DNA from: Thermoanaerobaculia bacterium | GTDB taxonomy: Bacteria; Acidobacteriota; Thermoanaerobaculia; Multivoradales; Multivoraceae | NCBI GenBank assembly: GCA_965232105.1 | Contig: OZ246956.1 | Span: 1,666,499-1,730,498, forward strand | Direction: 5' to 3' | Length of the DNA stretch: 64,000 bases | Shown: positions 1 to 64,000 of the stretch, piece after piece | Layout: each line of letters starts with the position of its first letter | Numbering within the stretch: position 1 is the first letter of the stretch | Position numbers and translations under genes: made by a program | The notes under the pieces: generated by a model | Seen by the model: the letters and a program-made list of their open reading frames with translations, nothing else | Databases searched by the model: none | What the model was told of the DNA's origin: nothing

Positions 1-1
1 G

Positions 2-151
2 AACAAGCCTCAGCGGCTCATGATCCCGGTCCCCGAAGACGAGGAGTACACCTGGCTGGCCGACCTGAACCGGGACGGCAAGCAGGATGTACTGATGCAC
101 CACGCGTCGACGGCGGCGCCTCATCGGCTGACCGTCCTGATGTCGCGGTAA
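2..151 (+). CDS. 3' end (C-terminal fragment) of a gene that starts upstream of the window. The translated tail ...EDEEYTWLADLNRDGKQDVLMHH...LTVLMSR* resembles an FG-GAP/VCBS-type DxNxDGxxD calcium-binding repeat
   Basis: Frame-2 translation is open from base 2 to a TAA stop at 149-151. The DLNRDGKQDV motif is the only family-level clue. The upstream part lies outside the window. Confidence 0.3.
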   Translation, partial: NKPQRLMIPVPEDEEYTWLADLNRDGKQDVLMHHASTAAPHRLTVLMSR

Positions 152-255
152 GAGGACTGGGTGTGCCCGGAAAGACCGTGAGCGCCCGGAAGACTGGGTG
201 CGCCGGCCTTCTGGCCGGCATGCGGCGCGAAGCGCCGGCCTCGGGCGTTCTGTAG

Positions 256-2598
256 CTACCGCTGGAACAGCCGCGTGACCTTGACGATCAGGGCGCTGTT
301 GTTGAGCCCCGGGAAGCCCTGCGTCAGCGTGTCGCGCTGCTCGTTGTAGACGACGAACAGCTCGCTGCCGGGCCGGTACTCCCAGCGCAGCCGCACGTTC
401 GCCGCCAGTCCCCGGCTCTCGGACTCGTACTGGAACAGGGCGCTCACGAACATGCGCGGGGTTATCGTGTACACCGCGCGAAGGTCGACGAGTTCCACGT
501 CGAAGTCGCCCTCCGGTAGCTCCACGCGGTTGAACGAGATGGTGGGTTCGAGCAGGAACTGCGAGGTCAGATTCACGCGCCCCCAGCCCCAGCCGAAGGA
601 CGTCTTGCGGCCGCTGTAGAAGTTGCCGTACTCGAGGACGAACTGGCCCGAGAGCCGCCGCTGCGGGCCCAGTTGCAACTCGGCCTCCACGTAGTCGAAG
701 TCGTAGCCGCCGACGCCGAGGGTGATGTCCGAGGCGATGGGGAAAGGAAACGGGAGGAACTCGTAGGCTCGCACGACCTTCAGTTCGAGCTCGTCGCCGC
801 TGTGGAACTCGATGCCGAACTCGCCCTCGGCCTCCCGCGTCTCGACCATGCCGGCGCCGTTCTCGATGTAGGCCATCGAGCCGGTCCAGGAGTACTTGCG
901 CACCAGCTTGCTGTCGGCTGGTCGAGGGCTGAACCGGAAGTCGCCGTAGGAACGGCGCATGTCGTGGCGGCGCACGAATCCGATGCCGGGGTTGAAGTGG
1001 CTGCCAACCCGCAGGCGCTCGAGTCGGACGCCGTAGCGGTCGCCGTTGTAGTCCATCCGCAGGCGATAGCTGGCGTCGTCGTCCTCAAGTCCGGGTGTGC
1101 TCGTCTCCGCCCAGTAGGTGTTGAAGGTGAGGTCGTCGAAGAAGGCGAACGTCCCGTCGACGCCGTAGGCCTCGTTGCGTCCTGCGCCGCTTTGGTCGAT
1201 CGAGCGGCGCGTGTAGATGACGCCGACGCTGCTCCGGCGCAGGATGTCCCGCTTGAGTCGCATCACGCCGAAGTTCGTCGCGATTGCACCGGAAAGCGGT
1301 TCGTCGTCCGACTGGATGTTCAGCATCCCGAGCGTGTAGCGGCCCGCCCGTCCGGTCAGCCGGGCGCCGCCCTCGATGGGTACCACGCGTCCCTGGTGCA
1401 GGCCGATGCGCCGGCTGTAGAACAGGGACGGCGTGTCGAAGCCCCCGCCGAATCCGCCGCCACCGGCCCCTCCGAAGCCGAAGGTTCCCTGGTTCTCGAG
1501 GAAGAAGTCGCGCTTCTCGGGGAAGAAGAGGCTGAAGCGCGTCAGGTCGACCTGCTGCTGGTCGGCTTCGACCTGGGCGAAGTCCGTGTTGTAGGTGAAG
1601 TCGGCCGTGAGGTTCTGGCTGAGTCCGTACTTGATGTCGACGCCGAGATCGGCGCTCACCTCGTTCGAGATTTCCGGGTTGGCCAGGCGGTCGCTCTCCA
1701 TGTCGGCGACCAGGTAGGGCTTGATCTCGATGTTTCTCGAAGCCGGTGGGGCTTCCAGTCCAACCAGGGGTCCGGCCAGCGACATCTGCATGATGCCCAT
1801 CGTGCCCAGTGCCACCGGGATGCGGTTCAGGGTCGAACTCTCGTTCTTCCACTGCGTGTAGCGCTGGAAGTTCACGCCCCAGATCTGCGCTCGGCCGGGG
1901 CGATACCGGAGCGATCTGAACGGGATCGCGGCTTCAGCCGTCCAACCGCCCTCGAACCTGCCCGTTCGGAGATCCCAGACCGGGTTCCAGTCCATGTTCA
2001 TCTGGCTCTCGTCGGTGATCTGGGCGTCGAAGCGGCCGCCCGAGGCGTAGACGGTGAAGACGGCGGCGTTGCGACCGTCATGGAACGTGTCGAGGGCGAT
2101 ATCGAAGTAGTCGTCCTGGCTGTACGAGTCTCGCCGCATGTCGTTCGCCGCGATCCGGTCGGGGTCCTGCCAGCAGCGGATCGACACGAAGACAGTTGTT
2201 TCGTCGAAGGTGACCCAGACGTCGGTCCTGTCGGTGGCCGGTTCTCCCGGCCGGGGTTCGACCTGAAGGAAGTCCGAAATCGGGGGCACGGTGTCGTAGA
2301 GGACCTCGTCGAGCCGGCCGTCGATCTGGAGCGGCGTGGCGAGGCGCACGGCTCGGACCGTGGCCTTGCCTGAGTCGTCCCGGCTCACCACGGCCGGCGG
2401 CACGGGAGGCGGCGGACCGTCGAAGGTGGAGGGAACGTCCAGCGGCTCCTCCACGGGTGCAGGTGAGCCGGGGGGAGGCGAGTCGGTTGCCGGGCCTTGC
2501 GCCCAGGCTTGAACCGGCAGCAGGCAGGCGGCCAGCAGGCAGGCCGTCGCGCACCCGCGGCCGCTGGCGCGGAGTGTCTTGAGACAGATCAAGGACAT
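256..2598 (-). CDS. Secreted carbohydrate-binding family 9 (CBM9)-like / DUF5916-type protein, 780 aa
   Basis: N-terminal signal peptide (MSLICLKTLRASGRGCATACLLAACLLPVQAWAQ). Pro-rich linker. A ...LATPLQIDGRLDEVLYDTVPPISDF... segment resembles CBM9-like domains. Gly-rich loop GGAGGGGFGGGF. Length and overall architecture recalled as the CBM9-like+DUF5916 family. No db search was done. Confidence 0.5.
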   Translation of the reverse strand: MSLICLKTLRASGRGCATACLLAACLLPVQAWAQGPATDSPPPGSPAPVEEPLDVPSTFDGPPPPVPPAVVSRDDSGKATVRAVRLATPLQIDGRLDEVLYDTVPPISDFLQVEPRPGEPATDRTDVWVTFDETTVFVSIRCWQDPDRIAANDMRRDSYSQDDYFDIALDTFHDGRNAAVFTVYASGGRFDAQITDESQMNMDWNPVWDLRTGRFEGGWTAEAAIPFRSLRYRPGRAQIWGVNFQRYTQWKNESSTLNRIPVALGTMGIMQMSLAGPLVGLEAPPASRNIEIKPYLVADMESDRLANPEISNEVSADLGVDIKYGLSQNLTADFTYNTDFAQVEADQQQVDLTRFSLFFPEKRDFFLENQGTFGFGGAGGGGFGGGFDTPSLFYSRRIGLHQGRVVPIEGGARLTGRAGRYTLGMLNIQSDDEPLSGAIATNFGVMRLKRDILRRSSVGVIYTRRSIDQSGAGRNEAYGVDGTFAFFDDLTFNTYWAETSTPGLEDDDASYRLRMDYNGDRYGVRLERLRVGSHFNPGIGFVRRHDMRRSYGDFRFSPRPADSKLVRKYSWTGSMAYIENGAGMVETREAEGEFGIEFHSGDELELKVVRAYEFLPFPFPIASDITLGVGGYDFDYVEAELQLGPQRRLSGQFVLEYGNFYSGRKTSFGWGWGRVNLTSQFLLEPTISFNRVELPEGDFDVELVDLRAVYTITPRMFVSALFQYESESRGLAANVRLRWEYRPGSELFVVYNEQRDTLTQGFPGLNNSALIVKVTRLFQR

Positions 2599-2685
2599 GC
2601 TGTTCGTTGGCTACGAATCTGTTGGGCCGAAGTTCTCGGCGGAAATCTCGGCCTCCGGAACGCGGGGCAGCGTATCCGGCTCTAG

Positions 2686-5091
2686 CTAGCTGATCCGGTT
2701 CTCGCCCGCGTTCTCGTCCTGGTGCAGGGTCACCGGCCAGCCGGGGAACTGCTCGGTACCAGCACCGTCGGCCGTGCTCAGGAAGCGGAACGCCTCGATC
2801 CGGTAGGTCTTCGCCTCGGGGTCGATCGTCACGAGGCCGAAGCCACTGCTCTTCTGGTGTGCCCGCTCGTAGGGATCGCGCGCGGTGCCGACTTCGGGGT
2901 TGCCGATCGCGTAGACGTAGACCCGGTTCCCCAATGGATCGCGGAACTCCCCCGTGTGCGCGAGGCCATGGCGAGGCCGGTTCCGGTGAGGCGTTCCGAC
3001 CTCGTCCGGGCGCCACCAGCGCGGATAGCCGGCGCTGATCGCGGGCGTGCAGAAGGCCCAGCACCCGTCGCGCTGTGCATCGGCGCCGTACTGGACGAGG
3101 GACGGCAGGTGCTGGTCGCCGCAGACGTGCAGGCACTTCGCTCTTTTAAGAATGCGGAGGAGCCGGTTGCGCGGAGTCTGCGGCCAGCCGCCGCAGTCGA
3201 GGTCGGCAATCAGGTAGTCGTCGTAGCCGCCGTGGTGCGTGGCGACGCCCGCGAACACGGTCTGGCTGAGCAGCACCTTCATCGTGTGGCCGCGCCAGTC
3301 GCCGGCCCACTGCTCAAGGAACTCCTCCTGGCGCTCGCCGAGCAGGGCGAGGCCGGGCTGGTCAAGAGCCGACGTGTCGACATCCTCGTCCAGCACGTGG
3401 TCCGCCCTCCCCGCGCCCGTGTCCACATGTTCCGGGCCGCTCTTGAACTGCCGGTCGGCGAGGATCGCGAAGCCGACGCCGCCGTAGACCATGTCGCCGT
3501 AGTAGACGCTGATGTCCTGCTCGACCGGCGCCGCGTCGAACGGGTCGGGGTGGTGCGAGGCGTTCGTCCGGTGGACCGCGTTGACCATCCGCGCCGGCTC
3601 CCGGTAGCCGCCGAGTGACGAGGTGCCCTGGCCGGTGTTCATCGCCTTGCCGCTCTCGCCCCAGATGTTGCCCTGGAACACGTCGTGGTCGTCCGGAATG
3701 CAGAGCGTCGGCCGGTCGCGCATCGCCTCCCGGAACGCCCAGCCGAACTCGTAGTACTTGCGCAGGTAGTTGAGGATCGCCGGTCCGGCCGGCTCGCGGA
3801 TCAGGCCGTAGCCGCCGTGGTTCTCGTAGAGCTGGTCCCCGGAGAAGAAGAGCAGGTCGGGATCCCGCGCCAGGACGTGATCGGCGACCGGGGCGTAAGG
3901 AAACGAGTAGTCGTTCTGGCAGGTGAGCCCCGCCAGCCGCAGCGGCCGCCCGGTCGGGTTCGCGCGGATCGTGCCCCGCCATTCGAGCGCCGTCTCGCCG
4001 CCGTCCGTGTGCTGTTCCCGGTAGACGAGCCGGAACGGCGTGGTCTCTCGCTCGTTCCAGTTGGGGAGACGGAACGTCGCCGTCCAGGCGTCCGGGTCGA
4101 GTTCGGCGAAGCCGTGCGACCGCCACTCCCGGTCCTGCTGCGTCAACAACTCGACCCGTCTGTCGTCGGCCTCGCCGAGCGGGGGCAGCAGCGCCGTCAT
4201 CTTGACGACGAACCCCTCGTCGGAGCGGGTGTCGCTCATCGAGTACATCGACCACAGGATCGGTCCGAACCGCCGATCCTGGTCCACCTCGAAGGCGTCT
4301 CCGTCTGCCGTCCACTCGCTGAACCGGTAGCGGGCGCCCTCGCCCTTCGGGATCTCCCGGTCGAAGTTGGAGACGATGGCGACGTTGCCGGCGATGTCGG
4401 CGGCGGGCAGGCGGTGTTCGATGCGTCCAAGTTCGTCGCCATCGGCGTTTCGCGCCGTCAGCGTGAGTTCGCAATCCTCGCCTTCCGTCCGTCCTTCGAG
4501 TGCCAGCCCGACGCCATCCGAAGCGACCGACGTCCCGCCTCGGACTCCCGCATTCTCTTCGCCCAGCACCAGCCGGCCGTCAACCAGCCCGGCATCGACC
4601 CCCACGCCGCGCGCAAAGCAGTTGCTTCGATGGTCATCGATCAGGTTCCGGACACCGATCCGAAACCCTGCGCCCCCGTCGCGCTCCCCGGCCTCCACCC
4701 GCCCGCAGCGCACCGACATCCGAAACCGCCCCTGCTCGCCCGTCAACCGATGCGTGATCAGGTGCACGTTCCGGTCGCCACCCGAGGTCTGCACCTCGGC
4801 CGCCCCATCTACGATCCGCCAGTCCTCCATCGGATTGGCCCAGAACGACTCCCCGAGCCACGCCCGGTCATGGGTCCTGTGCCACCGATCGACGCGGGTG
4901 CCGGGGACCACACTTGGCTCCTGTTGCGCTGCCCCAGCCCGCCCGATCCGCTTGGGCAGGGATACGACCGCTGCCAGTAGTCCAAGGAGACCTCGCCGGC
5001 TCAACCCCGTCTTCGTTGAAGACTCTGTTTCGCTCTGGCCCTGCGGGACGCCCATCGCCTCAGTATCCCACTTGTCCACCGAGGGCGGCAC
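2686..5091 (-). CDS. phoD: PhoD-like alkaline phosphatase/phosphodiesterase (calcineurin-like metallophosphatase) with a Tat signal
   Basis: Twin-arginine motif [12 protein letters not shown] near the N-terminus. Metallophosphatase motifs FFSGDQLYE and [11 protein letters not shown], plus VCGDQHLP, are typical of the PhoD family. Confidence 0.7.
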
Positions 5092-5129
5092 GCGCAGCGC
5101 TTCTCATGTTTTCCGTAGTAACATAAATT

Positions 5130-5399
5130 GTGCGAGTCGAGTTCGACGAAGCGAAGCGTGCCGCCACCTTGAAGGCCCGGGGACTGGACTTGGCCCGCGC
5201 CGGCGAGGTGTTCGATGGGGCGACACTGACCACACAGGATGACCGCAGGGACTACGGAGAGGACCGGTACATCACCGTCGGCTTTCTCGACGGAGCGATG
5301 GTTGTTCTTGTCTGGACTCCCCGTGGCGGCGGGTACCGGATCATCAGCATGAGGAAGGCCAATGAACGAGAACGACGACTCTACGGCTCGAGACTTTGA
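5130..5399 (+). CDS. brnT: BrnT toxin (type II toxin-antitoxin ribonuclease)
   Basis: 89 aa. The N-terminus EFDEAKRAATLKARGLDLARAGEVFDG and the ITVGF...RIISMRKANERE region match the BrnT family. It overlaps the downstream CopG-like gene as is typical for brnTA. Confidence 0.8.
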   Translation: MRVEFDEAKRAATLKARGLDLARAGEVFDGATLTTQDDRRDYGEDRYITVGFLDGAMVVLVWTPRGGGYRIISMRKANERERRLYGSRL

Positions 5400-5619
5400 C
5401 CCCGACACCGCGCCGGACCTCTCTCGGGACGGTTGGCCGGAGAAGTTCGCCAGGGCGCCCGTGCGGCGCGGCCGGCCGCCGCTCGCGAAGCCGAAGGTGT
5501 CGACCACGATTCGGCTGTCTCAGGACGTAATCGACCACTTTCGTGCCGGCGGCCGCGGCTGGCAGACGCGGATCAACGAGGCGCTGCGCGACTGGATCAG
5601 GCGGCACGACGCCGCCTGA
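5362..5619 (+). CDS. brnA: BrnA antitoxin (CopG/RHH-like)
   Basis: 85 aa. The C-terminal GRPPLAKPKVSTTIRLSQDVIDHFRAGGRGWQTRINEALRDWI matches the BrnA family. It overlaps the 3' end of brnT by 38 nt. Confidence 0.75.
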   Translation: MNENDDSTARDFDPDTAPDLSRDGWPEKFARAPVRRGRPPLAKPKVSTTIRLSQDVIDHFRAGGRGWQTRINEALRDWIRRHDAA

Positions 5620-5773
5620 TCCGAGCCTCGTAGAAATCGCGCCTGCCGAGGATGTTCCTCGGGTTGGTCGGTCCCGGAGTCCGGCCGTTCCTCGAGAACA
5701 CTACGCGACCCTTTTCGTCCCCCCAGTTCGCCATGTACCACCGAGGGACATAGTGCTGATGCCTTGCCGCCAT
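5597..5773 (-). pseudogene. 58-codon remnant of a DUF4238-family gene (N-terminal fragment only), convergent with brnA
   Basis: The minus-strand translation from the ATG at 5773 (rc) reads MAARHQHYVPRWYMANWGDEKGRVVFSRNGRTPGPTNPRNILGRRDFYEARI. This carries the HYVP(Q/R)(F/W)Y...NFY signature of DUF4238 N-termini. Full-length DUF4238 proteins are about 300 aa. The fragment stops inside the brnA 3' end. Confidence 0.4.
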
Positions 5774-5989
5774 CACAGTTCCCTCCTGACGCGAGCCTTC
5801 GGACGGCCCTGCCTGAACCTCGGTAGACGCCCAGGCGGCCGGCGCTCTTGGTTGCCCTCACCGCCACCGAGCCGGAACAGAGCGGCGGAGCAGCTTTGTC
5901 GATACTAGCGGACGCTTGCGTGGTGGGGCTACGATGGCAACTCCGACGGACCAGCGGGACTGACGGGCCTGACAAACCGAGCGGCGAAG

Positions 5990-7591
5990 ATGGCGAGCAA
6001 GCAATCGGACAGTGGCGCAACGACCGGCTACGAGGCCGAACTGTGGGCGATGGCCGACGCGCTTCGCGGCTCGATGGATGCGGCCGAGTACAAGCACGTC
6101 GTGCTCGGCCTCATCTTCCTGAAGTACATCTCGGACGCCTTCGAGGAGCGCCACGCGACGGTGCTGGCCGAGTGGGGGGAGGACGCCGCGGAGGACCGCG
6201 ATGAGTACATCGCGGAGAACATCTTCTGGGTGCCGCCGGAGGCCCGCTGGGCGCATCTGAAGGCTCGGGCGCGGCAGCCGACAATCGGCCAGACGGTTGA
6301 CGAGGCCATGACCGCGATCGAGCGTGACAACCCGGCACTGAAGGACGTGCTGCCAAAGGACTACGCGCGTCCAGGCCTGGACAAGCAGCGCCTCGGCCAG
6401 CTCATCGACATGGTCGGCAACATCCGCGTCGGTGACGCTGAAGCCCGGTCCCGCGACGTGCTGGGGCGCGTCTACGAGTACTTCCTCTCCGAGTTCGCGA
6501 GCGCCGAGGGCAAGAAGGGAGGCGAGTTCTACACGCCCCGCTGCGTCGTCGAGTTGCTCGTGGAGATGCTGGAGCCGTACCGGGGCCGAGTGTACGACCC
6601 GTGCTGCGGCTCGTCCGGCATGTTCGTGCAGTCCATAGAGTTCATCGGTGCCCATGCGACGGGCAACGGCAACGGCGGAGCGACGCCCGCCGGCGCCGCG
6701 GCCGACCTCTCGATCTACGGTCAGGAATCGAACTACACGACCTGGCGGCTGGCCCGGATGAACCTTGCGATCCGCGGCATCAGCGGCCGGATCGAACAGG
6801 GCGACACGTTCCACAATGACCGCCATGCGGATCTGAGGGCCGACTACATCCTGGCCAACCCGCCCTTCAACGTCTCGGACTGGGGCGGCGAGCGGCTGGC
6901 GGAGGACAAGCGCTGGGAGTACGGCGGGCCGCCGAAACGCAACGCGAATTTCGCCTGGGTGCAGCACATGGTGCATCATCTGGCCCCGGGCGGCAGGGCA
7001 GGCTTCGTGCTCGCGAACGGTTCGATGTCGTCGGCGCAATCGGGCGAGGGGAAGATCCGCGCGAACCTGGTGGAGGCGAATCTCGTCGACTGCATGGTGG
7101 CTCTTCCCGGCCAGCTCTTCTACTCGACCCAGATACCGGCCTGTCTCTGGTTCCTGGCCCGCGACCGGGAGGACGGTGGCGGTCACGATCGCACGCATGA
7201 GATTCTGTTCATGGACGCCCGCGAACTCGGCCGCATGGTCGACCGCACTCACCGCGAACTGACGGCCGAGGACATCGGCCGGATCGCCGCCACCTACCAT
7301 GCCTGGCGCGGCGGCGACGGCGTGGCGCCCTACGAAGACGAGCCTGGCTTTTGCAAGAGCGCGACCCTGGAGGAGGTCCGCCGGCACGACCATGTGCTCA
7401 CGCCGGGTCGCTACGTCGGCTTCAAACCGCCCGAGGAGGATACTGAACCCTTTGAGGACAAGATGAAGCGACTCGCCGCCGAATGGCGAGATCAGCAGGT
7501 CGAAGCGAGCAGGCTGGACGCGGCGATCAAGGAGAATCTGCGGACGCTGGGATTCGGAAGGCCGCGGGACCAGAGGAGCGGCTTGCCGTGA
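5990..7591 (+). CDS. hsdM: Type I restriction-modification system N6-adenine DNA methyltransferase subunit HsdM
   Basis: The N-terminal HsdM_N region ([33 protein letters not shown]). AdoMet-binding motifs ([12 protein letters not shown]). Catalytic NPPFN. Confidence 0.9.
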
Positions 7592-8043
7592 CGCTGAGCC
7601 AGCAGGAGTTCGACTCGATTCTGGCCGACGACACGAAGCGAATCGTCGGCGACGTAGCGTGGCAGGACGATGAGGACCATTCTCCGGCACGGGAATTCAG
7701 GGCCGAGGTGTCGTCCGAAGCCGGTTACCCGCTGTTCGTCAATGGTCGCTGCAACCCCAAGGCTGGCACTCTGTCGTACACGCTGGTTCATCGACGTGTC
7801 GGTCGCATCTACGGACTGGATCTCGGCGCCGAGCACCACAATCCGGATTGCAACCTCGTTGGGGAGAAGCACAAGCACCGGTGGACGGAGGCCTGTCGCG
7901 ACAAGCAGGCGTACGTTCCTGGGGACATCACTGCTCCGTGGACTGAACCGAGAGACGTCTGGAGCCAGTTCTGCGCCGAGTCGAAGATCGTCCATGATGG
8001 AAGCATGGGTGCGTTGAACGCCCAGAAGGAACTGGCGCTATGA
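7588..8043 (+). CDS. Hypothetical protein (151 aa) translationally coupled to hsdM. It contains a possible compressed HNH-like segment, [16 protein letters not shown]
   Basis: The GTG start at 7588 overlaps the hsdM TGA stop (GTGA). Protein-like composition. No recognised family. G+C is visibly lower than the neighbouring core genes. Confidence 0.5.
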
Positions 8044-8819
8044 ACTCCGAGATGCTGTGTTCGTCGATTGCAAGGTCACTGCCGCCCCTCTTTAGCTGTT
8101 CGCCCGCTCCAGAGGAGGGAGTAAGGGTGCGGACGCCTCTCATGTATCCCGACGGCGGCGTGGTGGATGTGTTCGTGCTCCAGCGCAACGGAGGCTTGAC
8201 GATCACCGACTTCGGCGAGAGCCTCGGTTGGTTGCGGATGCAGTCGGTGAGCAGGCGCAGATCGCCTAAGCAGAACAGGATGATCGGGGACGTGTGCCAG
8301 ACGCTGGGGCTCAAGCTGGAGCGAGGTCAACTCGTCCTCCGGGTCGCAGCGGACGCTGCGGTCGGGGACTCTGTTCTGCGAATCGCCCAGGGTGCGGTGC
8401 GAGTCTCGGACCTGTGGTTCACTCTGAGAACCAGGGCCGTCCAGAGTGCATCTGACGAAGTTCATGAGTGGCTGACGGAGCGACGCATTGCCCATGAGCG
8501 CGGTGTGAACCGAACCGGCAGATCGGGGCGGCAATGGACGATCGACTTCGAGACCCGCACAGACGATCGAACAGCGCTCGTCTTCCTGCTCAGTACAGGT
8601 TCCCGCGGCGCCGCTCGACGGATCACCGAGCATGTTGTCGCCGGATGCGTCGATCTCAGCCACCTGCAGGAGCCTCGCCAGCGGGTGAGATTGGTTTCCT
8701 TGTTCGACGACACACAGGATCTATGGCGCAAGGAGGACTTCCAACTTGTGGAGCAACAGTCCGAAGTCGCTCTTTGGTCGGCCCCTGAACGATTCGAGCA
8801 GCTTCTTCTGGCCGCGTGA
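8040..8819 (+). CDS. Hypothetical protein (259 aa) coupled to the upstream unknown gene (ATGA overlap)
   Basis: The ATG at 8040 overlaps the upstream TGA stop. No recognised motif. A DUF1828-like family is a faint recollection only. Lower G+C than the core. Confidence 0.5.
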   Translation: MNSEMLCSSIARSLPPLFSCSPAPEEGVRVRTPLMYPDGGVVDVFVLQRNGGLTITDFGESLGWLRMQSVSRRRSPKQNRMIGDVCQTLGLKLERGQLVLRVAADAAVGDSVLRIAQGAVRVSDLWFTLRTRAVQSASDEVHEWLTERRIAHERGVNRTGRSGRQWTIDFETRTDDRTALVFLLSTGSRGAARRITEHVVAGCVDLSHLQEPRQRVRLVSLFDDTQDLWRKEDFQLVEQQSEVALWSAPERFEQLLLAA

Positions 8820-8904
8820 AGTCGGCGCATCGGCGAAGCACGTAGGGGCAAGTACGGTTGGGGTCACCCAGAGCGCGGAGATCGTGGCCGCACATGCGTT
8901 GACG

Positions 8905-9327
8905 ATGGGCATCGACACGACGTTTCTCAGGAGCCGTCTTGACCGGCTGGCAGCCTGCCTCCATGCTCTCGGTGATGCCGAAGACGCGACTGCCCACCGC
9001 CTCACCGGCGAAGTGTGCGCCGATTACTTCGAAGTGGCGCTCGAGCAAAGCGGGAAGCTGCTCAGGAAGTGCCTGCGCCCATGGTTCCCGAGCAATCGAC
9101 GGGCGGACAGCCTGACCTTCAGGGACATCTTCCGGCACGCGGCGAAGCACGGTCTGATCGATATCGAGGTCGGAGAGCGCTGGCTCGGCTACAGGGACGC
9201 TGTGGACGGGTTCGTTGAGCGGGAGAAGGGCGGCCGGTTCGACATGGCGGCGATGGAGCGGTTGCAGGCCTTTCTCGCCGACGCCAGGGCGCTGATCGCG
9301 GTCATCGAGCAGGCGGCCGATGACTGA
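8905..9327 (+). CDS. HEPN-domain protein of the HI0074 'nucleotidyltransferase substrate-binding' family (toxin-like partner of a minimal nucleotidyltransferase)
   Basis: An Rx4H HEPN motif (FRHAAKHG) near the C-terminus. About 140 aa measured from the ATG at 8905 (the ORF track extends to 8746). Its stop overlaps the start of the downstream nucleotidyltransferase gene (ATGA). Confidence 0.65.
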   Translation: MGIDTTFLRSRLDRLAACLHALGDAEDATAHRLTGEVCADYFEVALEQSGKLLRKCLRPWFPSNRRADSLTFRDIFRHAAKHGLIDIEVGERWLGYRDAVDGFVEREKGGRFDMAAMERLQAFLADARALIAVIEQAADD

Positions 9328-11035
9328 ACGCCTCCACCTGAGGCCGCGCCACCGGGCGCGGCTCGAAGCCCTGCTACGCGAACATCTCCCCGCCGTGGAG
9401 GTCTGGGCCTACGGCAGCCGCGTGAACGGCCAAAGCCACGACGGCAGCGACCTCGACCTCGTGCTGCGAGGCTCAGGATTAGAGGAGATCGACATCTGCG
9501 CCCTCGGTGACTTCACTCAGGCGCTTCACGATTCGACCATCCCGTTCCTGGTCGAGGCTCGCGACTGGGCGCGCTTGCCGGAGCGGTTCCATCGGGAGAT
9601 CGAGCGGGAGTATGTGGTCTTGACAGGAGGCGATCGGTCGTTCTGCGGTGACGACGGGGTGCGGCAGGGCGACTGCTTCGCACGAGCCGATTGCCAGGCA
9701 ACCAGCTCCGACTCTTCAGATGCTGCTGCCGGCTGGCAAGAAGTCGGATTAGGCGATGTAGTCCGCCTCGTGTCTGGAGGTACACCGTCCAAGGGGGAAC
9801 CGACGTACTGGGGCGGCGAAGTTCCCTGGGTCTCTGCGAGAGACATGAAGCAGTTTCTGCTCCGCGATACGAGCCATCACGTCACTGCCGAGGGGCTTGC
9901 CAACGGCACTAGGCAGGTTCCGGCCGGCACGCTCCTGCTCCTTGTCAGGGGTATGAGGTTACTGAAGGAATTGCCAGTCTGCGTGACAGAACGACCGATG
10001 GCCTTCAACCAGGACATCAAGGCTCTTCTGCCCAAGGGACGTATCGATCCGAAGTTCCTGCCGTATCTTGTCGCAGGCAACAAACGGCGTCTACTGAATC
10101 TCGTAGACCTCGCCGGTCATGGCACGGGTCGGATCAACAGTGACGAACTGCGCGCCCTCGATGTTCGGTTGCCGCCGCTGTGCGAACAACGAGCCATCGC
10201 TTACATCCTCGGCACGCTTGACGACAAGATCGAGCTGAACCACCGGATGACCGCGACGCTGGAGGCGATGGCGCGGGCGCTGTTCATGTCCTGGTTCGTC
10301 GATTTCGACCCGGTGCGGGCCAAGATGGAATGTCGAAACACGGGCCTATGGGAAGGAACCGCGAAGCTGTTTCCCGACCGATTGGTGGACTCGTTCTTGT
10401 TAGGGAGTATCCCGGCTGGATGGGAGGTGTCTGAGATCGGCAAAGAGGTGAGGGCTGTAGGAGGTTCAACTCCGAGTACCAAAGAACCGTCTTACTGGTA
10501 TGGAGGCCAGAATTGCTGGGCTACACCTAAAGACCTTTCAAAGTTGGTCTCTCCGGTCTTGATGGGGACGGGCCGCAAGATCACAGGCGCAGGGCTGGCG
10601 AGAGTCGGTTCTGGGACGCTTCCCGCGGGCACGGTCCTCATGTCTTCTCGCGCTCCAATCGGATACCTAGCCATTGCCGAGACACCGACGGCCGTCAATC
10701 AAGGCCTCATTGCAATGAGATGCGAGGGCCGTCTGTCCAACCTATACGTACTTCATTGGTGCGGCCAGAACCTCGGTTACATCAGGAACATTGCCGGTGG
10801 GTCTACATTTGCGGAAATCAGCAAGAAGGCGTTCCGGCCGATACCAGTACTCGTTCCTTCGGGAGTAGTTCTCGGTGAGTACGAACGTTTCGGCCGCCCC
10901 TTGTACGATCGGCTAGTCGTGAACACGAAGGAGGCGGTGGCCTTGAGCGTTCTTCGTGACGCGCTGCTCCCAAGGCTGGTCTCGGGAGAGATCCGCGTGC
11001 GCGATGCCGAGAGGGCCCTGGAAGCCGCTACATGA
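9320..11035 (+). CDS. hsdS: In-frame fusion of a minimal nucleotidyltransferase (MNT, partner of HI0074/HEPN) to the type I restriction-modification specificity subunit HsdS
   Basis: Residues 1 to about 110 carry the minimal-NT motif YGSRVNGQSHDGSDLDLVL. From about residue 130 the sequence is a canonical HsdS with two target-recognition domains. It has GWQEVGLGDVVRLVSGGTPSK at the TRD1 start, the central conserved LPPLCEQRAIAYILGTLDDKIELNHRM...ALFMSWFVDFDP region, and the C-terminal repeat LLPRLVSGEIRV. There is no stop codon between the MNT and HsdS parts. An internal in-frame GTG at 9659 could act as an alternative start. Confidence 0.8.
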   Translation: MTERLHLRPRHRARLEALLREHLPAVEVWAYGSRVNGQSHDGSDLDLVLRGSGLEEIDICALGDFTQALHDSTIPFLVEARDWARLPERFHREIEREYVVLTGGDRSFCGDDGVRQGDCFARADCQATSSDSSDAAAGWQEVGLGDVVRLVSGGTPSKGEPTYWGGEVPWVSARDMKQFLLRDTSHHVTAEGLANGTRQVPAGTLLLLVRGMRLLKELPVCVTERPMAFNQDIKALLPKGRIDPKFLPYLVAGNKRRLLNLVDLAGHGTGRINSDELRALDVRLPPLCEQRAIAYILGTLDDKIELNHRMTATLEAMARALFMSWFVDFDPVRAKMECRNTGLWEGTAKLFPDRLVDSFLLGSIPAGWEVSEIGKEVRAVGGSTPSTKEPSYWYGGQNCWATPKDLSKLVSPVLMGTGRKITGAGLARVGSGTLPAGTVLMSSRAPIGYLAIAETPTAVNQGLIAMRCEGRLSNLYVLHWCGQNLGYIRNIAGGSTFAEISKKAFRPIPVLVPSGVVLGEYERFGRPLYDRLVVNTKEAVALSVLRDALLPRLVSGEIRVRDAERALEAAT

Positions 11036-11286
11036 CGCCGGCATCCGCGACGTTCTCCGAGGCGAAGGTCGAAGAGGCAGCTCCTTTTGACTCCGGGGGG
11101 TCCGTTGGTGGTCGGGCGGCGGCTCCGTGTATTGGTTCTCGCGTTCACGCCGTCTGTGTGCGCTCCAAGGTACCGCGTCCCCGAGACCGGCTGAGCGAGG
11201 GCGACCTGAAGTTGGTCGCCGCGTGAGTCCGGAGCCGCTACCGTCTGGTAGCGTAGCCGGGCGATGCCGAAGCGCGAAGGGCCAGC

Positions 11287-11646
11287 GTGAACTGGGAACC
11301 GCTAACGGCGCTAAGCGCCGCGATCACCGCCTTGTTCGCGGCAGCATCGGCAGTAGTCGCTTGGCTGATGTGGCGGCAGGCTCGCCAGAAGGACCAGCAT
11401 CGACTCGCCGCTCGATCTGCGGCTCTTCGCCTTCTCGTAGTGCAGTCCGACCTCGTCCGCATACGAGAGATTCTTGCGAAGGAAGATGTGGACCACTCTC
11501 ATATCGACGCACTACTAGAAGGTAACATGATCGGAACAGGACAAACGCTAATCGAGGTTCAGACATTCTTGCCGAACCTTGTATCCGAACTGCGCGGCAA
11601 GATGATGGAGGAATCAAGGCATGGCCGAAACAACCAGGCCACGTAG
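11287..11646 (+). CDS. Small membrane-anchored hypothetical protein (119 aa, one N-terminal TM helix) in the gap between hsdS and hsdR
   Basis: The hydrophobic N-terminus LTALSAAITALFAAASAVVAWLMW, followed by a charged soluble tail. G+C is visibly lower than the surrounding genes. Its 3' end overlaps the start of the next unknown gene. Confidence 0.45.
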   Translation: MNWEPLTALSAAITALFAAASAVVAWLMWRQARQKDQHRLAARSAALRLLVVQSDLVRIREILAKEDVDHSHIDALLEGNMIGTGQTLIEVQTFLPNLVSELRGKMMEESRHGRNNQAT

Positions 11647-12112
11647 AATCCGTGGTCATGTAGCTGCAATACTCAACACTCGTCAGTTGGCACTCAACAT
11701 TGGGTCGTTGAGACATGTGGAAGTCGGAATGCGGTTTGACGTCGTCCATGCGAGAAACCACGAACTCAAGGACCCCATCACTGGCGAGTCTCTTGGCAAG
11801 TTGGACCTGCCTAAGAAACGCGTGAAGATCTACGAAGTCGCCGAGAGATATTCGATCGCCAACACACTGGCTCGAGAAGTCAACGTTGGAGGTAGCGGAA
11901 TAGACTTGGGCTTTGCGAGGAGCTTTGCACCTCCGAAGTGGGTTACCCGATACGATACTCTCAAGAAGGACGACTCTTCCTTTGAAGAAATTGACGAGTC
12001 GGAGAGTGTTGTACAAGTCGGCGATCCCGTTGTGGAAGTTGTCGCGTCGGATGGGGCCGAGTCGATAAAGCCGATCAGCGAAGTGGCAGCAGGAGAAGCT
12101 CACGTCTCGTAG
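11621..12112 (+). CDS. Hypothetical protein (163 aa), second gene of the low-GC cassette between hsdS and hsdR
   Basis: Globular-protein-like composition (e.g. KIYEVAERYSIANTLAREVNVGGSGIDLGFARSFAPPKW). The opposite-strand ORF at 11324..12103 is Cys/Ser/Arg-rich and looks non-coding. No recognised domain. Confidence 0.5.
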   Translation: MAETTRPRRIRGHVAAILNTRQLALNIGSLRHVEVGMRFDVVHARNHELKDPITGESLGKLDLPKKRVKIYEVAERYSIANTLAREVNVGGSGIDLGFARSFAPPKWVTRYDTLKKDDSSFEEIDESESVVQVGDPVVEVVASDGAESIKPISEVAAGEAHVS

Positions 12113-12204
12113 TGTGGCGGTAGGTGACCTTCCGAGAGACCCCCCGAAGTCCTTTCAAGAGAAATTCCCGTCACCCTTGGCGAGAGAGCGTTGGCACGCG
12201 TGAC

Positions 12205-15357
<3,153 letters not shown>

Positions 15358-15453
15358 CATGGGTCGGTTGCGACACTATGTGTCGCATACGAACAACTCG
15401 ATCTCGATTTCTCTGCCGTCGATGTGGCAGGCGCGCCGCGAGGTCGTGGGCCG

Positions 15454-15903
15454 CTACCGGCCGTGCCGTTCCTCCGCCGTCTGCTTGAGCGCCCTGCCGA
15501 CGGTCGCGAAGCCGCGGTGCATGGCGCCGCCAAACAGGAGCCGGGCCATCGGCGCCAGTGGCCCTTCCAGGGTGTCGGTGTTGAAGTAGGTGCAACTCGT
15601 CTCGCTTCGCTTCTCGAGTCGCTGTACACGCAGCGCTTTCACGAGTCCGAGGGCGACGTTCGTGCTCCAGGCCAGACGGGTCGGCGGTTCGACGATCGCG
15701 ATGCGTTCGGTCTGCTTCCGGTTGTAGCGGTCCAGCTTGACGTCGAAGTGGATGGGGGAGCCCACGCGGACATCGGTCTTCGTGTAGGTCCGGGCGAAGG
15801 GATTCCACTCGTGGTAGCGGTCGAGATCGACGAGGAGGTCCCAGGCCACCTCGATCGGAGCGTCGATCTCTACCGGTTCCGAATCGATGGCGCGCTTGAA
15901 CAT
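15454..15903 (-). CDS. SRPBCC-family protein (polyketide cyclase/dehydrase-like START fold)
   Basis: From the ATG (rc) at 15903, MFKRAIDSEPVEIDAPIEVAWDLLVDLDRYHEWNPF... matches the Polyketide_cyc2/SRPBCC pattern. The longer ORF-track extension upstream runs through a repeat element. Confidence 0.6.
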   Translation of the reverse strand: MFKRAIDSEPVEIDAPIEVAWDLLVDLDRYHEWNPFARTYTKTDVRVGSPIHFDVKLDRYNRKQTERIAIVEPPTRLAWSTNVALGLVKALRVQRLEKRSETSCTYFNTDTLEGPLAPMARLLFGGAMHRGFATVGRALKQTAEERHGR

Positions 15904-15974
15904 CCGGGGGCCTCCTGCGCTGACGGCATGGAGCCGGCCGCCGAAGAGGTGCCGGCCTAGCGGCCGGCGCGTCT

Positions 15975-16029
15975 CCCTGGCCGCCTGCGGCGGCAGCCGG
16001 CGGGGACGCCGGCGCACCCAGTGGGCGGC
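15975..16029. repeat. Copy A of a GC-rich intergenic repeat (family R1): CCTGGCCGCCTGCGGCGGCAGCCGGCGGGGACGCCGGCGCACCCAGTGGGCGGC
   Basis: Near-identical (about 95%) to 43165-43216. Shares the CACCCAGTGGG core with other copies. Lies in the intergenic space between the SRPBCC gene and the SDR gene. Confidence 0.5.
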
Positions 16030-16069
16030 CAGATCCATGCGAGTCAGCGGAGCGTACCGCGCGTCGTGT

Positions 16070-17137
16070 CTATTCGTGGCCGAGCGACCTGAACCAGCCG
16101 TCCGATTCTTCCCAAAGGCGGCGCGACGCTGCTTCGTCCCGCGCGTCAGGGATGGGCTCGGCCCTAGCGCAGCGTTCATAGTAGTGGCCGCCTTCCAGGC
16201 GAGGGTCCGTCGCGCAGTGGATCGTGGTCTGGGCGGCCTGGGCCGGCGTCAGGAGGATCAGAGGCGCCAAGGGCGTGATCAGGCGCTTCGTCCGTTTGAG
16301 CAGTCGGGGTTCGTCCTGCCAGCCGAAGGTCATGTTCGAGTAGGCCGAGCCTGGGTGCAGGGCGGCCGCCCGGAGGTGGCCGTCCGCGGCGTAGCGGCGC
16401 TGCAGCTCGAAGCTGTGGTGGATCAGGGCCAGCTTGGACTGGCCGTAGGCGGTCCAGGAGTCGGCCCCGACCGAGTCTTCCATCCGTGCGCCCGATGATG
16501 GGTGCCCGGAGTGGTTCGCGGGTAGCGCGTGAGCGCGCCACCCGGGTTCGAAGAGGCGGTCGTTGCTGCCCTTGTCGTGCTGGTGCGAGGAGACGTTGAT
16601 CACCCGCGCGTCGCCGCTCCGCCGGCCGGACTCAAGCAGCATCGGCAGCAGCAGGCGCGTCAGGTGGAACGTGCCGAGGTAGTTCGTCCGCCAGTGGATT
16701 TCGAACCCGTCGGCGGAGACCCTGCGCTCGCGCCAGCGCCAGAGCACGTCGCGGAGGATGCCGGCGTTGTTGACCAGCACGTCCAGGCGGCCGCCGGACA
16801 TCTCCCGGTACCAGGCGGCGAAGTCCGCGACGCTCCCGGCGTCGGCGAGATCGAGCCGGTGGGCCTCGATTCCGTTCGGCCGCTGCCCGGCGTCCCGCAG
16901 GTCCCGCAGCAGGGTCTCCCCGGCGGCGGCGCTGTCGCGCGGGCAGGTGACCGCGACGTCGGCGCCCCAGGCGGCCAGCGTTCTGGCGACGTGGTAGCCG
17001 ATCGCCCCGGGCGTCGCGCCGGTGACGATCACCTTTCTGCCCGACATGTCGACCTGGTCGGCCATCGGCTTGCGCGAGAAGAGCTCCCGCATGTGGTGGA
17101 ACGCCTTCGAGAGGCCGGATCCAGGTCGGTATGCCAT
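16070..17137 (-). CDS. SDR-family oxidoreductase (retinol-dehydrogenase-like short-chain dehydrogenase) carrying a 25-aa in-frame insertion derived from a repeat element
   Basis: Rossmann motif VTGATPGAIG, NNAGI, catalytic S...YGQSK. The S-to-Y spacing is about 25 residues longer than in classical SDRs, and the extra segment is encoded exactly by repeat copy 16476-16550. Confidence 0.75.
   Translation of the reverse strand: MAYRPGSGLSKAFHHMRELFSRKPMADQVDMSGRKVIVTGATPGAIGYHVARTLAAWGADVAVTCPRDSAAAGETLLRDLRDAGQRPNGIEAHRLDLADAGSVADFAAWYREMSGGRLDVLVNNAGILRDVLWRWRERRVSADGFEIHWRTNYLGTFHLTRLLLPMLLESGRRSGDARVINVSSHQHDKGSNDRLFEPGWRAHALPANHSGHPSSGARMEDSVGADSWTAYGQSKLALIHHSFELQRRYAADGHLRAAALHPGSAYSNMTFGWQDEPRLLKRTKRLITPLAPLILLTPAQAAQTTIHCATDPRLEGGHYYERCARAEPIPDARDEAASRRLWEESDGWFRSLGHE
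16476..16550. repeat. Copy 1 of hairpin repeat family R2 (about 75 bp), embedded in-frame in the SDR coding sequence
   Basis: TTCCATCCGTGCGCCCGATGATGGGTGCCCGGAGTGGTTCGCGGGTAGCGCGTGAGCGCGCCACCCGGGTTC is about 82% identical over 75 bp to 23079-23155. Both ends are identical (21-mer and 16-mer). Confidence 0.5.
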
Positions 17138-17140
17138 CCG

Positions 17141-18118
17141 CTAGCCTGGCGGCGCCTGCGTCCGAAGCAGCGTTTCGCTGGCCTCCCACAAGCTGAGACC
17201 GTTGGCCGGGTTCGTGGCGTGCTCGGAGGGGCGCTTTTCGCGCAGCATGTGCAGGTAGATACCGCTGCGCTTGCCGGCGTCGTCGGCGCAACAGAGGTAG
17301 CTCACTGGCTTCGCGGCCTTCTCCGGCGTCAGGAAGAAGAACTTCATCATCGGGACCACGAGAGGTTTCAGGAACCACGGCGCTTCCCGCGCGATGGCCG
17401 TGTTGACGGGGCCGGGACAGAGCGAATGGACCACGACATGGCCCTCGCCGTCGCGGTTCAGGCGACGCGAGAGTTCCGTCGCGTACGTGCAGACGACGAG
17501 CTTGCTCGCGCCGTAGTGCCTGATCCCGTCGCGGACGCCGTAATCCACGAAGGCGCCGAAGCGGTCGAAGTCGATCGGCTCGGCGGAGCGGTGGGCGTCG
17601 GAGGAGACGAGGACGATGCGGGGCGCTTCCGCCATCCTGGCCGCCGGGCGAACCGTGCCGTCCTTCAGCCAGCGGTCGACGAGCACGCGGTTGGCGAGGA
17701 AGTGGACGGCGAACATCAGCTCGAAGCCCTGCGGCGTCTGGCGCGCGCGGCGCGGCACGACGCCGGCGTTGAGGACCGCGATGTCGATCGTCGTTTCCCG
17801 GTCACGCAATTCGTCGCAGAGCTGGTGCACCGAACGCAGGTCGGAGAGATCGACGCGGAGCATCTCGACCCGGTCGGAGCCGGAGGCGGCCCTGACGTCC
17901 TCGCCCGCGTCGGGGTGGCCGCTCCGGCAAGCCATCAGGACGTGACCGCCGCGCCGGGCCAGGTCGATGGCGACGGACTTGCCGAGACCGCTGTTCGCCC
18001 CGGTCACGAGGCACGTCCTGCCGTCGATCCTGACGGAGGCCGGCAGGGCTTCGATCTCGGCCGGCTCTGCCGCGCGGTCGCGGACCGCCTTGCGGAGCAC
18101 CTTGAAGAGCTTCTTCAC
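17141..18118 (-). CDS. SDR-family oxidoreductase
   Basis: TGANSGLGK Rossmann motif, NAGV, and C-terminal SDR features. 325 aa. Confidence 0.75.
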   Translation of the reverse strand: MKKLFKVLRKAVRDRAAEPAEIEALPASVRIDGRTCLVTGANSGLGKSVAIDLARRGGHVLMACRSGHPDAGEDVRAASGSDRVEMLRVDLSDLRSVHQLCDELRDRETTIDIAVLNAGVVPRRARQTPQGFELMFAVHFLANRVLVDRWLKDGTVRPAARMAEAPRIVLVSSDAHRSAEPIDFDRFGAFVDYGVRDGIRHYGASKLVVCTYATELSRRLNRDGEGHVVVHSLCPGPVNTAIAREAPWFLKPLVVPMMKFFFLTPEKAAKPVSYLCCADDAGKRSGIYLHMLREKRPSEHATNPANGLSLWEASETLLRTQAPPG

Positions 18119-18136
18119 GTTGGCTGGGCGTCTCCT

Positions 18137-19396
18137 TTACTCGCGCGGGATGTCGTACCTCCGGCGGTACGGCGCAATGCGGTCCTCGATCTCCTCCCTG
18201 GTCAGGCCGAAACTACCCGCATGGTAGACGTGCCGCCCGTAGCGGTGCTGCACGTTGCGGTTCGCGGTGCGCTCGGCGACTCGCCTCGCGTCCTCTCCGA
18301 AGGGGATGCCGGCCCGCTCGTAGACTTGGCGGAGTTGCGCCATCGGATCGTCGACCAGGTCGTAGTACGACACGTCGACGAAGCGATGCGGATCGGCCGC
18401 CTCCCGAGCCTTGGCGGTCAACTCAACGAGACGTGCCGTCTTGGCCAGCCAGTGCGCGCCGATCTCTCGCGGGTCGACGCGGTCGCTGAACAGGCCTCGA
18501 CCGTGCGCGACCATGCTGCAGAAGGAGGGGATCGTCTTCAGCGGATCGCGGTGCGTCTGGACGATCGTCGCGGTCGGGAAGACCTCGAGAACGACGTCCA
18601 GGTGCTCCATGTGATGCGGCGTCTTGAGTACCCAGTGATGACGAGGCGCCTGCCAGTGCAGGAGCTGAAGCAGGGTGCGGAACTCCTCGTACGCGCGCGT
18701 GTGGTCCCGGCCCTCCAGCCAGCGGGCGTAGGTGGGCACGTGCATGGTCGCCTCCGCCGACTGACTCATGAAGGACACGTCGAGCAGCAGCACGTCCTCC
18801 TCGGGAGCGTCGTGCTCGGCGGGATGAACGGCGAAGAACGCGGGGGCCAGGTAGGCGATTGCCCGTTCCGCGATGAGAGCCTGCCTGATCCGGGTGTGGG
18901 GATCACCCGGCTCTTCGCGCGGCAGGGGCAGCGGATTCAGTCCCTCCCAGGCCGCGACTGCGCGCATCTCGGGGTGGGAAGCGATCAGCCGGTGCAGCGT
19001 CGTCGTGCCGGTCCGCTGCAGGCCGGCGATCACGATGGCCGGCCCGAGTTCGATGTCCCGGATCTCCGGCCGCCGGCGGAGGAGTTCCTCGATCCGCAGG
19101 CGCGTCGCCAGTGCTCCCTCGATCCGCCGCCTCTGGATCGTCCGGCCGAGGAGCGTGAGGTCGGCTTCTTCGTTGATGGAGCGGACGAGGACGGACAGAG
19201 GTTCCATGAACCACGCGTCGCCGAAGCTGGACAGGCCGGTTCTGCGTCGGGCCTTCGCGACCATCGAGTCGATGTCGAGTTTCCCGGCCGCCCCGAGACG
19301 ACCGGCGGCGCGGCCGGCCGCGTTCAGGAGGGCAACGGGAAGGGGCCGGAATGGCCGCTCATAGTCCGTCGGTGTCTCGGAGACCCGCTTCGGCAT
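18137..19396 (-). CDS. Sulfotransferase-family protein (PAPS-dependent, Sulfotransfer_3-like)
   Basis: 5'-PSB loop GLQRTGTTTLHRLIASHP. Conserved RDP (THRDPLKTIPS) 3'-PB region. 419 aa. Confidence 0.7.
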   Translation of the reverse strand: MPKRVSETPTDYERPFRPLPVALLNAAGRAAGRLGAAGKLDIDSMVAKARRRTGLSSFGDAWFMEPLSVLVRSINEEADLTLLGRTIQRRRIEGALATRLRIEELLRRRPEIRDIELGPAIVIAGLQRTGTTTLHRLIASHPEMRAVAAWEGLNPLPLPREEPGDPHTRIRQALIAERAIAYLAPAFFAVHPAEHDAPEEDVLLLDVSFMSQSAEATMHVPTYARWLEGRDHTRAYEEFRTLLQLLHWQAPRHHWVLKTPHHMEHLDVVLEVFPTATIVQTHRDPLKTIPSFCSMVAHGRGLFSDRVDPREIGAHWLAKTARLVELTAKAREAADPHRFVDVSYYDLVDDPMAQLRQVYERAGIPFGEDARRVAERTANRNVQHRYGRHVYHAGSFGLTREEIEDRIAPYRRRYDIPRE

Positions 19397-19400
19397 CGGC

Positions 19401-20591
19401 TCAGCGGCGCTGTTGTAGCTCGTTCATCTTGACGACTCTGGTCGCCGGCTCCGGGTGCTCCTCGGCCCGGATCCAGCGGAAGGACATCGTGCCGGAGGTG
19501 TGGCCTGCGGTGTCGAGCCAGTTCGGGAGCCCCGGGTCCTCGTGGGCCACGATCAGGCGCACGGAGCCGTCGCTCCCGTAGTCCGCGAGGTGCTTGTTCG
19601 TGTGGATCGTGTGGTAGCGGTAGTCCAGCGATTCCATCCAGTAGTTGTTGAGCTGGAAGTTCCAGTGCTCGCACTCGGGCGGCACAGCCTCGATGACGAG
19701 CGCCTCGTCCGCGGCCAGGCGCCAGTGCGAGTGGTAGTAGGCGATGTTCGGGTCGCCTCCGGCCTGGTTCGATGTCTCCTGGTCGAACCTGGGCAGCTTG
19801 TTCGAGTGCTTCTGGAAGTCGCGGGCCCACTTCGCGAACAGCAGCGACGCCCCGGCGACCAGAGTGCTCGCGGAGCGCAGCCCCTCGTCGACCTGGCCCG
19901 GCGTCAGGGGCGCGGGACTCTTCTCCTCGGGGGCGCAGTTGATCCGCTCGATGTGCAACTCGGCCGGGACCTCGGTGCGCCGGTCGAGGAAGGTCTGGCG
20001 CACGATGAGCATTCCCGTGTCGGGCTTCATCGGCAGCCAGTTGCCTTCCTGCGGCTCGCAACTGAGAACGAGTTCGAAGCGGCCGTCGTCGTCCATTTCG
20101 AGTTCCGAGGCTTCGACGTAGCCGGTCGGCGGCAGGCCGCCGCCCTGGCCGTAGTGGCCGGCCTGGGTGCCGAAGCCGAGGTAGGCGACGGTGTTTCGGC
20201 GCCCCGTGATCCGGTACTCGTAGGCGCCCGAGAGCGCGGCGGTCAGGTAGTGGTTGTCCGGGTTGTCGGAGCCGAGCTTGACCGTCTCGTGGGCAACCCG
20301 GTGGAGGACCGGCGCCCGCGGGTCGGCGTGCTCGACGAAGGCCATCAGGCCGGCGCGGGCCAGCCGGCTCAGGTAGCGGTAGCCCTCGGCCTGGTTGAAG
20401 GAGTCGCGGGGAGTTCCCGGGAAGTTCAGCGAGGCGCCCGCCGCCTTCAACGTGTCGCAGAACTCGTCCCAGGCCCGGCCGCTGACGACCCGCTGCGCCG
20501 CGACGTCGTCCTCGGACTGCCCGCGGAGCTTCCGCACCGCCAGCGAGGTCCGGCGGAAGAGCGCGAGCAGAGCGATGACGAGCTTTCTCAC
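19401..20591 (-). CDS. DUF1254/DUF1214-like protein of unknown function
   Basis: C-terminal pattern ...HWNFQLNNYWMESLDYRYH...DGSVRLIVAHEDPGLPNWLDTAGHTSGTMSFRWI resembles the DUF1214 consensus (W.....YD...RY...DGS....P..NWLP). An NWLP-like motif is also present in the N-terminal half. From memory only. Confidence 0.45.
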   Translation of the reverse strand: MRKLVIALLALFRRTSLAVRKLRGQSEDDVAAQRVVSGRAWDEFCDTLKAAGASLNFPGTPRDSFNQAEGYRYLSRLARAGLMAFVEHADPRAPVLHRVAHETVKLGSDNPDNHYLTAALSGAYEYRITGRRNTVAYLGFGTQAGHYGQGGGLPPTGYVEASELEMDDDGRFELVLSCEPQEGNWLPMKPDTGMLIVRQTFLDRRTEVPAELHIERINCAPEEKSPAPLTPGQVDEGLRSASTLVAGASLLFAKWARDFQKHSNKLPRFDQETSNQAGGDPNIAYYHSHWRLAADEALVIEAVPPECEHWNFQLNNYWMESLDYRYHTIHTNKHLADYGSDGSVRLIVAHEDPGLPNWLDTAGHTSGTMSFRWIRAEEHPEPATRVVKMNELQQRR

Positions 20592-20610
20592 CGTCTTCTT
20601 CCTTCCGCCG

Positions 20611-21090
20611 TCACTCGGCGGGGCCGACCGGCGTGCCGTAGGGAACCGGCGGCTCGCGCTCGTGCGTCGGGCCGAGCGCGACGATGCGCCAGCGACCCCG
20701 GGACGAGCGGAGGTCGAGACTCTGGGTCTCGTAGCTCGCCTCGCGCACGTACTCGACCTCGAGACGGACGATGTCGCCCAGCTCCTCCTCGCCGGTCACC
20801 GCGATCCCCTTGAGGTCGGCGACACGCTGTTGCAGGTACTGCTCGAACGGGGCGTCGCCCATCTCGTCGCGCACGGATTCGAGCTGTTCCCGGACCTCTC
20901 CGGCGAAGAGATCGAGCCAGGCCTCCGCGGCGCCGTCCCCGCTCGCTTCGATCATCTGCCAGAAGACCTCCCGGGGTTCGCCTGCATCGGCCGAACGCTC
21001 GGGCAGGCGGTCGCGAAGCGCGATCGCCAGGCCTGCCACCAGGACCAGCGCGGTCAGCGCCGTGGCGCCGGCGTTGCGGGTCATCCTCAC
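20611..21090 (-). CDS. Hypothetical secreted/membrane-anchored protein (159 aa), last gene of the SPFH-metal operon
   Basis: N-terminal hydrophobic signal/anchor (ATALTALVLVAGLAIAL). Its start overlaps the hflK stop (ATGA-type overlap). Confidence 0.4.
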   Translation of the reverse strand: MRMTRNAGATALTALVLVAGLAIALRDRLPERSADAGEPREVFWQMIEASGDGAAEAWLDLFAGEVREQLESVRDEMGDAPFEQYLQQRVADLKGIAVTGEEELGDIVRLEVEYVREASYETQSLDLRSSRGRWRIVALGPTHEREPPVPYGTPVGPAE

Positions 21091-22022
21091 TGCGGTTGTC
21101 TGGAGGGGGGGCTGGTCAGCTCGCGGCGCAGAAAGTCGATGTCGATCGTGCTCCGCCCCGGTTCGAGGATCGTCTTCCGCATCCGCGGCAGGACGCGTTC
21201 CATCGTCTCCAGGTAGGAGCGGGTGCGGACTTCGTCCCGGTTGCCGCGGGCGGCGGTGGCGATCGCCCGGAAGCGGTCCCCCTCACCGGTCGCGCGCTCC
21301 ACTTCCGCGGTCCGGAAGCCTTCGGCCTGCGCCACCAGTGTGCGCGCTTCGCCGCGGGCGACCGGCACGACCTCGTTGCGGTAGCTCTCGGCCTCGCGGA
21401 TCAGGCGGTCGCGATCCTCACGCGCGCTGGCAACGTCGTTGAACGCTTCGCGCACCGGGCTTGGCGGGCTCACTCCCTCGAGACTTACCGAGAGCACGGT
21501 GGCGCCGGTCTCGAAACGGTCGAACAGCCCCTGCGACGCGGCCTGGACGCTCTGCTGCACGGCGACCTTGCCGGTAGTCAGCAGTTCGTCGACGCTCATG
21601 CCGGCGATCACTTCGAGGAGGGCGCTGCGTCCGCTGGCCTCCAGCACGGACTCGACGTTTCGGAACCGCAGCGCGTAGGCGAGCGGATCGTGGATCGCGT
21701 ACGAGACGATGAGTCGGACGTGAACCACGTTCCGGTCGCCGGTGAGCCACCGTGCTTCCGCCGCCGGAGACTCGCCGCCCAGCACCCGGTCGGGCGCCGT
21801 GAAGCCGAGGGTCAGGCGCTTCGCCTCCCTCACCTTCAACTTGTCGACGCGGCCGACCGGCCGAGGCCAGTTCCAGTGCACCCCCGGCCCGGCCGGCGCG
21901 GCCGTGGCGCGGCCCAGCACGCGGACCACGGCCTCTTCGTCGGGAGCGACGAAGTAGACGCCCCAGCCCAGCCACATCAGGGCGAGAGCCAGCGCCGTCG
22001 TGGCGAGTGCGCGACGCCTCAT
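21087..22022 (-). CDS. hflK: HflK-like SPFH/band-7 protein
   Basis: N-terminal TM. The stretch VREAFNDVASAREDRDRLIREAESYRNEVVPVARGEA aligns with E. coli HflK VKAAFDDAIAAREDEQQYIREAEAYTNEVQPRANGQA. TMERVL motif near the C-terminus. Confidence 0.75.
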   Translation of the reverse strand: MRRRALATTALALALMWLGWGVYFVAPDEEAVVRVLGRATAAPAGPGVHWNWPRPVGRVDKLKVREAKRLTLGFTAPDRVLGGESPAAEARWLTGDRNVVHVRLIVSYAIHDPLAYALRFRNVESVLEASGRSALLEVIAGMSVDELLTTGKVAVQQSVQAASQGLFDRFETGATVLSVSLEGVSPPSPVREAFNDVASAREDRDRLIREAESYRNEVVPVARGEARTLVAQAEGFRTAEVERATGEGDRFRAIATAARGNRDEVRTRSYLETMERVLPRMRKTILEPGRSTIDIDFLRRELTSPPSRQPQ

Positions 22023-23002
22023 TGGGATCCCCCGCCCAGGAGCGAGAAGAGCTCGGAGTCCGCCGACAGGATGACCGTCGTCTGATCGTCGAGGATCGAC
22101 TCGTAGGACTCGAGAGTGCGCAGGAACCGGTAGAGAGAGGGATCCTGACGGTAGGCGTCGCCGTAGATGCCGGCCGCCTCGGCATCGCCCTTGCCGCGGA
22201 GGATCTCGGATTCGCGATAGGCGGCGGCCAGGATCAATTCGCGGTCCCGGTCGGCCTCGGCGCGGATGACCATCGCCTGCTCCTCGCCCTGGGCGCGGTA
22301 TTCCTTCGCGATCCGCTCACGCTCGGCCCGCATGCGGGCGAAGACGGACTCGAGGTTCTGCTCGGGGAAGCTCAGGCGGGTGAGCTGCACTTCGAGGATC
22401 TCGACCCCGAGCTGGGGCCCGGACACGGAGCCCGCGGACTCCCGGACTTCGGCGGAAACCTGTTCGATCCGCAGTTTCCTCGGCTCGGTGGACACGAGTT
22501 GGGAGAGCTCGGTGCGGCCGAGGGCGGCAGCCAGACCCGCCCATACGACGTCGTGCAGCCGCATCTCGGCGCCCGAGATGTCGCCGATCGTCTCCAGGAA
22601 TCGCGCCGGGTCGGCGATCCGCCAGACGACCGCGGTGTCGACGACCAGGTTCTTCTTGTCCTGGGTCAGGAACTCGGCCGGCGCGGGATCGTAGAGGAGC
22701 ACGCGATTGTCGAAGCGGATCCGCCGGTCGATCGGCCACTTGAACCGGAGGCCCGGCGCCTCCACCGTGCGCAACGGCTTGCCGAACCGGGTGACGATCG
22801 CGCTCTCGGTCTCCGGCACGACGAACAGGGACCGCGCCAGCGCGACGATCGCCAGCACGGCCAGGCCGGCGCGCCACCAGGACGCGCCACGGCCCGGCGA
22901 ATGCTCGTGCCCGTCGCCGCCGTTGTGGCTGGGTGCCTCGTCGTGGTGATCGTCGTGGTGACCGTGATGGTCGTGGTGATGTCCGTGGCTGTGTTCAGTC
23001 AT
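22019..23002 (-). CDS. hflC: HflC-like SPFH/band-7 protein with a His-rich N-terminal extension
   Basis: MTEHSHGHHHDHHGHHDDHHDEAPSHNGGDGHEHSPG, followed by a TM helix and an SPFH domain. The segment ...FARMRAERERIAKEYRAQGEEQAMVIRAEADRDRELILAAAYRESEILRGKGDAEAAGIYGDAYRQDPSLYRFLRTLESYE... aligns with the E. coli HflC C-terminal half. Confidence 0.75.
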   Translation of the reverse strand: MTEHSHGHHHDHHGHHDDHHDEAPSHNGGDGHEHSPGRGASWWRAGLAVLAIVALARSLFVVPETESAIVTRFGKPLRTVEAPGLRFKWPIDRRIRFDNRVLLYDPAPAEFLTQDKKNLVVDTAVVWRIADPARFLETIGDISGAEMRLHDVVWAGLAAALGRTELSQLVSTEPRKLRIEQVSAEVRESAGSVSGPQLGVEILEVQLTRLSFPEQNLESVFARMRAERERIAKEYRAQGEEQAMVIRAEADRDRELILAAAYRESEILRGKGDAEAAGIYGDAYRQDPSLYRFLRTLESYESILDDQTTVILSADSELFSLLGGGSQ

Positions 23003-23061
23003 TGGTCTACTCCACGGTGACCGCGATGTTCGTGCTGGTGTTCGCGATCTTGATTCGTCAT
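22999..23061 (-). CDS. Possible 20-codon upstream ORF (MTNQDREHQHEHRGHRGVDQ) overlapping the hflC start. It arises from a 57-bp tandem duplication of the hflC 5' region
   Basis: GTCATTGGTCTAC occurs twice, 57 bp apart (23000-23012 and 23057-23069). Each copy provides a GAGG/GGAG RBS plus an ATG. The upstream copy opens a short His-containing ORF that ends in ATGA with the hflC start codon. Confidence 0.25.
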   Translation of the reverse strand: MTNQDREHQHEHRGHRGVDQ

Positions 23062-23078
23062 TGGTCTACCTCGTTCCA

Positions 23079-23155
23079 TCCGTGCGCCCGATGACGGGCG
23101 CACGGACTGGTTCACGGGTCGCGCGGCTTCGCGCCACCCGGGTTCTGGGCACCGC
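23079..23155. repeat. Copy 2 of hairpin repeat family R2. It contains a perfect 11-bp stem (CCGTGCGCCCG-ATGA-CGGGCGCACGG) in the ATPase-hflC intergenic region and supplies the last ~15 codons of the upstream ORF
   Basis: About 82% identity to 16476-16550. The perfect inverted repeat is at 23088-23113. No T/U tract follows the stem in the transcribed (minus) direction. Confidence 0.5.
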
Positions 23156-26100
23156 CCGGTGGCGGAACGTACACATCGAGAAGGCGGTCGTCCGCTTCGT
23201 CCACGAAGACGAAGCGCTTACGGCCGGCGTCGGCGTCGGTGATCAGTTTCGGCTTGCCGGCGAGCGAACTCTCCAGCGTCTCCAACTGGAGGCGGAAGCG
23301 GTGCAGGTCGCGGGCCCGGCGGTACTCCCCGGCGCGCAGTTCGAAGCGCTCGCTCTCGCCGCGGCCCGCCTCGACGCGCTGGGTCTTGTAGGCCTCGGCC
23401 TCCAGGAGCTGCCGGCTCGCTTCGCCGCGGGCGAGGGGCAGACGCTCCAGCGCGTACCCCTCCGCCTCGTCGATCAGCGTTTCCCGCTCCTCGAGTGCGC
23501 TCGCCGCGTCGCGAAAGGAGTCCACGACGTCGAGCGGAGGATGGGCGTCCTGGACGGTCGCGCTCACCACCTCGACGCCGGCGCCGAGGGCGTCGAGCTG
23601 CGCTCCGAGGTGGCGGCGCCACGCCGTCTCGATGCCGTCCCGCTTGCCGGTCAGCACGTCGTCGAGCGAGTGGCCGGCGAGCACGGTGCGGAGCGAGCGC
23701 TCGGCGCTCGCCTCGACGAGCAGCGCCGGGTCGGCGGTGGCGAAGGCGAAGGCCGCGGCGTCGGCGACGCGATAGTGGATGCGGGCCGCGACCTCGACCA
23801 GGTTCTCGTCCCCGGTCAGCATCAGGCGCTCGAGGGGCGGGGTGTCGTCGAAGCCGGCGTGACGGACGTTCCACTCGTAGCTCGGCCTGGCGCCGGCTTC
23901 GGTGGGGGCGGCCGCCCGCGGCGAGCCGACCGCGGCGACTCGGAGGCGCTCCGGTTCGACCCGCGTCACCCGATCCACGGGCCAGGGCAAACGCCAGTGC
24001 AGGCCCGGGCCGAGCTCGCCGCCGACGTGGCGTCCGAAGCGCTGCACGAGGCCGATTTCCTGGGGCTCGATCGTCCGCAGGCCGCTCGCCGCCCAGAGGG
24101 CGAACAGCACGAACGGCGCCGCCCGCAGCAGGCGGGGCGCCGACGCACGGATCCGCGTCGGGCTGTCTTCGAGCGCGTGTTCGATGCGGTGGACCGCTTC
24201 GCGCCGTCCGGTGTTCAGGGACCGCCAGCCGGCGATCAAGCTCTCGACCGGACCGGCCAGAGCGGGGACACGCCGCCAGCCGCGATCTTCGCGCGCGGCC
24301 ACCGCCCGCCCCTCGTAGAGCAGGCGGACGCAGTTCAGGATGACCAGCAGGGAGGCGGCCTGGTGGACAATCGCGGCGGCGGCTGGAGGCAGCAATCCGA
24401 AAGCGGCGAAGCCGACGGCGATGAAGTTGATGCCGAAGGCGAAGATCAGGATGCTGCTGCGAATCCGGGCCACCACCCGGCGCGAGTAGCGGAGCAGAGG
24501 CGCCAGGTAGTCGAGCCGGTCGGGCAGCAGGACGACCTGCGCCGCCTCGGCCGAAAGATCGGCGGCGCCGTGACCGATCGCGACGCCGACGGACGCGGCC
24601 GCCAGCGAGGGCGCGTCGTTGATCCCGTCGCCGACCATCAGGACGTTGCGGTCGCCGCGGGAGAGTTCCCGGAGCTGCCGCACCTTCTCCTCGGGAAGCA
24701 ACTCCGCCTGGACCTGGTCGATGCGGGTCCGCCGGCCGATCGCGCGCGCCGTCGCCTCGGCGTCGCCGGTCAGCATGACGATCGGATCGACGCCGGTCTG
24801 GCGGAGGTCGCCGACCGCGTCCGCAGCCTCGTCGCGCAACGGATCGGCGAGGGCGAACGCGCCGGTGAACGCGCCGTCGACCGCGACGGCCAGCCGGGTC
24901 TCGCCGGTGCCGGGTTCCGGGACGAGGCTTTCCGCCACGGCGCCGAGATCGTCCTCCGCCACTACTCTCGCCAGCAACGCCTGGTTGCCCACCACGACCT
25001 CGTGGCCGTCCACGGATGCCGTGACACCACGGCCGGGGTGGAGCTTGAAGTTCTCCGGTTCCGAGAGCTCGATCTGCCGCTCCCTCGCCTCGGTGACGAG
25101 GGCCCGGCCCAGCAGGTGCTCCGAGGTCAGTTCAGCGCTCGCCGCGAGTTGAAGCAAGCGAGCCTCGTCCATGCCCGCGACCGGCGCGACCCCGGCCAGC
25201 GCCGGACGCCCGCAGGTCAACGTGCCCGTCTTGTCGAGCACGCAGGCGTCGATGCGCGACAGCGACTCGATCACGTCGCCGCCCTTGACCAGTGCGCCCT
25301 CGCGCGCCAGCCGGGCGATCGCCGAGGCCATCGCCGCCGGCGTCGCGAGCACCAGGGCGCAGGGGCAGGCGACGATCAGGGCCGCCACCGTGCGCATCAT
25401 CTCGCCGGTGAAGAAGTAGATGCCGACGGCAGCGAGCAGCACCGCGGGCAGGAAGAAGCGGGCCAGCTTGTCCGCGGTGCGCACGACCCGAGCGCGCCGG
25501 CTCTGCGCGTCCTCGATCAGGTTGGCGATCCGGGCGACGGTCGTGTCGCTGCCCGTCCGTTCGGAGCGAATATCGAGGACGCCGTACTCGTTCAGGCTGC
25601 CGCTCCACACCGCGTCGCCGATTCCGAGTTGGGCCGGCAGCGGTTCGCCGGTCACGCTGCTCTGGTCGACGGACGACTCGCCGCGCTCGATCATCCCGTC
25701 CACCGGCACCCGCTCGCCGGCGAGCACCCGCACGAGATCGCCGATCTCGACCTCGCCGAGCGCGACGAGTTCCTCGCGGCCGGAGTACAGCACCCGTGCC
25801 TGTTCCGGCTGGCTGGCGACGAAGCCGGCGATCGCCCCCTTGGCGCGATCGACCGTCCAGTGCTCGATCCCCTCGCCGATCAGCATGATGAACATGACCT
25901 CGGCGGCGGCGAAGTACTCGCCGATCCAGACCGCCGCGCCCGCGGCGATCGCGATCGTCAGGTGAGACGAGAAGTGCCCCTGGAGCAGGTCCAGGATCGC
26001 GTGGCGGATGAGGGGGTAGCCCGCGACCAGCGTGAGGATCAGCGCCAGGTCGATGCCGGCGACCGTGCGGACGACGCCGAGCAGGTAGAGCAGAAGCAGG

Positions 26101-26213
26101 ACGCCGACCGCGCCGCAAAGCGCGATGTAGCCGATCCGCTGCAGCAGGCCGTGGCTGTGGGAGTGGCCGTGCCCGTCGTCGTGGCCGTAAACCTGGAAAT
26201 TGGGTGAGCCCAT
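23112..26213 (-). CDS. Heavy-metal translocating P1B-type ATPase (CPC motif, His-rich N-terminus; Zn/Cd/Pb-type) fused in-frame to a C-terminal TM helix + HflK-like SPFH domain
   Basis: Residues 1 to about 655: His-rich YGHDDGHGHSHSHG, TGE, CPC (IVACPCALVLATP), DKTGTLT, GDGINDAP, and eight predicted TMs. Residues about 700-1033: a TM (APFVLFALWAASGL), then an SPFH domain (IEPQEIGLVQRFGRHVGGELGPGLHWRLPWPVDRV..., with HflK-like C-terminal coiled region). Continuous 1033-aa ORF with no internal stop. Confidence 0.8.
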   Translation of the reverse strand: MGSPNFQVYGHDDGHGHSHSHGLLQRIGYIALCGAVGVLLLLYLLGVVRTVAGIDLALILTLVAGYPLIRHAILDLLQGHFSSHLTIAIAAGAAVWIGEYFAAAEVMFIMLIGEGIEHWTVDRAKGAIAGFVASQPEQARVLYSGREELVALGEVEIGDLVRVLAGERVPVDGMIERGESSVDQSSVTGEPLPAQLGIGDAVWSGSLNEYGVLDIRSERTGSDTTVARIANLIEDAQSRRARVVRTADKLARFFLPAVLLAAVGIYFFTGEMMRTVAALIVACPCALVLATPAAMASAIARLAREGALVKGGDVIESLSRIDACVLDKTGTLTCGRPALAGVAPVAGMDEARLLQLAASAELTSEHLLGRALVTEARERQIELSEPENFKLHPGRGVTASVDGHEVVVGNQALLARVVAEDDLGAVAESLVPEPGTGETRLAVAVDGAFTGAFALADPLRDEAADAVGDLRQTGVDPIVMLTGDAEATARAIGRRTRIDQVQAELLPEEKVRQLRELSRGDRNVLMVGDGINDAPSLAAASVGVAIGHGAADLSAEAAQVVLLPDRLDYLAPLLRYSRRVVARIRSSILIFAFGINFIAVGFAAFGLLPPAAAAIVHQAASLLVILNCVRLLYEGRAVAAREDRGWRRVPALAGPVESLIAGWRSLNTGRREAVHRIEHALEDSPTRIRASAPRLLRAAPFVLFALWAASGLRTIEPQEIGLVQRFGRHVGGELGPGLHWRLPWPVDRVTRVEPERLRVAAVGSPRAAAPTEAGARPSYEWNVRHAGFDDTPPLERLMLTGDENLVEVAARIHYRVADAAAFAFATADPALLVEASAERSLRTVLAGHSLDDVLTGKRDGIETAWRRHLGAQLDALGAGVEVVSATVQDAHPPLDVVDSFRDAASALEERETLIDEAEGYALERLPLARGEASRQLLEAEAYKTQRVEAGRGESERFELRAGEYRRARDLHRFRLQLETLESSLAGKPKLITDADAGRKRFVFVDEADDRLLDVYVPPPGGAQNPGGAKPRDP

Positions 26214-26226
26214 CAGAAGGGTGCGC

Positions 26227-26982
26227 CTACACCGCGAACAACAGGATGGCCAGCCCCGAACTCGCGATCGCGAGCCCGCTCAGCGTGTGGACATGGGCTT
26301 GCAGGCGCGGGAATCGCACGAAGTCGAGACCGCGATAGGCCAGCGCCACGACGCCAGCCATCGTCGCGATCGTCGTCACGCCGAAGGCCACGGTCACCGG
26401 TACGACGGCCCACAGGCCGACCTGGAACGCCGGCACCATGAGGATCGGAATCAGCGGTTCGCAGGGCCCGAGCACGAAGATGACGAACAGGCTCCAGGCG
26501 GTCAGGCCGGCCACCCCGACGGCCTTGCCGGACGGGTGCTCGTGGCCGCCGGCCGCGTGGTGGTCATGCGAGTGGACGAGTCCGCTGGCGTGTTCGTGCA
26601 CGTGGCGCTGCCGCCTGCGCCTACGCGCGAGGGACCAGGCCGCGTAGGTCAAGCCGAAGGCCACCAGAGCCCACGCCGCGAGATCGCCGCGGACCGCCTC
26701 GATCGACTCGAAGACGCCGACGCGGCCCTCCATCCAGTGGTGACCTTCCTGGAGATCGAGACCGCTGGCGAAGATCGCCAGCCCGATGCCGGCGCCGCCC
26801 AACAGTACGGACGACGCGACATGCCCGCCGCCGCACAGCCCGGTCACCCACAGCGTCCTGCGCAGCGACCAGCCGCGCGCTTTGCCGAGGACGACGAAGG
26901 GCAGCGTGTGGTCGATGCCGATCAGCGTGTGGACGAAGCCGATGCCGACCGCGGCCGAAACCAGGACCCAGACTGTGTCCAT
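26227..26982 (-). CDS. RcnA/NicO-like Ni/Co efflux-type membrane protein with a central His-rich loop
   Basis: About 6 TM segments. Central loop HVHEHASGLVHSHDHHAAGGHEHPSG. HxxxxxH-type and GPCEP motifs reminiscent of the RcnA/NicO family. It sits 14 bp upstream of the P-type ATPase gene on the same strand. Confidence 0.55.
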   Translation of the reverse strand: MDTVWVLVSAAVGIGFVHTLIGIDHTLPFVVLGKARGWSLRRTLWVTGLCGGGHVASSVLLGGAGIGLAIFASGLDLQEGHHWMEGRVGVFESIEAVRGDLAAWALVAFGLTYAAWSLARRRRRQRHVHEHASGLVHSHDHHAAGGHEHPSGKAVGVAGLTAWSLFVIFVLGPCEPLIPILMVPAFQVGLWAVVPVTVAFGVTTIATMAGVVALAYRGLDFVRFPRLQAHVHTLSGLAIASSGLAILLFAV

Positions 26983-29829
26983 CTACTCGACCGTCACCCA
27001 GATCGGTGACGACCAGGCGATCTCGCGGTTCTTCTGGATCACCCGCACATAGTAGTAGTGCTCGCCGGGCGTAACGTCGCTGTCGACGAAGGTCAGGTCG
27101 ACCTCCTGGTCGAGGTTCTGGCGGTTGTAGAGGAACGTCTGGTCGCGGATGATGTCGATCTGCTCGATGCGGGCGGTGCCGATCACCTTGACCACGAGTT
27201 CGAACCGCCCCGAGACCTCGGCGATGTCGCCCTGCAGGTACTCCCGGCCGTCGGCGCGCATCCGGTAGTCCAGGATGATGTTGTCCGTCGCGGCGTAGGA
27301 GTGCCGCTGCTTCATCGCGTCTAGCAGGCCACCGGCGGTGAAGTCCTCGGCGATCGTGGCTGCGTAAGAGATGTGGGTCGAGATGTGGTCCGATGCGGCC
27401 TGCACGCCGAGCTTGTAGCCCTTGGCCCAGGCGTTCCAGACGAAGCCCGCAGGCTGGAAACCGCCTTGCTGGCCGTAGGGCTTCTCGGCAGTCGGTGCGC
27501 GCGGGGCGCCCTCGTACTCGGCCGATGTCCGGTCGCCCTGGTAGATCTCGACCAGCGGTTCGACTTCGGGGTCGTTGTCCCGCCAGTCGGTACCCATACC
27601 GGTCGCCGAGGTATGGGGGATTGAGATCGCGTCGTGTTCCCGCAGGTACGCGAACAGCCTCGCCGCGCCTTCCTCGCTTTGCCGCTCCGCATCGGTGATC
27701 GGCAGGGTCGGCATGCCGCGCTTCGCGGAGAGGATGTTGCGGTGACCGCCCGGGTAGCTGATGCTGCGCTCGTAGGTGTAGACGGGGACGAAGCTCCCGG
27801 GCAGGCGGAAGATGTCGGCGATCTGTGGGTGCAGCCAGTTCACGTACGGGGTGTCCTGGCCGCCCCGGTTGTTGTGCTCGCTGACGCCGAGGAAGTCGAG
27901 TTCAGCGGCGTCCAGGGCGTAGCGGTAGGCCTCCATCAGCGAGCCGTCGTTCAGGCCGTCGTGCGAGAACTCGGTGTGGCGGTGCGTGTCGCCGCGGTAG
28001 ATGCGGTACGTGCGGCCCTCCGACTCGATCGTGTAGGCGCGGATGCGCGCGACGTCCTGCGCTTCGTTGGGGTGTACCGGATAGGTCGTGTAGGGGCGCG
28101 TTTCCGGGTCGACGAGGCGCGGCGGCGTGGCCTCGCCGCCGAGCGACGGCAGCTTCGCCGCGTTGATCGAGGAGTGGTCGAAGAGGTACTCCTCCGAGTC
28201 CCGGTTGTCCGTCGGCCAGGCGGCGAACAGGTTGCCGCGGCCGTCAGAGGCCAGTTCCCAGCGCACGTCCTGGCGGCCGCGACTGAACGGCAGGTGGAGC
28301 GGACGTGTCCACTCGCCGCCGACGTAGGCGATGCCGAAGATCTGCCAGGCGGCCCGGTGGGCCGGCGTGAAGTCGGGCGTGTCGCGGGCCCGGATCGTGC
28401 GGTGGCGGAAGAACAGCCACATCCGGCCGCCGGCGTCGGCCTGGAGCACGGGCAGGTCGTTGAAGCCCGGGATGTACTCGGGGAGTTCCCGTTCGAGCAG
28501 CTCGTTCACGTCGGCTTCGGGCACCTGCCAGCGGACGCCGTCCCAGACCGCCACGGCGAGAGTGCGCCACTCGTAGATGCGGGTCGCTTCCTTGTAGATC
28601 TCGAAGCCCGAGTCCTTGCCCCACTGGAAGCCGCTTTCGTTCCAGGCCGCCCAGAGGCGGTTCTGGCGATCGCAGGCGATCGACACGTGGGCCTCGAACT
28701 TCGGTGTGTCAGCGACCGGGACGACGTCGCTCCAGCCCGTGCCGTCGAAGTGCCGTAGCAGGACGTCGTAGTTGCCCTGGTCGTACGTGTCCCAGGCAAC
28801 GTGGATCCGACCGTCGCCGCAGGCTGCAACGGCGGGCGTCCAGTCGTTGGCCTCGGAGGTCGAGACGGTCTGCGGGGCTGACCAGCGCGAACCGTTGTGG
28901 CGGCTGGCGAAGATGTCCGACCGGCCGTCGCGGAAACCCTGCCAGACGATCCACAGGTTGCCTTCCGCGTCGCTGGCCAGTTCGTGTTCGATGTCGGCCT
29001 GTGGCGCGTAGGTCAGGCGCTCGGTTCCCGACCAGGAACCGCCCTCGGCGTTCGCCAGGTAGCGGCCGTAGAGGTCGAAGTTGCCGTCCACCTGCTCGGA
29101 CCAGACCACCCAGGGACGCCCCCGGCCGTCGCGTCCCAGCTTCGGCATCAGGCGGTCGCCCGGTTCGCCGGTCACGGGGATGGCCGGTTGCCAACTCGAG
29201 CCGTCGAAGCGGCGCGCCAGGATCATTACACCGCCGTCCCGGTAGGCGGTCCAGGCAACCCAGACCTCGCCGTCCTCGCCGCCCGTCATCGTCGCGAAGT
29301 CGTTTTCCGTGTCCGGCGACGAAAGCGGTTCCGCCGGCGCCACCCGGTCGGCCAGCACGGCGCCGTCGAGAAAGGAGAGTTCTTCTCCGACCTCGACGTC
29401 CGCCGGCCGCAGGTCGAAGTCGCCCCGCGGTGTCGTGAAGGCGAGCCGCGTCGCCGACCGGGCCGCCACGTCGACGACGATTCCCGGGTGGTTGAGGTAG
29501 AGCACCGTGCCCTTCGGGTCTTCCCACTGGTAGACCCGGCGCGGGTAGTTCACGCCCCGGCGCGTGGCCATCGTCCAGCTCGTGCCGTCGACCGACTCGG
29601 ACGGATGCACGCTCCAGTTCCGGAGTGCCAGCAGGTCGCCGCCGGTCACTTCGACCGAGCCGTCCCAGGACTGCGGCTCGGTGTCCGTGATCCCGAAGCG
29701 CACGCGGACGGAGACGACGTCGTCACCGGTGAGCGGTGGGATGGCCTGGGCGGCGAGGGAGCCTGCCGAGAGGAGCGCACCTGTGAGACAACAGAGAGCG
29801 GCGATGCGCAGGACGAGTTGTCGAGCCAT
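26983..29829 (-). CDS. Secreted two-domain protein: N-terminal Trp-rich ~50-aa tandem repeats (beta-propeller-like) fused to a C-terminal DUF3604-like predicted metal-dependent hydrolase domain
   Basis: Signal peptide. Repeats of the form WV(A/V)W...DG...D(I/L)...R..G..WS.P (e.g. LWIVWQGFRDGRSDIFASRHNGSRWSAP and IHVAWDTYDQGNYDVLLRHFDGTGWSD). The C-terminal half (YRGDTHRHTEFSHDG, FLGVSEHNN, ISIPHTSATGMGTDW, ...AWSSPIWVTVE) is homologous to the two DUF3604 proteins at 29938 and 59539. Its stop abuts the start of the RcnA-like gene with a 0-bp gap. Confidence 0.6.
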   Translation of the reverse strand: MARQLVLRIAALCCLTGALLSAGSLAAQAIPPLTGDDVVSVRVRFGITDTEPQSWDGSVEVTGGDLLALRNWSVHPSESVDGTSWTMATRRGVNYPRRVYQWEDPKGTVLYLNHPGIVVDVAARSATRLAFTTPRGDFDLRPADVEVGEELSFLDGAVLADRVAPAEPLSSPDTENDFATMTGGEDGEVWVAWTAYRDGGVMILARRFDGSSWQPAIPVTGEPGDRLMPKLGRDGRGRPWVVWSEQVDGNFDLYGRYLANAEGGSWSGTERLTYAPQADIEHELASDAEGNLWIVWQGFRDGRSDIFASRHNGSRWSAPQTVSTSEANDWTPAVAACGDGRIHVAWDTYDQGNYDVLLRHFDGTGWSDVVPVADTPKFEAHVSIACDRQNRLWAAWNESGFQWGKDSGFEIYKEATRIYEWRTLAVAVWDGVRWQVPEADVNELLERELPEYIPGFNDLPVLQADAGGRMWLFFRHRTIRARDTPDFTPAHRAAWQIFGIAYVGGEWTRPLHLPFSRGRQDVRWELASDGRGNLFAAWPTDNRDSEEYLFDHSSINAAKLPSLGGEATPPRLVDPETRPYTTYPVHPNEAQDVARIRAYTIESEGRTYRIYRGDTHRHTEFSHDGLNDGSLMEAYRYALDAAELDFLGVSEHNNRGGQDTPYVNWLHPQIADIFRLPGSFVPVYTYERSISYPGGHRNILSAKRGMPTLPITDAERQSEEGAARLFAYLREHDAISIPHTSATGMGTDWRDNDPEVEPLVEIYQGDRTSAEYEGAPRAPTAEKPYGQQGGFQPAGFVWNAWAKGYKLGVQAASDHISTHISYAATIAEDFTAGGLLDAMKQRHSYAATDNIILDYRMRADGREYLQGDIAEVSGRFELVVKVIGTARIEQIDIIRDQTFLYNRQNLDQEVDLTFVDSDVTPGEHYYYVRVIQKNREIAWSSPIWVTVE

Positions 29830-29937
29830 GGCTCCTCCAGACGAGGCGAACGGGAAATGGGTTGCCGTTCATCCTAGCGCCGCGCCATCGGTACACTGCA
29901 TCCATCCGAGGTCCCACTGTCCGAGGGGAGGTTCGCT

Positions 29938-31872
29938 GTGCAGCGATTCGCCGTTTTGCTTCTGATTCTGAGCCTGATGCTGCTCGGCTGCGCCGCCGAG
30001 GACTCCTCCGACTCCGCCGCGACCGCAGCCGGCGCCTCCGCGGCCGAAGCCGGACCGCCCGCCGACCGCCAGGCCTTCTTCGGCGACCTCCACGTCCACA
30101 CGAAGTACTCCTACGATGCCTTCGTGTTCGCGACCCGTGCCGGTCCGGACGAGGCCTACGAGTTCGCCAAGGGGAATCCGATCGAGCATCCGGCCGGCTT
30201 CGACCTCCAGCTCGACCGGCCGCTCGACTTCCAGGGCGTGTCCGACCACGCGAACTACCTCGGCATGCTGCCGGCGATGACCGACCCGGACTCCCCGGCC
30301 TACAACCACCCGGCGGGCGAGACGGTGCGGAACGCCGAAACCGTCCAGGAGCGGCGGGGCATCTTCGCCGCCATGCAGCCCTACGTGCGCTACATGGCCG
30401 ATGCCGACCCGAGCATTCGCGAGCATCTCGACAAGGACGTCGTCCGCTCCGCCTGGAGCGAGATCGCGGCTTCCGCGAACCGCCACAATGAGCCGGGCGT
30501 GTTCACCACCTTCATCGCCTACGAGTACACGTCGGCCGGCGCCGGCGGCATCTACGAGAACCTGCACCGCAACGTCGTCTTCCGCGGTGCCGAGGTGCCG
30601 GACATCCCGTTCTCGAGGCTCGACTCCTACAACCCGGAGGACCTCTGGGCCCGGATGGACGAGTGGCGTGCGGACGGCTACGAGGCGATCGCGATCCCCC
30701 ACAACACGAACGGCTCCGGCGGGCGGATGTTCGAGTACGAGTACTTCGAGGGCGGCGCGATCGACCAAGCCTACTCGGATCTCCGCAGCCGCAACGAGCC
30801 GATCGTCGAGATCACCCAGACCAAGGGCACGTCGGAAACCCATCCGGCCCTGTCGCCGAACGACGAGTGGGCGGGCTTCGAGATCATGCCGTACCGCGTC
30901 TCGACGAGCATCCTGAGCGAGCCGCCGGGCAGCTACGTTCGCGACGCACTTCGCCGCGGCCTGACGATCGAAGCGGGCGGCGTGTCGAATCCCTACAAGG
31001 TCGGCGTGATCGGCTCGTCCGACACCCACGTCGCCGCCGGCTCCTTTGACGAGGAGAAGTACTGGGGCGCTTCGGGCCTCATGCAGGAGACCCCCGAGCA
31101 GCGCGGCTCGGTGCCCAGCGAGCCCGCGGCCGGGGCCGACCTGCAGAACCCAACCGCCGCTGCACAGCCGATCGACGACGGCACCGGCCGCATCTATCCC
31201 TTCACGACGGCGATCACCAACGGCGCATCGGGCCTCGCCGCTGTCTGGGCCGACGAGAACACGCGCGACTCCATCTTCGACGCCTTCCGGCGCAAGGAGA
31301 CCTTCGCGACGTCCGGCACACGGATGAAGGTCCGGTTCTTCGGCGGCGCGGCGTTGGCCGGCCTCGACCTGGACGACCCGGACCTCGTCGCCACCGCCTA
31401 CGAGACCAGCGTGCCGATGGGCGGCGATCTCGTCGGCGAAGACGGCGACGCCGCACCCAGCTTCCTCGTCTGGGCGATGCGGGACACGATGGCCGCGCCG
31501 CTCCAGCGGGTCCAGATCGTCAAGGGCTGGGAATCAGGCGGCGAGACCGACGAGATGGTCTACGACGTCGCCTGCTCCGACGGCCTCGAGGTCGATCCGG
31601 CCACCCACCGTTGCCCTGACAACGGCGCCACCGTCGATCTCAGCGACTGCTCCGCCAGCGACGACGTCGGCGCCGGCGAACTCAAGACGGTCTGGACCGA
31701 CCCCGACTTCGACTCGGGCCAGCGCGCCTTCTACTACGCCCGGGTCCTGGAGAACCCCACCTGCCGCTGGTCGTCCTGGGACGCGCTGCGTGCCGGCACG
31801 ACTCCCCGCGAGGACTTCCCGGCGACGATCCAGGAACGCGCCTGGTCGTCGCCGATCTGGTACACGCCTTAG
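29938..31872 (+). CDS. DUF3604-family lipoprotein (predicted PHP-like metal-dependent hydrolase)
   Basis: Lipobox LLGC. Motifs [37 protein letters not shown], and the C-terminal [19 protein letters not shown]...[12 protein letters not shown]. About 60% identical to the paralog at 59539-61419. Confidence 0.65.
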
Positions 31873-32343
31873 CTAGCGAAACTCGCGCTGAGCCTCGACC
31901 AAGTAGGAGTAAACGCTCGCAGTTCTCTTGGCGCGCCGCTCTCTTGCGACGCCGAGAACTGTTCCAATCGCTGAGATGAGAGTGCCAGCCAAGTCCATCT
32001 GCGCGACCGACCAGACGCCGCCAACGAGCCCCAAAGACCATGAGGGGAGTCTTCCGAAAGCGTGCTTCGTAGTGCGTTGCAGGTTGTTAGATGCGTCAGA
32101 TATCTTCTCCGCCCTCTCAGCGAGCATCGCTGTCCTCTCTGGGCCGTCCAAGGCATTGGACCAATCCGCCATGAAGCCCAGAAGATCCCGCCGGTAGGTT
32201 TGATATGCGTCGCAGTGCTCTCTCCGGAACTGAGTCACATCGTCCAGCGGAATCGACTCCAGATTGACCGCGACCTGGGTCAAGTCCGACTTGAAGACCT
32301 CTGCGCGGCCTGCCACCGGATCTCCCGACAGTGTCTCGACCAT
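31873..32343 (-). CDS. Hypothetical protein (156 aa) in a low-GC islet
   Basis: Open frame with moderately protein-like composition. No recognised motif. G+C is visibly lower than the flanking genes. Confidence 0.35.
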   Translation of the reverse strand: MVETLSGDPVAGRAEVFKSDLTQVAVNLESIPLDDVTQFRREHCDAYQTYRRDLLGFMADWSNALDGPERTAMLAERAEKISDASNNLQRTTKHAFGRLPSWSLGLVGGVWSVAQMDLAGTLISAIGTVLGVARERRAKRTASVYSYLVEAQREFR

Positions 32344-32404
32344 ACGGTCGCCGAATTGCGGGGAGCACCAACGGCGCGTTTGACGATCTCGAGCCCGCGC
32401 AGCA

Positions 32405-33351
32405 CTAGGCTCCTTTTTCCTCCATCGACTTGAAGGCGCTCAGCCCGTGCGCCTTGCCGTAGAACTGCTTTTTCGAGAAACCGAGCAGGAGCCTGTAGTA
32501 GCCGAGGAGATGCGGGTTGGCCCTGAGCAGGCTCGGCAGCGCGAAGAGGATCTCCCCTCTCAGTCCCCAGCCGGCGAGGCGCTGAAGCGCTGCGTTGTCA
32601 GCGAAGTGGCCGAGCTCTCGGTCCACCGTGTGGATGTCCGCTTCAGAGGACGCCGTCAACAGAGCATCAAGCAGGTGAGTCGACCGGAGTCGCTCCAAGC
32701 TCTGGAAGAAGGAGATCTGGAGGACCGGCAGCGGGGGGTCCAGGATCACTGCGCCGTGTCGTAGTCGAGCGTGAAGAGAATCCGCTGGGTCGAGCGGATG
32801 CGCTTTGCCGCGAGTTCGGCGTACGTCGGGTTGAGTTCGACGCCGACGTACTTGCGGCGCTGCTGTTCGCAGGTACTCGTGGGACCGCGTGGGGCGATCC
32901 TTGACGCTCTCCGGCATGCAGTTCGGCTTTTCCCAGATGATGTCGCTACGGAAGTACCAGCCCGCCTCCCTGAGCGCGAAGGCGACCATCCACGGAATGC
33001 CCACGAGGTCCTTCGGCTTCATGCCCGAGGGCGTCCTTGCTCTGTAGCTCATCGCACGGACAGGGTTCTTTTGTCCGGTGCTCGTGTTGCGCGGTTGCCG
33101 CTCGTGTAGCTGTCGCCGAGGTTGAGCCAGAGCGTGCCGTCGTCCCGCAGGACCCTCCGAACCTCGTCGAAGATTGCGACCAGGCGCTTGATGTAGAGGG
33201 CCGGGTCCGGCTCAGCGCCGATCTGACTCTCTTCGGCATAGTCGCGGAGGCCCCAGTAGGGAGGGGACGTGACGCACGTCCGGAACCAGGAGTCGGGCAG
33301 GGTCGGCAGGATCGCCTCGGCCGCTCCTCGAAAGAGCGTGGGGCGCTCCAA
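32405..33351 (-). pseudogene. Decayed beta-class N4-cytosine/N6-adenine DNA methyltransferase (SPPY motif), split across frames
   Basis: The N-terminal fragment (33351->33049) carries TSPPYWGLRDY...DGTLWLNLGDSY. The second fragment, in another frame (33052->32405), carries SDIIWEKPNCMPESVKDRPTRSHEYL and a degraded VILDPP (from VLDPF) motif I remnant, then loses similarity. At least one frameshift lies near 33050. Confidence 0.55.
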
Positions 33352-33447
33352 GGCGACCGGATCGGTTGCTGGCGCCGCGGTGACTACGTCTACGACCTGA
33401 CTCTACTACCGGCCTCGCCTCGAGAAAGTGGGTGTTGCGAGTCCGTC

Positions 33448-33507
33448 TTCTACTGCGGGCGGGTGCTGGAGAACCCGGTCGCCGTTGGTCTTCCTGGGAC
33501 GGACTTC
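33448..33507 (+). pseudogene. Displaced, decayed 3'-end fragment of a DUF3604 gene (FYCGRVLENPVAVGLPGTDF*)
   Basis: DNA TTCTACTGCGGGCGGGTGCTGGAGAACCCGGTCGCCGTTGGTCTTCCTGGGACGG aligns with 31729-31785 (TTCTACTACGCCCGGGTCCTGGAGAACCCCACCTGCCGCTGGTCGTCCTGGGACGC) of the intact gene, with a 1-nt indel. Protein level: FYxxRVLENP. Confidence 0.4.
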
Positions 33508-33693
33508 TAGGACTGCGCCGTCTGAGCTGGGCGGCGTCGGAAGGGAGCTCTCCGTGGTGGAATCCGCATACCGCCTATACTTCGGCGGCGTAGAACGCTC
33601 CCGTGCACGAGCGGGTTGGGAGTGGCCGCAATGGCGTCTTGGCAGTTGGTCTTGTCGACTGCCTCAGGTTAGCGAGGCTGTCCCCCGGGCTAG

Positions 33694-33897
33694 TCAGGAG
33701 TCCTGCGGTTTCCGCGCCAGCCGTCGGGTCTGCACGAGCGCGACGACGAGCGCCAGTCCGCCGCCGAACAGCGCGAGCACCGGCGTGTCCGCGCCTTTCT
33801 CGCCGAGCGCGGCGTTGAGCCCTCCGCCGGCGAGCATGCCGATCAGTACCGCGAGCAGAGCCCTCCCGACGATGCGGGTCTTGGGGCGGGATCTCAC
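33694..33897 (-). CDS. Small 2-TM membrane protein (67 aa), possibly translationally coupled to the TonB-like gene (ATGA overlap)
   Basis: Two hydrophobic stretches (ALLAVLIGMLAGGGL and LALFGGGLALVVALV). Start/stop overlap with the upstream gene. Confidence 0.3.
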   Translation of the reverse strand: MRSRPKTRIVGRALLAVLIGMLAGGGLNAALGEKGADTPVLALFGGGLALVVALVQTRRLARKPQDS

Positions 33898-34580
33898 GGC
33901 AGCCTGAACCTGAGTATCGGGCTTACGGGGAACCGCACCCTCTTGCCGTCAAGTGTTGCCGGCCTGTACTTCAGCATCTTGGACATCTTGAGGGCCTCCT
34001 CGCTGAGGCCGTGCGGCAAGCCCTTGACGACCGTGGCGTTCTCGAGCTTGCCCTGCTCGTTGACGATCCCGCTGATGACGACATCGCCCTGAATGCCCGC
34101 GTCCCTCGCTTCGCTGGTGTACGTGAGTCGTGGCATACGCCCTCTCTGCTTGGGGAAAACCAGATCAATGCTGTCTCGCGGCGGCATCGTCACCTTGCCC
34201 TGCTCGAAGCGGACCAGTGCGAGAACCGGGGCCTTGATGCGCCTGCCACCCATGAAGGTCGCTGGTTCGTGTCGCGCCCCCTCAATCGCCTCGACCGCGT
34301 TCTGGGTCAGGCCGTGCGGTAGGCCGCTCAGCACGTCGGTTACCTCGGCCTGGCCGTTTTCTTCGACCGTTGCGAAGAGCAGGACATTGCCCTCGGTGCC
34401 GGCCTCCAGCGCCTCATTGTTGTACTCGATGAGGTGGCTTACGTCCGCGATCTCGGGCCGCGTGACATCGCCCTGTCCGTAGAGCACTCCGCAGCTCAGA
34501 GCAGCGACGAAGGCGAGTACCAGCTTCCTCAAGACACTTCCCCGGAGGACTTGACGCCGTGATCGTACACTCGCCGGCAA
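33894..34580 (-). CDS. Secreted protein with two TonB C-terminal-like domains
   Basis: Signal peptide. Two repeats, each ending in a GLPHGL(T/S) + ...A(V/L)EA(I/L)... pattern, with spacing typical of the TonB_C fold. 228 aa. Confidence 0.5.
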   Translation of the reverse strand: MPASVRSRRQVLRGSVLRKLVLAFVAALSCGVLYGQGDVTRPEIADVSHLIEYNNEALEAGTEGNVLLFATVEENGQAEVTDVLSGLPHGLTQNAVEAIEGARHEPATFMGGRRIKAPVLALVRFEQGKVTMPPRDSIDLVFPKQRGRMPRLTYTSEARDAGIQGDVVISGIVNEQGKLENATVVKGLPHGLSEEALKMSKMLKYRPATLDGKRVRFPVSPILRFRLP

Positions 34581-34708
34581 GTGGTCCCGGAGGATCGACC
34601 AGGAGCACCGACTGGTCTACGCGGTCCAAGGCAAGCGAGTCTTCTTTCTGGCCGCTCGTCACCACTACTGAGTCGCCGCAAGGTGACCTGGCTGAGCTGC
34701 CCGCCGAG

Positions 34709-36075
34709 CTACTGCCAGAAGTTGTGGATCCGGTGATGCAGATCAGGCGGCGTATCCTCCTGGGTGTTCAACAAGACGCCCGGTCGGATGCCGGGAGAAA
34801 GGACACGCCGCCCATGCTCAAGATAGTCGAAACCGCCTCGGAGGGGAACACCGTCGTGCCTCTCGACGAGCTTTTCCGCGAGGGCGCTCGCCGGATGCTG
34901 GTGGAGGCCCTGGAGGTGGAAGTCTCCGAGTACGTGGAGAGACACCGCGCGGAACGCGGGGAGGACGGCCGTGCACTGGTGGTGCGCAACGGCCGGGCCC
35001 GCGCGCGGCAGGTGACGATGGGCGCCGGCACGGTGGAGGTCAGGGCTCCCCGGGTCGACGACCGGCGGCCTGATCATCGCTTCACGAGCTCGATCCTGCC
35101 GCCGTACATGCGCCGCTCGCCGAAGGTCGAGGAGGTCCTGCCGGTGTTGTACCTGCGGGGTTTGTCGACAGGCGACTTCAAGGAAGCGCTCGGCGCCTTG
35201 CTGGGGGAGAAGGCCTCGGGCCTGTCTGCATCCAGCATCGCGCGGATGACCTCGTCGTGGGAGAAGGAGTACCGGTCCTTCCGGCAACGAGACCTGAGCG
35301 CCGAGGACTACGTGTACGTGTGGGCGGACGGCGTGCATTTCCGGGTCCGTCTGGAGGACGATCGCCTGTGCACGCTGGTCCTGCTTGGCGTGCGCCGTGA
35401 CGGGACCAAGGAGCTGATCGCGGTGGAGGACGGCTACCGGGAGAGCGCGGAGAGCTGGGCGAGCGTCCTGCGGGACCTGAAGCGCCGCGGCCTGCGAGCG
35501 CCGGTCCTGGCCATCGGCGACGGCGCTCTGGGCCTGTGGCGGGCAATCCGCGACGTGTGGCCCGAAACCAGGGAGCAGAGATGCTGGGTGCATCGGCTGA
35601 GGAACGTGCTGGACAAGCTGCCGAAGCGGCTGCAGGCCAAGGCCAAGAGGGCTCTGCACGAGATCATGTACGCGGAGTGCCGCGAGGATGCCGAGGCGGA
35701 GATCGAGAGTTTCGCCGAGGACTACGGCGCCAAGTACCCCAAGGCGGTCGAATCCCTGCAAAGGGACCAGGACTGCCTGCTCAGCTTCTTCGACTTCCCG
35801 GCCGAGCACTGGCAGCACCTGCGCACCACCAACGCAGTCGAATCGACGTTTGCCACCGTCAAGCTGCGGCAGCGGGTCACCAAGGGCGCCGGCTCACGCA
35901 CCAAGGCCCTGCTGATGGCCTTCAAGCTGCTCGACATGGCGCAGAAACGCTGGCGACGAGTCAACGCCCCGCACCTCGTTGCTCTGGTCAGAGAAGGAGT
36001 ACCATTCACCGACGGAACTCAGGTCAGGAACGCTGCCTGATCAAATCGCCGATCCACAACTTTCGGCAATACCTC
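34709..36075 (+). mobile_element. IS256-family insertion sequence (about 1.37 kb) with imperfect ~22-25 bp terminal inverted repeats and flanking 12-bp direct repeats
   Basis: The left end 34709-34730 (CTACTGCCAGAAGTTGTGGATC) matches the rc of the right end 36051-36072 (GTATTGCCGAAAGTTGTGGATC) at 18/22, with a perfect 12-bp core AAGTTGTGGATC. CTGCCCGCCGAG occurs at 34697-34708 and 36076-36087, immediately outside both ends. There is a single mutator-type transposase gene inside. Confidence 0.7.
34814..36040 (+). CDS. IS256-family (mutator-type) transposase
   Basis: 409 aa from the ATG at 34814. Typical IS256 Tnp features (WADGVHFRVR, DGYRESAESW, CWVHRLRNVLDKLP, LRTTNAVESTFATVKLR). The ORF-track extension back to 34559 runs through the left IR and flanking DNA. 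Confidence 0.85.
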   Translation: MLKIVETASEGNTVVPLDELFREGARRMLVEALEVEVSEYVERHRAERGEDGRALVVRNGRARARQVTMGAGTVEVRAPRVDDRRPDHRFTSSILPPYMRRSPKVEEVLPVLYLRGLSTGDFKEALGALLGEKASGLSASSIARMTSSWEKEYRSFRQRDLSAEDYVYVWADGVHFRVRLEDDRLCTLVLLGVRRDGTKELIAVEDGYRESAESWASVLRDLKRRGLRAPVLAIGDGALGLWRAIRDVWPETREQRCWVHRLRNVLDKLPKRLQAKAKRALHEIMYAECREDAEAEIESFAEDYGAKYPKAVESLQRDQDCLLSFFDFPAEHWQHLRTTNAVESTFATVKLRQRVTKGAGSRTKALLMAFKLLDMAQKRWRRVNAPHLVALVREGVPFTDGTQVRNAA

Positions 36076-36101
36076 CTGCCCGCCGAGTTCGGAGGGCTTC
36101 G

Positions 36102-36332
36102 TCACTCCATGCTCGTTCCGTAGTGGCGATCCAATTCGTCGAGCAACTGGAGCCCGCGTTTCGCATCTCCTCGCGCTGCCCGCATCCTGAAGCGCATTTC
36201 CGTGTCGTGCTCGGCCAAGGCCCGGACGGACAACTCTTCCATCAACTTGTTCAGGCTCAGGTTGCGCTGCGCTGCGAGTGCAGCGAGCCGGTCCCGGTGA
36301 GCATCAGGGATCCTGATCGTCAGGGTCGCCAT
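36102..36332 (-). CDS. Ribbon-helix-helix (CopG-like) antitoxin, downstream partner of a PIN toxin
   Basis: 76 aa. MATLTIRIPDAHRDRLAALAAQRNLSLNKLMEEL is an RHH fold signature. The gene begins 2 bp after the PIN gene stop. Confidence 0.6.
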   Translation of the reverse strand: MATLTIRIPDAHRDRLAALAAQRNLSLNKLMEELSVRALAEHDTEMRFRMRAARGDAKRGLQLLDELDRHYGTSME

Positions 36333-36333
36333 G

Positions 36334-36759
36334 TCAATCCTCCTCTTTGAGCCACTGGCCCGGCGTGACTACGCTGAAACCCTCGAAGAGCAGCTCGCCC
36401 GCCGCCAGGTCCCTGACGTTGCCGGTCACGATCCGCTCCGCATTCCCCGCGACGGCCAGTTCGATGAGGTGGTTGTCGGACTCGTCCGGCAGATTCGGAC
36501 GCCACAAGAAAGTGATGTTGATCCATTGGCAGGAGCCGAGGAGTGCGTCCAGTAGGGTTGCCCGTTCCTCAGGATCGATCGGAGCCGTGGCGAACAGTTT
36601 CTCTCTGGCAAGTACATCTTCGTACTCCAGGAACAGGGCATTGCTGATCAGCGGCTGGGTCTTGCCGGTCAGGCATCGTCGGACAACTTCGCGGGCTGCA
36701 CCGTCCGGCGACAGGCTCGCCGAGACGAGAACATTGGTGTCGACGACTATCCTTCCCAC
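36334..36759 (-). CDS. PIN-domain toxin (TIGR00305-like putative toxin-antitoxin component)
   Basis: 141 aa. IVVDTNVLVSA at the N-terminus and conserved acidic residues (DNHLIELAV, TGNVRDL) fit the PIN fold. Confidence 0.7.
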   Translation of the reverse strand: MGRIVVDTNVLVSASLSPDGAAREVVRRCLTGKTQPLISNALFLEYEDVLAREKLFATAPIDPEERATLLDALLGSCQWINITFLWRPNLPDESDNHLIELAVAGNAERIVTGNVRDLAAGELLFEGFSVVTPGQWLKEED

Positions 36760-36873
36760 ATCGAAGTGACAGCATATACGCTGTCGCGTCGGCGAGCCCA
36801 GGTAGATCTAGCGAGGCTGTTAGCTTGAAGATTCGGCGGTGACCGCCGGGATTTCAAGGGAGATCACGCATCC

Positions 36874-37989
36874 ATGAAGATCGAAGACCTCAGCATCACC
36901 CTCTTCGCCTGGAACGACATCCCGCCGCACTCCTACCTGGGCCGCGGGCCGTTCGATCCGACCGGCCAGCCGAACCGCACAGGCGAACTCGGCCTGGTGA
37001 CGATCCGGACCGACGACGGGATCGAGGGCCATTCGTTCCTCGGCATGGGGACGAGCATGGGAGCGCCCGCGTTGCTGAGGATGCTCAAGCCGATCGTGAT
37101 GGGGCGCGATCCGCTGGCCCGGGAGCAGCTCTACCAGGAGATGCTGGAACGGCGGCTGGTCGTCCAGCCCTGGGTCGTCGGCGCCGTCGACGTTGCGCTC
37201 TGGGACATCGCCGGCAAGGCGGCGGGGGAGCCGATCCACCGGCTCCTCGGCACCTACCGCGAGAAGCTGCCCGCGTATGCCAGCTCCGAGCAGCAGCCCA
37301 ATGTCGAGGCCTACGTCGAGCAGGCCCGGTCGTACCAGGCCGCGGGCTGGCAGGGCTACAAGATCCACCCGTTCCGCGTCTGGCGGGATGACATGCGGAT
37401 CTGCCGGGCCGTCCGCGAGGCGGTCGGCGACGGCTTCCCGCTGATGCTCGACTCGACCTGGGGCTACGACTACCCGCAGGCCCTGCGGGTCGGCAAGGTG
37501 ATCGAGGAACTCGACTTCGAGTGGTACGAGGATCCGCTCGGCGACCAGGACATCTACAACTACACGAAGCTACGCCAGCAGCTTCGCATCCCGATCATGG
37601 CGACCGAGTTCCCCGGCGCCTGGTACGACTCGTTCGCGCCGTGGATCTATAACCAGGCGACGGACTACCTACGCGGCGACGTCGCGATTAAGGGCGGCAT
37701 CACCGGCTGCCTCAAGGCCGCTCACCTCGCCGAGGGCTTCGGGATGAACTTCGAGATCCACCACGGCGGCAATTCGCTGAACAACGTCGCCCACCTGCAC
37801 ATCAGCGCCGCGATCCGCAACTGCGAGTGGTTCGAGGTCCTGTTGCCGGCGGGGGCGCAAAAGTACGGCCTCGTCGAAGACATCGAGGTCGACGACGAGG
37901 GCTACGTCCACGCCCCGATGGGCCCGGGCCTCGGCGTCGAGATCGACTTCGACCTGATCGAGCGGAACAAGACCGCCGAGCTGCGGTAG
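36874..37989 (+). CDS. Mandelate racemase/muconate-lactonizing enzyme family protein (enolase superfamily), cytoplasmic
   Basis: Capping-domain N-terminus. KIHP...R (Lys-x-Lys region), metal ligands D (LMLDSTW), E (WYEDP), D. 371 aa. Confidence 0.75.
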   Translation: MKIEDLSITLFAWNDIPPHSYLGRGPFDPTGQPNRTGELGLVTIRTDDGIEGHSFLGMGTSMGAPALLRMLKPIVMGRDPLAREQLYQEMLERRLVVQPWVVGAVDVALWDIAGKAAGEPIHRLLGTYREKLPAYASSEQQPNVEAYVEQARSYQAAGWQGYKIHPFRVWRDDMRICRAVREAVGDGFPLMLDSTWGYDYPQALRVGKVIEELDFEWYEDPLGDQDIYNYTKLRQQLRIPIMATEFPGAWYDSFAPWIYNQATDYLRGDVAIKGGITGCLKAAHLAEGFGMNFEIHHGGNSLNNVAHLHISAAIRNCEWFEVLLPAGAQKYGLVEDIEVDDEGYVHAPMGPGLGVEIDFDLIERNKTAELR

Positions 37990-37994
37990 CTCGT

Positions 37995-38762
37995 TTACTT
38001 CCCCGTCAGCTCCATCTTCAGCCAGCTCACCAGCGCCGGCTCCAGATCCGCGTTCTTCGCGAACATCGGCAGCCCGTGCTCGGGCCCGTCGTAGATCTTC
38101 GCCGTCGAGTTCGGGTGCTTCGACCCGTCCACCGCGCCCCTGAGCTGCTTGTCGACGCCGGCCGTGATCGTGTCGCCGGTCGCCGCGGCGGCGAAGACCG
38201 CCAGGTCGGACTTGGCCGCCATGTTCTCCACCGCTGCCGCGCTCGGTGGTCCCGACAGCAGCATCAGTGCCTTCACGTCCCGCCGCGCGGCCAGGTCGGC
38301 CGTCAGCATCGCGCCGCAACTTGCGCCGCCGGCACCCATCCGGCCCGTGTCCACGCCTTCCTGCTTGCTCAGGTAGTCGAACGCCATGTCCACGTCGCCG
38401 GTCGCTGTCTGCAGGAACGGCGGGAACCCGCCCGCTTCGCGGATGCCGTCGCCGCCGCTCTCGCCGAAGCCGCGCAGGTCCATCGTCAGCACGTGGACAC
38501 CCGCGTCGACCAACTGCGACGCGATTCCCGACCAGGACTTCCGGTCCATGTTGCACTGGTGGATCAGCAGCATCGCCGGACCGGGCTTGCCGGGCGACAT
38601 GTAGGTCGCCTTGAGCATCGTCCCGTCGGAGGCCTTGAGATCGACGTCCATCGACCCGGCCATCGCCGGCATGGCCGCCAGCGCCAGGAGCGCCGCCGCC
38701 GCAAGAAGGGAAAGGGTGTAGCGCATGAGTTGCTCCTCGTGATGTGACGCGGCTGCGCGCAT
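37995..38762 (-). CDS. Secreted alpha/beta-hydrolase (dienelactone-hydrolase-like)
   Basis: Signal peptide (MRYTLSLLAAAALLALAAMPAMA from the internal ATG). Nucleophile-elbow-like GASCG. 255 aa. Confidence 0.6.
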   Translation of the reverse strand: MRAAASHHEEQLMRYTLSLLAAAALLALAAMPAMAGSMDVDLKASDGTMLKATYMSPGKPGPAMLLIHQCNMDRKSWSGIASQLVDAGVHVLTMDLRGFGESGGDGIREAGGFPPFLQTATGDVDMAFDYLSKQEGVDTGRMGAGGASCGAMLTADLAARRDVKALMLLSGPPSAAAVENMAAKSDLAVFAAAATGDTITAGVDKQLRGAVDGSKHPNSTAKIYDGPEHGLPMFAKNADLEPALVSWLKMELTGK

Positions 38763-38893
38763 CGTGGGCCCGGGCGTGCCGGTTACCGGAGTTGTGTGGG
38801 TGGTGTGAGAGCGGACTCTACTACGGTGGTTCCGGGGAGGACGGGCTCTTCGTAGACCTTGCTTATTTAACGGTTACCGTTGAATATACGAGG

Positions 38894-40060
38894 ATGATTC
38901 AGCGTCGTGCCGAGCAGAGAATCGTCCGTGGCCTCAACGAAGCGCCGGCGGTGGCGCTCTTGGGCCCACGCCAGGTCGGCAAGACCACTCTGGCCCGCGC
39001 TATCGCCGAGCAGGTGCCGGACAGCATCTACCTCGACCTGGAGAACCAGGCCCATGCTGCCCGGCTTGCCCAGCCGGCCGCCTACCTGGAACGCCATGCC
39101 GATCGTCTTGTCATCCTGGACGAGGTCCAGCGCATACCGGGGCTATTCGAGGTGCTGCGGGGGCAGATCGACCAGCGTCGCCGGCTGGGCCATCGCGCCA
39201 GGCAGTTCCTGCTTCTCGGTTCCGCGTCCCAGACCCTGCTAAGGCAATCGGCGGAGTCGCTGGCGGGGCGCCTCGTCTACGACGAGCTGCCTGGACTCGA
39301 CATGTTGGAGACTGCCCCCGAACGCGACCGGCTCTGGGTGCGGGGCGGCTTCCCGGACCCGTTCCTGGCGAAGAGCGACGCGGCCGCGGCCCGTTGGAGA
39401 CTCAGCTTCATCCGTACCTACCTTGAACGGGACATCCCGCAGTTCGGCGTCCGCGTTCCGGCCGAGACCCTGAACAGGTTCTGGACCATGCTCGCCCACC
39501 GCCAGGGCGGCCTGCTGAACGCGTCGCAACTGGCCCGCAGCATGGATGTCTCCGTGCCCGCGATCGGTCGCTATGTCGATCTCCTGGTCGACCTCATGCT
39601 CGTGCGCAGGCTGCAGCCGTACTTCGTGAACGTCGGCAAGCGGCTCGTCAAGTCGCCGAAGGTGTACATCCGGGACAGCGGTCTTCTGCACACCCTTCTC
39701 GGCCTCACGACCTTTGACGATGTGCTTTCGCACCCGATTGTCGGGCCAAGCTGGGAGGGCTTCGCGATCGAGAATCTGATCGCTGCCGCGCCGTTCGGCA
39801 CGATCCCGTGGTTCTACCGCACCCGGGCCGGCGCCGAGATCGATCTCCTGCTGCAGTTGCCCGACCAACAGCTGTGGGCGATCGAGGTCAAGAGATCGTC
39901 GGCGCCGCGCACGAGCCGCGGCTTCGAACTCGCCTCCGGCGACCTGAATGCGGCAAGACGCATGGTGGTGTACTCGGGAGACGAGGAGTTTCCCCTTTCG
40001 GAGAGCACGACCGCAGCGCCGCTGGAGAGCGTCATGGCTTGTCTTGCGAAGATGGGTTGA
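38894..40060 (+). CDS. AAA-domain ATPase with C-terminal DUF4143
   Basis: Walker A LLGPRQVGKTT, Walker B LVILDEVQ. The C-terminal region is typical of the DUF4143-containing family. The ATG at 38894 follows an AT-richer stretch containing a small palindrome AACGG-TTA-CCGTT (38869-38881). Confidence 0.7.
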   Translation: MIQRRAEQRIVRGLNEAPAVALLGPRQVGKTTLARAIAEQVPDSIYLDLENQAHAARLAQPAAYLERHADRLVILDEVQRIPGLFEVLRGQIDQRRRLGHRARQFLLLGSASQTLLRQSAESLAGRLVYDELPGLDMLETAPERDRLWVRGGFPDPFLAKSDAAAARWRLSFIRTYLERDIPQFGVRVPAETLNRFWTMLAHRQGGLLNASQLARSMDVSVPAIGRYVDLLVDLMLVRRLQPYFVNVGKRLVKSPKVYIRDSGLLHTLLGLTTFDDVLSHPIVGPSWEGFAIENLIAAAPFGTIPWFYRTRAGAEIDLLLQLPDQQLWAIEVKRSSAPRTSRGFELASGDLNAARRMVVYSGDEEFPLSESTTAAPLESVMACLAKMG

Positions 40061-40129
40061 GGTGCCTTCATGCGTTTCCGGGAGTTCATCGAGGAGCGAC
40101 ACGATCTCGCCGCGACGCCGGCAAGCCGC

Positions 40130-41014
40130 CTACCGCGGCACCAGCGCCACGATCCGCACCGGGGCGCCGGTGCCGCCTTCGATCTTCATCGGCAGGGCGA
40201 CGAGCAGGAAGCCGGTCTCCGGGAGTTCCGACAGGTCGCCGACGTTCTCCAGGTTGGGCACGCCGGCGGCGCCTCCGATCTGGTGGACGATGAAGTCGGT
40301 CGACTGGCCGTAGTCGACGCTGGCGGTGTCGATGCCGAGCATGCCGATGCCCCGCTCTTCGATCAGCAGGCGGGCCGCGTCCTCGCCGACGCCGGGGAAG
40401 TGGAGGTTGCTCGCATCGCCGGGCGTGTCGTCGCCGAGGTAGGCGAGGGCGTCGGGCCAGCGTTCCGGCCAGCCGGTGCGGATGAGGACGGCGGCGCCGG
40501 CCGGCACCGGGCCGTGCAGTTCTTCCCAGGCGCCGATGTCCCCGGCGGTCACGAGATAGTCCGGGTCGGCGGCTGCCTGCTCGCTGACGTCGACGACGAT
40601 GCCGGGCAGGATGAGCCGGTCGAGCGGGATCGAGGCGACGTCGTCGCCGCCCTCGGCGAAGTGGACCGGAGCGTCGAGGTGGGTGCCGCCGTGCTCGGCG
40701 GTCGCGAACTGCTTGGCGGCGTAGAAGTAGCCGGCTTCCGTGTGGCCCTCGGCGAGGGTTTCGAGCGCGAAGCCGCGGGTGTCGGTGGGCCAGTAGAGCG
40801 TGTTGCCGCCGTAGGCGTGGCTGAGGTCGATCATGCGCCAGCCGGCGACGGCTTCCACGCCGACCGGCTCGGCCGCCTCCTCGGGCGGCGGGACGGCGCA
40901 GGCGGCGACGAGCAGCGGGCAGGTGAGGCAGAGCAGAAGGAAAGCCGCCGTTCCGCCACTGGGTGCGATGCGCGTGTTTCCAGGGCGGGAGAGGTGGTCC
41001 TGTGGTCGGGTCAT
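40130..41014 (-). CDS. Putative cyclase-family protein (kynurenine-formamidase-like), secreted
   Basis: Signal peptide. HxGTHxDxPxH motif (EHGGTHLDAPVHF). 294 aa. The N-terminal coding region contains a 16-mer shared with repeat family R1. Confidence 0.7.
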   Translation of the reverse strand: MTRPQDHLSRPGNTRIAPSGGTAAFLLLCLTCPLLVAACAVPPPEEAAEPVGVEAVAGWRMIDLSHAYGGNTLYWPTDTRGFALETLAEGHTEAGYFYAAKQFATAEHGGTHLDAPVHFAEGGDDVASIPLDRLILPGIVVDVSEQAAADPDYLVTAGDIGAWEELHGPVPAGAAVLIRTGWPERWPDALAYLGDDTPGDASNLHFPGVGEDAARLLIEERGIGMLGIDTASVDYGQSTDFIVHQIGGAAGVPNLENVGDLSELPETGFLLVALPMKIEGGTGAPVRIVALVPR

Positions 41015-41044
41015 CGGCTTCCTCCTCCTGGGCTCTCGGTCCGC

Positions 41045-42112
41045 CTACAACGCCAGCGCGGTCGAGAAGTCCGGCACCCCCTCCCAGCGCCCCGGGTCGC
41101 TCGCCCGCATCACCGCGATCGTCTTGATCGCCTCGGGGTTCGCGATGCCGTGGGGCATCTGGCCGGTCAGCACGCGGATCACGTTCTCGGCCTGGCGGAT
41201 CGGGCACTCGCCCAGGAACACCGGCGAGAACCCGGCGATGTGCGGGGTCACGATGCAGTTGGGCAGCTTCAGCAGCGGATCGTCCGGGTCGATCGGTTCC
41301 TTTTCGGTCACGTCGAGCGCGGCGGCTTCGATCCGGCCTTCGGCGAGCGCTTCGGCCAGCGCCGCACCGTCGATGATCGGTCCCCGGGCCGCGTTGACGA
41401 GCAGTGCCGTGGGCTTCATCAGGGCGAGCGTGTCGGCGTTGATCAGGTGCCGTGTTTCGTCGGTCGCCGAGCAGTGGATCGTCACGTAGTCGGCCTCGGC
41501 CAGCAGCTCCTCGAGCGGCACGAGCTGCACGCCGTAGAGGTCGGCGGTGACCTGGTCGACGTACGGGTCGGCGGCGATGATCCGCGCCGGTCCGAAGCCG
41601 CGAGCCCGGCTGGCGAAGGCGCGGCCGATGTTGCCGAAGCCGATGATGCCGACCGTGTGGCCGGCGATCCGCCGGACGCGGGTGAGGAGCCCGATCATCG
41701 ATTCCCGATGGCCCCAGCGGCCCTCGCGGGTAGTGCCGGCGGCGTCGACGACGCGCCGGGTGAGCGCGAGCATCAGCGCCATCGCGTGGTCCGCGACCTC
41801 GGTCGTGTTGGAACCCGGCACGTTGGTCGCCAGGATGCCGAGTTCGGTCGCCGCGTCGAGGTCGATCGAGTCGACGCCGACCCCCAGCCGGCTGACCACC
41901 TTGAGCTTCGGGCACCGCTCGAGCACTGAGCGCGAGGTCAGCGGCATGACGCCGACCAGGGCGCCGTCGGCGTCGGACATCAGGTCGGCCAGGTCGTCCT
42001 CGTTGCGGCAGACGCCCTCCACCGTCTCGAACCCCTGCGCCTCGATCAAATCCCCGCGATTGAAGGGGCTCTTCTGCATCGCTACTTTCACGTTCTGCTC
42101 CTTGGCCCGCAT
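41045..42112 (-). CDS. D-isomer-specific 2-hydroxyacid dehydrogenase (phosphoglycerate-dehydrogenase-like), NAD-binding
   Basis: GxGxxG NAD motif GIIGFGNIGRA. Catalytic R/E/H pattern (VNAARG...D...TPHIAG). 355 aa in the ORF track; the ATG at codon 12 is the likely start. Confidence 0.75.
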   Translation of the reverse strand: MRAKEQNVKVAMQKSPFNRGDLIEAQGFETVEGVCRNEDDLADLMSDADGALVGVMPLTSRSVLERCPKLKVVSRLGVGVDSIDLDAATELGILATNVPGSNTTEVADHAMALMLALTRRVVDAAGTTREGRWGHRESMIGLLTRVRRIAGHTVGIIGFGNIGRAFASRARGFGPARIIAADPYVDQVTADLYGVQLVPLEELLAEADYVTIHCSATDETRHLINADTLALMKPTALLVNAARGPIIDGAALAEALAEGRIEAAALDVTEKEPIDPDDPLLKLPNCIVTPHIAGFSPVFLGECPIRQAENVIRVLTGQMPHGIANPEAIKTIAVMRASDPGRWEGVPDFSTALAL

Positions 42113-42194
42113 ACCTCGCGGCGGGGTTGAGATCGGGTCTCCGACCGGGGTTGGTTCAAGCCTCTACGGTCAAACATGCTGATCAGACGACGGG

Positions 42195-42974
42195 TCAGAC
42201 GACGGGGCAGAGCCCGCCGTCCAGGTTGATCGCCGTTCCGGTGATGTAGGCGCCGCGCTCCGAGACGAGGAACGCGATCAGGTCGGCGTACTCCTCCGCC
42301 TCGCCGACGCGGCCCAGGGGGACGCGCTTGCCCATTGCCTCGTAGATCGAGTCGACGTCTGTGCCCTGGCCCGCCGCCCGGCGCACCCACTGGTCGCTCT
42401 TGATCAGGCCGATGCATATCGTGTTGACGCGGATCCGGTCCGCGGCCAGTTCGTTGGCGAGGGACTTGGTCAGGTTGATGCCGGCGGCACGGGTGACGCT
42501 GGTCGGCAGCGCCCGCGCCGGCGCTGCCTTGCCGCCCCCGATCGTCGCGTTGACGATCGCGCCGCCGCCGCGCTCGCGCATCGACGGCACGACGCCGCGG
42601 CAGAATCGCACCGCGCCCATCACCTTGAGCTGGATGTCGGCGAGCCAGGCGTCGTCGTCCAGCGCTTCGATGCCTTGCGCGGCGGACGCGCCGGCGTTGT
42701 TGATCAGGATGTCGACCCCGCCGAACTCGGCCGTCACCGCGTCGATGAAGCAGTCGACGTCGGCCGCGGAGGTCACGTCGGCGGGCTGGGCGAAGACCGC
42801 GCCGCCGCCCGCCGCGCGCAGCTCGTCGGCGGCCCGCTGCAGGTTCTCCGCCCGGCGCGCGCAGATCGCGACGCGGGCGCCTTCGCTTACGAGGCGACGC
42901 GCCGTCGCGAGCCCCATCCCATCGCTGCCGCCAGTGACGATCGCCACCTTGCCTTCAAGACCAAGTTCCAGCAT
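42195..42974 (-). CDS. SDR-family oxidoreductase (3-oxoacyl-ACP reductase-like)
   Basis: TGGSDGMGLA, NNAG, a YxxxK-type region, and the C-terminal ITGTAINLDGG. 259 aa. Confidence 0.8.
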   Translation of the reverse strand: MLELGLEGKVAIVTGGSDGMGLATARRLVSEGARVAICARRAENLQRAADELRAAGGGAVFAQPADVTSAADVDCFIDAVTAEFGGVDILINNAGASAAQGIEALDDDAWLADIQLKVMGAVRFCRGVVPSMRERGGGAIVNATIGGGKAAPARALPTSVTRAAGINLTKSLANELAADRIRVNTICIGLIKSDQWVRRAAGQGTDVDSIYEAMGKRVPLGRVGEAEEYADLIAFLVSERGAYITGTAINLDGGLCPVV

Positions 42975-43029
42975 CCGCCGACTCCTGTTGTCCGTGATCG
43001 GGTACCCGAGTGTGCCTGTGCCGAGGCAG

Positions 43030-43225
43030 GGTGCGCAAGCTCCGCCACTGGGTGCGTCGGCGTCTCCGCCGGCATCCGTGCGCGATGCCGCGAAGCGGCG
43101 AGCCCGAGTCGGTCGGGCTGTGCGGCTATGCAGGATCGAGCCAGCCTGCGGCTGGCGCTGCTACCTGGCCGCCTGCCGCGGCAGCCGGCGGGACGCCGGC
43201 GCACCCAGTGGGCGGCGCAAGTCAG
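43030..43225. repeat. Copy B of repeat family R1, as a MITE-like unit. It has inverted 16-mers CTCCGCCACTGGGTGCG (43040-43056) and GCGCACCCAGTGGGCGG (43200-43216) flanking about 140 bp. It contains the 52-bp block shared with 15975-16029 and a segment related to family R2 (CATCCGTGCGCGATGCC)
   Basis: Direct sequence comparison. Relative to the paralogous locus at 47344-47400, this locus has about 155 extra bp between the GCGCAAGCTCC(G/A)CC and CAGTCAGCC anchors. Confidence 0.5.
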
Positions 43226-44770
43226 TCAGCCCGTCTGCCGCGCAGCCTCCCGCAACGGCGCCACCACCTCCTCGTAACGGGAATCCGCGCGTAGTTCCTC
43301 CAGGTCGGCATCGTTCTCGATCCAGTTCAGGTGCGGGAAGCCGTGCGTGATCGCCGATTCGAGGTACGCCATGCCGCGTTCCGCGTTTCCGCAGACCGTA
43401 GAGATGCAGGCCAAGTTGTAGAGCGCCACGGCGTCTTGAGGATCCAGGACCTCCGCGCGCGCCGCCCACTTCAGGGCTTCTTCTGTCCGACCGTCGTAGG
43501 CAAGAACGACCGCTCCCAGGTAAAGCGCGCGCTGGTCGTCGGGGTAGCGCAACAGACGCCTTCGCACCCTGGCGAGCGTGAGCTCCTGGAGCCGTGCCGC
43601 TTCAGTGGTCCGGCCAAGCGCGGAGAGAGCCTCGGTGCAGAGGGAGCAGGGGGCGTAGGCCGTCGGATCGGCCTCGATGGCCCGGAAAAAGAAGGGGACC
43701 GCTTCCTCCAGCCGGCCTTGGCCAAATTGGTGACGGGCGAAGTTGTGATTCGCCTCGAAACTCAGCGGATCGAGTTCCAGGGCGCGCTGGAAATGCACTT
43801 CGGCCTCGTCCAAGCGGCCAGCGCTACTGAGAGTCATCGCTCTCGCCGAGTGCGTCTCCGCGACTTCGGGCGCCAGCTCAAGGGCTCGAGCACTCGACTC
43901 GTCCGCGAGTCTGAGGTTCTCCAAGCTCGGTTCGTGGGACAGGTAGAGGTACGCGGAGCAGTGCGCGGATGCCGCGTGGGCCAGGGCGTACTCGGGATCG
44001 AGCCGGACCGCCTCCCCGAACAGCCGCCGCGCCTCGTAGTAGGTCCTCTTGCGCCCCTGGTGGTAGCGACTGCGCCCCCGCAGGTAGAGGTCGTAGGCCT
44101 TGCTGGATGCCGTGCGTCTTGCTTCGTGGCGCTGCGCTTCCGGCGCCAGGTGGAGTTCCAGGGTCTCGGCGATCAGACCCGCCGTCTGGTCCTGCAGGAC
44201 GAAGATCTGTTGCGAATGCCGCTGCCACTGCTCGGACCAGACCTGGATTCCGGTGCGCGCGTCGGTCACCTCGACGCCGATGCGGAGTTCGTCGCCATCC
44301 TTTCGGACCATGCCGGCCAGCACCAGGTCGACGCCGACCTGCCGCCCCACCTCCCGGGGATCGGCCAGCGCGTCGTATTGGAAGGACACGCCGCGAGCCG
44401 TCACCCGGAGGCCGACGATGTGCGCGAGCCGGTGGAGGATCTCCTCCGCCATCCCTTCGCAGAGGTGTGCCTGATCTCGCTGTGGACTCCGGTCGGCGAA
44501 CGGCAGGACGGCGATGCCCCGCTCTTTCTTCGGGGCCGTTGACTCGGCGACCGAGGGGGCGCCTTCCGGCGCGGCCAGATCCTCGATCACCGGGCCGGTG
44601 AAGCGGAATCCGCGCCCGTACAAGGTGGTGATCCAGTCGGCACTGCCGCCGTCGGCGAGTACCTTCCGTGCTCCGCTGACCGCCCGGTTGACCGCCGATT
44701 CCGACACGTAGGTGTCGCGCCAAATGTTCTGGAGCAGCTCTTCCTTGGACACGACCCGATCCCGGACCTC
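43226..44770 (-). CDS. N-terminally truncated paralog of the CadC-like winged-helix + TPR regulator (lacks the first ~45 aa of the DNA-binding domain); possibly non-functional
   Basis: About 85% identical to the 47380-49044 product from RDRVVSKEELL onward. Upstream of that point the sequence diverges, and an in-frame TAG follows 10 codons further up. TPR-like repeats in the C-terminal two-thirds. Confidence 0.55.
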   Translation of the reverse strand, partial: EVRDRVVSKEELLQNIWRDTYVSESAVNRAVSGARKVLADGGSADWITTLYGRGFRFTGPVIEDLAAPEGAPSVAESTAPKKERGIAVLPFADRSPQRDQAHLCEGMAEEILHRLAHIVGLRVTARGVSFQYDALADPREVGRQVGVDLVLAGMVRKDGDELRIGVEVTDARTGIQVWSEQWQRHSQQIFVLQDQTAGLIAETLELHLAPEAQRHEARRTASSKAYDLYLRGRSRYHQGRKRTYYEARRLFGEAVRLDPEYALAHAASAHCSAYLYLSHEPSLENLRLADESSARALELAPEVAETHSARAMTLSSAGRLDEAEVHFQRALELDPLSFEANHNFARHQFGQGRLEEAVPFFFRAIEADPTAYAPCSLCTEALSALGRTTEAARLQELTLARVRRRLLRYPDDQRALYLGAVVLAYDGRTEEALKWAARAEVLDPQDAVALYNLACISTVCGNAERGMAYLESAITHGFPHLNWIENDADLEELRADSRYEEVVAPLREAARQTG

Positions 44771-44784
44771 AGTTTGCTTTTGGC

Positions 44785-46962
44785 ATGTTCGCCATCGCTA
44801 CCTTGGCGCCGTTGCCGGTTAGCGCGCAGGTACTCTTCACTTTGGCGTCAGAGCGGGACCTTCCGGGCACCCTGGTTTCCGCGAGCGTCGACGACGACTT
44901 CGGTCCCTCCTCGCCGCGGCTGCCGATTCGGCTCGACGCTGAGTTACTGGCGTCCGCGCCCGACGTCTTGCTGGTTTCGCCTGGGGGCGACCACGTCCAT
45001 GCGCTGAACAGGATCCACTTCGAGACCCTTGAGGACGGAACGATCGTCTGGGGCGGTTCGATGGAGGGCCAAGGCTACGAGAGCGCGTTGTTCGTCGTGG
45101 ACGCCGGGACCAACGCGACTGCCGGTAGCTTCGAGACGCCCCACGGCTCGTTCATGCTGCGCGCGCGGGGTGAATCCGGCTACGTGGCATCGGAGAGCAA
45201 GAGTGGCCCGCCGGCCGATTTAGATTGGTGCAATGACGTTGCCGAGCCTGCTTCGGCGTCATCACGGCTTCCGATCCGGGTTGAACTCGAGTCACCTGAA
45301 GCGGCCGGCACCCCTTCTGTAGCCTCTGGAGTGTCGGCGGCGCGAGACCGCTGGACAATCGATGTCGCATTCCTCCTGACGCCGTGGGCCGTGGATTTCA
45401 TCAGGCTGAATCTCCGATCGACTCGCGGGGTTGAGACCGCGCACATGATCGCCTTCGCGAACCAGGTCTTCCGGAATTCAGGATCCAAAGCCCGGTTGCG
45501 CCGAGCCGGAAAACGGGAGATGGAGTATTGGCATGGCGCTTCGTTTGACACGACCTCGAACCTGATGGGGGCAATGGCGCGGACCGACTTGAACATGATC
45601 CACGCCTATCGCCGTCACACCGGAGCCGACTTGGTGCACGTCCTGAGCAAGAACTGGCGCAACGCCGGCATCCTTTGCGGTCAGGCTCAGATTTTTCTTC
45701 GCGGAGAAACCCCACAGCAGATGGCGATGAAAGCGTTTTCTTTCACTGACTATGGCTGTCAGGCGCAATGGGACTTGTCTGCTAAATGGACGTTTCTGCA
45801 CGAGATCGGACACAACCTCGGCCTCAACCATAATCGTGAGGTTGCGCACTACGGCAGGGATCGGGCGCGCGGGTCACGCGACGGCTACGGATACCTCTCC
45901 AATCCGCTCGCGGAGCACCGGAAGTACCCGCTGTTCAAACAGCACTGGGTTCCGGGCGCCGGCCGCCTCTGGCCATATTCCCTGTTGCCGGTGGACCAGT
46001 TGCCAACTTTGGCCAATCAGGGGGCGTTCACGATAATGGCCTACGACCCCGATGGCAACGGTCGCGACTGGGACTTTGACCACGGCACCCCGCCAGAGGA
46101 TCGATGGCAGGCTGTCCCATTCTTCTCCGCCGGAGACAGCATCACGTTGCACGCCGGCGAGCACGGACTCGTCGGTGATCCGGAGAAGCGGTGGAAGCTC
46201 GGCTACGGGCGCAGCGACTCCGTGGAACTCATGAAGGATACTGTGCCGAAGATCGCCAGGCTCAGCGACTGGCAATACGACCTTTCGTTGACTGCGACTC
46301 GGCTCAGGGTAACCAACGCGTTGCATACCAGGGACGGCGACATGCACGTCACACTGGAGTGGGACGACAACTCGAAGGACGAGTCCGCTTTCCAGATCCG
46401 AGTTTGGGAAGTAGAGGAAAGAACTTTCACTGACCCGATCGGAACCTACACAGCGTATGTACTGGGGCGCATATTACCGGTTCGATTTGTTATGGGCATG
46501 CCCGGCAGGGGCCGGCGAAGCGCGTCGTTCAGTTGGCCGAGCAGCGAGAAGCAGCTCGCCATCCGAATGACGACGGAAAACAAGGACGGTCCGGTGTGGA
46601 GCTGGTGGGCTCGGGAAGAGTGGAAGGACGAGGCTTGGAAGAATGGCGAGCCGGGTGTAGATGCGGTGTCGGCGGGGCGAATCGGCCCTGTTCAGTCCCC
46701 GGAATGCACACCCCGGTTCTCTATGGCTGTCTCGCCCAGCCTCAAGCTTGGCGAGGCCGATGTGATGTTCTATCTGGAGGACCTCACCCCTTGTGGTCAC
46801 TTGATCGGGCGCCAGTATGAACTGGACGGCAGTCCTGTCGAGTTCAGCGGAGACTCAGTGCAGACGACGGTAGAAACCGGGCGTGAGTACACGGCGGTTA
46901 TCCGAGTCCGGAACCGCTACGGCTTCGCGGAGTCCGACCCGTACACCTTCAAGCTTCCATGA
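44785..46962 (+). CDS. Zinc metalloprotease of the metzincin clan (reprolysin/M12B-like), 725 aa, with a large C-terminal extension
   Basis: HEIGHNLGLNHN (HExxHxxGxxH). A downstream Met-turn candidate AFTIMAYDP. Visibly lower G+C than the neighbours. Flanked by the two copies of the regulator. Confidence 0.65.
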   Translation: MFAIATLAPLPVSAQVLFTLASERDLPGTLVSASVDDDFGPSSPRLPIRLDAELLASAPDVLLVSPGGDHVHALNRIHFETLEDGTIVWGGSMEGQGYESALFVVDAGTNATAGSFETPHGSFMLRARGESGYVASESKSGPPADLDWCNDVAEPASASSRLPIRVELESPEAAGTPSVASGVSAARDRWTIDVAFLLTPWAVDFIRLNLRSTRGVETAHMIAFANQVFRNSGSKARLRRAGKREMEYWHGASFDTTSNLMGAMARTDLNMIHAYRRHTGADLVHVLSKNWRNAGILCGQAQIFLRGETPQQMAMKAFSFTDYGCQAQWDLSAKWTFLHEIGHNLGLNHNREVAHYGRDRARGSRDGYGYLSNPLAEHRKYPLFKQHWVPGAGRLWPYSLLPVDQLPTLANQGAFTIMAYDPDGNGRDWDFDHGTPPEDRWQAVPFFSAGDSITLHAGEHGLVGDPEKRWKLGYGRSDSVELMKDTVPKIARLSDWQYDLSLTATRLRVTNALHTRDGDMHVTLEWDDNSKDESAFQIRVWEVEERTFTDPIGTYTAYVLGRILPVRFVMGMPGRGRRSASFSWPSSEKQLAIRMTTENKDGPVWSWWAREEWKDEAWKNGEPGVDAVSAGRIGPVQSPECTPRFSMAVSPSLKLGEADVMFYLEDLTPCGHLIGRQYELDGSPVEFSGDSVQTTVETGREYTAVIRVRNRYGFAESDPYTFKLP

Positions 46963-47343
46963 ACGGGCTCTTGGCAAGGTCTCGTGTGGAATGTGAGTGA
47001 ATCGGCGTAGAGGTTGCGTCCGCCGAGGTGGAAGTGGTCTCGCGAGCCCGCTCGTGGAGCGTCCGGGTTTGATTTGAGATCGGGCCTCTTCCGGCGGAAG
47101 ATTCAAGTGCTGACAGGTGTTTGTCGAGTCCGCAGGAGTGAGGCCCATCAAGACAGGCCTGGAGGTGTTCCCTGGGCGGCGAGTACCGCAAGACGAAGGT
47201 AGCGCTCAGTCTGACATGGGGCTTGACCACGAGGGCCGTGTGTAGCGCACTTGGTTGGCTCGGCATTTGAGCGCTCCGGGCAACGCCGTTCCGTCCCCCG
47301 AGCTGTTCGCGTCAAGCGTGGGTGCGCCTGGCACGGGTAGACC

Positions 47344-47400
47344 CGCGCAAGCTCCACCCAGTGGCCGGCGCACCGACAGTCAGCCCGCCTGCCGCGCAGC
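47344..47400. repeat. Short copy of repeat family R1 (CGCGCAAGCTCCACCCAGTGGCCGGCGCACCGACAGTCAGCCCGCCTGCCGCGCAGCC), downstream of regulator paralog 2
   Basis: Collinear with 43031-43050 + 43205-43240 of copy B but lacking the internal ~155 bp. Confidence 0.35.
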
Positions 47401-49044
47401 CCCCCGCAACGGCGCCACAACCTCCTCGAACCGCGGATCCGCCCGCAGCGCCGCCAGGTCGGCATCGTTCTCGATCCAGCTCAGGTGCGGGTAACCATGC
47501 CTCACTGCCGATTCCAGGTACCGGAGCCCGCTCTTCGCATCACCGCACACGCACGCCACGCACGCCAGGTTGTACAGCGCCACGGCATCCTGGGGATCCA
47601 GGGCCTCCGCCCGCGCGGCCCACTTGAGGGCCTCGTCGGTCCGACCGGCTCGGGCGTGTGCGACCGCGCCCAGGTAGATCGCCCGCTGGTCGTCGGGGTA
47701 GCGCAGCAGGCGCCTTTTCACTCTGGCCATGGCGAGTTCCTGGAGCCGAGTCGCTTCGGTCTTCCGGCCGAGCGTCGAGAGAGCCGAGGCGCAGATGGAG
47801 CAGGGGGCGTAAGCCGTCGGATCGGCCTCGATGGCCCGGAAGAAGAACGTGACCGCCTCCTCCATCTGACCCTGAGCGAAGCGGTGCCGGGCGAAGTTGT
47901 GATTCGCCTCGAAGCTCAGCGGGTCGAGCTCCAGGGCGCGCCGGAAGTGGACTTCGGCCTCCTCCAGCCGGCCGTTCGTGCTGAGGGTCATCGCCCTCGC
48001 CGAGTGCGCCTCCGCGACTTCCGGCGCCAGCTCCAGGGCTCGCGAACTCGACTCGTCGGCGAGCCTCAGGTTCTCCTCGCTCGGCTCGTGGAACAGGTAG
48101 AGGCAGGCGGAGCAGTGGGCGGACGCAGCGTGGGCCAGGGCGTACTCGGAATCGAGCTGGATCGCCTCCGCGAACAGCCGCCGCGCCTCGTAGTAGGTCC
48201 TCTTGCGCGCCTGGTGGTAGAGACTGCGCCCCCGCAGGTAGAGGTCGTAGGCCCTGCTCGACGCCGTGCGCCGCGCCTCGTGCGGGGGCGCGTCCGGCGC
48301 CAGGTGGAGTTCCAGGGTCTCGGCGATCAGAGCCGCCGTCTGGTCCTGCAGCGCGAAGATCTGCTGCGAATGCCGCTGCCACTGCTCGGACCAGACCTGG
48401 AGGCCGGTGCGGGCGTCGGTCACCTCGACGCCGATGCGGAGTTCGTCGCCCTCCTTGCGGACGGTACCCTCCAGCACCAGGTCGGCGCCGATCTGCCGTC
48501 CGACCTCTCGCGGGTCGGCGAGCGCGTCGTACTGGAAGGAAACACCGCGGGCCGTGACCCGCAGGCCGACGACGTGCGCGAGCCGGTGGAGGATCTCCTC
48601 GGCCATCCCTTCGCAGAGGTGCGCCTGATCCCGCTGCGGGCTCCGGTCGGCGAACGGCAGGACGGCGATGGAGAGTCCCCGCTCTTCCTCCGGCGGCCTT
48701 GGCACGGCGCCCGAGGGGTCGCCTTCCGGCGCGGCCAGGTCCTCGATCACCGGGCCGGTGAAGCGGAATCCGCGCCCGTACACGGTGGTGATCCAGTCGG
48801 CGCTGCCGCCGGCGGCGAGGACCTTTCGCGCCTCGCTGACGGCACGGCTGATCGCCGCGTCCGATACGAAGGCGTCTTGCCAGATGTTCCGGAGCAACTC
48901 TTCCTTGGACACCACCCGGTCCCGGTTCGCGACCAGGAAGGTCAGCAGTTCGAACACCTTGGGCTGAAGTTGCCGGGGCTGTCCGGCCACCTCGAGGCCG
49001 TACTGCTCGGGCTTCAGCACGAAGGGACCGAAGTAGTAGATCAC
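47380..49044 (-). CDS. CadC/OmpR-type winged-helix transcriptional regulator fused to TPR repeats (full length)
   Basis: N-terminal trans_reg_C-like wHTH (FGPFVLKPEQYGLEVAGQPRQLQPKVFELLTFLVANRDRVVSKEELLRNIW...GRGFRF). C-terminal TPR-like helical repeats. Divergently oriented to a TonB-dependent receptor gene. Confidence 0.65.
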   Translation of the reverse strand: MIYYFGPFVLKPEQYGLEVAGQPRQLQPKVFELLTFLVANRDRVVSKEELLRNIWQDAFVSDAAISRAVSEARKVLAAGGSADWITTVYGRGFRFTGPVIEDLAAPEGDPSGAVPRPPEEERGLSIAVLPFADRSPQRDQAHLCEGMAEEILHRLAHVVGLRVTARGVSFQYDALADPREVGRQIGADLVLEGTVRKEGDELRIGVEVTDARTGLQVWSEQWQRHSQQIFALQDQTAALIAETLELHLAPDAPPHEARRTASSRAYDLYLRGRSLYHQARKRTYYEARRLFAEAIQLDSEYALAHAASAHCSACLYLFHEPSEENLRLADESSSRALELAPEVAEAHSARAMTLSTNGRLEEAEVHFRRALELDPLSFEANHNFARHRFAQGQMEEAVTFFFRAIEADPTAYAPCSICASALSTLGRKTEATRLQELAMARVKRRLLRYPDDQRAIYLGAVAHARAGRTDEALKWAARAEALDPQDAVALYNLACVACVCGDAKSGLRYLESAVRHGYPHLSWIENDADLAALRADPRFEEVVAPLRGAARQAG

Positions 49045-49256
49045 CGACGGATCCTAGCGAACGGGCTCACGTTCCGGTTGCTTAGCGCTTCGAGTCCGAT
49101 CAACTTCGGCTCCGGGTTGGATCAAGCTATCGGGTACGCCGGCCCATAGCCTTGTCCAAGCCGTTTGAAGTGTGCCCGGTGACCGGGGGTCGGACGACCT
49201 CCGGTGCAGGCAGCTTCGAGATCGCGAAGGCCAGGAACCGGAAGGGAGCGAAGGAC

Positions 49257-52100
49257 ATGTTCAACCAGATGAGAACCCGAGGCGCGCAGGCGGTGGGCTG
49301 GGCCATGATGCTGGCCGTGCTGCTGGTAGCGGCGCCGGCCGCGGGCCAGGGTCCCACCGGCCAGGTGCTCGGCCACGTGACGGACGGCGAGGGGGCTGCC
49401 GTCTCCGGAGCGACGGTCATCCTGCAGTCGCAGGAGATCGAGGAACCGCTCGTCCTCACCACCGACGCCGACGGGTTCTACAACGCGACGAACGTGCGCC
49501 CCGCGACCTACCAGGTCTCGGTGGAGGCCACGGGCTATGCCGGCGCCCCCTCGTCGCTGGCGGTGCGGGTCGGCAGCATTCAGCGCGTGAACTTCGAACT
49601 CGCGGCCACCGAGGAGGTGAGCGAGGAGATCACCGTCGTCTCCGAGCGACCGCAGATCGAGTCGGTCGATTCCCGGGTGAACAAGTACATCTCCTTCGAG
49701 GAGATCCAGAGCCTGCCGCTCCCGAACCGGAGCTTCCTGGACGTGCTGAAGATCCTTCCCGGGGTCCACGGGGGGCTTGCGGTCGGCGGGCTCGAAAACA
49801 GCGGTCCCAACAACAGCTTCAGCATTCACGGGGCGCGCATGAACCAGAACCAGTTCCTGATCGACGGCGTGGCCAACAACGACCTGAGCGACCTGAACTA
49901 CGACGACCTGGCCACGTCCGAGACCCGCGCCGGTCCCCGGGGTTCCGCCGGCGCCGGCCAGCGGGGGTCGACCTTCTCGACGGGAACGGCGCTGCAGACC
50001 TACAACCTGGACGCCATCCAGGAGGTCCAGGTGTCGACCTCGACGTTCTCGGCCGAGTACGGCAACGCGTCCGGAGGTGTGATCAACATCATCACCCGCT
50101 CCGGCGCCGACCGGTACAACGCCTCGGCGACGGTTCAGCAACAGCACGACGGCGTGGTGGAACCGGGGTTCGTCGGGACAACGGCGGACGACGCGGAACA
50201 GTTGGAGGGCCAGGACTTCACAATCAGGCAGGGCTCGCTGACCCTGGGGGGCCCCGTCAACCGGGGCACGACGCACTTCTTCGCCAGCTACGAGCACGAC
50301 GACCAGGAAATGGGTTATGACTACAACCAGAGTCATGTCTTCACGCGCGCCGTGCCGGTCGAGTTGGGGCTGACCGCCAACGTCACCAACCGCGACCGCC
50401 TGACCGGCAAGCTGACCCACCAGTTCTCGGATTCGAACGACCTGACGGTGTCGGGGAACTGGGTCAGCGAGCAGGCCGCCGTCGGGCACTCGCTCTTCCG
50501 CTCCCGCCAGCAAGACATAGAGCATCAGGATCATGCCAATGACTCCCTGGGCCTGTCCGTGCGCCATGTCGCTGCCGTGGGATCGGACATGACGCTTGAA
50601 TCGGTGCTGGGGCAGATTCAGGCCGACCGGAGCATGGAAAGCTCCGCGGATCCGCATCGGAGATTGCGACTTTACCGGCGAGATGGCGAGGTCATTTTTC
50701 ACCTTGAGGGCGGCATCGGCCCCGAAGTCGACAACACGCTTGAGAGCTTCCAGTGGAAGGAACGCCTGTCCTGGCTCCGTGGGGATCATTCCTTGCGCGC
50801 CGGCGTCGGCGTGGAGCGCTTCGGTCAGCGAACCGAGCAGCCGTCGTGGATCAACTGGAGCTATGGGTTTGTCGACGACTTCTCCGTCCCTCCGGCCAGT
50901 GGCGTGTACCAATTCGCGACCGACATCGACGTCTCGGTCACGAACAGCCATCTCTTCATCCAGGACGACTGGTTCGTGAACGACCGCTGGACGTTCAATC
51001 TGGGCGGGCGCTACGACCGCAACAACCTGGTCGACGACCAGACCGTCGAGGCGCGGCTGGGCGCTGCCGTCGATGTCGGGAGGAACGGCCGTTCCGTCCT
51101 CCGCTTCGGCGCCGGGCTGTATCACGATCGGACGAACCTGATCGGCCATACGGGGGCTGACCGGCCGCCGCTACTCTTCAGCGTGCCGATCGATCCCGTG
51201 ACTCTCGAAATGGACCCGACGAGGGCTGGCTCGCAACCACGCGAGGTTGTCGTCGACCCGAACCTCCATCTGCCCGAGATCGTCAAGTGGAACGTGGGCT
51301 ACGAGCGCCAGCTCGGTGAGCGAAACACGTTGAGCGTCCACGTCTTCGGCTCCGACAGCGATGGCCTCTTCTTTACGGACTTCCAGAACAGGGAGTCGTT
51401 CGAGCACGACGGAGCGCGGCCCGATCCCACCAGGGGGCAGATCCTCTTCTACACCAACACGGGCTACAGCGAGGTCCTCGATGTCGAGGTCGAGTTCAAG
51501 CGCCGCTTTGCCAACGGCTCCCTGGTGCATGTGAGCTACACGAATCAAGACGCCTTCGGCAGTTCGTACTTCGACTTGATCTCGGGCAACTCCACCCTCA
51601 ATCGGGTAGCTCGTTTGGAGACGGACAACCCGCCCGATCAGTTTGTGGGGCCGCTCAACACCGAGGTGGAGCACAGCTACAAGCTCTCGGCGATAGGGAA
51701 CTTGCCCTGGGGACTCCAACTGTCGGGATTCCTGGACTACCGGTCCGGCACTCCCTACACTGTCCGGGACGGAACGTTCAGGCAGTCACCTGGAGGCTTC
51801 AGAGTCTGGCCCTCGGTCCTCTTCGAAGGCTTCAACAGCAGGAACGCGCCGGACTACTTCACGGCCGACGTGAGTTTGGCCAAGACGTTTACCGTCAGAG
51901 AACGGCACGACCTTCGCGTCTTCCTCGATGTCTTCAACGCCACCGACAGGACGAACGCGATCGAGATGGACGGTCTGCGCAGCTACAACAACAGCGGCCC
52001 TCTCGGCGGGCCCGGCACGATAACTCGCGATGACTTTCCACGAATCCGGACGCGCGGAGACCAGCGTTCGGCGCAGTTCGGGATCCGGTGGTCGATGTAG
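49257..52100 (+). CDS. TonB-dependent outer-membrane receptor with an N-terminal carboxypeptidase-regulatory-like domain
   Basis: Signal peptide from the ATG at 49257. GHVTDGEGAAVSGATVIL...ATYQVSV (CarboxypepD_reg-like). Plug domain (ISFEEIQSLPLPNRSFLDVLKILPGV). Long beta-barrel region rich in alternating aromatic/Gly residues. Confidence 0.7.
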   Translation: MFNQMRTRGAQAVGWAMMLAVLLVAAPAAGQGPTGQVLGHVTDGEGAAVSGATVILQSQEIEEPLVLTTDADGFYNATNVRPATYQVSVEATGYAGAPSSLAVRVGSIQRVNFELAATEEVSEEITVVSERPQIESVDSRVNKYISFEEIQSLPLPNRSFLDVLKILPGVHGGLAVGGLENSGPNNSFSIHGARMNQNQFLIDGVANNDLSDLNYDDLATSETRAGPRGSAGAGQRGSTFSTGTALQTYNLDAIQEVQVSTSTFSAEYGNASGGVINIITRSGADRYNASATVQQQHDGVVEPGFVGTTADDAEQLEGQDFTIRQGSLTLGGPVNRGTTHFFASYEHDDQEMGYDYNQSHVFTRAVPVELGLTANVTNRDRLTGKLTHQFSDSNDLTVSGNWVSEQAAVGHSLFRSRQQDIEHQDHANDSLGLSVRHVAAVGSDMTLESVLGQIQADRSMESSADPHRRLRLYRRDGEVIFHLEGGIGPEVDNTLESFQWKERLSWLRGDHSLRAGVGVERFGQRTEQPSWINWSYGFVDDFSVPPASGVYQFATDIDVSVTNSHLFIQDDWFVNDRWTFNLGGRYDRNNLVDDQTVEARLGAAVDVGRNGRSVLRFGAGLYHDRTNLIGHTGADRPPLLFSVPIDPVTLEMDPTRAGSQPREVVVDPNLHLPEIVKWNVGYERQLGERNTLSVHVFGSDSDGLFFTDFQNRESFEHDGARPDPTRGQILFYTNTGYSEVLDVEVEFKRRFANGSLVHVSYTNQDAFGSSYFDLISGNSTLNRVARLETDNPPDQFVGPLNTEVEHSYKLSAIGNLPWGLQLSGFLDYRSGTPYTVRDGTFRQSPGGFRVWPSVLFEGFNSRNAPDYFTADVSLAKTFTVRERHDLRVFLDVFNATDRTNAIEMDGLRSYNNSGPLGGPGTITRDDFPRIRTRGDQRSAQFGIRWSM

Positions 52101-52642
52101 GGGGGCTGGTGAACTCGGGGTCGTCCGCGGGCCGGCTCGGTCCGCTGCTGGATTACCTGGGCTCGCTTGACGGCCGCGCCGACCTGGAGCTCCTAAGCGG
52201 TCTGCTGGGCGACGTCGCGGTGACGCGCGCCGATCTCGGCGCCGCCTGCCGCTTCGGCGAGGACAAGTACCAGCGCAACCGGATCGCCGAGTCGGACTGG
52301 TACGAGCTGGTCTGCCTGTGCTGGTCCAGCGGCCAGCGGACCCCGATCCACGACCACCGGGGTTCGAGCTGCGCCTTCCGTGTCGTCGAAGGCGTGGCGA
52401 CCGAGACCGAGTTCGAGCCGACGGCATCCGGTCTCATCTGCCCCTGCGGCCGCCGTGAGCACGGGGCCGGCCGCGTCTGCGCGTCGGAGGAGGACGACTG
52501 CCACCAGGTCGCGAACACGCAGCCGTCCGGCCAGGACCTGATCACGCTCCACATCTACTCGCCGCCGCTCCGGCAGTTCAACGTCTACTCGCTGGACACA
52601 CCGACCGCGTCCGATCAGCGACGGCGCGGCTGCTGCCGGTAG
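52088..52642 (+). CDS. Cysteine dioxygenase type I-like cupin thiol dioxygenase
   Basis: Cupin 3-His/metal motif region QRTPIHDHRGSSCAFRVVEGV and HIYSPPL, typical of bacterial CDO/3-mercaptopropionate dioxygenase homologs. 184 aa. Confidence 0.6.
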   Translation: MVDVGGLVNSGSSAGRLGPLLDYLGSLDGRADLELLSGLLGDVAVTRADLGAACRFGEDKYQRNRIAESDWYELVCLCWSSGQRTPIHDHRGSSCAFRVVEGVATETEFEPTASGLICPCGRREHGAGRVCASEEDDCHQVANTQPSGQDLITLHIYSPPLRQFNVYSLDTPTASDQRRRGCCR

Positions 52643-52691
52643 GGTTGGAGGCTCCAGCCTGCCGTCGCAAACCCCGAAGGGAAACACCGAC

Positions 52692-53078
52692 ATGCGATTG
52701 ACACAGTGGTTCGGACTGGCCGCGATAGCTGCGAGCACGCTGACGCTCGGCTGCGCCGAACCGGCGCCGCAACTGCGCGTCGTCTACGCCGGCGACGCCG
52801 GCACGCCGCACGCGGACGGCTACCACGCACTGCTCGCGGAGCACTTCGACGTGCGGAGCATCGCGCGCAACGACCTGGCGAAGGCCGACCTCAGCGACGC
52901 CGACGTCCTGATCGTCGACGGCCAGACGATCGACCGGTCGGAAGAACGGACCCGTGTGGTGCCGGGCGCTGAAGGTGTCGATCTGGAGACCCTCTCCATG
53001 CCCACCGTCCTGATCGGCGGCCAGGGGGCCCAGATCTCGGACGACCTGAACCTGTTGCTGGGTTGGCGATACGGGTGA
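52692..53078 (+). CDS. Hypothetical lipoprotein (128 aa)
   Basis: Lipobox LTLGC. The next ORF starts 7 bp after its stop, so the two may be one gene interrupted by a stop or sequencing difference. Confidence 0.4.
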   Translation: MRLTQWFGLAAIAASTLTLGCAEPAPQLRVVYAGDAGTPHADGYHALLAEHFDVRSIARNDLAKADLSDADVLIVDGQTIDRSEERTRVVPGAEGVDLETLSMPTVLIGGQGAQISDDLNLLLGWRYG

Positions 53079-53084
53079 CTGTGT

Positions 53085-54497
53085 TTGTTCTCCAGGGCTG
53101 TCGTGCCGCAGTCCACGTCCGATCCGACTTCTGGCCATCCGATCTTCCACGGACCTCTAAAGGTCGAGCTGGAGCTCGAGGAGGTGCCGACCCCACCCAA
53201 GTACAAGTACTACGAACTGACGGACGACGTCCCGGACACGATGACCACGGTCAAGATCCTCAAGAAGGAGTGGGACACCCTGAACCTCCCCGTCGGCGGG
53301 CGGCCGGACAATGGCGAGCCGGGCGTGGTGACGACCGGCGACGGTTTCCTCGATTCGCCCGACACCGAGTGGATCGCCGGCGGCACGCACCTGAAGGGTC
53401 CGGACTACTTCGCCATCGGCCGCCAGGGGCGGCTGCTGCAGTGGGGGTTCTACGGCACGGTGGACGAGATGACCGAGACCGGCCAGCGGCTGTTGATCAA
53501 TGCCGTCCACTACATCCACGGCTTCAGGGATCATCCGATCCTGGCGACTCGCGAGGCCAGTCCCCGCGAGGCGCTGGCGACCAGCCTCGCCCTCCTCGAC
53601 AACTACGCGACCGAGGAGATGAAGGAGTACTACGACACGCCGGAGAAGGTGAAGGAAGCCCAGGAACGGGTTCTTGAGCGCAGTTTCGGCGAAACGGTCC
53701 CGCCGGAAGCGAGCGGCTCCCGGGAGGAGCGGCAGGCCTGGTACGAGGAGAACGAGCCGTATCTCCACTGGGACGGCGGGCGGATCGGCAGCGAGTACGA
53801 CGGAAAGGCGTACTTCCGGCTGGAGGGGAAGTACCGGATCGACGAAGACGCCAGGGCGCTCGGGATCGCGAACAACGAGCCGGCCCTGCTCGAACGCGCG
53901 GTCGCCGACCTGCGTGAAGGGGTCGAGCCCGAGCGGGCCGAGCGGTTGCTGGCCCGTTACGCCGGCGTGAGCCATGACTCCGCGGACGACTGGCAGGGCT
54001 GGCTCGACGAGAACGGGGCCTCGCTCTTCGCCTCCGACTGGGCCGGCTACCGATTCCGGGCCGCCCAGGGCCCCGGAGGGTCGGACCTGCTCAGTTCTTC
54101 CCGGTTCGCGGCGGACGGCGACGAACTGGACGATCTCTCCGTCACCGTGAGTCCCGCGGTCGAGGTGACGATGTCGACGACGACCGACGGCGAGACGACC
54201 CTGGCCGTCCTCGACTTCAAGCTCGAACCCGGCTTCTGGATCTACGCTCCCGGTTCCGACGCGGAGTTCAAGTTCGGCGTCCGTGCCCCATCCGGTTTCG
54301 CCTACCAGGTCGCCAGCGACCCCGTGCTGCCCGAAGCGGACGGCGAGGGCCGGATCCACGGCGACTTCCGCGTCGAGGTGCCGCTAGAGGGTGCGGGCGA
54401 CGTGGCGACGGTCCTGGTCGACTACCAAGCCTGCGACGAGACGCTCTGCCACTACCCGGTGACCGATGCCCGGCTGATGAGCAAGGTCGAGACCTGA
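53085..54497 (+). CDS. Hypothetical protein with a C-terminal DsbD-N-terminal-domain-like (disulfide reductase DsbD_N-like) module
   Basis: The C-terminus ...VLVDYQACDETLCHYPV... resembles the DsbD_N signature (YQxCxDxxCxPP). The rest is unassigned. 470 aa. Confidence 0.45.
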   Translation: MFSRAVVPQSTSDPTSGHPIFHGPLKVELELEEVPTPPKYKYYELTDDVPDTMTTVKILKKEWDTLNLPVGGRPDNGEPGVVTTGDGFLDSPDTEWIAGGTHLKGPDYFAIGRQGRLLQWGFYGTVDEMTETGQRLLINAVHYIHGFRDHPILATREASPREALATSLALLDNYATEEMKEYYDTPEKVKEAQERVLERSFGETVPPEASGSREERQAWYEENEPYLHWDGGRIGSEYDGKAYFRLEGKYRIDEDARALGIANNEPALLERAVADLREGVEPERAERLLARYAGVSHDSADDWQGWLDENGASLFASDWAGYRFRAAQGPGGSDLLSSSRFAADGDELDDLSVTVSPAVEVTMSTTTDGETTLAVLDFKLEPGFWIYAPGSDAEFKFGVRAPSGFAYQVASDPVLPEADGEGRIHGDFRVEVPLEGAGDVATVLVDYQACDETLCHYPVTDARLMSKVET

Positions 54498-54583
54498 GCC
54501 GTTCCTAGGTCTGCTGCGCCAGTCCCGGATGGGACCTTGGCGTCACCGCATCCGGCCGGCCACATAGAGTCGGGCGGCCTGCA

Positions 54584-55831
54584 ATGATCACGAGACGCGG
54601 CTTCATCTCCAGCGCGGGGATCGCGGCGGCCGGCATGACCACCGGCCTGACCGCGGCGCGCCAGGCGGCGGCCGCTTTGGCTCAACACTCCGAGGGGTCG
54701 AAGATGAAGATCACCGAACTTGAGACGATCCTGATCGACAACATCGACCCGCCGATCGGACACCGGAAGTGGCTGTTCATCCAGCTCAGGACGGACGAGG
54801 GGCTGGTCGGCCTCGGCGAGCGGGTCTCCGGCGGCGCAACGAACCTCAAGCCGCAGATCGAGCTGCTGAACGACCTGTTCGATCGCTTCGTGGTCGGCCA
54901 GAGCCCCTTCGACGTCGAGAAGATCTGGCAACGGATGAAGACGACTCTCCACGACTACAGCCACCCCGGGCTGTACGGTGTGCCGGCGTTCTCGGCGATC
55001 GAGATGGCGTGCTGGGACCTGATCGGCAAGGCGACGAACCAGCCGGTCTACAACCTGCTCGGGGGCAGGTACCACGACAAGCTCCGTGCCTACGCGTACC
55101 TGAACAGCTCCGGGATCTGGGAGAACCCGTCCCTCGCCGGCGAGCGGGCGCAGGAACTGGTCGACCGCGGGATCACCTGCTGCAAGCTCGACCCGTTCTC
55201 GCCGATCACCGGTCCGCCGCGGGACTACTCGCTGAAGACGATCCGCCACGTGGCGACGATCTTCCGGGCCATGCGGGACGCGGTCGGCGACGAGCTGGAG
55301 ATCGGCATCGGCACCCACGGCCAGTTCTCGACCGCCGTGGCGATTCGGGTCGCGGACATCCTCGAGGAGTTCGACCCGTTCTTCTTCGAGGAGCCGGTGC
55401 CGCCCGAGAACGTCGACGAGATGGCTCGCGTCGCGGCGCACACGAGCATTCCCATCGCGACCGGCGAGCGGTTGGTCAACATGTTCGAGTTCGCGGAGGT
55501 GCTGGAGAAACAGGCTGCCCAGATCATCCAGCTCGACGTCGGCCAGTGCGGCGGCCTCCTGGTGGCGAAGAAGATCGCCGGCATGGCCGAGACGCGCTAC
55601 GCGATGATCGCGCCGCACATGTACTGCGGCCCGGTCGCGGCGTCGGCGGCGGTGCAGCTCGATACCTGCTCGCCGAACTTCCTGATCCAGGAGTTCAACA
55701 CGAACGCTCTGCACAGCGACATCTTCGTGAAGCCGGTCAAGTTCGAGAACGGGTTCATCGAACCGCCGACGGGGCCCGGTCTGGGCGTCGAGCTCGACAT
55801 GGCGGTCGTCGAGAGGCATCGAGCCGCTTGA
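54584..55831 (+). CDS. Mandelate racemase/muconate-lactonizing enzyme family protein (enolase superfamily) with a Tat signal peptide (predicted periplasmic)
   Basis: RRGFISSAGIAAAGMTTGLTAARQAAAA twin-arginine leader. MR/MLE capping and barrel domains (KITELETILIDN..., metal-ligand D/E/D pattern, LDVGQCGG). Confidence 0.7.
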   Translation: MITRRGFISSAGIAAAGMTTGLTAARQAAAALAQHSEGSKMKITELETILIDNIDPPIGHRKWLFIQLRTDEGLVGLGERVSGGATNLKPQIELLNDLFDRFVVGQSPFDVEKIWQRMKTTLHDYSHPGLYGVPAFSAIEMACWDLIGKATNQPVYNLLGGRYHDKLRAYAYLNSSGIWENPSLAGERAQELVDRGITCCKLDPFSPITGPPRDYSLKTIRHVATIFRAMRDAVGDELEIGIGTHGQFSTAVAIRVADILEEFDPFFFEEPVPPENVDEMARVAAHTSIPIATGERLVNMFEFAEVLEKQAAQIIQLDVGQCGGLLVAKKIAGMAETRYAMIAPHMYCGPVAASAAVQLDTCSPNFLIQEFNTNALHSDIFVKPVKFENGFIEPPTGPGLGVELDMAVVERHRAA

Positions 55832-56778
55832 CCCAGGAACTCACGCTGGCGATCCTCGCCGCCGGCCGCTCGGCGAGATTCGGGCGCCCGAAGACGCTCG
55901 AACCGGTTGGTCCGAGCGGCGAGGCGCTCTTCGAGTACGCGATCTGCGACGCGATCCGCACCGGCTGCGAGAAGGTCGTGTTCGTGACGTCGGCGGACCG
56001 GACGGAGCAGATCATGAGCCGGGCCGCGGAGCATGCCGGTCGGGCCGTGCCTGTCGACTTCGTGGCCCAGGATTTGGACGACTTGCCCGACGGTGCGGCG
56101 GCGCCAGTGGGGAGGGCCAAACCGTGGGGCACCGGCCATGCCGTGTTCGCGCTGCGGCAGAAGATCGAGGGACCGTTCCTGGTCGTCAACGCGGACGACT
56201 TCTACGGTCCGAGGGCGATCGAGTCGTTCGGCCGGCGAGCCGCCGACGGGCTGGAGGCGGGCGACGATTCGCACTTCCTCGGTGCCTATGAACTCCATCG
56301 CACCGGCGTTTCCCGTACCAGCGGCGTCAACCGCGGCATCCTCACGGCCGGCTCCGGCTCGACCCTGGAGGGGATCGACGAGGTCTACGACGTACGGGAG
56401 ACGGATGCGGGCCTCGTCGGCCGTGATGGCGGGGGAGACGTTCGGAACCTGGCGCGCGAAACCCTGTGCTCGATGAACCTCTGGGCCTTCCAGCCCTCGA
56501 TCTTCGGGCTCCTCGAAGCCGCGTTTACCGACTTCCACGCGAGCCTCGACGATCCGCTGACGAGTGAGTTCCTGCTCAGCGAGACGGTCGGTCACCTGAT
56601 CGGCCAGGGATCAGCCCGGGTTCGACTCCTGCCAATGACCCAGAGCACCGCCGGGCTGACCTACCCCGGCGACCTGCCCCCGGTCGCTTCCACCCTGCAG
56701 CAGTGCGTCGAAACCGGCGACTACCCGGATGGCCTGGCCGAGTGGTTCGCGGGCCGCGCATCCCGGAGACCTGCTTGA
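55828..56778 (+). CDS. Sugar-phosphate nucleotidyltransferase-family protein (NTP_transferase fold)
   Basis: TTG start overlapping the upstream stop. LAILAAGRSARFGRPK (the G-x-G-x-R nucleotide-binding signature of NTP transferases). A later VVNADDFYG-type motif. Confidence 0.6.
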   Translation: MTQELTLAILAAGRSARFGRPKTLEPVGPSGEALFEYAICDAIRTGCEKVVFVTSADRTEQIMSRAAEHAGRAVPVDFVAQDLDDLPDGAAAPVGRAKPWGTGHAVFALRQKIEGPFLVVNADDFYGPRAIESFGRRAADGLEAGDDSHFLGAYELHRTGVSRTSGVNRGILTAGSGSTLEGIDEVYDVRETDAGLVGRDGGGDVRNLARETLCSMNLWAFQPSIFGLLEAAFTDFHASLDDPLTSEFLLSETVGHLIGQGSARVRLLPMTQSTAGLTYPGDLPPVASTLQQCVETGDYPDGLAEWFAGRASRRPA

Positions 56779-58535
56779 GGCTGAACGGTCTCGACTGGGC
56801 CGTCCTCGCCGCGTACGGCGCGCTCGCCCTTGCAGTCGGCCTCGTCTTCGCCCGGCGCGCGGGCTCCGGCACAGGCCAGTTCTTCCTCGCCGGTCGGAAC
56901 CTGCCGTGGTGGCTGCTCGGCACCTCCATGGTCGCCACGACGTTCTCGACCGACACGCCGAACCTGGTGACCGACCTGGTGCGGAACGGCGGCGTCTCCG
57001 GCAACTGGATGTGGTGGGCGTTCCTGATCACCGGGATGTGCACGACGTTCTTCTACGCGAAGCTCTGGCGGCGGTCGGGGGTGTTCACCGACATCGGCTT
57101 CTACGAACTCCGCTACTCCGGGCGGGCGGCGGTCTTCCTGCGCGGCTTCCGGGCGGTGTACCTGGGCGTGTTCTTCAACGTGATGATCATGGCGGCGGTG
57201 CTGCTCGCCGGGATCAAGATCGGCGGCGTCCTGCTCGGGGCCGACAAGTACACGACGGTGCTGGTCGCCGCGGCCGTCACCGCCGCCTACTCGGCGACCT
57301 CCGGCCTCTGGGGCGTCGTCGTCACGGACCTCATGCTGTTCGTCATCGCGATGGTGGGCTCCGTCGCCGCCGCCTGGTACGCGTTGGCGCACCCGGCGGT
57401 CGGCGGGCTCTCGGGCCTCGTCTCGAACCCGGACATCGCGTCGCGCCTTGCCCTGCTACCGGACTTTGCCGACTGGCAGACGGCCGCCACCGTCTTCCTG
57501 ATCCCGGTCGCCGTCCAGTGGTGGTCCACCTGGTATCCCGGAGCCGAACCGGGCGGCGGCGGCTACGCGGCCCAGCGCATGCTCGCGGCCAGGAGCGAGC
57601 GGGACTCGATGGGCGCGACGCTCTGGTTCAACATCGCCCACTACGCGCTCCGGCCGTGGCCGTGGATCCTGGTCGCGCTGGCTTCCCTGGTCGTCTATCC
57701 GACCCTGGACTCGATCGCCGCCGCCTTCCCGCACCTCGACCCGTCGATCATCCGGCACGACCTCGCCTACCCGGCGATGCTCGTCTTCCTGCCGCACGGC
57801 CTGCTCGGGCTGGTCGTTGCGTCCCTGGCGGCGGCGCTCATGTCGACGATCTCGACCCACCTCAACTGGGGCGCCTCCTACATCGTCGACGACGTGTATC
57901 GGCGGTTCATGCGGCCGGGCCGCGGTGAATCGCACTACGTCCTCGTCGCCCGGCTGTCGACGATCGGCCTCGTCGCGCTGGCAGCGGTGGTCGCGCTGTG
58001 GCTTGAGAACGCGATGCAGGCGTTCCAGATCCTGCTGCAGATCGGTGCCGGCACGGGCCTGATCTTCCTGCTGCGCTGGTTCTGGTGGCGGATCAACGCC
58101 TGGTCCGAGATTTCGGCGATGGTCGTCTCGTTCGGGGTCGCCGTGTGGTTCCAGTTCGTCCACGAAGGGCTTGGGCTGGCGCTGCCCTCGGCCGCGGCGC
58201 AGCTCCTGTTCGGCGTTGCTCTGACCACGGCGGTTTGGTTCAGTGTGACGATGGCGACCCGGCCGACGGAGACGGCGGTGCTGCAGTCGTTCTACGACCG
58301 CGTCCGCCCGTTCGCGCGGGGCTGGCGGCGAGTCGTCGAGACGCGGCCGGACGAGCCCGGCAGCGCCACGGCGGCGCTGCTCGCCTGGCTGTTCGGTTGC
58401 GTCGCGGTCTATGCGGCGCTGTTTGGGACTGGAATGGCTCTCTATGGTCGCGGGCTCGAGGCGGTCGCATTCGGCGCCGTGGCCCTGCTGGCGGGCTACG
58501 GCCTGTTCCGCCTCCTGCCCCGCACGACCGGGTAG
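56775..58535 (+). CDS. Sodium:solute symporter family (SSS/SLC5-like) transporter
   Basis: TTG start overlapping the upstream stop. About 13 predicted TMs. The N-terminal LDWAVLAAYGALALAVGLVFARR... and a GxxxxxxGG pattern are typical of the SSS family. Confidence 0.7.
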   Translation: MRLNGLDWAVLAAYGALALAVGLVFARRAGSGTGQFFLAGRNLPWWLLGTSMVATTFSTDTPNLVTDLVRNGGVSGNWMWWAFLITGMCTTFFYAKLWRRSGVFTDIGFYELRYSGRAAVFLRGFRAVYLGVFFNVMIMAAVLLAGIKIGGVLLGADKYTTVLVAAAVTAAYSATSGLWGVVVTDLMLFVIAMVGSVAAAWYALAHPAVGGLSGLVSNPDIASRLALLPDFADWQTAATVFLIPVAVQWWSTWYPGAEPGGGGYAAQRMLAARSERDSMGATLWFNIAHYALRPWPWILVALASLVVYPTLDSIAAAFPHLDPSIIRHDLAYPAMLVFLPHGLLGLVVASLAAALMSTISTHLNWGASYIVDDVYRRFMRPGRGESHYVLVARLSTIGLVALAAVVALWLENAMQAFQILLQIGAGTGLIFLLRWFWWRINAWSEISAMVVSFGVAVWFQFVHEGLGLALPSAAAQLLFGVALTTAVWFSVTMATRPTETAVLQSFYDRVRPFARGWRRVVETRPDEPGSATAALLAWLFGCVAVYAALFGTGMALYGRGLEAVAFGAVALLAGYGLFRLLPRTTG

Positions 58536-58590
58536 ACGCCAGTGTTGGCCGCGTACGGCCTTCGAAAACCGCCCTTCCTATACTGATCGC

Positions 58591-59505
58591 GTGTCCCTTC
58601 CGGCCGATCTGCTGCAGCGAGACGCGGAAGAGGCAGTGCGCCTGATCGCTCTCGATCTTGTCTCCCAGGCCCGCGCGGCCGCGCCGCGCAGCCTGGACCC
58701 GGAGGACGTGGAAGGCCTCCACGACTTCAGGGTCTCGATCCGGCGGCTTCGGAGCACCTTGAGCGCCTGGAAGGGGCTGCTCCGGGGCGTGGTGGAGAAG
58801 CGTGACCGGCGGACGCTCGCCGGGTTCCAGAAACGGACCGGCTCCAGCCGCGACGCCGAGGTGGCGCTCGAGTGGCTGGAGGGACAGGTCGATGAGTTGG
58901 AGCCGGAGCGCCAGCCTGGTTACGAGTGGGTCGAGGCGCGACTTCGCTCGGCAGCGGACGTGCCATCAGACGACGCGAACCGGGCGGTGTGTAGCGAGTT
59001 CGCGGAGTGGGCCGACGCCTTCGTGTCACGCATGGCCCACGGGGCGCCGGAACGAAGCGCTGGATCGCCGTACGCGGAAGCGCTGGCCGAGCGCCTGGAT
59101 CGGATCGCTCACAGGCTGGCGGCTCGCGTCGACGGCGTTGGCGATGACCGGAAACAGGGTCCGCACAGGGTGCGCATCGCCTGCAAGCGCCTCCGCTACC
59201 TGGTCGAACCGGTACGCGCGGAAAGCGAAGTCGCGGTCTCCCTGGTTGATCGCTGCAAGCGGCTCCAGGACGTGCTCGGCACTCTGAACGACGCGAACGT
59301 CCTCGACGATCTGCTGAAGGGCTACCTCGACGGCGAGTCGTCCGCGAGCGAGTCCGGAGTACTGGAGTTGCGCCGACTCAACGCGGCTCGGGCGGAGATC
59401 AGCTACCGGTCGTTTCGACTTGAGTGGTTGGAGGCCGGCGGTCTGCGGACGCTTCTGGATGAGGCCGCCGCCCTGGCGAGGCAACTTCGCGGCGCCTGGC
59501 TATAG
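58591..59505 (+). CDS. CHAD-domain protein
   Basis: Conserved His/Arg helices (HDFRVSIRRLRS, HRVRIACKRLRYLVE, LQDVLGTLNDANV) are characteristic of CHAD. The GTG start at 58591 lies downstream of the transporter stop. Confidence 0.6.
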   Translation: MSLPADLLQRDAEEAVRLIALDLVSQARAAAPRSLDPEDVEGLHDFRVSIRRLRSTLSAWKGLLRGVVEKRDRRTLAGFQKRTGSSRDAEVALEWLEGQVDELEPERQPGYEWVEARLRSAADVPSDDANRAVCSEFAEWADAFVSRMAHGAPERSAGSPYAEALAERLDRIAHRLAARVDGVGDDRKQGPHRVRIACKRLRYLVEPVRAESEVAVSLVDRCKRLQDVLGTLNDANVLDDLLKGYLDGESSASESGVLELRRLNAARAEISYRSFRLEWLEAGGLRTLLDEAAALARQLRGAWL

Positions 59506-59538
59506 CTAGCGCGGTAGACACAGTGCGCGTCGACATCG

Positions 59539-61419
59539 CTAGTCGCCCTCGCCCGGTACGTACCAGATCGGCGACGACCAGGCCCGCTCCTGGATCGTGG
59601 CCGGCAAGCCGGGCTTCGGCTGTACGCCCGCCCGGATCGCGTCCCAGGTGGACCAGCGGCAGGTCGGGTTCTGCAGAACGCGCACGTAATAGAAGGCGCG
59701 CTGGTTCGGGTCGAAGTCCGGGTCCTGCCATAGAGCCTCGAGTTCGGCCGCTCCCTGGCCGTCGTCGGTCGAGCAGGTGGCCAGATCCACGCTGGCGCCA
59801 TTGGCGGCGCAGCGGTGCGATGCTGCATCGACCGTCGACCCGGAGGAGCAGGCGACGTCGTAGACCTCTTCGTGGTTCGCGCCGTCCTCGGTCCATCCCT
59901 TGATGACCTGCAGGCGGTCCAGCGGCGCGGCGCTCGGATCCCTGACCGCCCAGACCAGGAAGCGGGGCGCGCGTCCGGTTCCGTTCGCCATCAGGTCGCC
60001 GCCCATCGCGACGCCTTCCCCGTAGGCCCTCGCGATGCCATCGTTGCCGGCCAGGGTCTCCTCATCGAGGTCGTACCCGGCAAAGAAGCGGACCCGCATG
60101 CGCGGGCCGGTCGTGGCGAAGGTCTCCTTTCGCTGGAAGGCGCGGAAGATGTCCTCGCGGGTGTTGGATTCGGCCCACACGGCTGCGAGGCCCGACGCTC
60201 CCCAGTACTGCCTGGTCGGGTCGTCGTACTCGCCGGTGTCCTCGCGCGGGACCGACCCGCGCTGCTCGGGCGTGATGTCGAGCAGCCCGGTCTTGCTCCA
60301 GTATTCGTCCTCCCGAAAGGACCCGGCGGCGTTGTGCGTGTCCGAGGAGCCGATCAGGCCGAAGCGAAACGGGTTGAAGCCCTGTTCTTCCTCCATGGCA
60401 AGGCCGCTGAGGTAGGCCTCGCGCACGTAGCTGCCCTGCGGTTGGCTCGGGTTGTCGCTGCCGATCGTGCGCTCCATGATCCCGAAGTCCGCCCACTCGT
60501 CGTTGGGGGAGAGCAGCGGGTGCGTGTCGGACGTGCCCTTGACCTGGGTCACCTCCACCAGCGGCTCGTTGCGCATTCGTTGTTCGGCGTAGGCACTGTC
60601 GAACGGGTTGCCGGCCCGATCGGTGAGCTGGAACATCCACCCGTCCGAACCGTTCGAGTTGTGGGGTATCGCCAGCGAGTCGATGCCCTGGGCGCGCTGC
60701 TCGTCCATCCAGTCCCACAGCAGCTCCGGGTTGTTCTTCGCGTCCAGCCGGCTGAACGGAATGCCGGGCACGTCCGAGTCCCGGAAGATGACGTTGCGAT
60801 GGAGGTTCTCGCCGCCCCGGCCTCCGGCGGTGAACTCGTAGCCGATGAAGGTCGTGAAGTTGCCGGGGTCGTTGTGCCTCTCGGCGGCCTCCACGATCTT
60901 CTGCCAGGCACTCCTGACGATGTCGAGATCGAGCAGGTCGTCGGGGTCAACGTAGCCCCGTTCGCGCGGCAGTATCTCCTGGAACACGGCGCTGCGATCC
61001 GCCGGCGTCGCGGCATCCCGCAGGGCGATCGAGAGGGCGTGCTGGCCGACCGAGGAGTCCGGGTTGTCCATCTCCTCGAACATGCCCAGGTAGGTGGCAT
61101 GGTCGGCAACCGCCAGGAAGTCGAGCGGCGCCTTCAGGCGCATTTCGATTCCGGCCGCGTGCGTGAGCGGTTCTCCCCTGGCGAACCGGTAGGCGTCGTC
61201 AGGATCGGCGCGAGTGCCGAAGATGTAGGCGTCGAAGGAGTACTTCGTGTGGACATGAACGTCGCCGAAGTAGGCGTTGCGTGTGGACCGGCTCTCGGCG
61301 GCTTCGGATGCCGCGGCCGCGTCGCCAGCTGAGTCCGTTCCGTCGGGATCGCCGCCGCAGGCGACGGCCAGAACGAGGAGAACGGTCAGCGGTGCGATCG
61401 GCTTTCGGGAACGCTTCAT
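59539..61419 (-). CDS. DUF3604-family lipoprotein (paralog of 29938-31872)
   Basis: Lipobox LAVAC. AYFGDVHVHTKYSFDA, FLAVADHATY, LAIPHNSNGSDG, ...FYYVRVLQNPTCRWSTWDA...[12 protein letters not shown]. Confidence 0.65.
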   Translation of the reverse strand: MKRSRKPIAPLTVLLVLAVACGGDPDGTDSAGDAAAASEAAESRSTRNAYFGDVHVHTKYSFDAYIFGTRADPDDAYRFARGEPLTHAAGIEMRLKAPLDFLAVADHATYLGMFEEMDNPDSSVGQHALSIALRDAATPADRSAVFQEILPRERGYVDPDDLLDLDIVRSAWQKIVEAAERHNDPGNFTTFIGYEFTAGGRGGENLHRNVIFRDSDVPGIPFSRLDAKNNPELLWDWMDEQRAQGIDSLAIPHNSNGSDGWMFQLTDRAGNPFDSAYAEQRMRNEPLVEVTQVKGTSDTHPLLSPNDEWADFGIMERTIGSDNPSQPQGSYVREAYLSGLAMEEEQGFNPFRFGLIGSSDTHNAAGSFREDEYWSKTGLLDITPEQRGSVPREDTGEYDDPTRQYWGASGLAAVWAESNTREDIFRAFQRKETFATTGPRMRVRFFAGYDLDEETLAGNDGIARAYGEGVAMGGDLMANGTGRAPRFLVWAVRDPSAAPLDRLQVIKGWTEDGANHEEVYDVACSSGSTVDAASHRCAANGASVDLATCSTDDGQGAAELEALWQDPDFDPNQRAFYYVRVLQNPTCRWSTWDAIRAGVQPKPGLPATIQERAWSSPIWYVPGEGD

Positions 61420-61569
61420 GGTGATCTCCCCATCAGTGGATGGATTCTGGGGTGGTCGCGGTGCATTTGATCGGGCTGCACCAAGGCCCTTATCTGGTCG
61501 AATGTGCTAGTCAAGACACCCTCTCAGCCGCTTTCCTGCGGCGGACCACTGTGACTTGGAGGAGTCGCC

Positions 61570-62586
61570 ATGTCAACGAAGCGGAGCGACTTACGCCGCG
61601 GATCGGCCGGCTACGCGTGTCTCGGAGCCTTTCTGCTCACCGCGCTCGGCACCTCGCCTCTCGCCGCCCAGGACCTCACCTGGCAGGAACTCCCGGACAT
61701 GCCGGCCGGCAAGTGGGAAGCCGCGACCACCGTGGTCGACGGCAAGTTCTACCTGTTCGCCGGCTACGAGGGCCCGGTCCGATCGAGCAAGCGGGTCGAC
61801 GTCTTTGACCCGGCGGACGGGAGCTGGACGCGGATCCAGGACATGCCGAGTGCGGTCTCCCACCTGAACGCGGTCCTCGACGGCCGCACGGTCTGGTTCG
61901 CCGGCGGTTTCAAGGACGGCTACAAGGGCCACACGATCGCCGAGGTCTGGAGCTACGACCTGGACCTGGACCGCTACACCGCGGCGCCGCTGCTGCCCGA
62001 GCCGCGGGCCGGCGGCGGACTGACGCTCGTCGGCCGCAAGCTGCACTACTTCGGCGGGCTCAAGGCCGACCGTGACACGGACTCAGGAGACCACTGGGTT
62101 CTCGACCTCGACGAATGGGCTGCCGGCTCGGCGGGCTGGCAGGACGCCGCACCCTTGCCCGACCCGCGCAACCAGTTCTCGGCCGTCGCGCTCGGCAGCC
62201 GGATCTACGCGATCGGTGGCCAGTACAACCACGACAGCCAGCAACTCGACCAGGCGCGGGTGGACATCTACGACGCGGAAACCGACTCCTGGAGCCGCGG
62301 CCCCGATCTGCCGAAGGGACACTCCCACGGCGAGGCGGGCACCTTCGTCCACGAAGGCCGGATCGTCATGGTCGGTGGCCACACGACCCCGGCCGGCGGC
62401 ACGAAGTCGATCGACCCGGACATCCTCGTGCTGGAGCCCGGCGGTGAGTGGGAGCTGCTCGGCAAGTTGCCGATGCCGCTGTCGTCGCCCGCCGCCGCGA
62501 TCATCCGCGGCAAGCTCTACGCCGCCGGCGGCTCGGCGACGGGCCGCGGCGCGCAGGCGAAGATGTGGGTGGCGGATCTGCCCTGA
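61570..62586 (+). CDS. Secreted Kelch-repeat beta-propeller protein
   Basis: Signal peptide. Six repeats of the hydrophobic-GG / (Y/F)xxGG...W pattern (e.g. KFYLFAGYEG, TVWFAGGFKDG, KLHYFGGLK, RIYAIGGQY, RIVMVGGHT, KLYAAGGSA). Confidence 0.65.
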   Translation: MSTKRSDLRRGSAGYACLGAFLLTALGTSPLAAQDLTWQELPDMPAGKWEAATTVVDGKFYLFAGYEGPVRSSKRVDVFDPADGSWTRIQDMPSAVSHLNAVLDGRTVWFAGGFKDGYKGHTIAEVWSYDLDLDRYTAAPLLPEPRAGGGLTLVGRKLHYFGGLKADRDTDSGDHWVLDLDEWAAGSAGWQDAAPLPDPRNQFSAVALGSRIYAIGGQYNHDSQQLDQARVDIYDAETDSWSRGPDLPKGHSHGEAGTFVHEGRIVMVGGHTTPAGGTKSIDPDILVLEPGGEWELLGKLPMPLSSPAAAIIRGKLYAAGGSATGRGAQAKMWVADLP

Positions 62587-62596
62587 GCGGTGGTGC

Positions 62597-62998
62597 TCAG
62601 ACTCCGCCGAGAACGATCGAGCCGACGCGGCCGATCTCTCGATAGTGGGCGTCGAAAGTCAGTACCGTCGCTCCGAAGCGGACCGCGGTGGCGGCAATCC
62701 AGATGTCGTTCGTGGGCAGCGGGCGACCCGCCGCTCGCAGTTCCGAGACGATCTCACCGTAGATTCGGGCGACTTCCTCGTCGACGGCCAGGACTTGCAC
62801 GACGGGTTGACGTAGAAACTCGTTGAGGTCGCCAAGGTTCTGATCGAACCGGGTTCCGACGCGAAACCCCGCATGCAGCTCGCCAACGACGATGCTCGGA
62901 ACGCCTATCCAGCGGGCCCGGTCGATCTGCTCGATGACCCGCGTTTCGCCGCGGCGGAAGTTGCTGTAGGCCGAGGTGTCGACACAGAGCCCCGTCAC
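62597..62998 (-). CDS. vapC: VapC-type PIN-domain toxin
   Basis: GTG start overlapping the antitoxin stop (GTGA). LCVDTSAY...VGELHAGF...TNDIWIAATAVRFGATVLTFDAHYREI is a classical VapC pattern. Confidence 0.75.
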   Translation of the reverse strand: MTGLCVDTSAYSNFRRGETRVIEQIDRARWIGVPSIVVGELHAGFRVGTRFDQNLGDLNEFLRQPVVQVLAVDEEVARIYGEIVSELRAAGRPLPTNDIWIAATAVRFGATVLTFDAHYREIGRVGSIVLGGV

Positions 62999-63246
62999 CT
63001 CCAGAGTTCCTCGTCGATCTCCCGGAAGGGCCGAACGGCTTCTTCGAACTCGCAGAATTCGTCCTCCGTCCACGTACCGGCCAGGCGGCGGAGTCCGTTG
63101 CTCCGTTCCGCCTCCTCCGAGACTCCGAGCGCCTCCTGCATCAGGGCAAGTACGGTCCGGTTGAGAGAGAGGCCCCGCCGGCTCTTCTCCTCCTGAAGGG
63201 CCTCTGCCAGGTCCGGCGACACGTTGCGGATCGTCATCGTCTTCAT
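62995..63246 (-). CDS. vapB: VapB/FitA-like RHH antitoxin
   Basis: A GAGAGGAAG RBS followed by ATG (MKTMTIRNVSPDLAEALQEEKSRRGLSLNRTVLALMQEALG). The ORF track offers an alternative upstream ATG at 63261. Confidence 0.55.
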   Translation of the reverse strand: MKTMTIRNVSPDLAEALQEEKSRRGLSLNRTVLALMQEALGVSEEAERSNGLRRLAGTWTEDEFCEFEEAVRPFREIDEELWR

Positions 63247-63360
63247 CGGGCTTCCTCTCAAGATGCAGTCAACAAGACGCAGTCTATGCAGTCAGTCTCT
63301 TGACTGCAATAGGCTCCAGCAGTGCTTGAGTCGACGGGTCGGGGCTGTGGGTGTGGGCGG

Positions 63361-64000
63361 CTACTCCGCTTCCAGAGCCCGCCGGGGGTCGGCGCGGGAG
63401 GCCCGGCGAGCCGGAAGGTACGAGGCCATCACGGCGACGGCCAGGAGCACTAGCGCTGCGGCTCCGAAGGCGAGCGGGTCGCGCGGACTGCGGCCATCGA
63501 AGAGCAGCGGCTCGACGAATCGGCCCGCCCACAGCGCGGCGAGCGTGCCGCCCACGACACCGGCCGCCGCCAGCCAGAAGCCTCGCGCGAGCACCATGCG
63601 CAGGAGGCGCGACGCCCTGGCGCCCAGCGCGCGCCGGATGCCGAACTCGAGTTCACGCTGCCGCACGCCGAAGGCGATGACCGCATAGAGCCCGATGGCG
63701 GCGAGCAGCGCCGCCAGGAGTGCCGCGGCGCTGAACAGTCCGGTACCGATGGTCCAGGTACGAATCCGCGGCGCAAACACGGTGGGGAGACTTCGGACGC
63801 TATGGCGTGGCAGGTCGGGGAACAGGTCCGCCAGGGCGAGGAGCGTTGGCTGCACTACTTGTCCGGGGTTCCCGCGAGTCCGCACGATCAACGTACGCAT
63901 GTTGTTGACGAAGCTGGCCTGAATGCCGTTCGACGAAGCCTGGGAGATCGGCAGGTAGTAGATCGCGGCGCGGTCGGTGTCCGACAGGCCCCTGTCGAGG
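63361..64000 (-). CDS. C-terminal part of a MacB/FtsX-family ABC transporter permease; the gene continues past the window end
   Basis: FtsX-domain signature VRQRELEFGIRRALGA with flanking TM helices. The reading frame stays open to the window end. Confidence 0.55.
   Translation of the reverse strand, partial: LDRGLSDTDRAAIYYLPISQASSNGIQASFVNNMRTLIVRTRGNPGQVVQPTLLALADLFPDLPRHSVRSLPTVFAPRIRTWTIGTGLFSAAALLAALLAAIGLYAVIAFGVRQRELEFGIRRALGARASRLLRMVLARGFWLAAAGVVGGTLAALWAGRFVEPLLFDGRSPRDPLAFGAAALVLLAVAVMASYLPARRASRADPRRALEAE

What the first reader, a model, noticed from the sequence alone, without database searches (positions are those of the whole stretch)
7588..8819. Two translationally coupled genes of unknown function between hsdM and the HEPN gene: candidate RM-embedded defense or abortive-infection module
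orf151 starts with GTGA on the hsdM stop, and orf259 starts with ATGA on the orf151 stop, so both are co-translated with the methyltransferase. Both have lower G+C than the hsd genes and no recognisable domain. orf151 contains [16 protein letters not shown], which loosely resembles a compressed HNH (beta-beta-alpha-Me) nuclease motif (HH...N...H). Type I RM loci frequently host anticodon nucleases (PrrC, RloC) and Abi genes in this position. An unrecognised two-gene cassette here is a plausible novel defense effector.
Basis: inference. Interest (0 to 1): 0.65.

Follow-up and report, generated by a model that had tools for sequence, protein, structure and literature searches.

The report
Catalogued but untested RM-embedded gene pair
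The two overlapping genes between hsdM and the HEPN gene are real and conserved, but they are not unrecognised: they belong to PDC-M24, a two-gene family already listed as an untested phage-defence candidate, and here the first gene never occurs without the second.

Summary
The sequence observation holds. orf151 (7588-8043) starts with GTGA on the hsdM stop, and orf259 (8040-8819) starts with ATGA on the orf151 stop. Both genes have lower G+C than hsdM and hsdR.

The claim of "no recognisable domain" is wrong:
- orf151 is Pfam DUF6978 and PADLOC PDC-M24A (1.9e-67).
- orf259 is DUF1828 and PDC-M24B (8.4e-88).
- PDC-M24 is one of 145 untested "guilt-by-embedding" candidates of Payne et al. 2024.

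The HNH reading is not supported. Only H83, H95 and H97 are conserved family-wide. The model is a beta-meander, and it has no His-Me fold match.

orf259 has a restriction-endonuclease-like fold (Foldseek: Can2, R2 endonuclease domain, AF1548, Bax1) but no conserved lysine.

New findings here:
- The pair moves as a unit, with NTGA at the junction in 77/78 loci.
- It sits at two alternative positions in type I operons, yet 47/80 loci have no hsd gene nearby.
- B is intact in 78/80 loci while A is broken or missing in 26/79. A is never found without B (0/77).

I read this as a toxin/antidote-like cassette in which A is a metal-dependent effector and B its keeper. Its defence role is plausible but unproven.

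Verdict: a new member of a known candidate family, of moderate interest.

The parts
5990..7591 (+). hsdM, the type I RM methyltransferase. Its stop codon overlaps the start of gene A.
   Evidence: Pfam HsdM_N + N6_Mtase 9.7e-106. PADLOC MTase_I 1.3e-217.
7573..7578 (+). Shine-Dalgarno-like GAGGAG, 9 nt upstream of the GTG start of gene A and inside the hsdM coding sequence.
   Evidence: Read directly from the sequence.
7588..8043 (+). Gene A (orf151, 151 aa): DUF6978 / PDC-M24A. A beta-rich protein that I propose is the effector or toxin partner.
   Evidence: PF22398 5.8e-12, full length. PDLC04533 1.9e-67. 732 homologues of about 150 aa. AF2 model pLDDT 79, seven strands plus two helices. dN/dS 0.06-0.23.
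7819..7884 (+). Conserved His cluster of A (D78...H83...H95-x-H97-x-W99).
   Evidence: H95 is invariant and H83/H97 are >=90% conserved in the distant family alignment A3. H84, N85 and K96 are variable. The region has low pLDDT, about 55.
8026..8030 (+). Shine-Dalgarno-like AAGGA, 9 nt upstream of the ATG of gene B and inside gene A.
   Evidence: Read directly from the sequence.
8040..8819 (+). Gene B (orf259, 259 aa): PDC-M24B, a two-domain alpha/beta protein. I propose it is the obligate partner or keeper of A.
   Evidence: PDLC04540 8.4e-88. 958 homologues, mostly exactly 259 aa. AF2 pLDDT 85. Foldseek hits to PD-(D/E)xK nucleases. Intact in 78/80 loci.
8133..8405 (+). DUF1828 domain of B (residues 32-122), with invariant P37-D38, D43, D57, Q68, Q78 and D84.
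   Evidence: PF08861 1.2e-8, matched by 38/38 aligned family members. Conservation.
8436..8816 (+). C-terminal domain of B (residues 133-259). Its secondary-structure order is alpha-beta-beta-beta-alpha-beta, typical of restriction-endonuclease-like folds. Invariant residues are D205, H208, D223, D224 and D227; there is no conserved Lys.
   Evidence: DSSP string. Foldseek matches of about 125 columns to R2 RLE and AF1548. Column counts.
8905..9327 (+). HEPN gene (140 aa), the toxin-type partner of the MNT domain. It begins 85 nt after the B stop codon.
   Evidence: PF08780 NTase_sub_bind 3.5e-5, below the Pfam cutoff. A 140-aa orthologue is called in L081.
9320..11035 (+). A single ORF with an MNT nucleotidyltransferase domain (aa 1-106) fused in frame to HsdS (aa 138-570).
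   Evidence: Pfam Methylase_S 1.8e-27 plus Polbeta/NTP_transf_2. NCBIfam MntA_antitoxin 1.9e-4. The same fusion occurs in 12/18 related loci.
11621..12112 (+). orf163, a low-GC (0.53) gene of unknown function inserted between hsdS and hsdR. It is absent from the near-identical contig L081.
12124..15357 (+). hsdR, the type I restriction subunit.
   Evidence: Pfam HSDR_N, SWI2_SNF2, T1RH-like_C 4.1e-133. PADLOC REase_I.
5130..5619 (+). brnT/brnA type II toxin-antitoxin pair at the left edge of the island.
   Evidence: PF04365 3.2e-23 and PF14384 2.7e-21.

Best explanation
Identity (near certain): orf151 and orf259 are the A and B proteins of PDC-M24, a two-gene cassette already catalogued as an untested phage-defence candidate. 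A is DUF6978. B is DUF1828 plus a second alpha/beta domain. Here they are co-transcribed and translationally coupled with a type I RM operon.

Mechanism (inferred): the cassette behaves like a toxin/antidote-type abortive-infection module.
1. A is a small beta-rich protein with a conserved three-histidine (H83/H95/H97) putative metal site. I take it to be the growth-arresting effector.
2. B is a two-domain protein with a restriction-endonuclease-like fold but no catalytic lysine. I take it to be the partner that must always accompany A. It would hold A in check and may sense nucleic acid or RM failure.
3. The ATGA overlap would tie the synthesis of A to that of B.
4. Sitting inside hsd operons would tie expression of the cassette to the RM system.
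5. When the balance is disturbed, for example by phage shut-off or anti-restriction, A would be released.

Steps shown here: family identity, coupling, purifying selection, the A-needs-B asymmetry, the fold class of B, and the His triad of A. Steps inferred: toxicity of A, neutralisation by B, the trigger, and any anti-phage effect.
For: Family identity: PADLOC PDC-M24A 1.9e-67 and PDC-M24B 8.4e-88, Pfam DUF6978 and DUF1828. PDC-M24 is cassette CAS_00098 in the Payne et al. supplement.

Unit behaviour:
- A lies directly upstream of B in 72/80 genome loci.
- The B start is NTGA in 77/78 loci.
- The cassette occupies two different slots in type I operons, hsdM|AB|HEPN and hsdS|AB|hsdR, always co-oriented.
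- Its divergence is decoupled from that of the hsd genes. Window vs L005: hsdR dS 0.38, B dS 1.58. Window vs L002: hsdR dS 1.0, B dS 0.54.

Asymmetry:
- Among loci seeded on B, B is intact in 78/80, but A is truncated, frameshifted or absent in 26/79.
- The B proteins of those loci keep essentially all 59 conserved positions.
- Among loci seeded on A, B follows in all 77 evaluable cases and none lacks it. Fisher p = 6e-7.
- This is the pattern expected when A is harmful or useless without B.

Selection: dN/dS is 0.06-0.23 for A and 0.08-0.15 for B, as low as hsdM and hsdR. It stays low in solo copies, at 0.15 and 0.10.

A: H95 is invariant and H83/H97 are >=90% conserved across a family reaching down to 29% identity.

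B: Foldseek gives PD-(D/E)xK nucleases with probability 0.98-1.0 (Can2 3.4e-4, R2 RLE, AF1548 rmsd 3.2 over 126 columns, Bax1, BstEII). There is no conserved Lys, and D169 is N in 9/79. This favours a binding or regulatory role over canonical cleavage.

Context: BrnTA, HEPN/MNT and a type I RM sit in one strain-variable island. The sister contig L081 adds SIR2-HerA.

Base rate: 4/8 and 7/9 tested embedded candidates gave phage protection.
Against: - No experiment on this family exists.
- 47/80 related loci lack hsd genes within 10 kb. Their nearest neighbours are mostly metabolic genes, and only about 10 of 140 neighbour proteins hit defence models.
- A has no detectable fold or sequence relative among known toxins or nucleases, and its motif region is modelled with low confidence.
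- B is large for an antitoxin and has no recognisable DNA-binding HTH or RHH domain.
- The asymmetry fits equally well if A is a dispensable accessory of a self-sufficient B.
- The two censuses used different collections (species genomes vs metagenome contigs) and kept only the 80 best matches each.
- No A:B complex model could be made.
Confidence: 0.4

Rival explanations
1. Sensor-effector defence system with the roles reversed. B is the core effector: a non-canonical restriction-endonuclease-fold nuclease that degrades invader or host nucleic acid. A is a dispensable accessory, such as a metal- or ligand-binding sensor or specificity factor, that modulates B.
For: - B has the PD-(D/E)xK-type fold shared with the effector nucleases Can2, Card1-like VC1899 and Cdn1.
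- B carries invariant acidic clusters: D38/D43/D57, and D205/H208/D223/D224/D227.
- B persists intact and conserved without A.
- The weak fold neighbours of A are beta-barrel or ligand-binding proteins such as nitrobindin and PRELI-like proteins, not enzymes.
Against: - No conserved lysine is present anywhere in B, and the canonical beta2 Asp (D169) is Asn in 9/79.
- A is under purifying selection as strong as B wherever it is intact, which is unexpected for an optional accessory.
- The sharply bimodal state of A, either intact and constrained or destroyed, resembles toxin loss.
Confidence: 0.28
2. A selfish addiction or toxin-antitoxin cassette, or a remnant of a mobile element, with no anti-phage role. 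It hitch-hikes in type I RM operons and elsewhere and merely stabilises its own locus.
For: - More than half of the copies are outside RM or defence contexts, among metabolic genes.
- The cassette spreads across phyla at 60-70% identity.
- Its history is decoupled from that of the hsd genes.
- A is frequently lost.
Against: - The cassette is tightly integrated into operons by translational coupling to hsdM, or to hsdS and hsdR, at two independent positions.
- No transposase, integrase or terminal repeats travel with it.
- No copies were found in phage, plasmid or IMG/VR collections.
- Embedded candidates have a high validation rate.
- Many TA modules do act in abortive infection, so this rival overlaps the main explanation.
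Confidence: 0.17
3. One reading: orf151 is a compressed HNH (beta-beta-alpha-Me) nuclease that acts as a DNA-cleaving defence effector.
For: - The local string DHHNP...GEKHKH superficially resembles the DH-x-x-P...N...H pattern of HNH motifs.
- The histidines H83, H95 and H97 are conserved.
- The motif region has low pLDDT, so the model cannot exclude a finger-like local structure.
Against: - H84, N85 and K96 are not conserved in the wider family.
- The predicted topology is hairpin plus a third strand, with the only nearby helix 20 residues later.
- No His-Me or HNH hit appears in Foldseek against PDB or BFVD.
- A PDB profile search found nothing.
- Pfam at E<=5 over 35 family members found no HNH model.
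Confidence: 0.07
4. An accessory of the type I RM enzyme itself, for example a regulator of restriction or an auxiliary nuclease that processes HsdR-cut DNA. On this reading it has no autonomous function.
For: - The cassette is always co-oriented with and translationally coupled to hsd genes when embedded.
- All embedding operons belong to one HsdR subfamily, 71-89% identical.
Against: - 47/80 copies have no hsd gene within 10 kb, yet remain under purifying selection, with solo-solo dN/dS of 0.10-0.15.
- Close relatives of the same RM operon exist in which A is degraded.
Confidence: 0.05

Closest known systems
PADLOC PDC-M24 (phage defence candidate, multi-gene, no. 24; Payne et al. 2024, bioRxiv 10.1101/2024.01.29.577857, cassette CAS_00098)
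   Same: Both proteins match the family HMMs over their full length (1.9e-67 and 8.4e-88). Gene order A>B is the same, and so is the embedding in a type I RM operon, which is how the family was defined.
   Different: Nothing structural differs; this is a member. The published entry carries no domain description, mechanism or test.
PrrC/EcoprrI and RloC (anticodon nucleases embedded in type I RM loci)
   Same: They sit between hsd genes and are co-expressed with them. They offer a concept of a latent effector kept silent by, or guarding, the RM enzyme (established knowledge; PrrC is cited as almost exclusively RM-embedded).
   Different: PrrC and RloC are single ABC-ATPase proteins with an anticodon-nuclease domain. 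Neither A nor B hits any ATPase or PrrC model. PDC-M24 has two genes, and half of its copies are not RM-embedded.
PD-(D/E)xK effector nucleases (Can2/Card1-type CRISPR ancillary nucleases, R2 restriction-like endonuclease domain, AF1548, Bax1)
   Same: B shares the restriction-endonuclease-like alpha/beta fold (Foldseek probability 0.98-1.0, E 3e-4 to 1e-2).
   Different: There is no sequence-level similarity. B has no conserved catalytic lysine, the beta2 Asp is variable, and no CARF or other known sensor domain was identified.
Toxin-first toxin-antitoxin pairs (HigBA, BrnTA, HEPN/MNT type VII)
   Same: They are small two-gene operons with the proposed toxic partner upstream and overlapping start/stop codons. 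The toxin is never found without its partner, while orphan partners are common. Two such pairs lie in the same island.
   Different: There is no homology to any known toxin or antitoxin family. B (259 aa, two domains) is much larger than typical antitoxins and has no HTH or RHH domain. Toxicity is untested.
HNH / His-Me finger nucleases
   Same: A short His-rich string with a D-H-x-x-P-like start.
   Different: The fold, the conservation pattern and the profile searches all fail to support membership.

Membership tests
PADLOC PDC-M24 | Protein A matches a PDC-M24A profile. | tested here: met
   PDLC04533 E=1.9e-67, residues 3-146 against profile positions 2-145 of 151.
PADLOC PDC-M24 | Protein B matches a PDC-M24B profile. 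| tested here: met
   PDLC04540 E=8.4e-88, residues 5-257 against profile positions 3-254 of 256.
PADLOC PDC-M24 | The two genes are adjacent, co-oriented and in the order A then B. | tested here: met
   7588-8043 and 8040-8819 overlap by 4 nt. The same arrangement occurs in 72/80 and 77/77 related loci.
PADLOC PDC-M24 | Anti-phage activity. This is a claim about the candidate, not yet a property of the family. | not testable with these tools
   No paper reports a test.
HNH / His-Me finger nuclease (for A) | Beta-beta-alpha metal-finger fold. | tested here: not met
   The AF2 model has strands 72-84, 90-100 and 105-109, and the next helix is at 121-131. pLDDT is about 55 in this region, so the evidence is moderate. 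No His-Me hit in Foldseek against PDB or BFVD.
HNH / His-Me finger nuclease (for A) | Family-wide conservation of the catalytic His (the general base in HH/DH), the Asn, and the distal metal ligand. | tested here: not met
   H84, N85 and K96 vary in A3. Only H83, H95 and H97 are conserved.
HNH / His-Me finger nuclease (for A) | Match to HNH-type profile HMMs. | tested here: not met
   Pfam at E<=5 for 35 members returned only DUF6978.
PD-(D/E)xK nuclease superfamily (for B) | Restriction-endonuclease-like alpha-beta-beta-beta-alpha-beta core fold. | tested here: met
   Foldseek probability 0.98-1.0 to Can2, R2 RLE, AF1548 (rmsd 3.2 over 126 columns), Bax1, BstEII and R.BspD6I. Secondary-structure order.
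PD-(D/E)xK nuclease superfamily (for B) | Catalytic signature D...(D/E)-x-K, or a known variant, conserved in the family. | tested here: not met
   No Lys is conserved at >=85% anywhere in 79 sequences. D169 (beta2 of the C-domain) is N in 9. Beta3 reads FLLSTG. P37-D38 is invariant in the N-domain but has no following (D/E)xK.
PD-(D/E)xK nuclease superfamily (for B) | Metal-dependent nuclease activity. | not testable with these tools
   Requires biochemistry.
Toxin-antitoxin module (toxin-first type) | The toxin gene is not found without the antidote gene, while orphan antidotes occur. | tested here: met
   A without B in 0/77 loci. B without intact A in 26/79 loci. Fisher p=6e-7.
Toxin-antitoxin module (toxin-first type) | Homology to a known toxin or antitoxin family, or a DNA-binding antitoxin domain. 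| tested here: not met
   Pfam, NCBIfam and PADLOC give only DUF6978, DUF1828 and PDC-M24.
Toxin-antitoxin module (toxin-first type) | Growth arrest by A, relieved by B. | not testable with these tools
   Requires expression experiments.
PrrC / RloC RM-embedded anticodon nucleases | ABC-type ATPase N-domain plus a C-terminal anticodon-nuclease domain. | tested here: not met
   No ATPase, PrrC or RloC model is hit by A or B in Pfam or PADLOC.

The most novel reading that the evidence does not exclude
PDC-M24 is a new class of toxin/keeper immune module. A would be a metalloenzyme of a previously undescribed beta-meander fold, with a three-His site, that arrests the cell. B would be a catalytically remodelled restriction-endonuclease-fold protein that both neutralises A and senses foreign DNA or failure of the neighbouring type I RM enzyme. 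That would amount to a guard of restriction built from parts with no characterised relatives.
Probability: 0.18. Interest if true: 0.65.

Novelty: new member of a known kind. Interest (0 to 1): 0.35.

Why it matters
In itself the locus is another copy of a catalogued candidate, so it does not change the picture of RM-embedded defence.

It matters in a narrower way. PDC-M24 is one of many untested two-gene candidates built entirely from domains of unknown function. This analysis turns it into a concrete, cheap experiment:
- A is never found without B, and B is often found without A.
- A has a conserved His triad.
- B is a nuclease-fold protein that has lost the canonical lysine.
- Together these predict that A is toxic and that B rescues.

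If confirmed, this would add a new effector fold and a new use of the restriction-endonuclease fold to bacterial immunity. It would also explain why the cassette is repeatedly wired into type I RM operons of uncultured, largely sponge- and marine-associated bacteria.

Tried and rejected
- HNH reading of orf151: rejected on conservation, predicted topology and the absence of any profile or fold hit.
- Fold assignment of A:
  - Foldseek vs PDB: best hit was CdiI 6cp9_B, E=0.19, TM 0.27-0.34, not meaningful.
  - Foldseek vs BFVD: nothing with E<=0.001.
- Profile searches of A and B against PDB sequences: only chance hits to antibody heavy chains and a CBS protein.
- Exhaustive profile search of A against 1.84 billion representatives, looking for informative domain fusions: 502 hits, essentially all stand-alone proteins of about 150 aa or fragments.
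- Pfam at E<=5 on every member of the A and B alignments: nothing recurrent beyond DUF6978 and DUF1828.
- NCBIfam: no model. PHROGs: only unknown-function families for B.
- Phage, plasmid and IMG/VR searches for B: no relatives. The alignment of distant A members (A3) was too diverse for an IMG/VR pattern scan.
- Test for internal duplication of B (hhalign, N-half vs C-half), and for similarity of either half to the PD-(D/E)xK domain of HsdR: probability 0.1-0.2, no signal.
- Promoter and terminator scan of 5000-16500: no promoter-like sites, and terminator-like sites at the shuffled-sequence expectation. It is uninformative for this high-GC organism.
- The idea that A is the antitoxin of a nuclease toxin B was considered and rejected, because B stays intact and conserved where A is destroyed.
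Full report
**1. The observation**

The coordinates and overlaps are as described.
- hsdM runs 5990..7591. A GTG at 7588 opens a 151-codon frame ending at 8043, so GTGA shares its TGA with hsdM.
- An ATG at 8040 opens a 259-codon frame ending at 8819, so ATGA shares its TGA with orf151.
- GAGGAG (7573-7578) and AAGGA (8026-8030) each lie 9 nt upstream of the start codon.
- An in-frame ATG at 7483 would give 186 aa. However, all 35 aligned homologues begin within two residues of the GTG, and most are 148-154 aa long.
- G+C is 0.610 for A and 0.618 for B (GC3 0.74 and 0.72). hsdM is 0.667 and hsdR 0.646. hsdS is lower, at 0.590.
- The string [16 protein letters not shown] is residues 82-97 of orf151.

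Both ORFs are real genes. They have 732 and 958 database homologues, with best E-values of 9e-94 and 9e-167. Their dN/dS against relatives is 0.06-0.23.

**2. They are not unrecognised**

- orf151 matches Pfam PF22398 (DUF6978) over its whole length. Residues 32-122 of orf259 match PF08861 (DUF1828).
- In PADLOC-DB the two proteins hit PDC-M24A (1.9e-67) and PDC-M24B (8.4e-88) end to end.
- PDC-M24 is cassette CAS_00098 (FAM_00129>>FAM_00065; the number listed beside it is 153) in the supplement of Payne et al. 2024.
[quoted passage not shown] It explicitly left them untested.
- No paper in the searchable library tests PDC-M24, DUF6978 or DUF1828.
- Other candidates of this kind were validated at 7/9 and 4/8. 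The prior that such a cassette protects against some phage is therefore roughly one half.

**3. Protein A**

- The AlphaFold model has mean pLDDT 79 and pTM 0.76. It consists of an N-terminal helix, seven antiparallel strands and one later helix. The His-rich segment forms a hairpin (72-84, 90-100) followed by a third strand, and has pLDDT of only about 55.
- Foldseek finds nothing significant in the PDB or in BFVD. A profile search of PDB sequences gives only chance hits.
- An exhaustive profile search of 1.84 billion representatives finds 502 relatives. All are stand-alone proteins of about 150 aa or fragments, with no informative fusion.
- In close relatives the whole stretch LDLGxxHHNPxxxxxGEKHKHxW looks invariant. 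In an alignment reaching 29% identity only W25 and H95 are invariant. H83, H97, K17, F37, R73, G80, F128 and G138 are >=90% conserved. H84, N85 and K96 vary freely.

What is conserved is therefore a three-histidine cluster across two neighbouring strands, the geometry of a metal site, and not the HH...N...H pattern of an HNH finger. The HNH reading is not supported, although catalysis at a His3 metal centre remains possible.

**4. Protein B**

- The model (pLDDT 85, pTM 0.53) has two alpha/beta domains. The order of the C-terminal one is alpha-beta-beta-beta-alpha-beta.
- Foldseek against the PDB returns restriction-endonuclease-fold proteins at probability 0.98-1.0:
  - Can2 (3.4e-4)
  - the restriction-like endonuclease domain of R2 retrotransposons
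  - AF1548 (rmsd 3.2 Å over 126 columns)
  - Bax1, VC1899, Cdn1, BstEII and R.BspD6I
- No sequence-level relationship is detectable.
- Among 79 family members no lysine is conserved. The Asp at the canonical beta2 position of the C-domain (D169) is Asn in nine. Beta3 reads FLLSTG.
- Absolutely conserved residues are D38 (within P37-D38), D43, D57, Q68, Q78, D84, D124, R29, R31, R121, D205, H208, D223, D224 and D227.

B therefore has a nuclease-type fold with a non-canonical or lost active site. I could not determine which domain the structural matches cover.

**5. Distribution**

A pattern scan seeded on B across one genome per species returned 80 loci. They come from Chloroflexota (Dehalococcoidia, Caldilineaceae, SAR202), Acidobacteriota, Gemmatimonadota, Binatia, Poribacteria, Tectimicrobiota and others, at 58-93% identity.

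- A lies immediately upstream of B in 72/80 loci. The B start is NTGA in 77/78.
- 33 loci have homologues of this window's Hsd proteins within 10 kb, always co-oriented. Two arrangements occur: hsdM|A-B|HEPN-MNT/hsdS-hsdR as here (7-8 loci), and hsdS|A-B|hsdR (about 20 loci), sometimes with the B stop overlapping the hsdR start.
- The cassette and the hsd genes have different divergence histories. Window vs L005: hsdR dS 0.38, B dS 1.58. Window vs L002: hsdR dS 1.0, B dS 0.54. The cassette is therefore exchanged between operons as a unit.
- The other 47 loci have no hsd homologue nearby.
  - Four inspected with precomputed Pfam annotation sit among metabolic and housekeeping genes.
  - Of 140 nearest-neighbour ORFs, only about ten hit defence models. 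The most frequent Pfam families are small-molecule methyltransferases, short-chain dehydrogenases and PIG-L.
- Solo copies are still under purifying selection, with median dN/dS of 0.15 for A and 0.10 for B.
- No relatives were found in phage, plasmid or IMG/VR collections.

**6. The asymmetry**

- In the B-seeded set B is intact in 78/80 loci. A is truncated, frameshifted or missing in 26/79: 12/33 of the embedded copies and 14/46 of the solo copies.
- Sequencing error is an unlikely cause, because the longer B gene is spared.
- The B proteins of those loci retain essentially all 59 positions that are >=97% conserved elsewhere.
- Conversely, a scan of metagenome contigs seeded on A returned 80 loci. 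B follows A in every one of the 77 with room to judge: 61 full length, 15 cut by the contig end, and 1 partial. None lacks B.
- The contrast is significant (Fisher p = 6e-7).

A therefore depends on B, and B does not depend on A. This excludes the intuitive model of a nuclease toxin B neutralised by antitoxin A. It fits one of two models. In the first, A is a harmful effector that needs B as its keeper. That is the classical toxin/antidote signature, with the toxin upstream as in HigBA, BrnTA and HEPN/MNT. In the second, A is an optional accessory of a self-sufficient B.

- A is as strongly constrained as B whenever it is intact.
- A exists in only two states, intact or destroyed.
- A carries the only enzyme-like conserved site, whereas B has lost the canonical nuclease signature.

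**7. Context in the window**

The operon lies in a strain-variable island bounded by phoD (2686-5091, minus strand) and a Polyketide_cyc2 gene (15454-16179, minus strand). In order, the island contains:
- brnT/brnA (5130-5619)
- hsdM
- A and B
- HEPN (8905-9327)
- an MNT-HsdS fusion ORF (9320-11035)
- an orphan low-GC orf163 (11621-12112)
- hsdR (12124-15357)

A contig with 97-99% identical flanks (L081) encodes an identical B protein. It has an IS element upstream of hsdM, different hsdS target-recognition regions, no orf163, and SIR2+HerA after hsdR. This is the turnover typical of defence islands. It supports, but does not prove, a defence role.

**8. Verdict**

This is a new member of the catalogued, untested PDC-M24 family.
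- The HNH interpretation is not supported. The RM-embedded defence interpretation is plausible but unproven, and is weakened by the many non-defence contexts.
- Interest is moderate (0.35).

Noticed in passing
window 9320-11035 (with HEPN at 8905-9327): A single ORF encodes an MNT-type nucleotidyltransferase domain (aa 1-106; weak hit to NCBIfam MntA antitoxin, Pfam Polbeta/NTP_transf_2) fused in frame to a full HsdS (aa 138-570). The same in-frame fusion is present in 12 of 18 related loci that have both parts. It would physically tie a type VII HEPN/MNT antitoxin to the specificity subunit of the RM enzyme.
   Followed up: partly
window 11621-12112: orf163 (163 aa, G+C 0.53 against 0.67 for the window) sits between hsdS and hsdR. 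It has no family match apart from a weak hit to phrog_27728 (5.7e-4), and it is absent from the near-identical contig L081. It may be a second embedded gene of unknown function.
   Followed up: partly
window 5130-5619: A BrnT toxin / BrnA antitoxin pair (Pfam 3.2e-23 and 2.7e-21) with overlapping genes lies directly upstream of hsdM, at the left edge of the island.
   Followed up: partly
L081 6435-7792 and 16410-19322, compared with window 5909 and 15357-15470: The sister contig (97-99% nt identity in the flanks, identical B protein) carries an IS element (DDE_Tnp_1 + DUF772) upstream of hsdM and a SIR2 + HerA pair after hsdR. The window has neither. The hsdS variable regions also differ. This is strain-level turnover of a defence island between phoD and a Polyketide_cyc2 gene.
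   Followed up: partly
L084 2148-5491; also L085 4546-5073 and L087 20442-20798: Arrays of up to six tandem PaREP1-family genes (PF05942) lie near solo copies of the cassette in Dehalococcoidia genomes. Their function and any relation to the cassette are unknown.
   Followed up: no
The bin names (SB066x_bin, jk18x) may point the same way, but this was not checked. Identity of 60-70% across phyla suggests horizontal spread.
   Followed up: no
window 16529-19432 and 19455-20813: Two long plus-strand ORFs (967 and 452 aa) downstream of the island have no Pfam match at E<=0.01. In a 67% G+C window they may be spurious or overlap real minus-strand genes. This was not resolved.
   Followed up: no

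Follow-up and report, generated by a model that had tools for sequence, protein, structure and literature searches.

An autonomous, horizontally mobile gene pair encoding a predicted membrane protein and a predicted FlgT-C/HAS-type barrel protein at an hsdS/hsdR junction

Within the window (the whole 64-kb stretch of DNA analyzed here; all coordinates are window positions), a type I restriction-modification (RM) operon is arranged in the order BrnT/BrnA, hsdM, PDC-M24A and PDC-M24B, a HEPN-like ORF, MNT-HsdS, a two-gene cassette, and hsdR (Table 1). Both hsd genes flanking the cassette have strong Pfam matches, and hsdS is read as a single continuous frame whose product starts with an MntA-like nucleotidyltransferase domain. 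As had been predicted from the sequence, the cassette fills the slot between hsdS and hsdR that harbors PrrC in the type Ic EcoprrI locus, and consists of two ORFs, here referred to as orf119 and orf163, with the 3′ end of the former overlapping the latter by 26 nt. Overlaps of the corresponding genes among relatives range from 4 to 26 nt. The hsdR ORF opens at 12124; as the alignment of HsdR to its counterpart at the related locus L001 starts only at ORF residue 27, the true start is probably the ATG at 12205, not 12124.

Table 1. Features of the cassette and its flanks, in window positions.
Feature	Position	Strand	Remarks
hsdS	9320-11035	+	Pfam Methylase_S and NTP_transf_2/Polbeta; weak NCBIfam MntA_antitoxin
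Direct repeat, left copy	10986-11078	+	functional hsdS 3′ end (stop 11033-11035) and relic hsdR start (ATG 11032)
Relic (pseudogene) hsdR 5′ end	11032-11226	+	64 codons, begins MTPASATFSEAKVEE; putative remnant of the insertion
Candidate promoter/operator TCTGGTAGCGTA	11244-11255	+	~30-40 nt upstream of the orf119 start
orf119	11287-11646	+	GTG start, 119 aa
orf163	11621-12112	+	ATG start, 163 aa
Direct repeat, right copy	12159-12251	+	relic hsdS 3′ end, then probable true hsdR start (ATG 12205)
hsdR	12205-15357	+	start probable; Pfam HSDR_N, SWI2_SNF2, T1R_D3-like, T1RH-like_C; directly downstream of the cassette

Base composition sets the cassette apart from its surroundings, in line with the AT-richness noted at the outset. 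With a GC content of 0.546, where the window averages 0.670 (sd 0.032; z = −3.8), the segment from 11287 to 12112 represents the GC minimum of all 64 kb. Equally low values were reached in just 0.27% of 826-nt windows, every one of which overlaps the cassette, and the sole other GC dip coincides with the variable part of hsdS.

Low GC content could indicate a foreign, AT-richer spacer in which the two ORFs are open by chance and go unexpressed. This explanation can draw on the GTG start codon of orf119, on a promoter and terminator scan around the cassette (sigma-70 consensus) that returned nothing above chance, and on the presence of a long antisense ORF (11324-12103; 259 aa). The antisense frame, however, is open in the window only, the longest antisense open stretch in eleven relatives measuring 62–190 aa, and was therefore rejected as a real gene and classified as a non-conserved shadow ORF. 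By contrast, GC content over codon positions in the cassette is coding-like, with the minimum at position 2 (~0.41); a Shine-Dalgarno motif (GGAGGA) precedes the ATG of orf163 by 8 nt; and the start of orf119 is backed by the pattern M[TSI]WE[PT] in relatives. Homologues from three other assemblies share 72–80% identity with orf163 and 66–67% with orf119 (P0007 and P0008 in the latter case), and dN/dS ratios after Nei-Gojobori (0.11–0.17 for orf163; 0.13–0.55 for orf119) indicate that both genes evolve under purifying selection. Given, in addition, hundreds of homologues that are invariably paired in unchanged order and a confidently folded barrel as the predicted core of orf163 (see below), an origin as chance open frames is effectively refuted and retains next to no probability.

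Rfam matched no RNA family in any part of the window. Conservation among relatives extends into the last ~50 nt before orf119, a stretch that includes the element TCTGGTAGCGTA. The latter is shared by the window and loci L006, L001, and L002. Since conservation holds even in L002, whose pair lies outside an hsdS-hsdR slot, these ~50 nt form part of the mobile unit, and TCTGGTAGCGTA may be a promoter or operator travelling with the cassette.

The flanks of the cassette still carry the scar of its arrival. Two copies of a 93-nt direct repeat enclose it, identical at 67 of 93 positions; 100 shuffles of the region averaged 44 identities and never exceeded 49. In the left copy, the hsdS stop codon overlaps the ATG of the relic hsdR start (ACATGA); in the right copy, the same ATGA precedes the N-terminus of HsdR. 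The relic itself (11032-11223) aligns to the product of 12205-12504 by BLASTP with 14 of 34 residues identical (E = 8e-5). As both repeat copies comprise an hsdS end, the ATGA, and an HsdR N-terminus, the ancestral hsdS/hsdR junction was translationally coupled. Sequence comparison thus identifies the repeat as a duplicate of the old overlapping hsdS-stop/hsdR-start junction and the cassette as an insertion, whereby ~1.1 kb entered the ancestral junction. Pfam detected no transposase or integrase domains in the cassette. A repeat search did not recover the flanking repeat in L006, L001, or L002; the alignment suggests that L006 keeps a degraded trace of it at most.

L006 represents the same chromosomal site in a relative. 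Between the two loci, the segment from hsdM to mid-hsdS is 94.8% identical, nucleotide similarity is lost in the second half of hsdS, and cassette plus hsdR are 85% identical. Synonymous divergence amounts to 0.8–1.2 for the cassette, as opposed to 0.13 for hsdM and 0.35 for hsdR, which implies that the cassette has not simply diverged in step with the hsd genes: either its allele was exchanged by recombination or it evolves faster. In L006, a SIR2-HerA system is inserted after hsdR, and the site hence behaves like a defence-island hotspot.

Hydropathy analysis agrees with the original prediction of a small membrane protein next to a soluble one, revealing a single hydrophobic helix in orf119 (approximately residues 6–28; Kyte-Doolittle maximum 2.03) and none in orf163 (maximum 0.70). 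With neither a signal peptide nor a hydrophobic N-terminus, orf163 is expected to be cytoplasmic. In orf119, the transmembrane (TM) helix is followed by a basic stretch, placing the C-terminus in the cytoplasm by prediction, and the protein as a whole is predicted to be small, anchored in the inner membrane, and α-helical.

Both proteins had initially been considered devoid of known domains. Indeed, scans against Pfam, NCBIfam, PADLOC, and PHROGs returned only sub-threshold matches for the two ORFs, namely FlgT_C (E = 0.08), phrog_27728 (E = 5.7e-4), and, for orf119, PDC-M05B (E = 0.017); orf163 matched none of the 5027 models of PADLOC v2. The PDC-M05B lead was dropped, as ten more partner and barrel sequences from other loci, full-length forms included, yielded zero PADLOC matches. 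No catalytic or pore-forming motif was recognized in either protein. Structure prediction and remote-homology searches, in turn, did assign a fold to orf163. While an AF2 model built from only six sequences was discarded (pLDDT 36), the one based on a 73-sequence alignment reached a moderate overall pLDDT of 74.5, with values above 90 in the barrel core and of 51–71 in an insertion. The model predicts a six-stranded FlgT-C/HAS-type β-barrel (core at residues ~11–88 plus a last strand at 136–140), interrupted by a conserved, family-specific insertion of ~45 residues (~89–135, with Y111-E112-T113 and an acidic stretch at 118–126) and followed by a disordered acidic tail (143–163). The protein is charge-bipolar, residues 1–88 having a pI of 10.3 and residues 89–163 a pI of 4.2.

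Several comparisons converge on this fold. Foldseek searches with the model placed FlgT first in the PDB and retrieved FlgT_C-annotated and Gordonia phage proteins from BFVD. The Pfam FlgT_C profile (PF16538) scores orf163 itself at 13.8 bits (E = 0.08), below the cut-off of 27, and matches 60 of 100 family members at E ≤ 0.01 (best 3e-9); the orf163 family profile, conversely, matches the FlgT-like domains of TsaP (E = 9e-4). The predicted model thus has the six-stranded barrel in common with the C-domain of FlgT. The nearest fold relatives are FlgT, TsaP, and MreC, and the barrel fold as such is generic. FlgT proper is a periplasmic protein of ~350–380 aa with three domains and a signal peptide, whereas orf163 comprises 163 aa and lacks flagellar neighbors; likewise, HerA combines its HAS-barrel with an FtsK/HerA P-loop ATPase domain that is missing from orf163. 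Compared to FlgT, TsaP, the HAS-barrel of HerA, and the F1 crown, orf163 is therefore a stand-alone barrel, with no signal peptide, other FlgT domains, or ATPase domain. Elsewhere, FlgT-C/HAS-type barrels serve ring assembly and protein docking, and because these are the known settings of the fold, a role of orf163 as adaptor, sensor, or regulator would be the natural inference.

A word-indexed search had given merely six clusters for orf163. The family emerged as far larger in a later profile search over 1.84 billion representatives, which returned 1846 relatives at E ≤ 1e-3, 577 of them at E ≤ 1e-10. The usual partner of the barrel protein in this family is ~155 aa long, spans the membrane with two TM helices, ends in a helical C-domain marked by GRQSA...PHARSAFRRL...ADDALEDWRD, and is encoded by a gene that overlaps the barrel gene from upstream. 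Aligning the profile of the short form with that of the long form by hhalign (93% probability, E = 2.8e-7) matched the proteins from the last TM helix to the C-terminus, which identifies orf119, at the level of sequence profiles, as a short one-TM form of the two-TM partner family. In a set of 80 metagenome loci, the partner gene lay directly upstream of the barrel gene in all 75 that were testable, i.e. that provided enough sequence, and in P0030, partner and barrel are naturally joined in one polypeptide. The pair is thus obligate. Our literature search returned no named system in which an FlgT-like or HAS-barrel protein is paired with a TM partner, and no description of the pair; a family-pattern scan of IMG/VR viral contigs returned no close relatives.

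Some barrel proteins carry additional C-terminal domains (P0022, P0069, P0037, P0093, P0109, and P0139). The domain added in P0022 and P0069 contains an FD(V/L)...(E/Q)VK motif reminiscent of PD-(D/E)xK nucleases, a lead only, as a PDB sequence search and pairwise BLASTP did not confirm it. If confirmed, a nuclease-like domain at this position would be in keeping with a common sensor combined with exchangeable effectors.

The pair is widespread and mobile. Besides the metagenome loci, we inspected 15 genome loci across ~8 phyla. Plasmids are among the carriers (a mobilizable one of 6.6 kb, one from Deinococcus, and an archaeal one), as is a temperate phage, and Glutamicibacter pKLBMP5180 is a plasmid that bears the pair. 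In all genome loci tested, the cassette had a lower GC content than its host locus. Together with the insertion scar and the spread over many phyla, plasmids, and phage, this substantiates the earlier proposal of a horizontally acquired accessory cassette within the type I operon.

RM systems of four types recur among the neighbors. The hsdS-hsdR slot is occupied in the window, L001, and L006/L007, and the pair lies beside hsdS in L021. Four Chloroflexota loci (L010, L012, L013, and L016) have it immediately after type ISP enzymes. In L004 and L097 it follows type IIG enzymes, and in L015, from Poribacteria, and L107 it lies within a type III-like operon of the order res/ParA-like/HEPN/pair/mod. 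A Thermoanaerobaculia island (L002) combines the pair with type I remnants, PDC-M24, HEPN, and DUF499. In a crude neighbor-joining tree, RM-linked cassettes fall at no fewer than six separate positions (≥6), and RM embedding has hence arisen repeatedly. Other conflict-related genes also accompany the pair, e.g. an insertion sequence and SIR2 in Bordetella, an FRG-domain gene in Simiduia, PIN_12 and MazEF at one further locus, and MazEF, HigBA, ParAB, and type I genes on the Deinococcus plasmid. On the 6.6-kb plasmid, which has seven genes in all, a CAP12-type TIR protein goes with it, and the lysogeny module of Lacticaseibacillus phage P7.1 comprises, in this order, cI, ImmA, an HSDR_N-type nuclease, the pair, and an integrase.

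At many loci, by contrast, the neighbors are purely housekeeping genes. A broad metagenome sample (116 neighbors, 121 Pfam families) proved heterogeneous and mostly metabolic or housekeeping, with few conflict or mobile neighbors (integrase, transposase, GmrSD, HicB, TaqI_C), and a panel tblastn placed RM-like neighbors at ~5 of ~39 loci with usable flanks. The module is therefore autonomous. It frequently stands alone, and embedding in RM operons, although recurrent, is not a requirement.

These observations bear on the analogy to PrrC. Like PrrC, the cassette sits between hsdS and hsdR and is accessory and foreign to the core RM system. PrrC, however, is a single protein of ~400 aa that joins an ABC-type NTPase domain to a tRNA nuclease domain at its C-terminus, whereas the cassette encodes two small proteins. 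Neither contains a P-loop (GxxxxGK[ST]) or matches an ATPase family in Pfam; with 119 and 163 aa, neither matches a nuclease family or shows a nuclease motif, and neither matches the PrrC model of PADLOC. The pair could still act as a dedicated restriction accessory in the manner of PrrC, binding physically to the ATP-dependent restriction complex, e.g. so as to tether it to the membrane or to monitor it, and firing, or modulating restriction, when phage anti-restriction blocks it. Occupation of this very slot, also in L001 and L006, operon linkage to type ISP, IIG, and III-like enzymes, the use of the barrel as docking or ring domain in HerA and F1-type motors, and the acidic tail of orf163 all accord with such a function. 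Most family members, however, lack an RM neighbor; no subunit that the pair could recognize is common to all four RM types; the divergence of the cassette far beyond that of the flanking hsd genes argues against tight co-evolution; a PrrC-like ATPase or nuclease is absent; and the scar shows a secondary insertion into a complete system. We hence regard a dedicated restriction accessory as very improbable, and a PrrC-like reading of the cassette as a guard of HsdR is weakened accordingly.

The original suggestion of a role in conflict or defence, such as abortive infection, fares better. RM-linked relatives make it plausible by guilt-by-embedding, a principle validated for other embedded genes (bioRxiv 10.1101/2024.01.29.577857; TgvAB, PMC11411939). 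The pair has the properties of an embedded defence candidate as defined by Payne et al. (2024): it is nested in a defence operon, has homologues elsewhere, and belongs neither to the mobilome nor to housekeeping functions. The HEC/PDC candidates of that study and TgvAB of Vibrio cholerae VPI-2 are likewise nested in type I RM systems and occur non-embedded elsewhere, and one of the candidates, PDC-M24A/B, is embedded in the same operon as the cassette. They belong to other protein families, though, the cassette having no GmrSD, ATPase, or nuclease. Accessory cassettes inside RM operons (PrrC, TgvAB, HEC/PDC) are thus of a kind already known, while this particular pair is absent from the PADLOC models. 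Functional analogy, and that alone, connects it with lambda RexAB and Kiwa KwaAB, which also unite a small polytopic or bitopic membrane protein with a soluble cytoplasmic one and are borne on prophages or defence islands; PADLOC detected no sequence similarity, and the cassette departs from these systems in protein size, number of TM helices, gene order, and fold.

Small, overlapping, and mobile genes are equally what one would expect of a pure addiction module of the toxin-antitoxin (TA) type, in which a membrane toxin is held in check by the barrel protein and post-segregational killing stabilizes islands, plasmids, and prophages, with no direct anti-phage role. The company of MazEF, HigBA, and ParAB in the stability region of the Deinococcus plasmid, carriage on a mobilizable plasmid with so few genes, and frequent lone insertion amid housekeeping genes, as is seen for TA loci, are in keeping with this. 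So are CptA/YgfX-CptB and SpoIISA-SpoIISB, known TA pairs of a membrane toxin and a soluble antidote: like the cassette, they pair a TM anchor bearing a cytoplasmic C-domain with a small soluble partner, but no homology to the cassette was detected. On the other hand, Pfam detected no HTH, RHH, or AbrB domain in the pair, i.e. none of the DNA-binding, autoregulatory domains typical of type II antitoxins; the putative toxin gene comes first, which is an unusual order; and embedding in four RM types as well as in a prophage lysogeny module fits defence equally well or better. Pure addiction appears rather unlikely to us. TA and Abi roles are compatible with each other.

Alternatively, the pair might have nothing to do with conflict and instead serve a cellular role, e.g. 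as a scaffold associated with the envelope or membrane, and have come to lie in the operon by hitch-hiking or neutral insertion. In support of this, FlgT, TsaP, and MreC are components of envelope machines, and many loci offer housekeeping neighbors alone. A cellular function of this sort is difficult to reconcile, however, with the patchy distribution across phyla and the variable neighbors, with plasmid and prophage carriage, with atypical GC content in every tested host, with a cytoplasmic orf163 that, unlike FlgT, TsaP, and MreC, has no signal peptide, and with purifying selection on a cassette inserted midway into an RM operon. We consider it improbable.

Taken together, the segment from 11287 to 12112 is an autonomous, horizontally mobile two-gene module at a formerly overlapping hsdS/hsdR junction. 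The gene overlap suggests translational coupling of orf119 and orf163, and from the invariant co-occurrence, the natural fusion, and the predicted cytoplasmic topology of the partner's C-domain, we infer that their products assemble into a complex at the cytoplasmic side of the membrane. The module would be a conflict system of the abortive-infection or TA-like kind, in which sensing or regulation falls to the barrel protein and the membrane protein acts as the effector. Once triggered, e.g. when a phage infects the cell or the element is lost, the effector would impair membrane integrity or halt growth. Placement in restriction operons of several types would, according to this scheme, provide co-expression and co-transfer with first-line defence and not a specific partnership with HsdR. 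In our estimate, there is about an even chance that the cassette is indeed such a mobile and autonomous conflict module, in which a barrel protein senses or regulates and a membrane protein executes, as distinct from an HsdR-specific analogue of PrrC. A more far-reaching version, which we deem a long shot, posits a new, widespread immune module of the guard type, in which a ring of charge-bipolar barrel proteins (basic barrel, acidic tail) on the anchor's cytoplasmic domain monitors the ATP-dependent motors of type I, ISP, and III restriction systems or DNA arriving at the membrane, so that cell arrest would follow when phage anti-restriction factors disable the enzyme. The effector switched on in this manner might be the anchor or, in fused relatives, the nuclease-like domain, the sensor being common to interchangeable effectors and co-opted repeatedly by RM types.

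The pair is one among many embedded candidates, more than half of the embedded genes being still unexplained (Payne et al. 2024, bioRxiv 10.1101/2024.01.29.577857). Should it be a defence or addiction module, it would constitute an unannotated family of at least 1800 sequence clusters from many phyla, plasmids, and a temperate phage that is missing from Pfam (as a pair), NCBIfam, and PADLOC. The locus described here is an unusually clean case of a restriction operon recruiting a second-line module, with the duplicated junction preserving the insertion event, and independent embedding in four RM types may offer several natural contexts for synergy. The fusion of the barrel to other C-terminal domains, finally, suggests a reusable sensor or adaptor domain.

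Alignment to L006, the same chromosomal site in a relative, revealed 94.8% identity up to the middle of hsdS, absence of nucleotide similarity over the second target-recognition half of hsdS and the region of the leftover hsdR 5′ end (10392–11244), and 85% identity resuming just 5′ of the cassette and running through hsdR. This mosaic structure is consistent with recombination that may have shuffled specificity domains and cassette alleles. Directly after hsdR, L006 harbors an inserted SIR2 and HerA-type pair along with further ORFs, and 15470–15909, the window's downstream flank, is a 78.7% match to L006 16765–17209. Defence genes thus build up at this site.

The type I operon contains a second embedded cassette, composed of PDC-M24A and PDC-M24B, both candidate defence genes of the guilt-by-embedding set. 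As the listed PDC-M24A ORF shares ~109 nt with the 3′ end of hsdM, its true start probably lies near position 7591.

Features of the type I operon and of the related loci (window numbering unless a locus is named)
Feature	Coordinates	Location or composition	E value
BrnT/BrnA type II toxin-antitoxin pair	5130–5619	directly upstream of hsdM
PDC-M24A (DUF6978)	within 7483–8819	between hsdM and hsdS	5.6e-67
PDC-M24B (DUF1828)	within 7483–8819	between hsdM and hsdS	8.4e-88
HEPN-like (NTase_sub_bind) ORF	8746–9327	directly before hsdS
hsdS	ends 11035	single 571-aa frame; residues 1–106, MntA-like nucleotidyltransferase domain
259-aa antisense ORF	11324–12103 (−)	spans nearly all of the cassette
hsdR ORF as opened	from GTG 12124
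SIR2 + HerA-type pair and further ORFs	L006 11046–13883	directly after hsdR
Upstream partner in L022	L022 9382–9993
Upstream partner in L023	L023 9347–9970

The segment 8746–11035 resembles a HEPN/MNT toxin-antitoxin pair in which the MNT partner is apparently fused to the specificity subunit. The MNT–HsdS fusion recurs in L006 as well as in L001, another locus with cassette relatives, where it is truncated by an IS. For hsdR, the direct repeat flanking the cassette, the leftover copy of the gene's 5′ end and the alignment with L001 indicate the ATG at 12205 as the likely real start. The antisense ORF opposite the cassette was conserved in no relative and was dismissed as a shadow of the plus-strand genes.

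Within the wider family of the cassette's β-barrel protein, P0030 is a natural single-chain fusion of membrane partner and barrel, while six members (P0022, P0069, P0037, P0093, P0109 and P0139) carry additional, unrelated C-terminal domains behind the barrel. Those of P0022 and P0069 bear an FD(V/L)..RG....(E/Q)VK motif resembling PD-(D/E)xK nucleases, a likeness that a PDB sequence search and BLASTP left unconfirmed. The upstream partner itself also varies: in two Dehalococcoidia loci (L022 and L023), a different membrane protein of ~205 aa occupies this position, and its C-terminal half, inspected by eye, looks like a small barrel-type domain in place of the usual helical one. This suggests that the partner may have been replaced in this divergent branch.

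The closest genome matches (loci L009–L023) are long-read metagenome-assembled genomes, whose hosts comprise Poribacteria, Chloroflexota, Dehalococcoidia, Caldilineaceae, Thermoanaerobaculia, Latescibacterota, Binatia and Alphaproteobacteria. Such a mixture is typical of marine sponge microbiomes and hints at horizontal circulation of the cassette subfamily inside one habitat.

Follow-up and report, generated by a model that had tools for sequence, protein, structure and literature searches.

A metal-transporting P1B-type ATPase fused to an HflK-type SPFH protein within a conserved, apparently undescribed gene module

In E. coli, the SPFH proteins HflK and HflC form a 24-subunit alternating cage that encloses FtsH hexamers (PMC12048511; PDB 7vhp, 7wi3 and 9cz1). 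A scaffold of another type, PacL1, is found in Mycobacterium tuberculosis, where it arranges the P1B ATPase CtpC in 'metal efflux platforms' (PMC9374683), also called 'effluxosomes' (PMC9374683, PMC13043812); this scaffold works with the pump, which it is proposed to stabilise and cluster. Furthermore, bacteria and archaea have stomatin-NfeD (SPFH1/p-stomatin) operons (PMC2636767), tight operons that pair an SPFH gene with that of a small membrane-anchored protein. The locus described here lies in a 64,000-nucleotide stretch of DNA from a Thermoanaerobaculia bacterium (the window) and encodes a metal ATPase that continues into an HflK-type SPFH protein, followed by HflC and a second, free HflK. 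It resembles the known SPFH scaffolds and metal-efflux platforms but is apparently undescribed: as the original prediction had supposed, no published description of a metal exporter-HflK fusion with HflC and HflK was found in the literature, and the stomatin survey makes no mention of a transporter-SPFH fusion (PMC2636767).

All six predicted minus-strand ORFs were confirmed at their predicted positions (Table 1), the junctions from the 948-aa gene to the 159-aa gene measuring 0, 13, 109, -4 and -4 bp. A profile search of the 1033-aa product returned both of the domains proposed for it, E1-E2_ATPase (6.8e-47) and Band_7 (3.1e-22), together with Hydrolase (3.3e-26). The ATPase/SPFH junction had been predicted to be free of a stop codon or frameshift, and this proved correct: GC3 (the GC content at the third codon position) stays at 0.80-0.96 throughout in the frame of the fusion, no stop codon is present, and a 100%-identical copy of the protein (P0270) is encoded on a 4.9-Mb contig.

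Table 1. Features of the locus, with positions counted from the first letter of the window.
Feature	Position	Strand	Basis or remark
948-aa secreted protein, accessory	26983..29829	-	N-terminal repeat region and C-terminal PHP/DUF3604/CehA-like metallohydrolase domain
251-aa membrane protein, accessory	26227..26982	-	About six hydrophobic segments
Fusion gene, 1033 aa	23112..26213	-	P1B-type metal ATPase, linker, TM helix and HflK-type SPFH protein
ATPase part, residues 1-632	24318..26213	-	TIGR01525 (heavy-metal P-type ATPase), 534.8 bits (cut-off, 346.25), residues 85-631; best solved relative sCoaT (7qbz)
Cytoplasmic linker, residues 633-689 (~57 residues)	24147..24317	-	A4 consensus; AF2
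Extra TM helix, ~residues 690-709	24087..24146	-	Counterpart of the HflK N-terminal membrane anchor
HflK-type SPFH domain, long coiled-coil helices and C-terminal strands, residues 710-1033	23115..24086	-	TIGR01933 (HflK), 180.6 bits (cut-off, 159.4), residues 713-997
Fusion-specific SPFH1 loop, W-x-x-x-H motif 'SYEWNVRH' (W781, H785)	23802..23921	-	A4 alignment
Intergenic insertion, strain-specific, between fusion gene and hflC	23003..23111	-	Comparison with L001, P0001 and L090
HflC-type SPFH partner, 327 aa	22019..23002	-	TIGR01932 (HflC), 220 bits against 134.4
Free HflK-type SPFH partner, 311 aa	21087..22022	-	TIGR01933, 190.9 bits against 159.4
Small protein, 159 aa, N-terminal signal/anchor helix and NTF2/SnoaL-fold domain	20611..21090	-	AF2, Foldseek

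The fusion is genuine and conserved, and does not stem from a sequencing error. PF00122, PF00702 and PF01145 occur together in more than 110 protein clusters (at 90% identity), some of them on contigs of 4-5 Mb; both parts occur in the same order in 72 of the top 149 representatives at 50% identity, and 61 of these 72 are full length. Fragments of 48-97% identity run on across the junction, and the continuous architecture is kept in hundreds of independent sequences, down to ~30% identity.

The ATPase part is a P1B-type heavy-metal ATPase, scoring above the TIGR01525 cut-off and holding TGE (residue 188), DKTGT (327) and GDGIND (528), with the CPx motif of M4 present as CPC (283-285). Its alignment to its best solved-structure relative, the P1B-4 pump sCoaT (7qbz, E=7.7e-96), spans residues 11-632 including MA and MB, and the AlphaFold2 (AF2) helices agree with eight TM helices (MA, MB and M1-M6). 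Like the P1B-4 ATPases (sCoaT and the CzcP/CtpD type Zn/Co/Cd pumps), it has helices MA and MB, a His-rich N-terminus devoid of an HMA domain (5 His within the first 22 residues), and an M6 motif that begins with His in the same register. These pumps, however, read SPC in M4 and H-E-G-S-T in M6, where the fusion has CPC and H-Q-A-A-S (M6, the last helix of the ATPase part, reads 'VHQAASLLVILN'), and only the fusion adds a C-terminal HflK extension of ~400 residues. The P1B-4 subgroup, with SPC in M4 and HEGxT in M6, was rejected at this motif level; H-(Q/E)-x-x-S in M6 is typical of the fusion family. The P1B-1 (Cu+) subgroup of the JGI annotation, recognised by CPC in M4, YN in M5 and MxxSS in M6, was rejected as well: by register comparison, M5 reads 'GIN' rather than YN and the M6 positions read A-A-S rather than MxxSS. 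TIGR01511 scores 390 on the fusion, below its cut-off of 397. The TIGR01525 match, the CPC, DKTGT and GDGIND motifs, the likeness to sCoaT and the His-rich cytoplasmic tails of pump and HflC point to a divalent transition metal (Zn/Co/Ni/Cd class) as the probable substrate, the metal being uncertain because the atypical pairing of CPC with H-Q-x-x-S fits no defined P1B subtype.

Beyond the ATPase, the linker has no conserved sequence in the A4 consensus, is predicted to be partly helical (AF2 helix 650-683, pLDDT ~55), and varies from 23 to 57 residues across 49 representatives (median 43). The extra TM helix, modelled by AF2 at 685-709 (pLDDT 73-87), lies in a region that aligns with residues 80-144 of E. 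coli HflK. Because the positive-inside bias flanking this helix is weak (K+R, 3.0 vs 2.5), the topology rests on homology, and the SPFH part would be periplasmic. The fused HflK part matches E. coli HflK (7vhp_E) at E=1.6e-35, and AF2 places helices at 894-966 and 968-983, followed by beta strands; by this model and alignment it still has the assembly elements, namely the SPFH domain, the long coiled-coil helices and the C-terminal strands.

The fused tail and the two free SPFH proteins all pass the HflK/HflC equivalog cut-offs, in keeping with the predicted identities of the 327-aa protein as HflC and the 311-aa protein as HflK, and both the tail and the free HflK align with E. coli HflK; the two HflK copies are 32% identical to each other (BLASTP). 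As in E. coli, an N-terminal TM helix, an SPFH domain, a long coiled coil and C-terminal strands are found, and hflC and hflK are adjacent and translationally coupled, here by a 4-bp overlap. The E. coli system, however, has two SPFH paralogues in the order K-C, whereas there are three here in the order K(fused)-C-K, one of which bears a complete metal exporter where canonical HflK has a cytoplasmic N-terminal extension (PF12221), such that the client is covalently attached. The HflC of the window has a single TM helix at 43-65 (TM scan), preceded by a His-rich cytoplasmic tail (14 His in the first 34 residues).

A further difference from E. coli lies in the W-x-x-x-H loop of the fused HflK. 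In the A4 alignment H785 is invariant and W781 nearly so (at least 90%), and the loop occurs in 21 of the 23 ATPase-type representatives whose aligned segment spans it; it is missing from the free and canonical HflK proteins compared. In a neighbour-joining tree, calculated without bootstrap support, the HflK parts fused to ATPases group with those fused to CDF metal exporters, apart from canonical HflK. Together, the loop and this unsupported tree suggest that the fused HflK may be a lineage of its own.

Outside the ATPase fusions, the SPFH part is most closely related to these CDF fusions, which make up 27 of its best 120 matches (Cation_efflux plus Band_7). Some of them have the W-x-x-x-H loop and many do not. 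They are known only as undescribed database entries (for example Kouleothrix aurantiaca SE17_03110, P0044). At three different loci, the CDF fusion is followed by HflC-like and HflK-like genes, and the fusion itself has the same plan as that of the window: an exporter whose C-terminus is cytoplasmic leads through a linker and a TM helix into an HflK domain. The exporter differs, being a six-TM CDF without its usual cytoplasmic C-terminal domain, and the fourth gene in Chloroflexi encodes an 800-aa PpiC-type rotamase in place of the NTF2 protein. CopC/CopD, SCO1, DUF305, another CDF and a two-component system are encoded in these neighbourhoods. The proposed link between the SPFH set and metal efflux is thus supported at the level of gene arrangement and strengthened, the CDF-fused HflK with the same three-gene layout constituting the strongest new evidence for it.

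The fusion/HflC/HflK order is seen in the window, in L001, L090, L087, L088 and L089, on the P0007 contig and in the Planctomycete-like L091, HflC orthologues following the fusion gene in L001, L087-L091 and the CDF loci; in one genome (L092) the fusion is present without adjacent SPFH genes. In the close relatives L001 and L090, 4-bp stop/start overlaps occur at all core junctions, while the distant loci have a 4-bp overlap at some junctions and gaps of 3-16 bp, or in one case ~200 bp, at others. Relatives at 42-56% identity keep the fusion, HflC, HflK and the small protein and have different genes upstream. The conserved unit is therefore one of three to four genes, fusion-HflC-free HflK, usually translationally coupled, and in the Acidobacteriota the small NTF2-fold membrane-anchored protein joins it. 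The latter is kept in L001, L087, L088 and L089 and belongs to a family of more than 1600 members without a Pfam match; its AF2 core has a pLDDT above 90, its Foldseek matches are NTF2-like proteins, and its C-terminal 'VPYGTP' is conserved. Hydrophobic residues and Gly/Pro make up most of its invariant positions, and it has no conserved Cys/His metal site.

The original prediction of a six-gene operon does not hold as a unit, and in relatives at 42-56% identity the predicted gene order recurs only from the fusion onwards. The 251-aa gene is restricted to close Holophagales relatives, in one of which, 98% identical, a DDE transposase sits between it and the fusion gene. Its product had been labelled RcnA-like, and indeed has 'VHTLIGIDH' in the first helix (an H-x5-DH motif) and a His-rich central loop (9 His in 30 residues); no Pfam or NCBIfam match was obtained even at E<=10, nor any PDB or plasmid match. 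RcnA/NiCoT (Pfam NicO) membership was rejected in the absence of a significant family-profile match, and the resemblance to RcnA, NiCoT or HupE is one of architecture only. For the 948-aa protein, the DUF3604 label is marginal (PF12228, 23.9 bits vs 20.4, with no single stretch passing), CehA/McbA (NF038032) scores 53.5, under its cut-off of 80, and the suggested beta-propeller amounts to sub-threshold repeat matches. At one distant locus, L089, the gene next upstream of the fusion encodes a related PHP/DUF3604-like domain (28% identity over 316 aa, E=7e-16), which lends weak support to this protein as a component; the gene is absent from most loci. Both genes are lineage-specific neighbours outside the conserved unit. 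Similarly, the His-rich tracts noted on three proteins are present here, but such tails are missing in many family members and are lineage-specific rather than universal.

The 109-bp gap between the fusion gene and hflC does contain the predicted hairpin, with a perfect 12-bp stem (23079-23106), but is a strain-specific insertion with a duplication of the hflC start, and not a conserved regulatory feature. It holds a 54-nt copy of that start (23016-23069), and a 20-aa His-rich mini-ORF lies at the same place (22999-23061). L001, P0001 and L090 lack the insertion; in these relatives the fusion ends in ...QNEV(D/N)Q, with its TGA stop overlapping the hflC ATG. No metal-responsive regulator is visible beside the operon within the window.

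How, then, does the module compare with the other described scaffolds? As with PacL1/CtpC, a P1B-type ATPase gene adjoins that of a membrane-anchored scaffold with a His-containing metal-binding motif. The PacL proteins, however, are small cytoplasmic-facing DUF1490 proteins rather than SPFH proteins, and their platforms are flotillin-independent, whereas the scaffold here is a putatively periplasmic HflK/C-type set, covalently fused; with no DUF1490 domain in the operon proteins, the likeness is a functional analogy only. Membership of the stomatin-NfeD group was rejected, since the small partner has an NTF2-like fold, and not the OB-fold of NfeD or a protease; the SPFH proteins here are, moreover, of the HflK/C class and come with a fused transporter.

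We consider it somewhat probable (roughly 55%) that the module encodes a dedicated SPFH (HflK/HflC-type) ring or microdomain that tethers metal exporters. P1B ATPases have a cytoplasmic end and HflK a cytoplasmic start, before its single membrane pass, so that the fusion would keep both native topologies. The catalytic domains of the pump would lie on the cytoplasmic side together with the His-rich tails of pump and HflC, and the SPFH and coiled-coil part on the periplasmic side. Fused HflK, free HflK and HflC may co-assemble into an alternating K/C ring like that of E. coli, in which free HflK, by occupying K positions, would set the number of pumps per ring. By analogy, such a ring could cluster and stabilise exporters in a bounded membrane patch as a built-in 'metal efflux platform', the NTF2-fold protein being a putative fourth component in the Acidobacteriota.

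The main rival is FtsH-coupled turnover, whereby the HflK fusion places the exporter in an HflK/C assembly with an FtsH encoded elsewhere in the genome, so that the pump or CDF is rapidly degraded or quality-controlled once metal stress ends. The models that all three SPFH proteins pass are those of the curated 'FtsH protease modulator' equivalogs, E. coli HflK/C does enclose FtsH hexamers (PMC12048511), and the listed substrates of FtsH include a P-type ATPase, MgtA (PMC13220708). However, tying an exporter permanently and covalently to a protease cage would make it costly to run, and the loop of the fused HflK, with its separate clustering, points to a paralogous assembly with a specialised role and not to the housekeeping one. 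The genes of E. coli hflKC and ftsH are themselves not neighbours. Thus the predicted absence of ftsH from the window, although borne out among 28 ORFs scanned against Pfam (8 in or beside the cluster and the 20 largest with high GC3 elsewhere), is uninformative over 64 kb; ftsH was unlinked in all of the ~12 loci examined, and hflX linkage was not seen either. Turnover by FtsH appears unlikely, and would in any case be compatible with the scaffold model rather than exclusive of it.

A metallation or sequestration chamber, in which metal exported into the periplasmic lumen of a closed SPFH cage would be passed to enclosed clients (such as the NTF2-fold protein or the PHP/DUF3604-like hydrolase) or kept from the remaining periplasm, seems very unlikely. 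It would account for a secreted PHP/DUF3604-like metalloenzyme gene immediately upstream in two divergent lineages, for the conserved NTF2-fold partner in the periplasm, and for a conserved periplasmic loop in membrane-proximal SPFH1 of fused HflKs only; yet most loci lack the hydrolase gene, the transposase separates it from the core in the 98%-identical relative, and the NTF2 protein has no conserved Cys/His site for metal. Finally, an artefact of assembly, sequencing or annotation, or a neutral recent read-through merging ATPase and hflK by stop loss in this strain only, might be suspected from the long open frames common to adjacent co-directional genes at 70% GC and from the annotation of the MAG copy L001 as a 460-aa HflK alone, but the latter reflects a scaffold gap of 10 Ns within the ATPase, GC3 is continuous over the junction, and the recurrence of the architecture in more than 110 clusters and 72 of 149 representatives refutes it.

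The tethering of exporters by a dedicated ring may also be taken further, to an unrecognised class of 'client-fused' SPFH cages. Here a P1B ATPase or CDF would sit in the wall of a three-paralogue HflK/HflC ring and discharge metal into or next to an enclosed periplasmic chamber, where the W-x-x-x-H loop and a lineage-specific partner (NTF2-fold protein or PpiC rotamase) would receive or use it, independently of FtsH. We regard this as quite unlikely; if true, it would represent a compartment of the bacterial envelope that is built of protein and handles metal. More generally, the arrangement suggests that bacteria surround metal pumps with scaffold rings made for the purpose.

ORF calling recovered all six minus-strand ORFs of the original prediction at the same coordinates, with junctions of 0, 13, 109, -4 and -4 bp in order. 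Profile searches of the 1033-aa product bore out both of its proposed parts, with matches to E1-E2_ATPase, a HAD hydrolase domain and Band_7: residues 85-631 scored 534.8 bits against the heavy-metal P-type ATPase model TIGR01525 (cut-off 346), and residues 713-997 scored 180.6 bits against the HflK model TIGR01933 (cut-off 159.4). The next gene encodes an HflC (TIGR01932, 220 bits) and the one after it a second HflK (TIGR01933, 190.9 bits). The catalytic motifs of the ATPase are intact (TGE 188, CPC 283, DKTGT 327 and GDGIND 528), and GC3 stays between 0.80 and 0.96 across the ATPase/SPFH junction, which contains no stop codon.

The same fusion is found widely among relatives. A full-protein search recovered the same 1033-aa sequence from a 4.9-Mb contig, together with over 110 clusters (90% identity), every one of PF00122+PF00702+PF01145 architecture, approximately 1000-1115 aa long and in many cases located on megabase contigs. 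Fusion proteins were also top-ranked in an exhaustive HMMER scan of 1.84 billion cluster representatives, where the ATPase and SPFH parts occurred in the same order in 72 of the 149 best representatives (61 of the 72 being full length, with 24-63% identity). Furthermore, metagenome fragments of 48-97% identity run unbroken from the last ATPase helix through the linker into the SPFH domain. Together, the identical long-contig copy, the clusters, the ordered representatives and the read-through fragments exclude a stop codon or frameshift at the junction, while the continuous GC3 and the architecture conserved across clusters dispose of an artefact. The one apparent exception, a lone 460-aa 'HflK' in a Holophagales MAG, is explained by 10 consecutive N within the gene for the ATPase. 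Locus L083, a candidate with a match extending to residue 726, was rejected as a 766-aa ATPase without SPFH, and a scan of genome contigs with the full-length fusion yielded no fusion locus, as ordinary P1B ATPases dominated via the GDGIND pattern. Databases name the fusions 'FtsH protease activity modulator HflK' (NCBI) or 'Cu+-exporting ATPase' (JGI); each name overlooks half of the protein, and hundreds of entries are misleadingly labelled in this manner.

The best alignment to the ATPase part is given by sCoaT (7qbz; E about 1e-95), a P1B-4 pump, and takes in the His-rich N-terminus of the fusion and helices MA and MB. The two differ in their membrane motifs, sCoaT having SPC in M4 and H-E-G-S-T in M6, whereas the fusion has CPC and H-Q-A-A-S; H-(Q/E)-x-x-S is the usual M6 sequence across the fusion family, and M4 CPC occurs in 43 of 61 members. 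The fusion ATPase lacks the Cu(I) signature, and its TIGR01511 score falls just under the cut-off for that model. On these motifs, the most defensible assignment is a divalent transition-metal exporter, with the subtype left unassigned. Distant fusions (representatives P0148-P0221) carry conserved N-termini of the type 'MHRE(I/F)...' or 'MHY(V/I)P(E/D)S...' and not His-rich tracts, which may constitute a different metal-binding or regulatory motif.

P1B pumps have a cytoplasmic C-terminus, and HflK has a cytoplasmic N-terminus followed by a single membrane crossing; the fusion should therefore preserve the native topologies of both parts. In the AlphaFold2 model (mean pLDDT 75), the ATPase is predicted confidently and the helical linker with low confidence; a helix at residues 685-709 follows, and then the SPFH domain, coiled-coil helices of 70 and 16 residues, and terminal strands. 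The fused HflK is thus predicted to hold all the elements (SPFH, coiled-coil helices and terminal strands) on which HflK relies in forming the 24-mer of E. coli (PMC12048511). A comparison at Arg191, the reported FtsH contact of E. coli HflK, was abandoned, as the alignment residue count that placed Ala at 191 was unreliable. Fused and free HflK share 32% identity, and each is approximately 25% identical to HflC.

A search with the linker and SPFH tail returned ATPase fusions first, followed by ~520-aa Cation_efflux (CDF)+Band_7 proteins (27 of the 120 best matches) and then canonical HflK. Source names of the CDF fusions include Chloroflexota (Kouleothrix), Planctomycetes and Alphaproteobacteria. 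The CDF portion has six TM helices and lacks the cytoplasmic domain usual for a CDF; a short linker and a single TM helix lead from it to the HflK domain. In each of three different loci the fusion gene is trailed by an HflC-like and then an HflK-like gene, in neighbourhoods that contain CopC/CopD, SCO1, DUF305, another CDF and a two-component system. Hence two unrelated classes of metal exporter fill one and the same slot in a shared three-gene SPFH module. A neighbour-joining tree, computed without support values, places the HflK parts of the ATPase and CDF fusions in one group, separate from both canonical HflK (with HflK_N) and the free HflK encoded in the ATPase loci; the HflC partners from the two kinds of locus fall into a single clade. 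A further feature common to the fused HflKs is an insertion within the membrane-proximal SPFH1 (residues 765-804) bearing a W-x-x-x-H motif ('SYEWNVRH'), in which H785 is invariant and W781 nearly so (at least 90%). The motif is present in all 21 ATPase-type representatives with the loop covered by the alignment (23 aligned) and in some CDF fusions, and is absent from the free and canonical HflKs compared; the loop has a pLDDT below 50 in the AF2 model.

The architecture, conservation and synteny of the module can be read directly from these loci, and they place its boundaries inside those of the proposed six-gene operon. In relatives of 42-56% identity (loci L087, L088 and L089, and the contig of representative P0007), the order is fusion, HflC, HflK and a small protein without a Pfam match, and the upstream genes vary. 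Locus L091 (40% identity, Planctomycete-like gene context) has the fusion and two overlapping Band_7 genes, with no gene for the small protein, and in a 98%-identical relative (L090, on a 5.26-Mb contig) a DDE_Tnp_1 transposase gene lies between the 251-aa gene and the fusion. The differing upstream genes and this transposase indicate that the core is smaller than six genes: it consists of the three SPFH-bearing genes, joined by a fourth in Acidobacteriota, with the 948-aa and 251-aa genes being lineage-specific neighbours. The downstream DUF1214, sulfotransferase and SDR genes were discarded as members, being syntenic in close relatives only and absent from distant loci. In the complete 6.59-Mb genome CP074694.1 (L092), a fusion has no adjoining HflC/HflK genes; its partners may lie elsewhere in the genome or be dispensable.

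The 948-aa protein gives marginal DUF3604/CehA-type scores. A protein with its domain (28% identity over 316 aa, E=7e-16) lies directly upstream of the fusion in L089, making a link of this hydrolase type to the system possible but weak. The window holds three DUF3604-type genes, one of them divergent; the two full-length matches have E-values of about 1e-219 and 1e-232, and one is transcribed divergently from the fusion cluster. The 251-aa protein, previously termed RcnA-like, shows roughly six hydrophobic stretches, with a His-rich loop in the middle and an H-x5-DH motif; as it matches nothing in Pfam/NCBIfam (at permissive E-values), PDB sequences or plasmid genes (tblastn), the resemblance is one of architecture only. 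The His-rich tracts emphasized previously are present in this loop, at the N-terminus of the ATPase and in a predicted cytoplasmic HflC tail (34 residues, 14 of them His), but the tail, shared with L087 and the Holophagales locus L001, is missing from L088, L089 and the CDF loci. The small protein has a family of over 1600 'hypothetical' members, with all source names given among the best 120 matches being acidobacterial; it combines an N-terminal hydrophobic helix with a confidently predicted NTF2/SnoaL-type domain and lacks any obvious metal-binding site. In Chloroflexi-type CDF-HflK loci (L002-L006), its slot after the three SPFH genes is occupied by an ~800-aa PpiC/rotamase (PpiD/SurA-like) gene.

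The 109-bp gap and its hairpin are present as originally described, but represent a strain-level indel and not a conserved regulatory site. In the Holophagales MAG, P0001 and L090, the last residues of the fusion are ...QNEV(D/N)Q, and its stop codon, TGA, overlaps with the ATG of hflC; translational coupling of all four core genes is the ancestral state. The gap in the window contains an insertion with a perfect 12-bp-stem hairpin and a 54-nt direct repeat (76% identity, spacing 59) that copies the hflC start. This strain-specific repeat alters the final residues of the fusion protein and gives rise to a His-rich mini-ORF of 20 aa, MTNQDREHQHEHRGHRGVDQ, with a stop codon that overlaps the hflC ATG. 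A hairpin copy with three mismatches, where shuffles predict none, lies ~6.6 kb away within a long ORF call, suggesting that the hairpin may be a small repeated, REP-like palindromic element. A conserved attenuator or terminator was rejected, given the absence of the hairpin from close relatives and its near-copy elsewhere in the window. A promoter/terminator scan was uninformative, with no promoters and two plus-strand terminator-like sites.

Elsewhere in the window, further ORFs lie between the type I restriction-modification genes, and two short ORFs resembling DNA methyltransferase fragments ('SPPYWGLRDY'), beside a Mutator-family transposase, are probably a broken gene. Two paralogues combining OmpR-type Trans_reg_C, TPR repeats and ABhydrolase-like_N flank a metallopeptidase gene.

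Coordinates of features in the window and in related loci
Sequence	Position	Strand	Feature
Window	5990-7591		HsdM
Window	12124-15357		HsdR
Window	16070-17137		Long ORF call
Window	16484-16509		Hairpin copy
Window	22957-23010		54-nt repeat, copy
Window	22999-23061	-	Mini-ORF
Window	23016-23069		54-nt repeat, copy
Window	23079-23106		Hairpin
Window	23112-26213	-	ATPase-HflK fusion
Window	23802-23921	-	SPFH1 insertion
Window	26983-29829	-	DUF3604-type, divergent
Window	29938-31872		DUF3604, full-length
Window	32405-33351	-	Methyltransferase-like ORF
Window	34559-36040	-	Methyltransferase-like ORF
Window	43226-44752		Trans_reg_C/TPR paralogue
Window	44785-46962		Reprolysin-like metallopeptidase
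Window	47380-49044		Trans_reg_C/TPR paralogue
Window	59539-61419		DUF3604, full-length
L002	9797-12202		PpiC/rotamase
L090	8459-9883		DDE_Tnp_1 transposase
L092	7001-10225		ATPase-HflK fusion

We favour, with a probability of about 0.55, a dedicated scaffold in which an SPFH ring tethers metal exporters, and infer co-assembly, stoichiometry and a functional effect of the module as follows. Fused HflK, free HflK and HflC would form an alternating ring holding the exporters within a bounded membrane patch; free HflK would dilute the fused subunit and so set the number of pumps per ring, and cytoplasmic His-rich tails, where present, would concentrate metal at the pump entrance. The core of the original prediction, an SPFH scaffold around a metal pump, is thereby retained, but without its operon boundaries, hairpin, RcnA assignment or FtsH argument. 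No FtsH was found among the 28 window ORFs scanned against Pfam (all large high-GC3 ORFs included), yet this means little, since the view is limited to 64 kb and the hflKC and ftsH genes lie apart in E. coli too. The main rival, that the module hands the exporter to FtsH for turnover, is compatible with a scaffold and draws on the P-type ATPase MgtA being a known FtsH substrate (PMC13220708); we consider it unlikely. A periplasmic chamber for metallation or sequestration seems less likely still. The tethering scaffold has its closest functional precedent in the PacL1/CtpC metal efflux platform of M. tuberculosis, where the small scaffold PacL1 stabilizes and clusters the P1B ATPase CtpC independently of flotillin (PMC9374683).

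A full-text literature search with partial journal coverage found no description of exporter-HflK fusions or modules, and none turned up when the text of the main survey on SPFH proteins in prokaryotes was searched. The individual components are already known; an exporter covalently fused to HflK and accompanied by dedicated HflC and HflK partners appears to be a new combination of them and is widespread, in environmental lineages that include at least Acidobacteriota and Chloroflexota by source name. The effect of bacterial SPFH assemblies (HflK/C, flotillins and stomatins) on membrane clients is still debated, and these clients are usually unknown or loosely associated. Here the client is marked by covalent fusion, in two unrelated exporter families, which provides a defined system in which to ask where a client sits relative to the ring, how stoichiometry is set, given fused and free HflK, and whether the scaffold alters transport activity or stability. 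For metal homeostasis, the 'efflux platform' idea is widened from mycobacterial PacL proteins to SPFH scaffolds.
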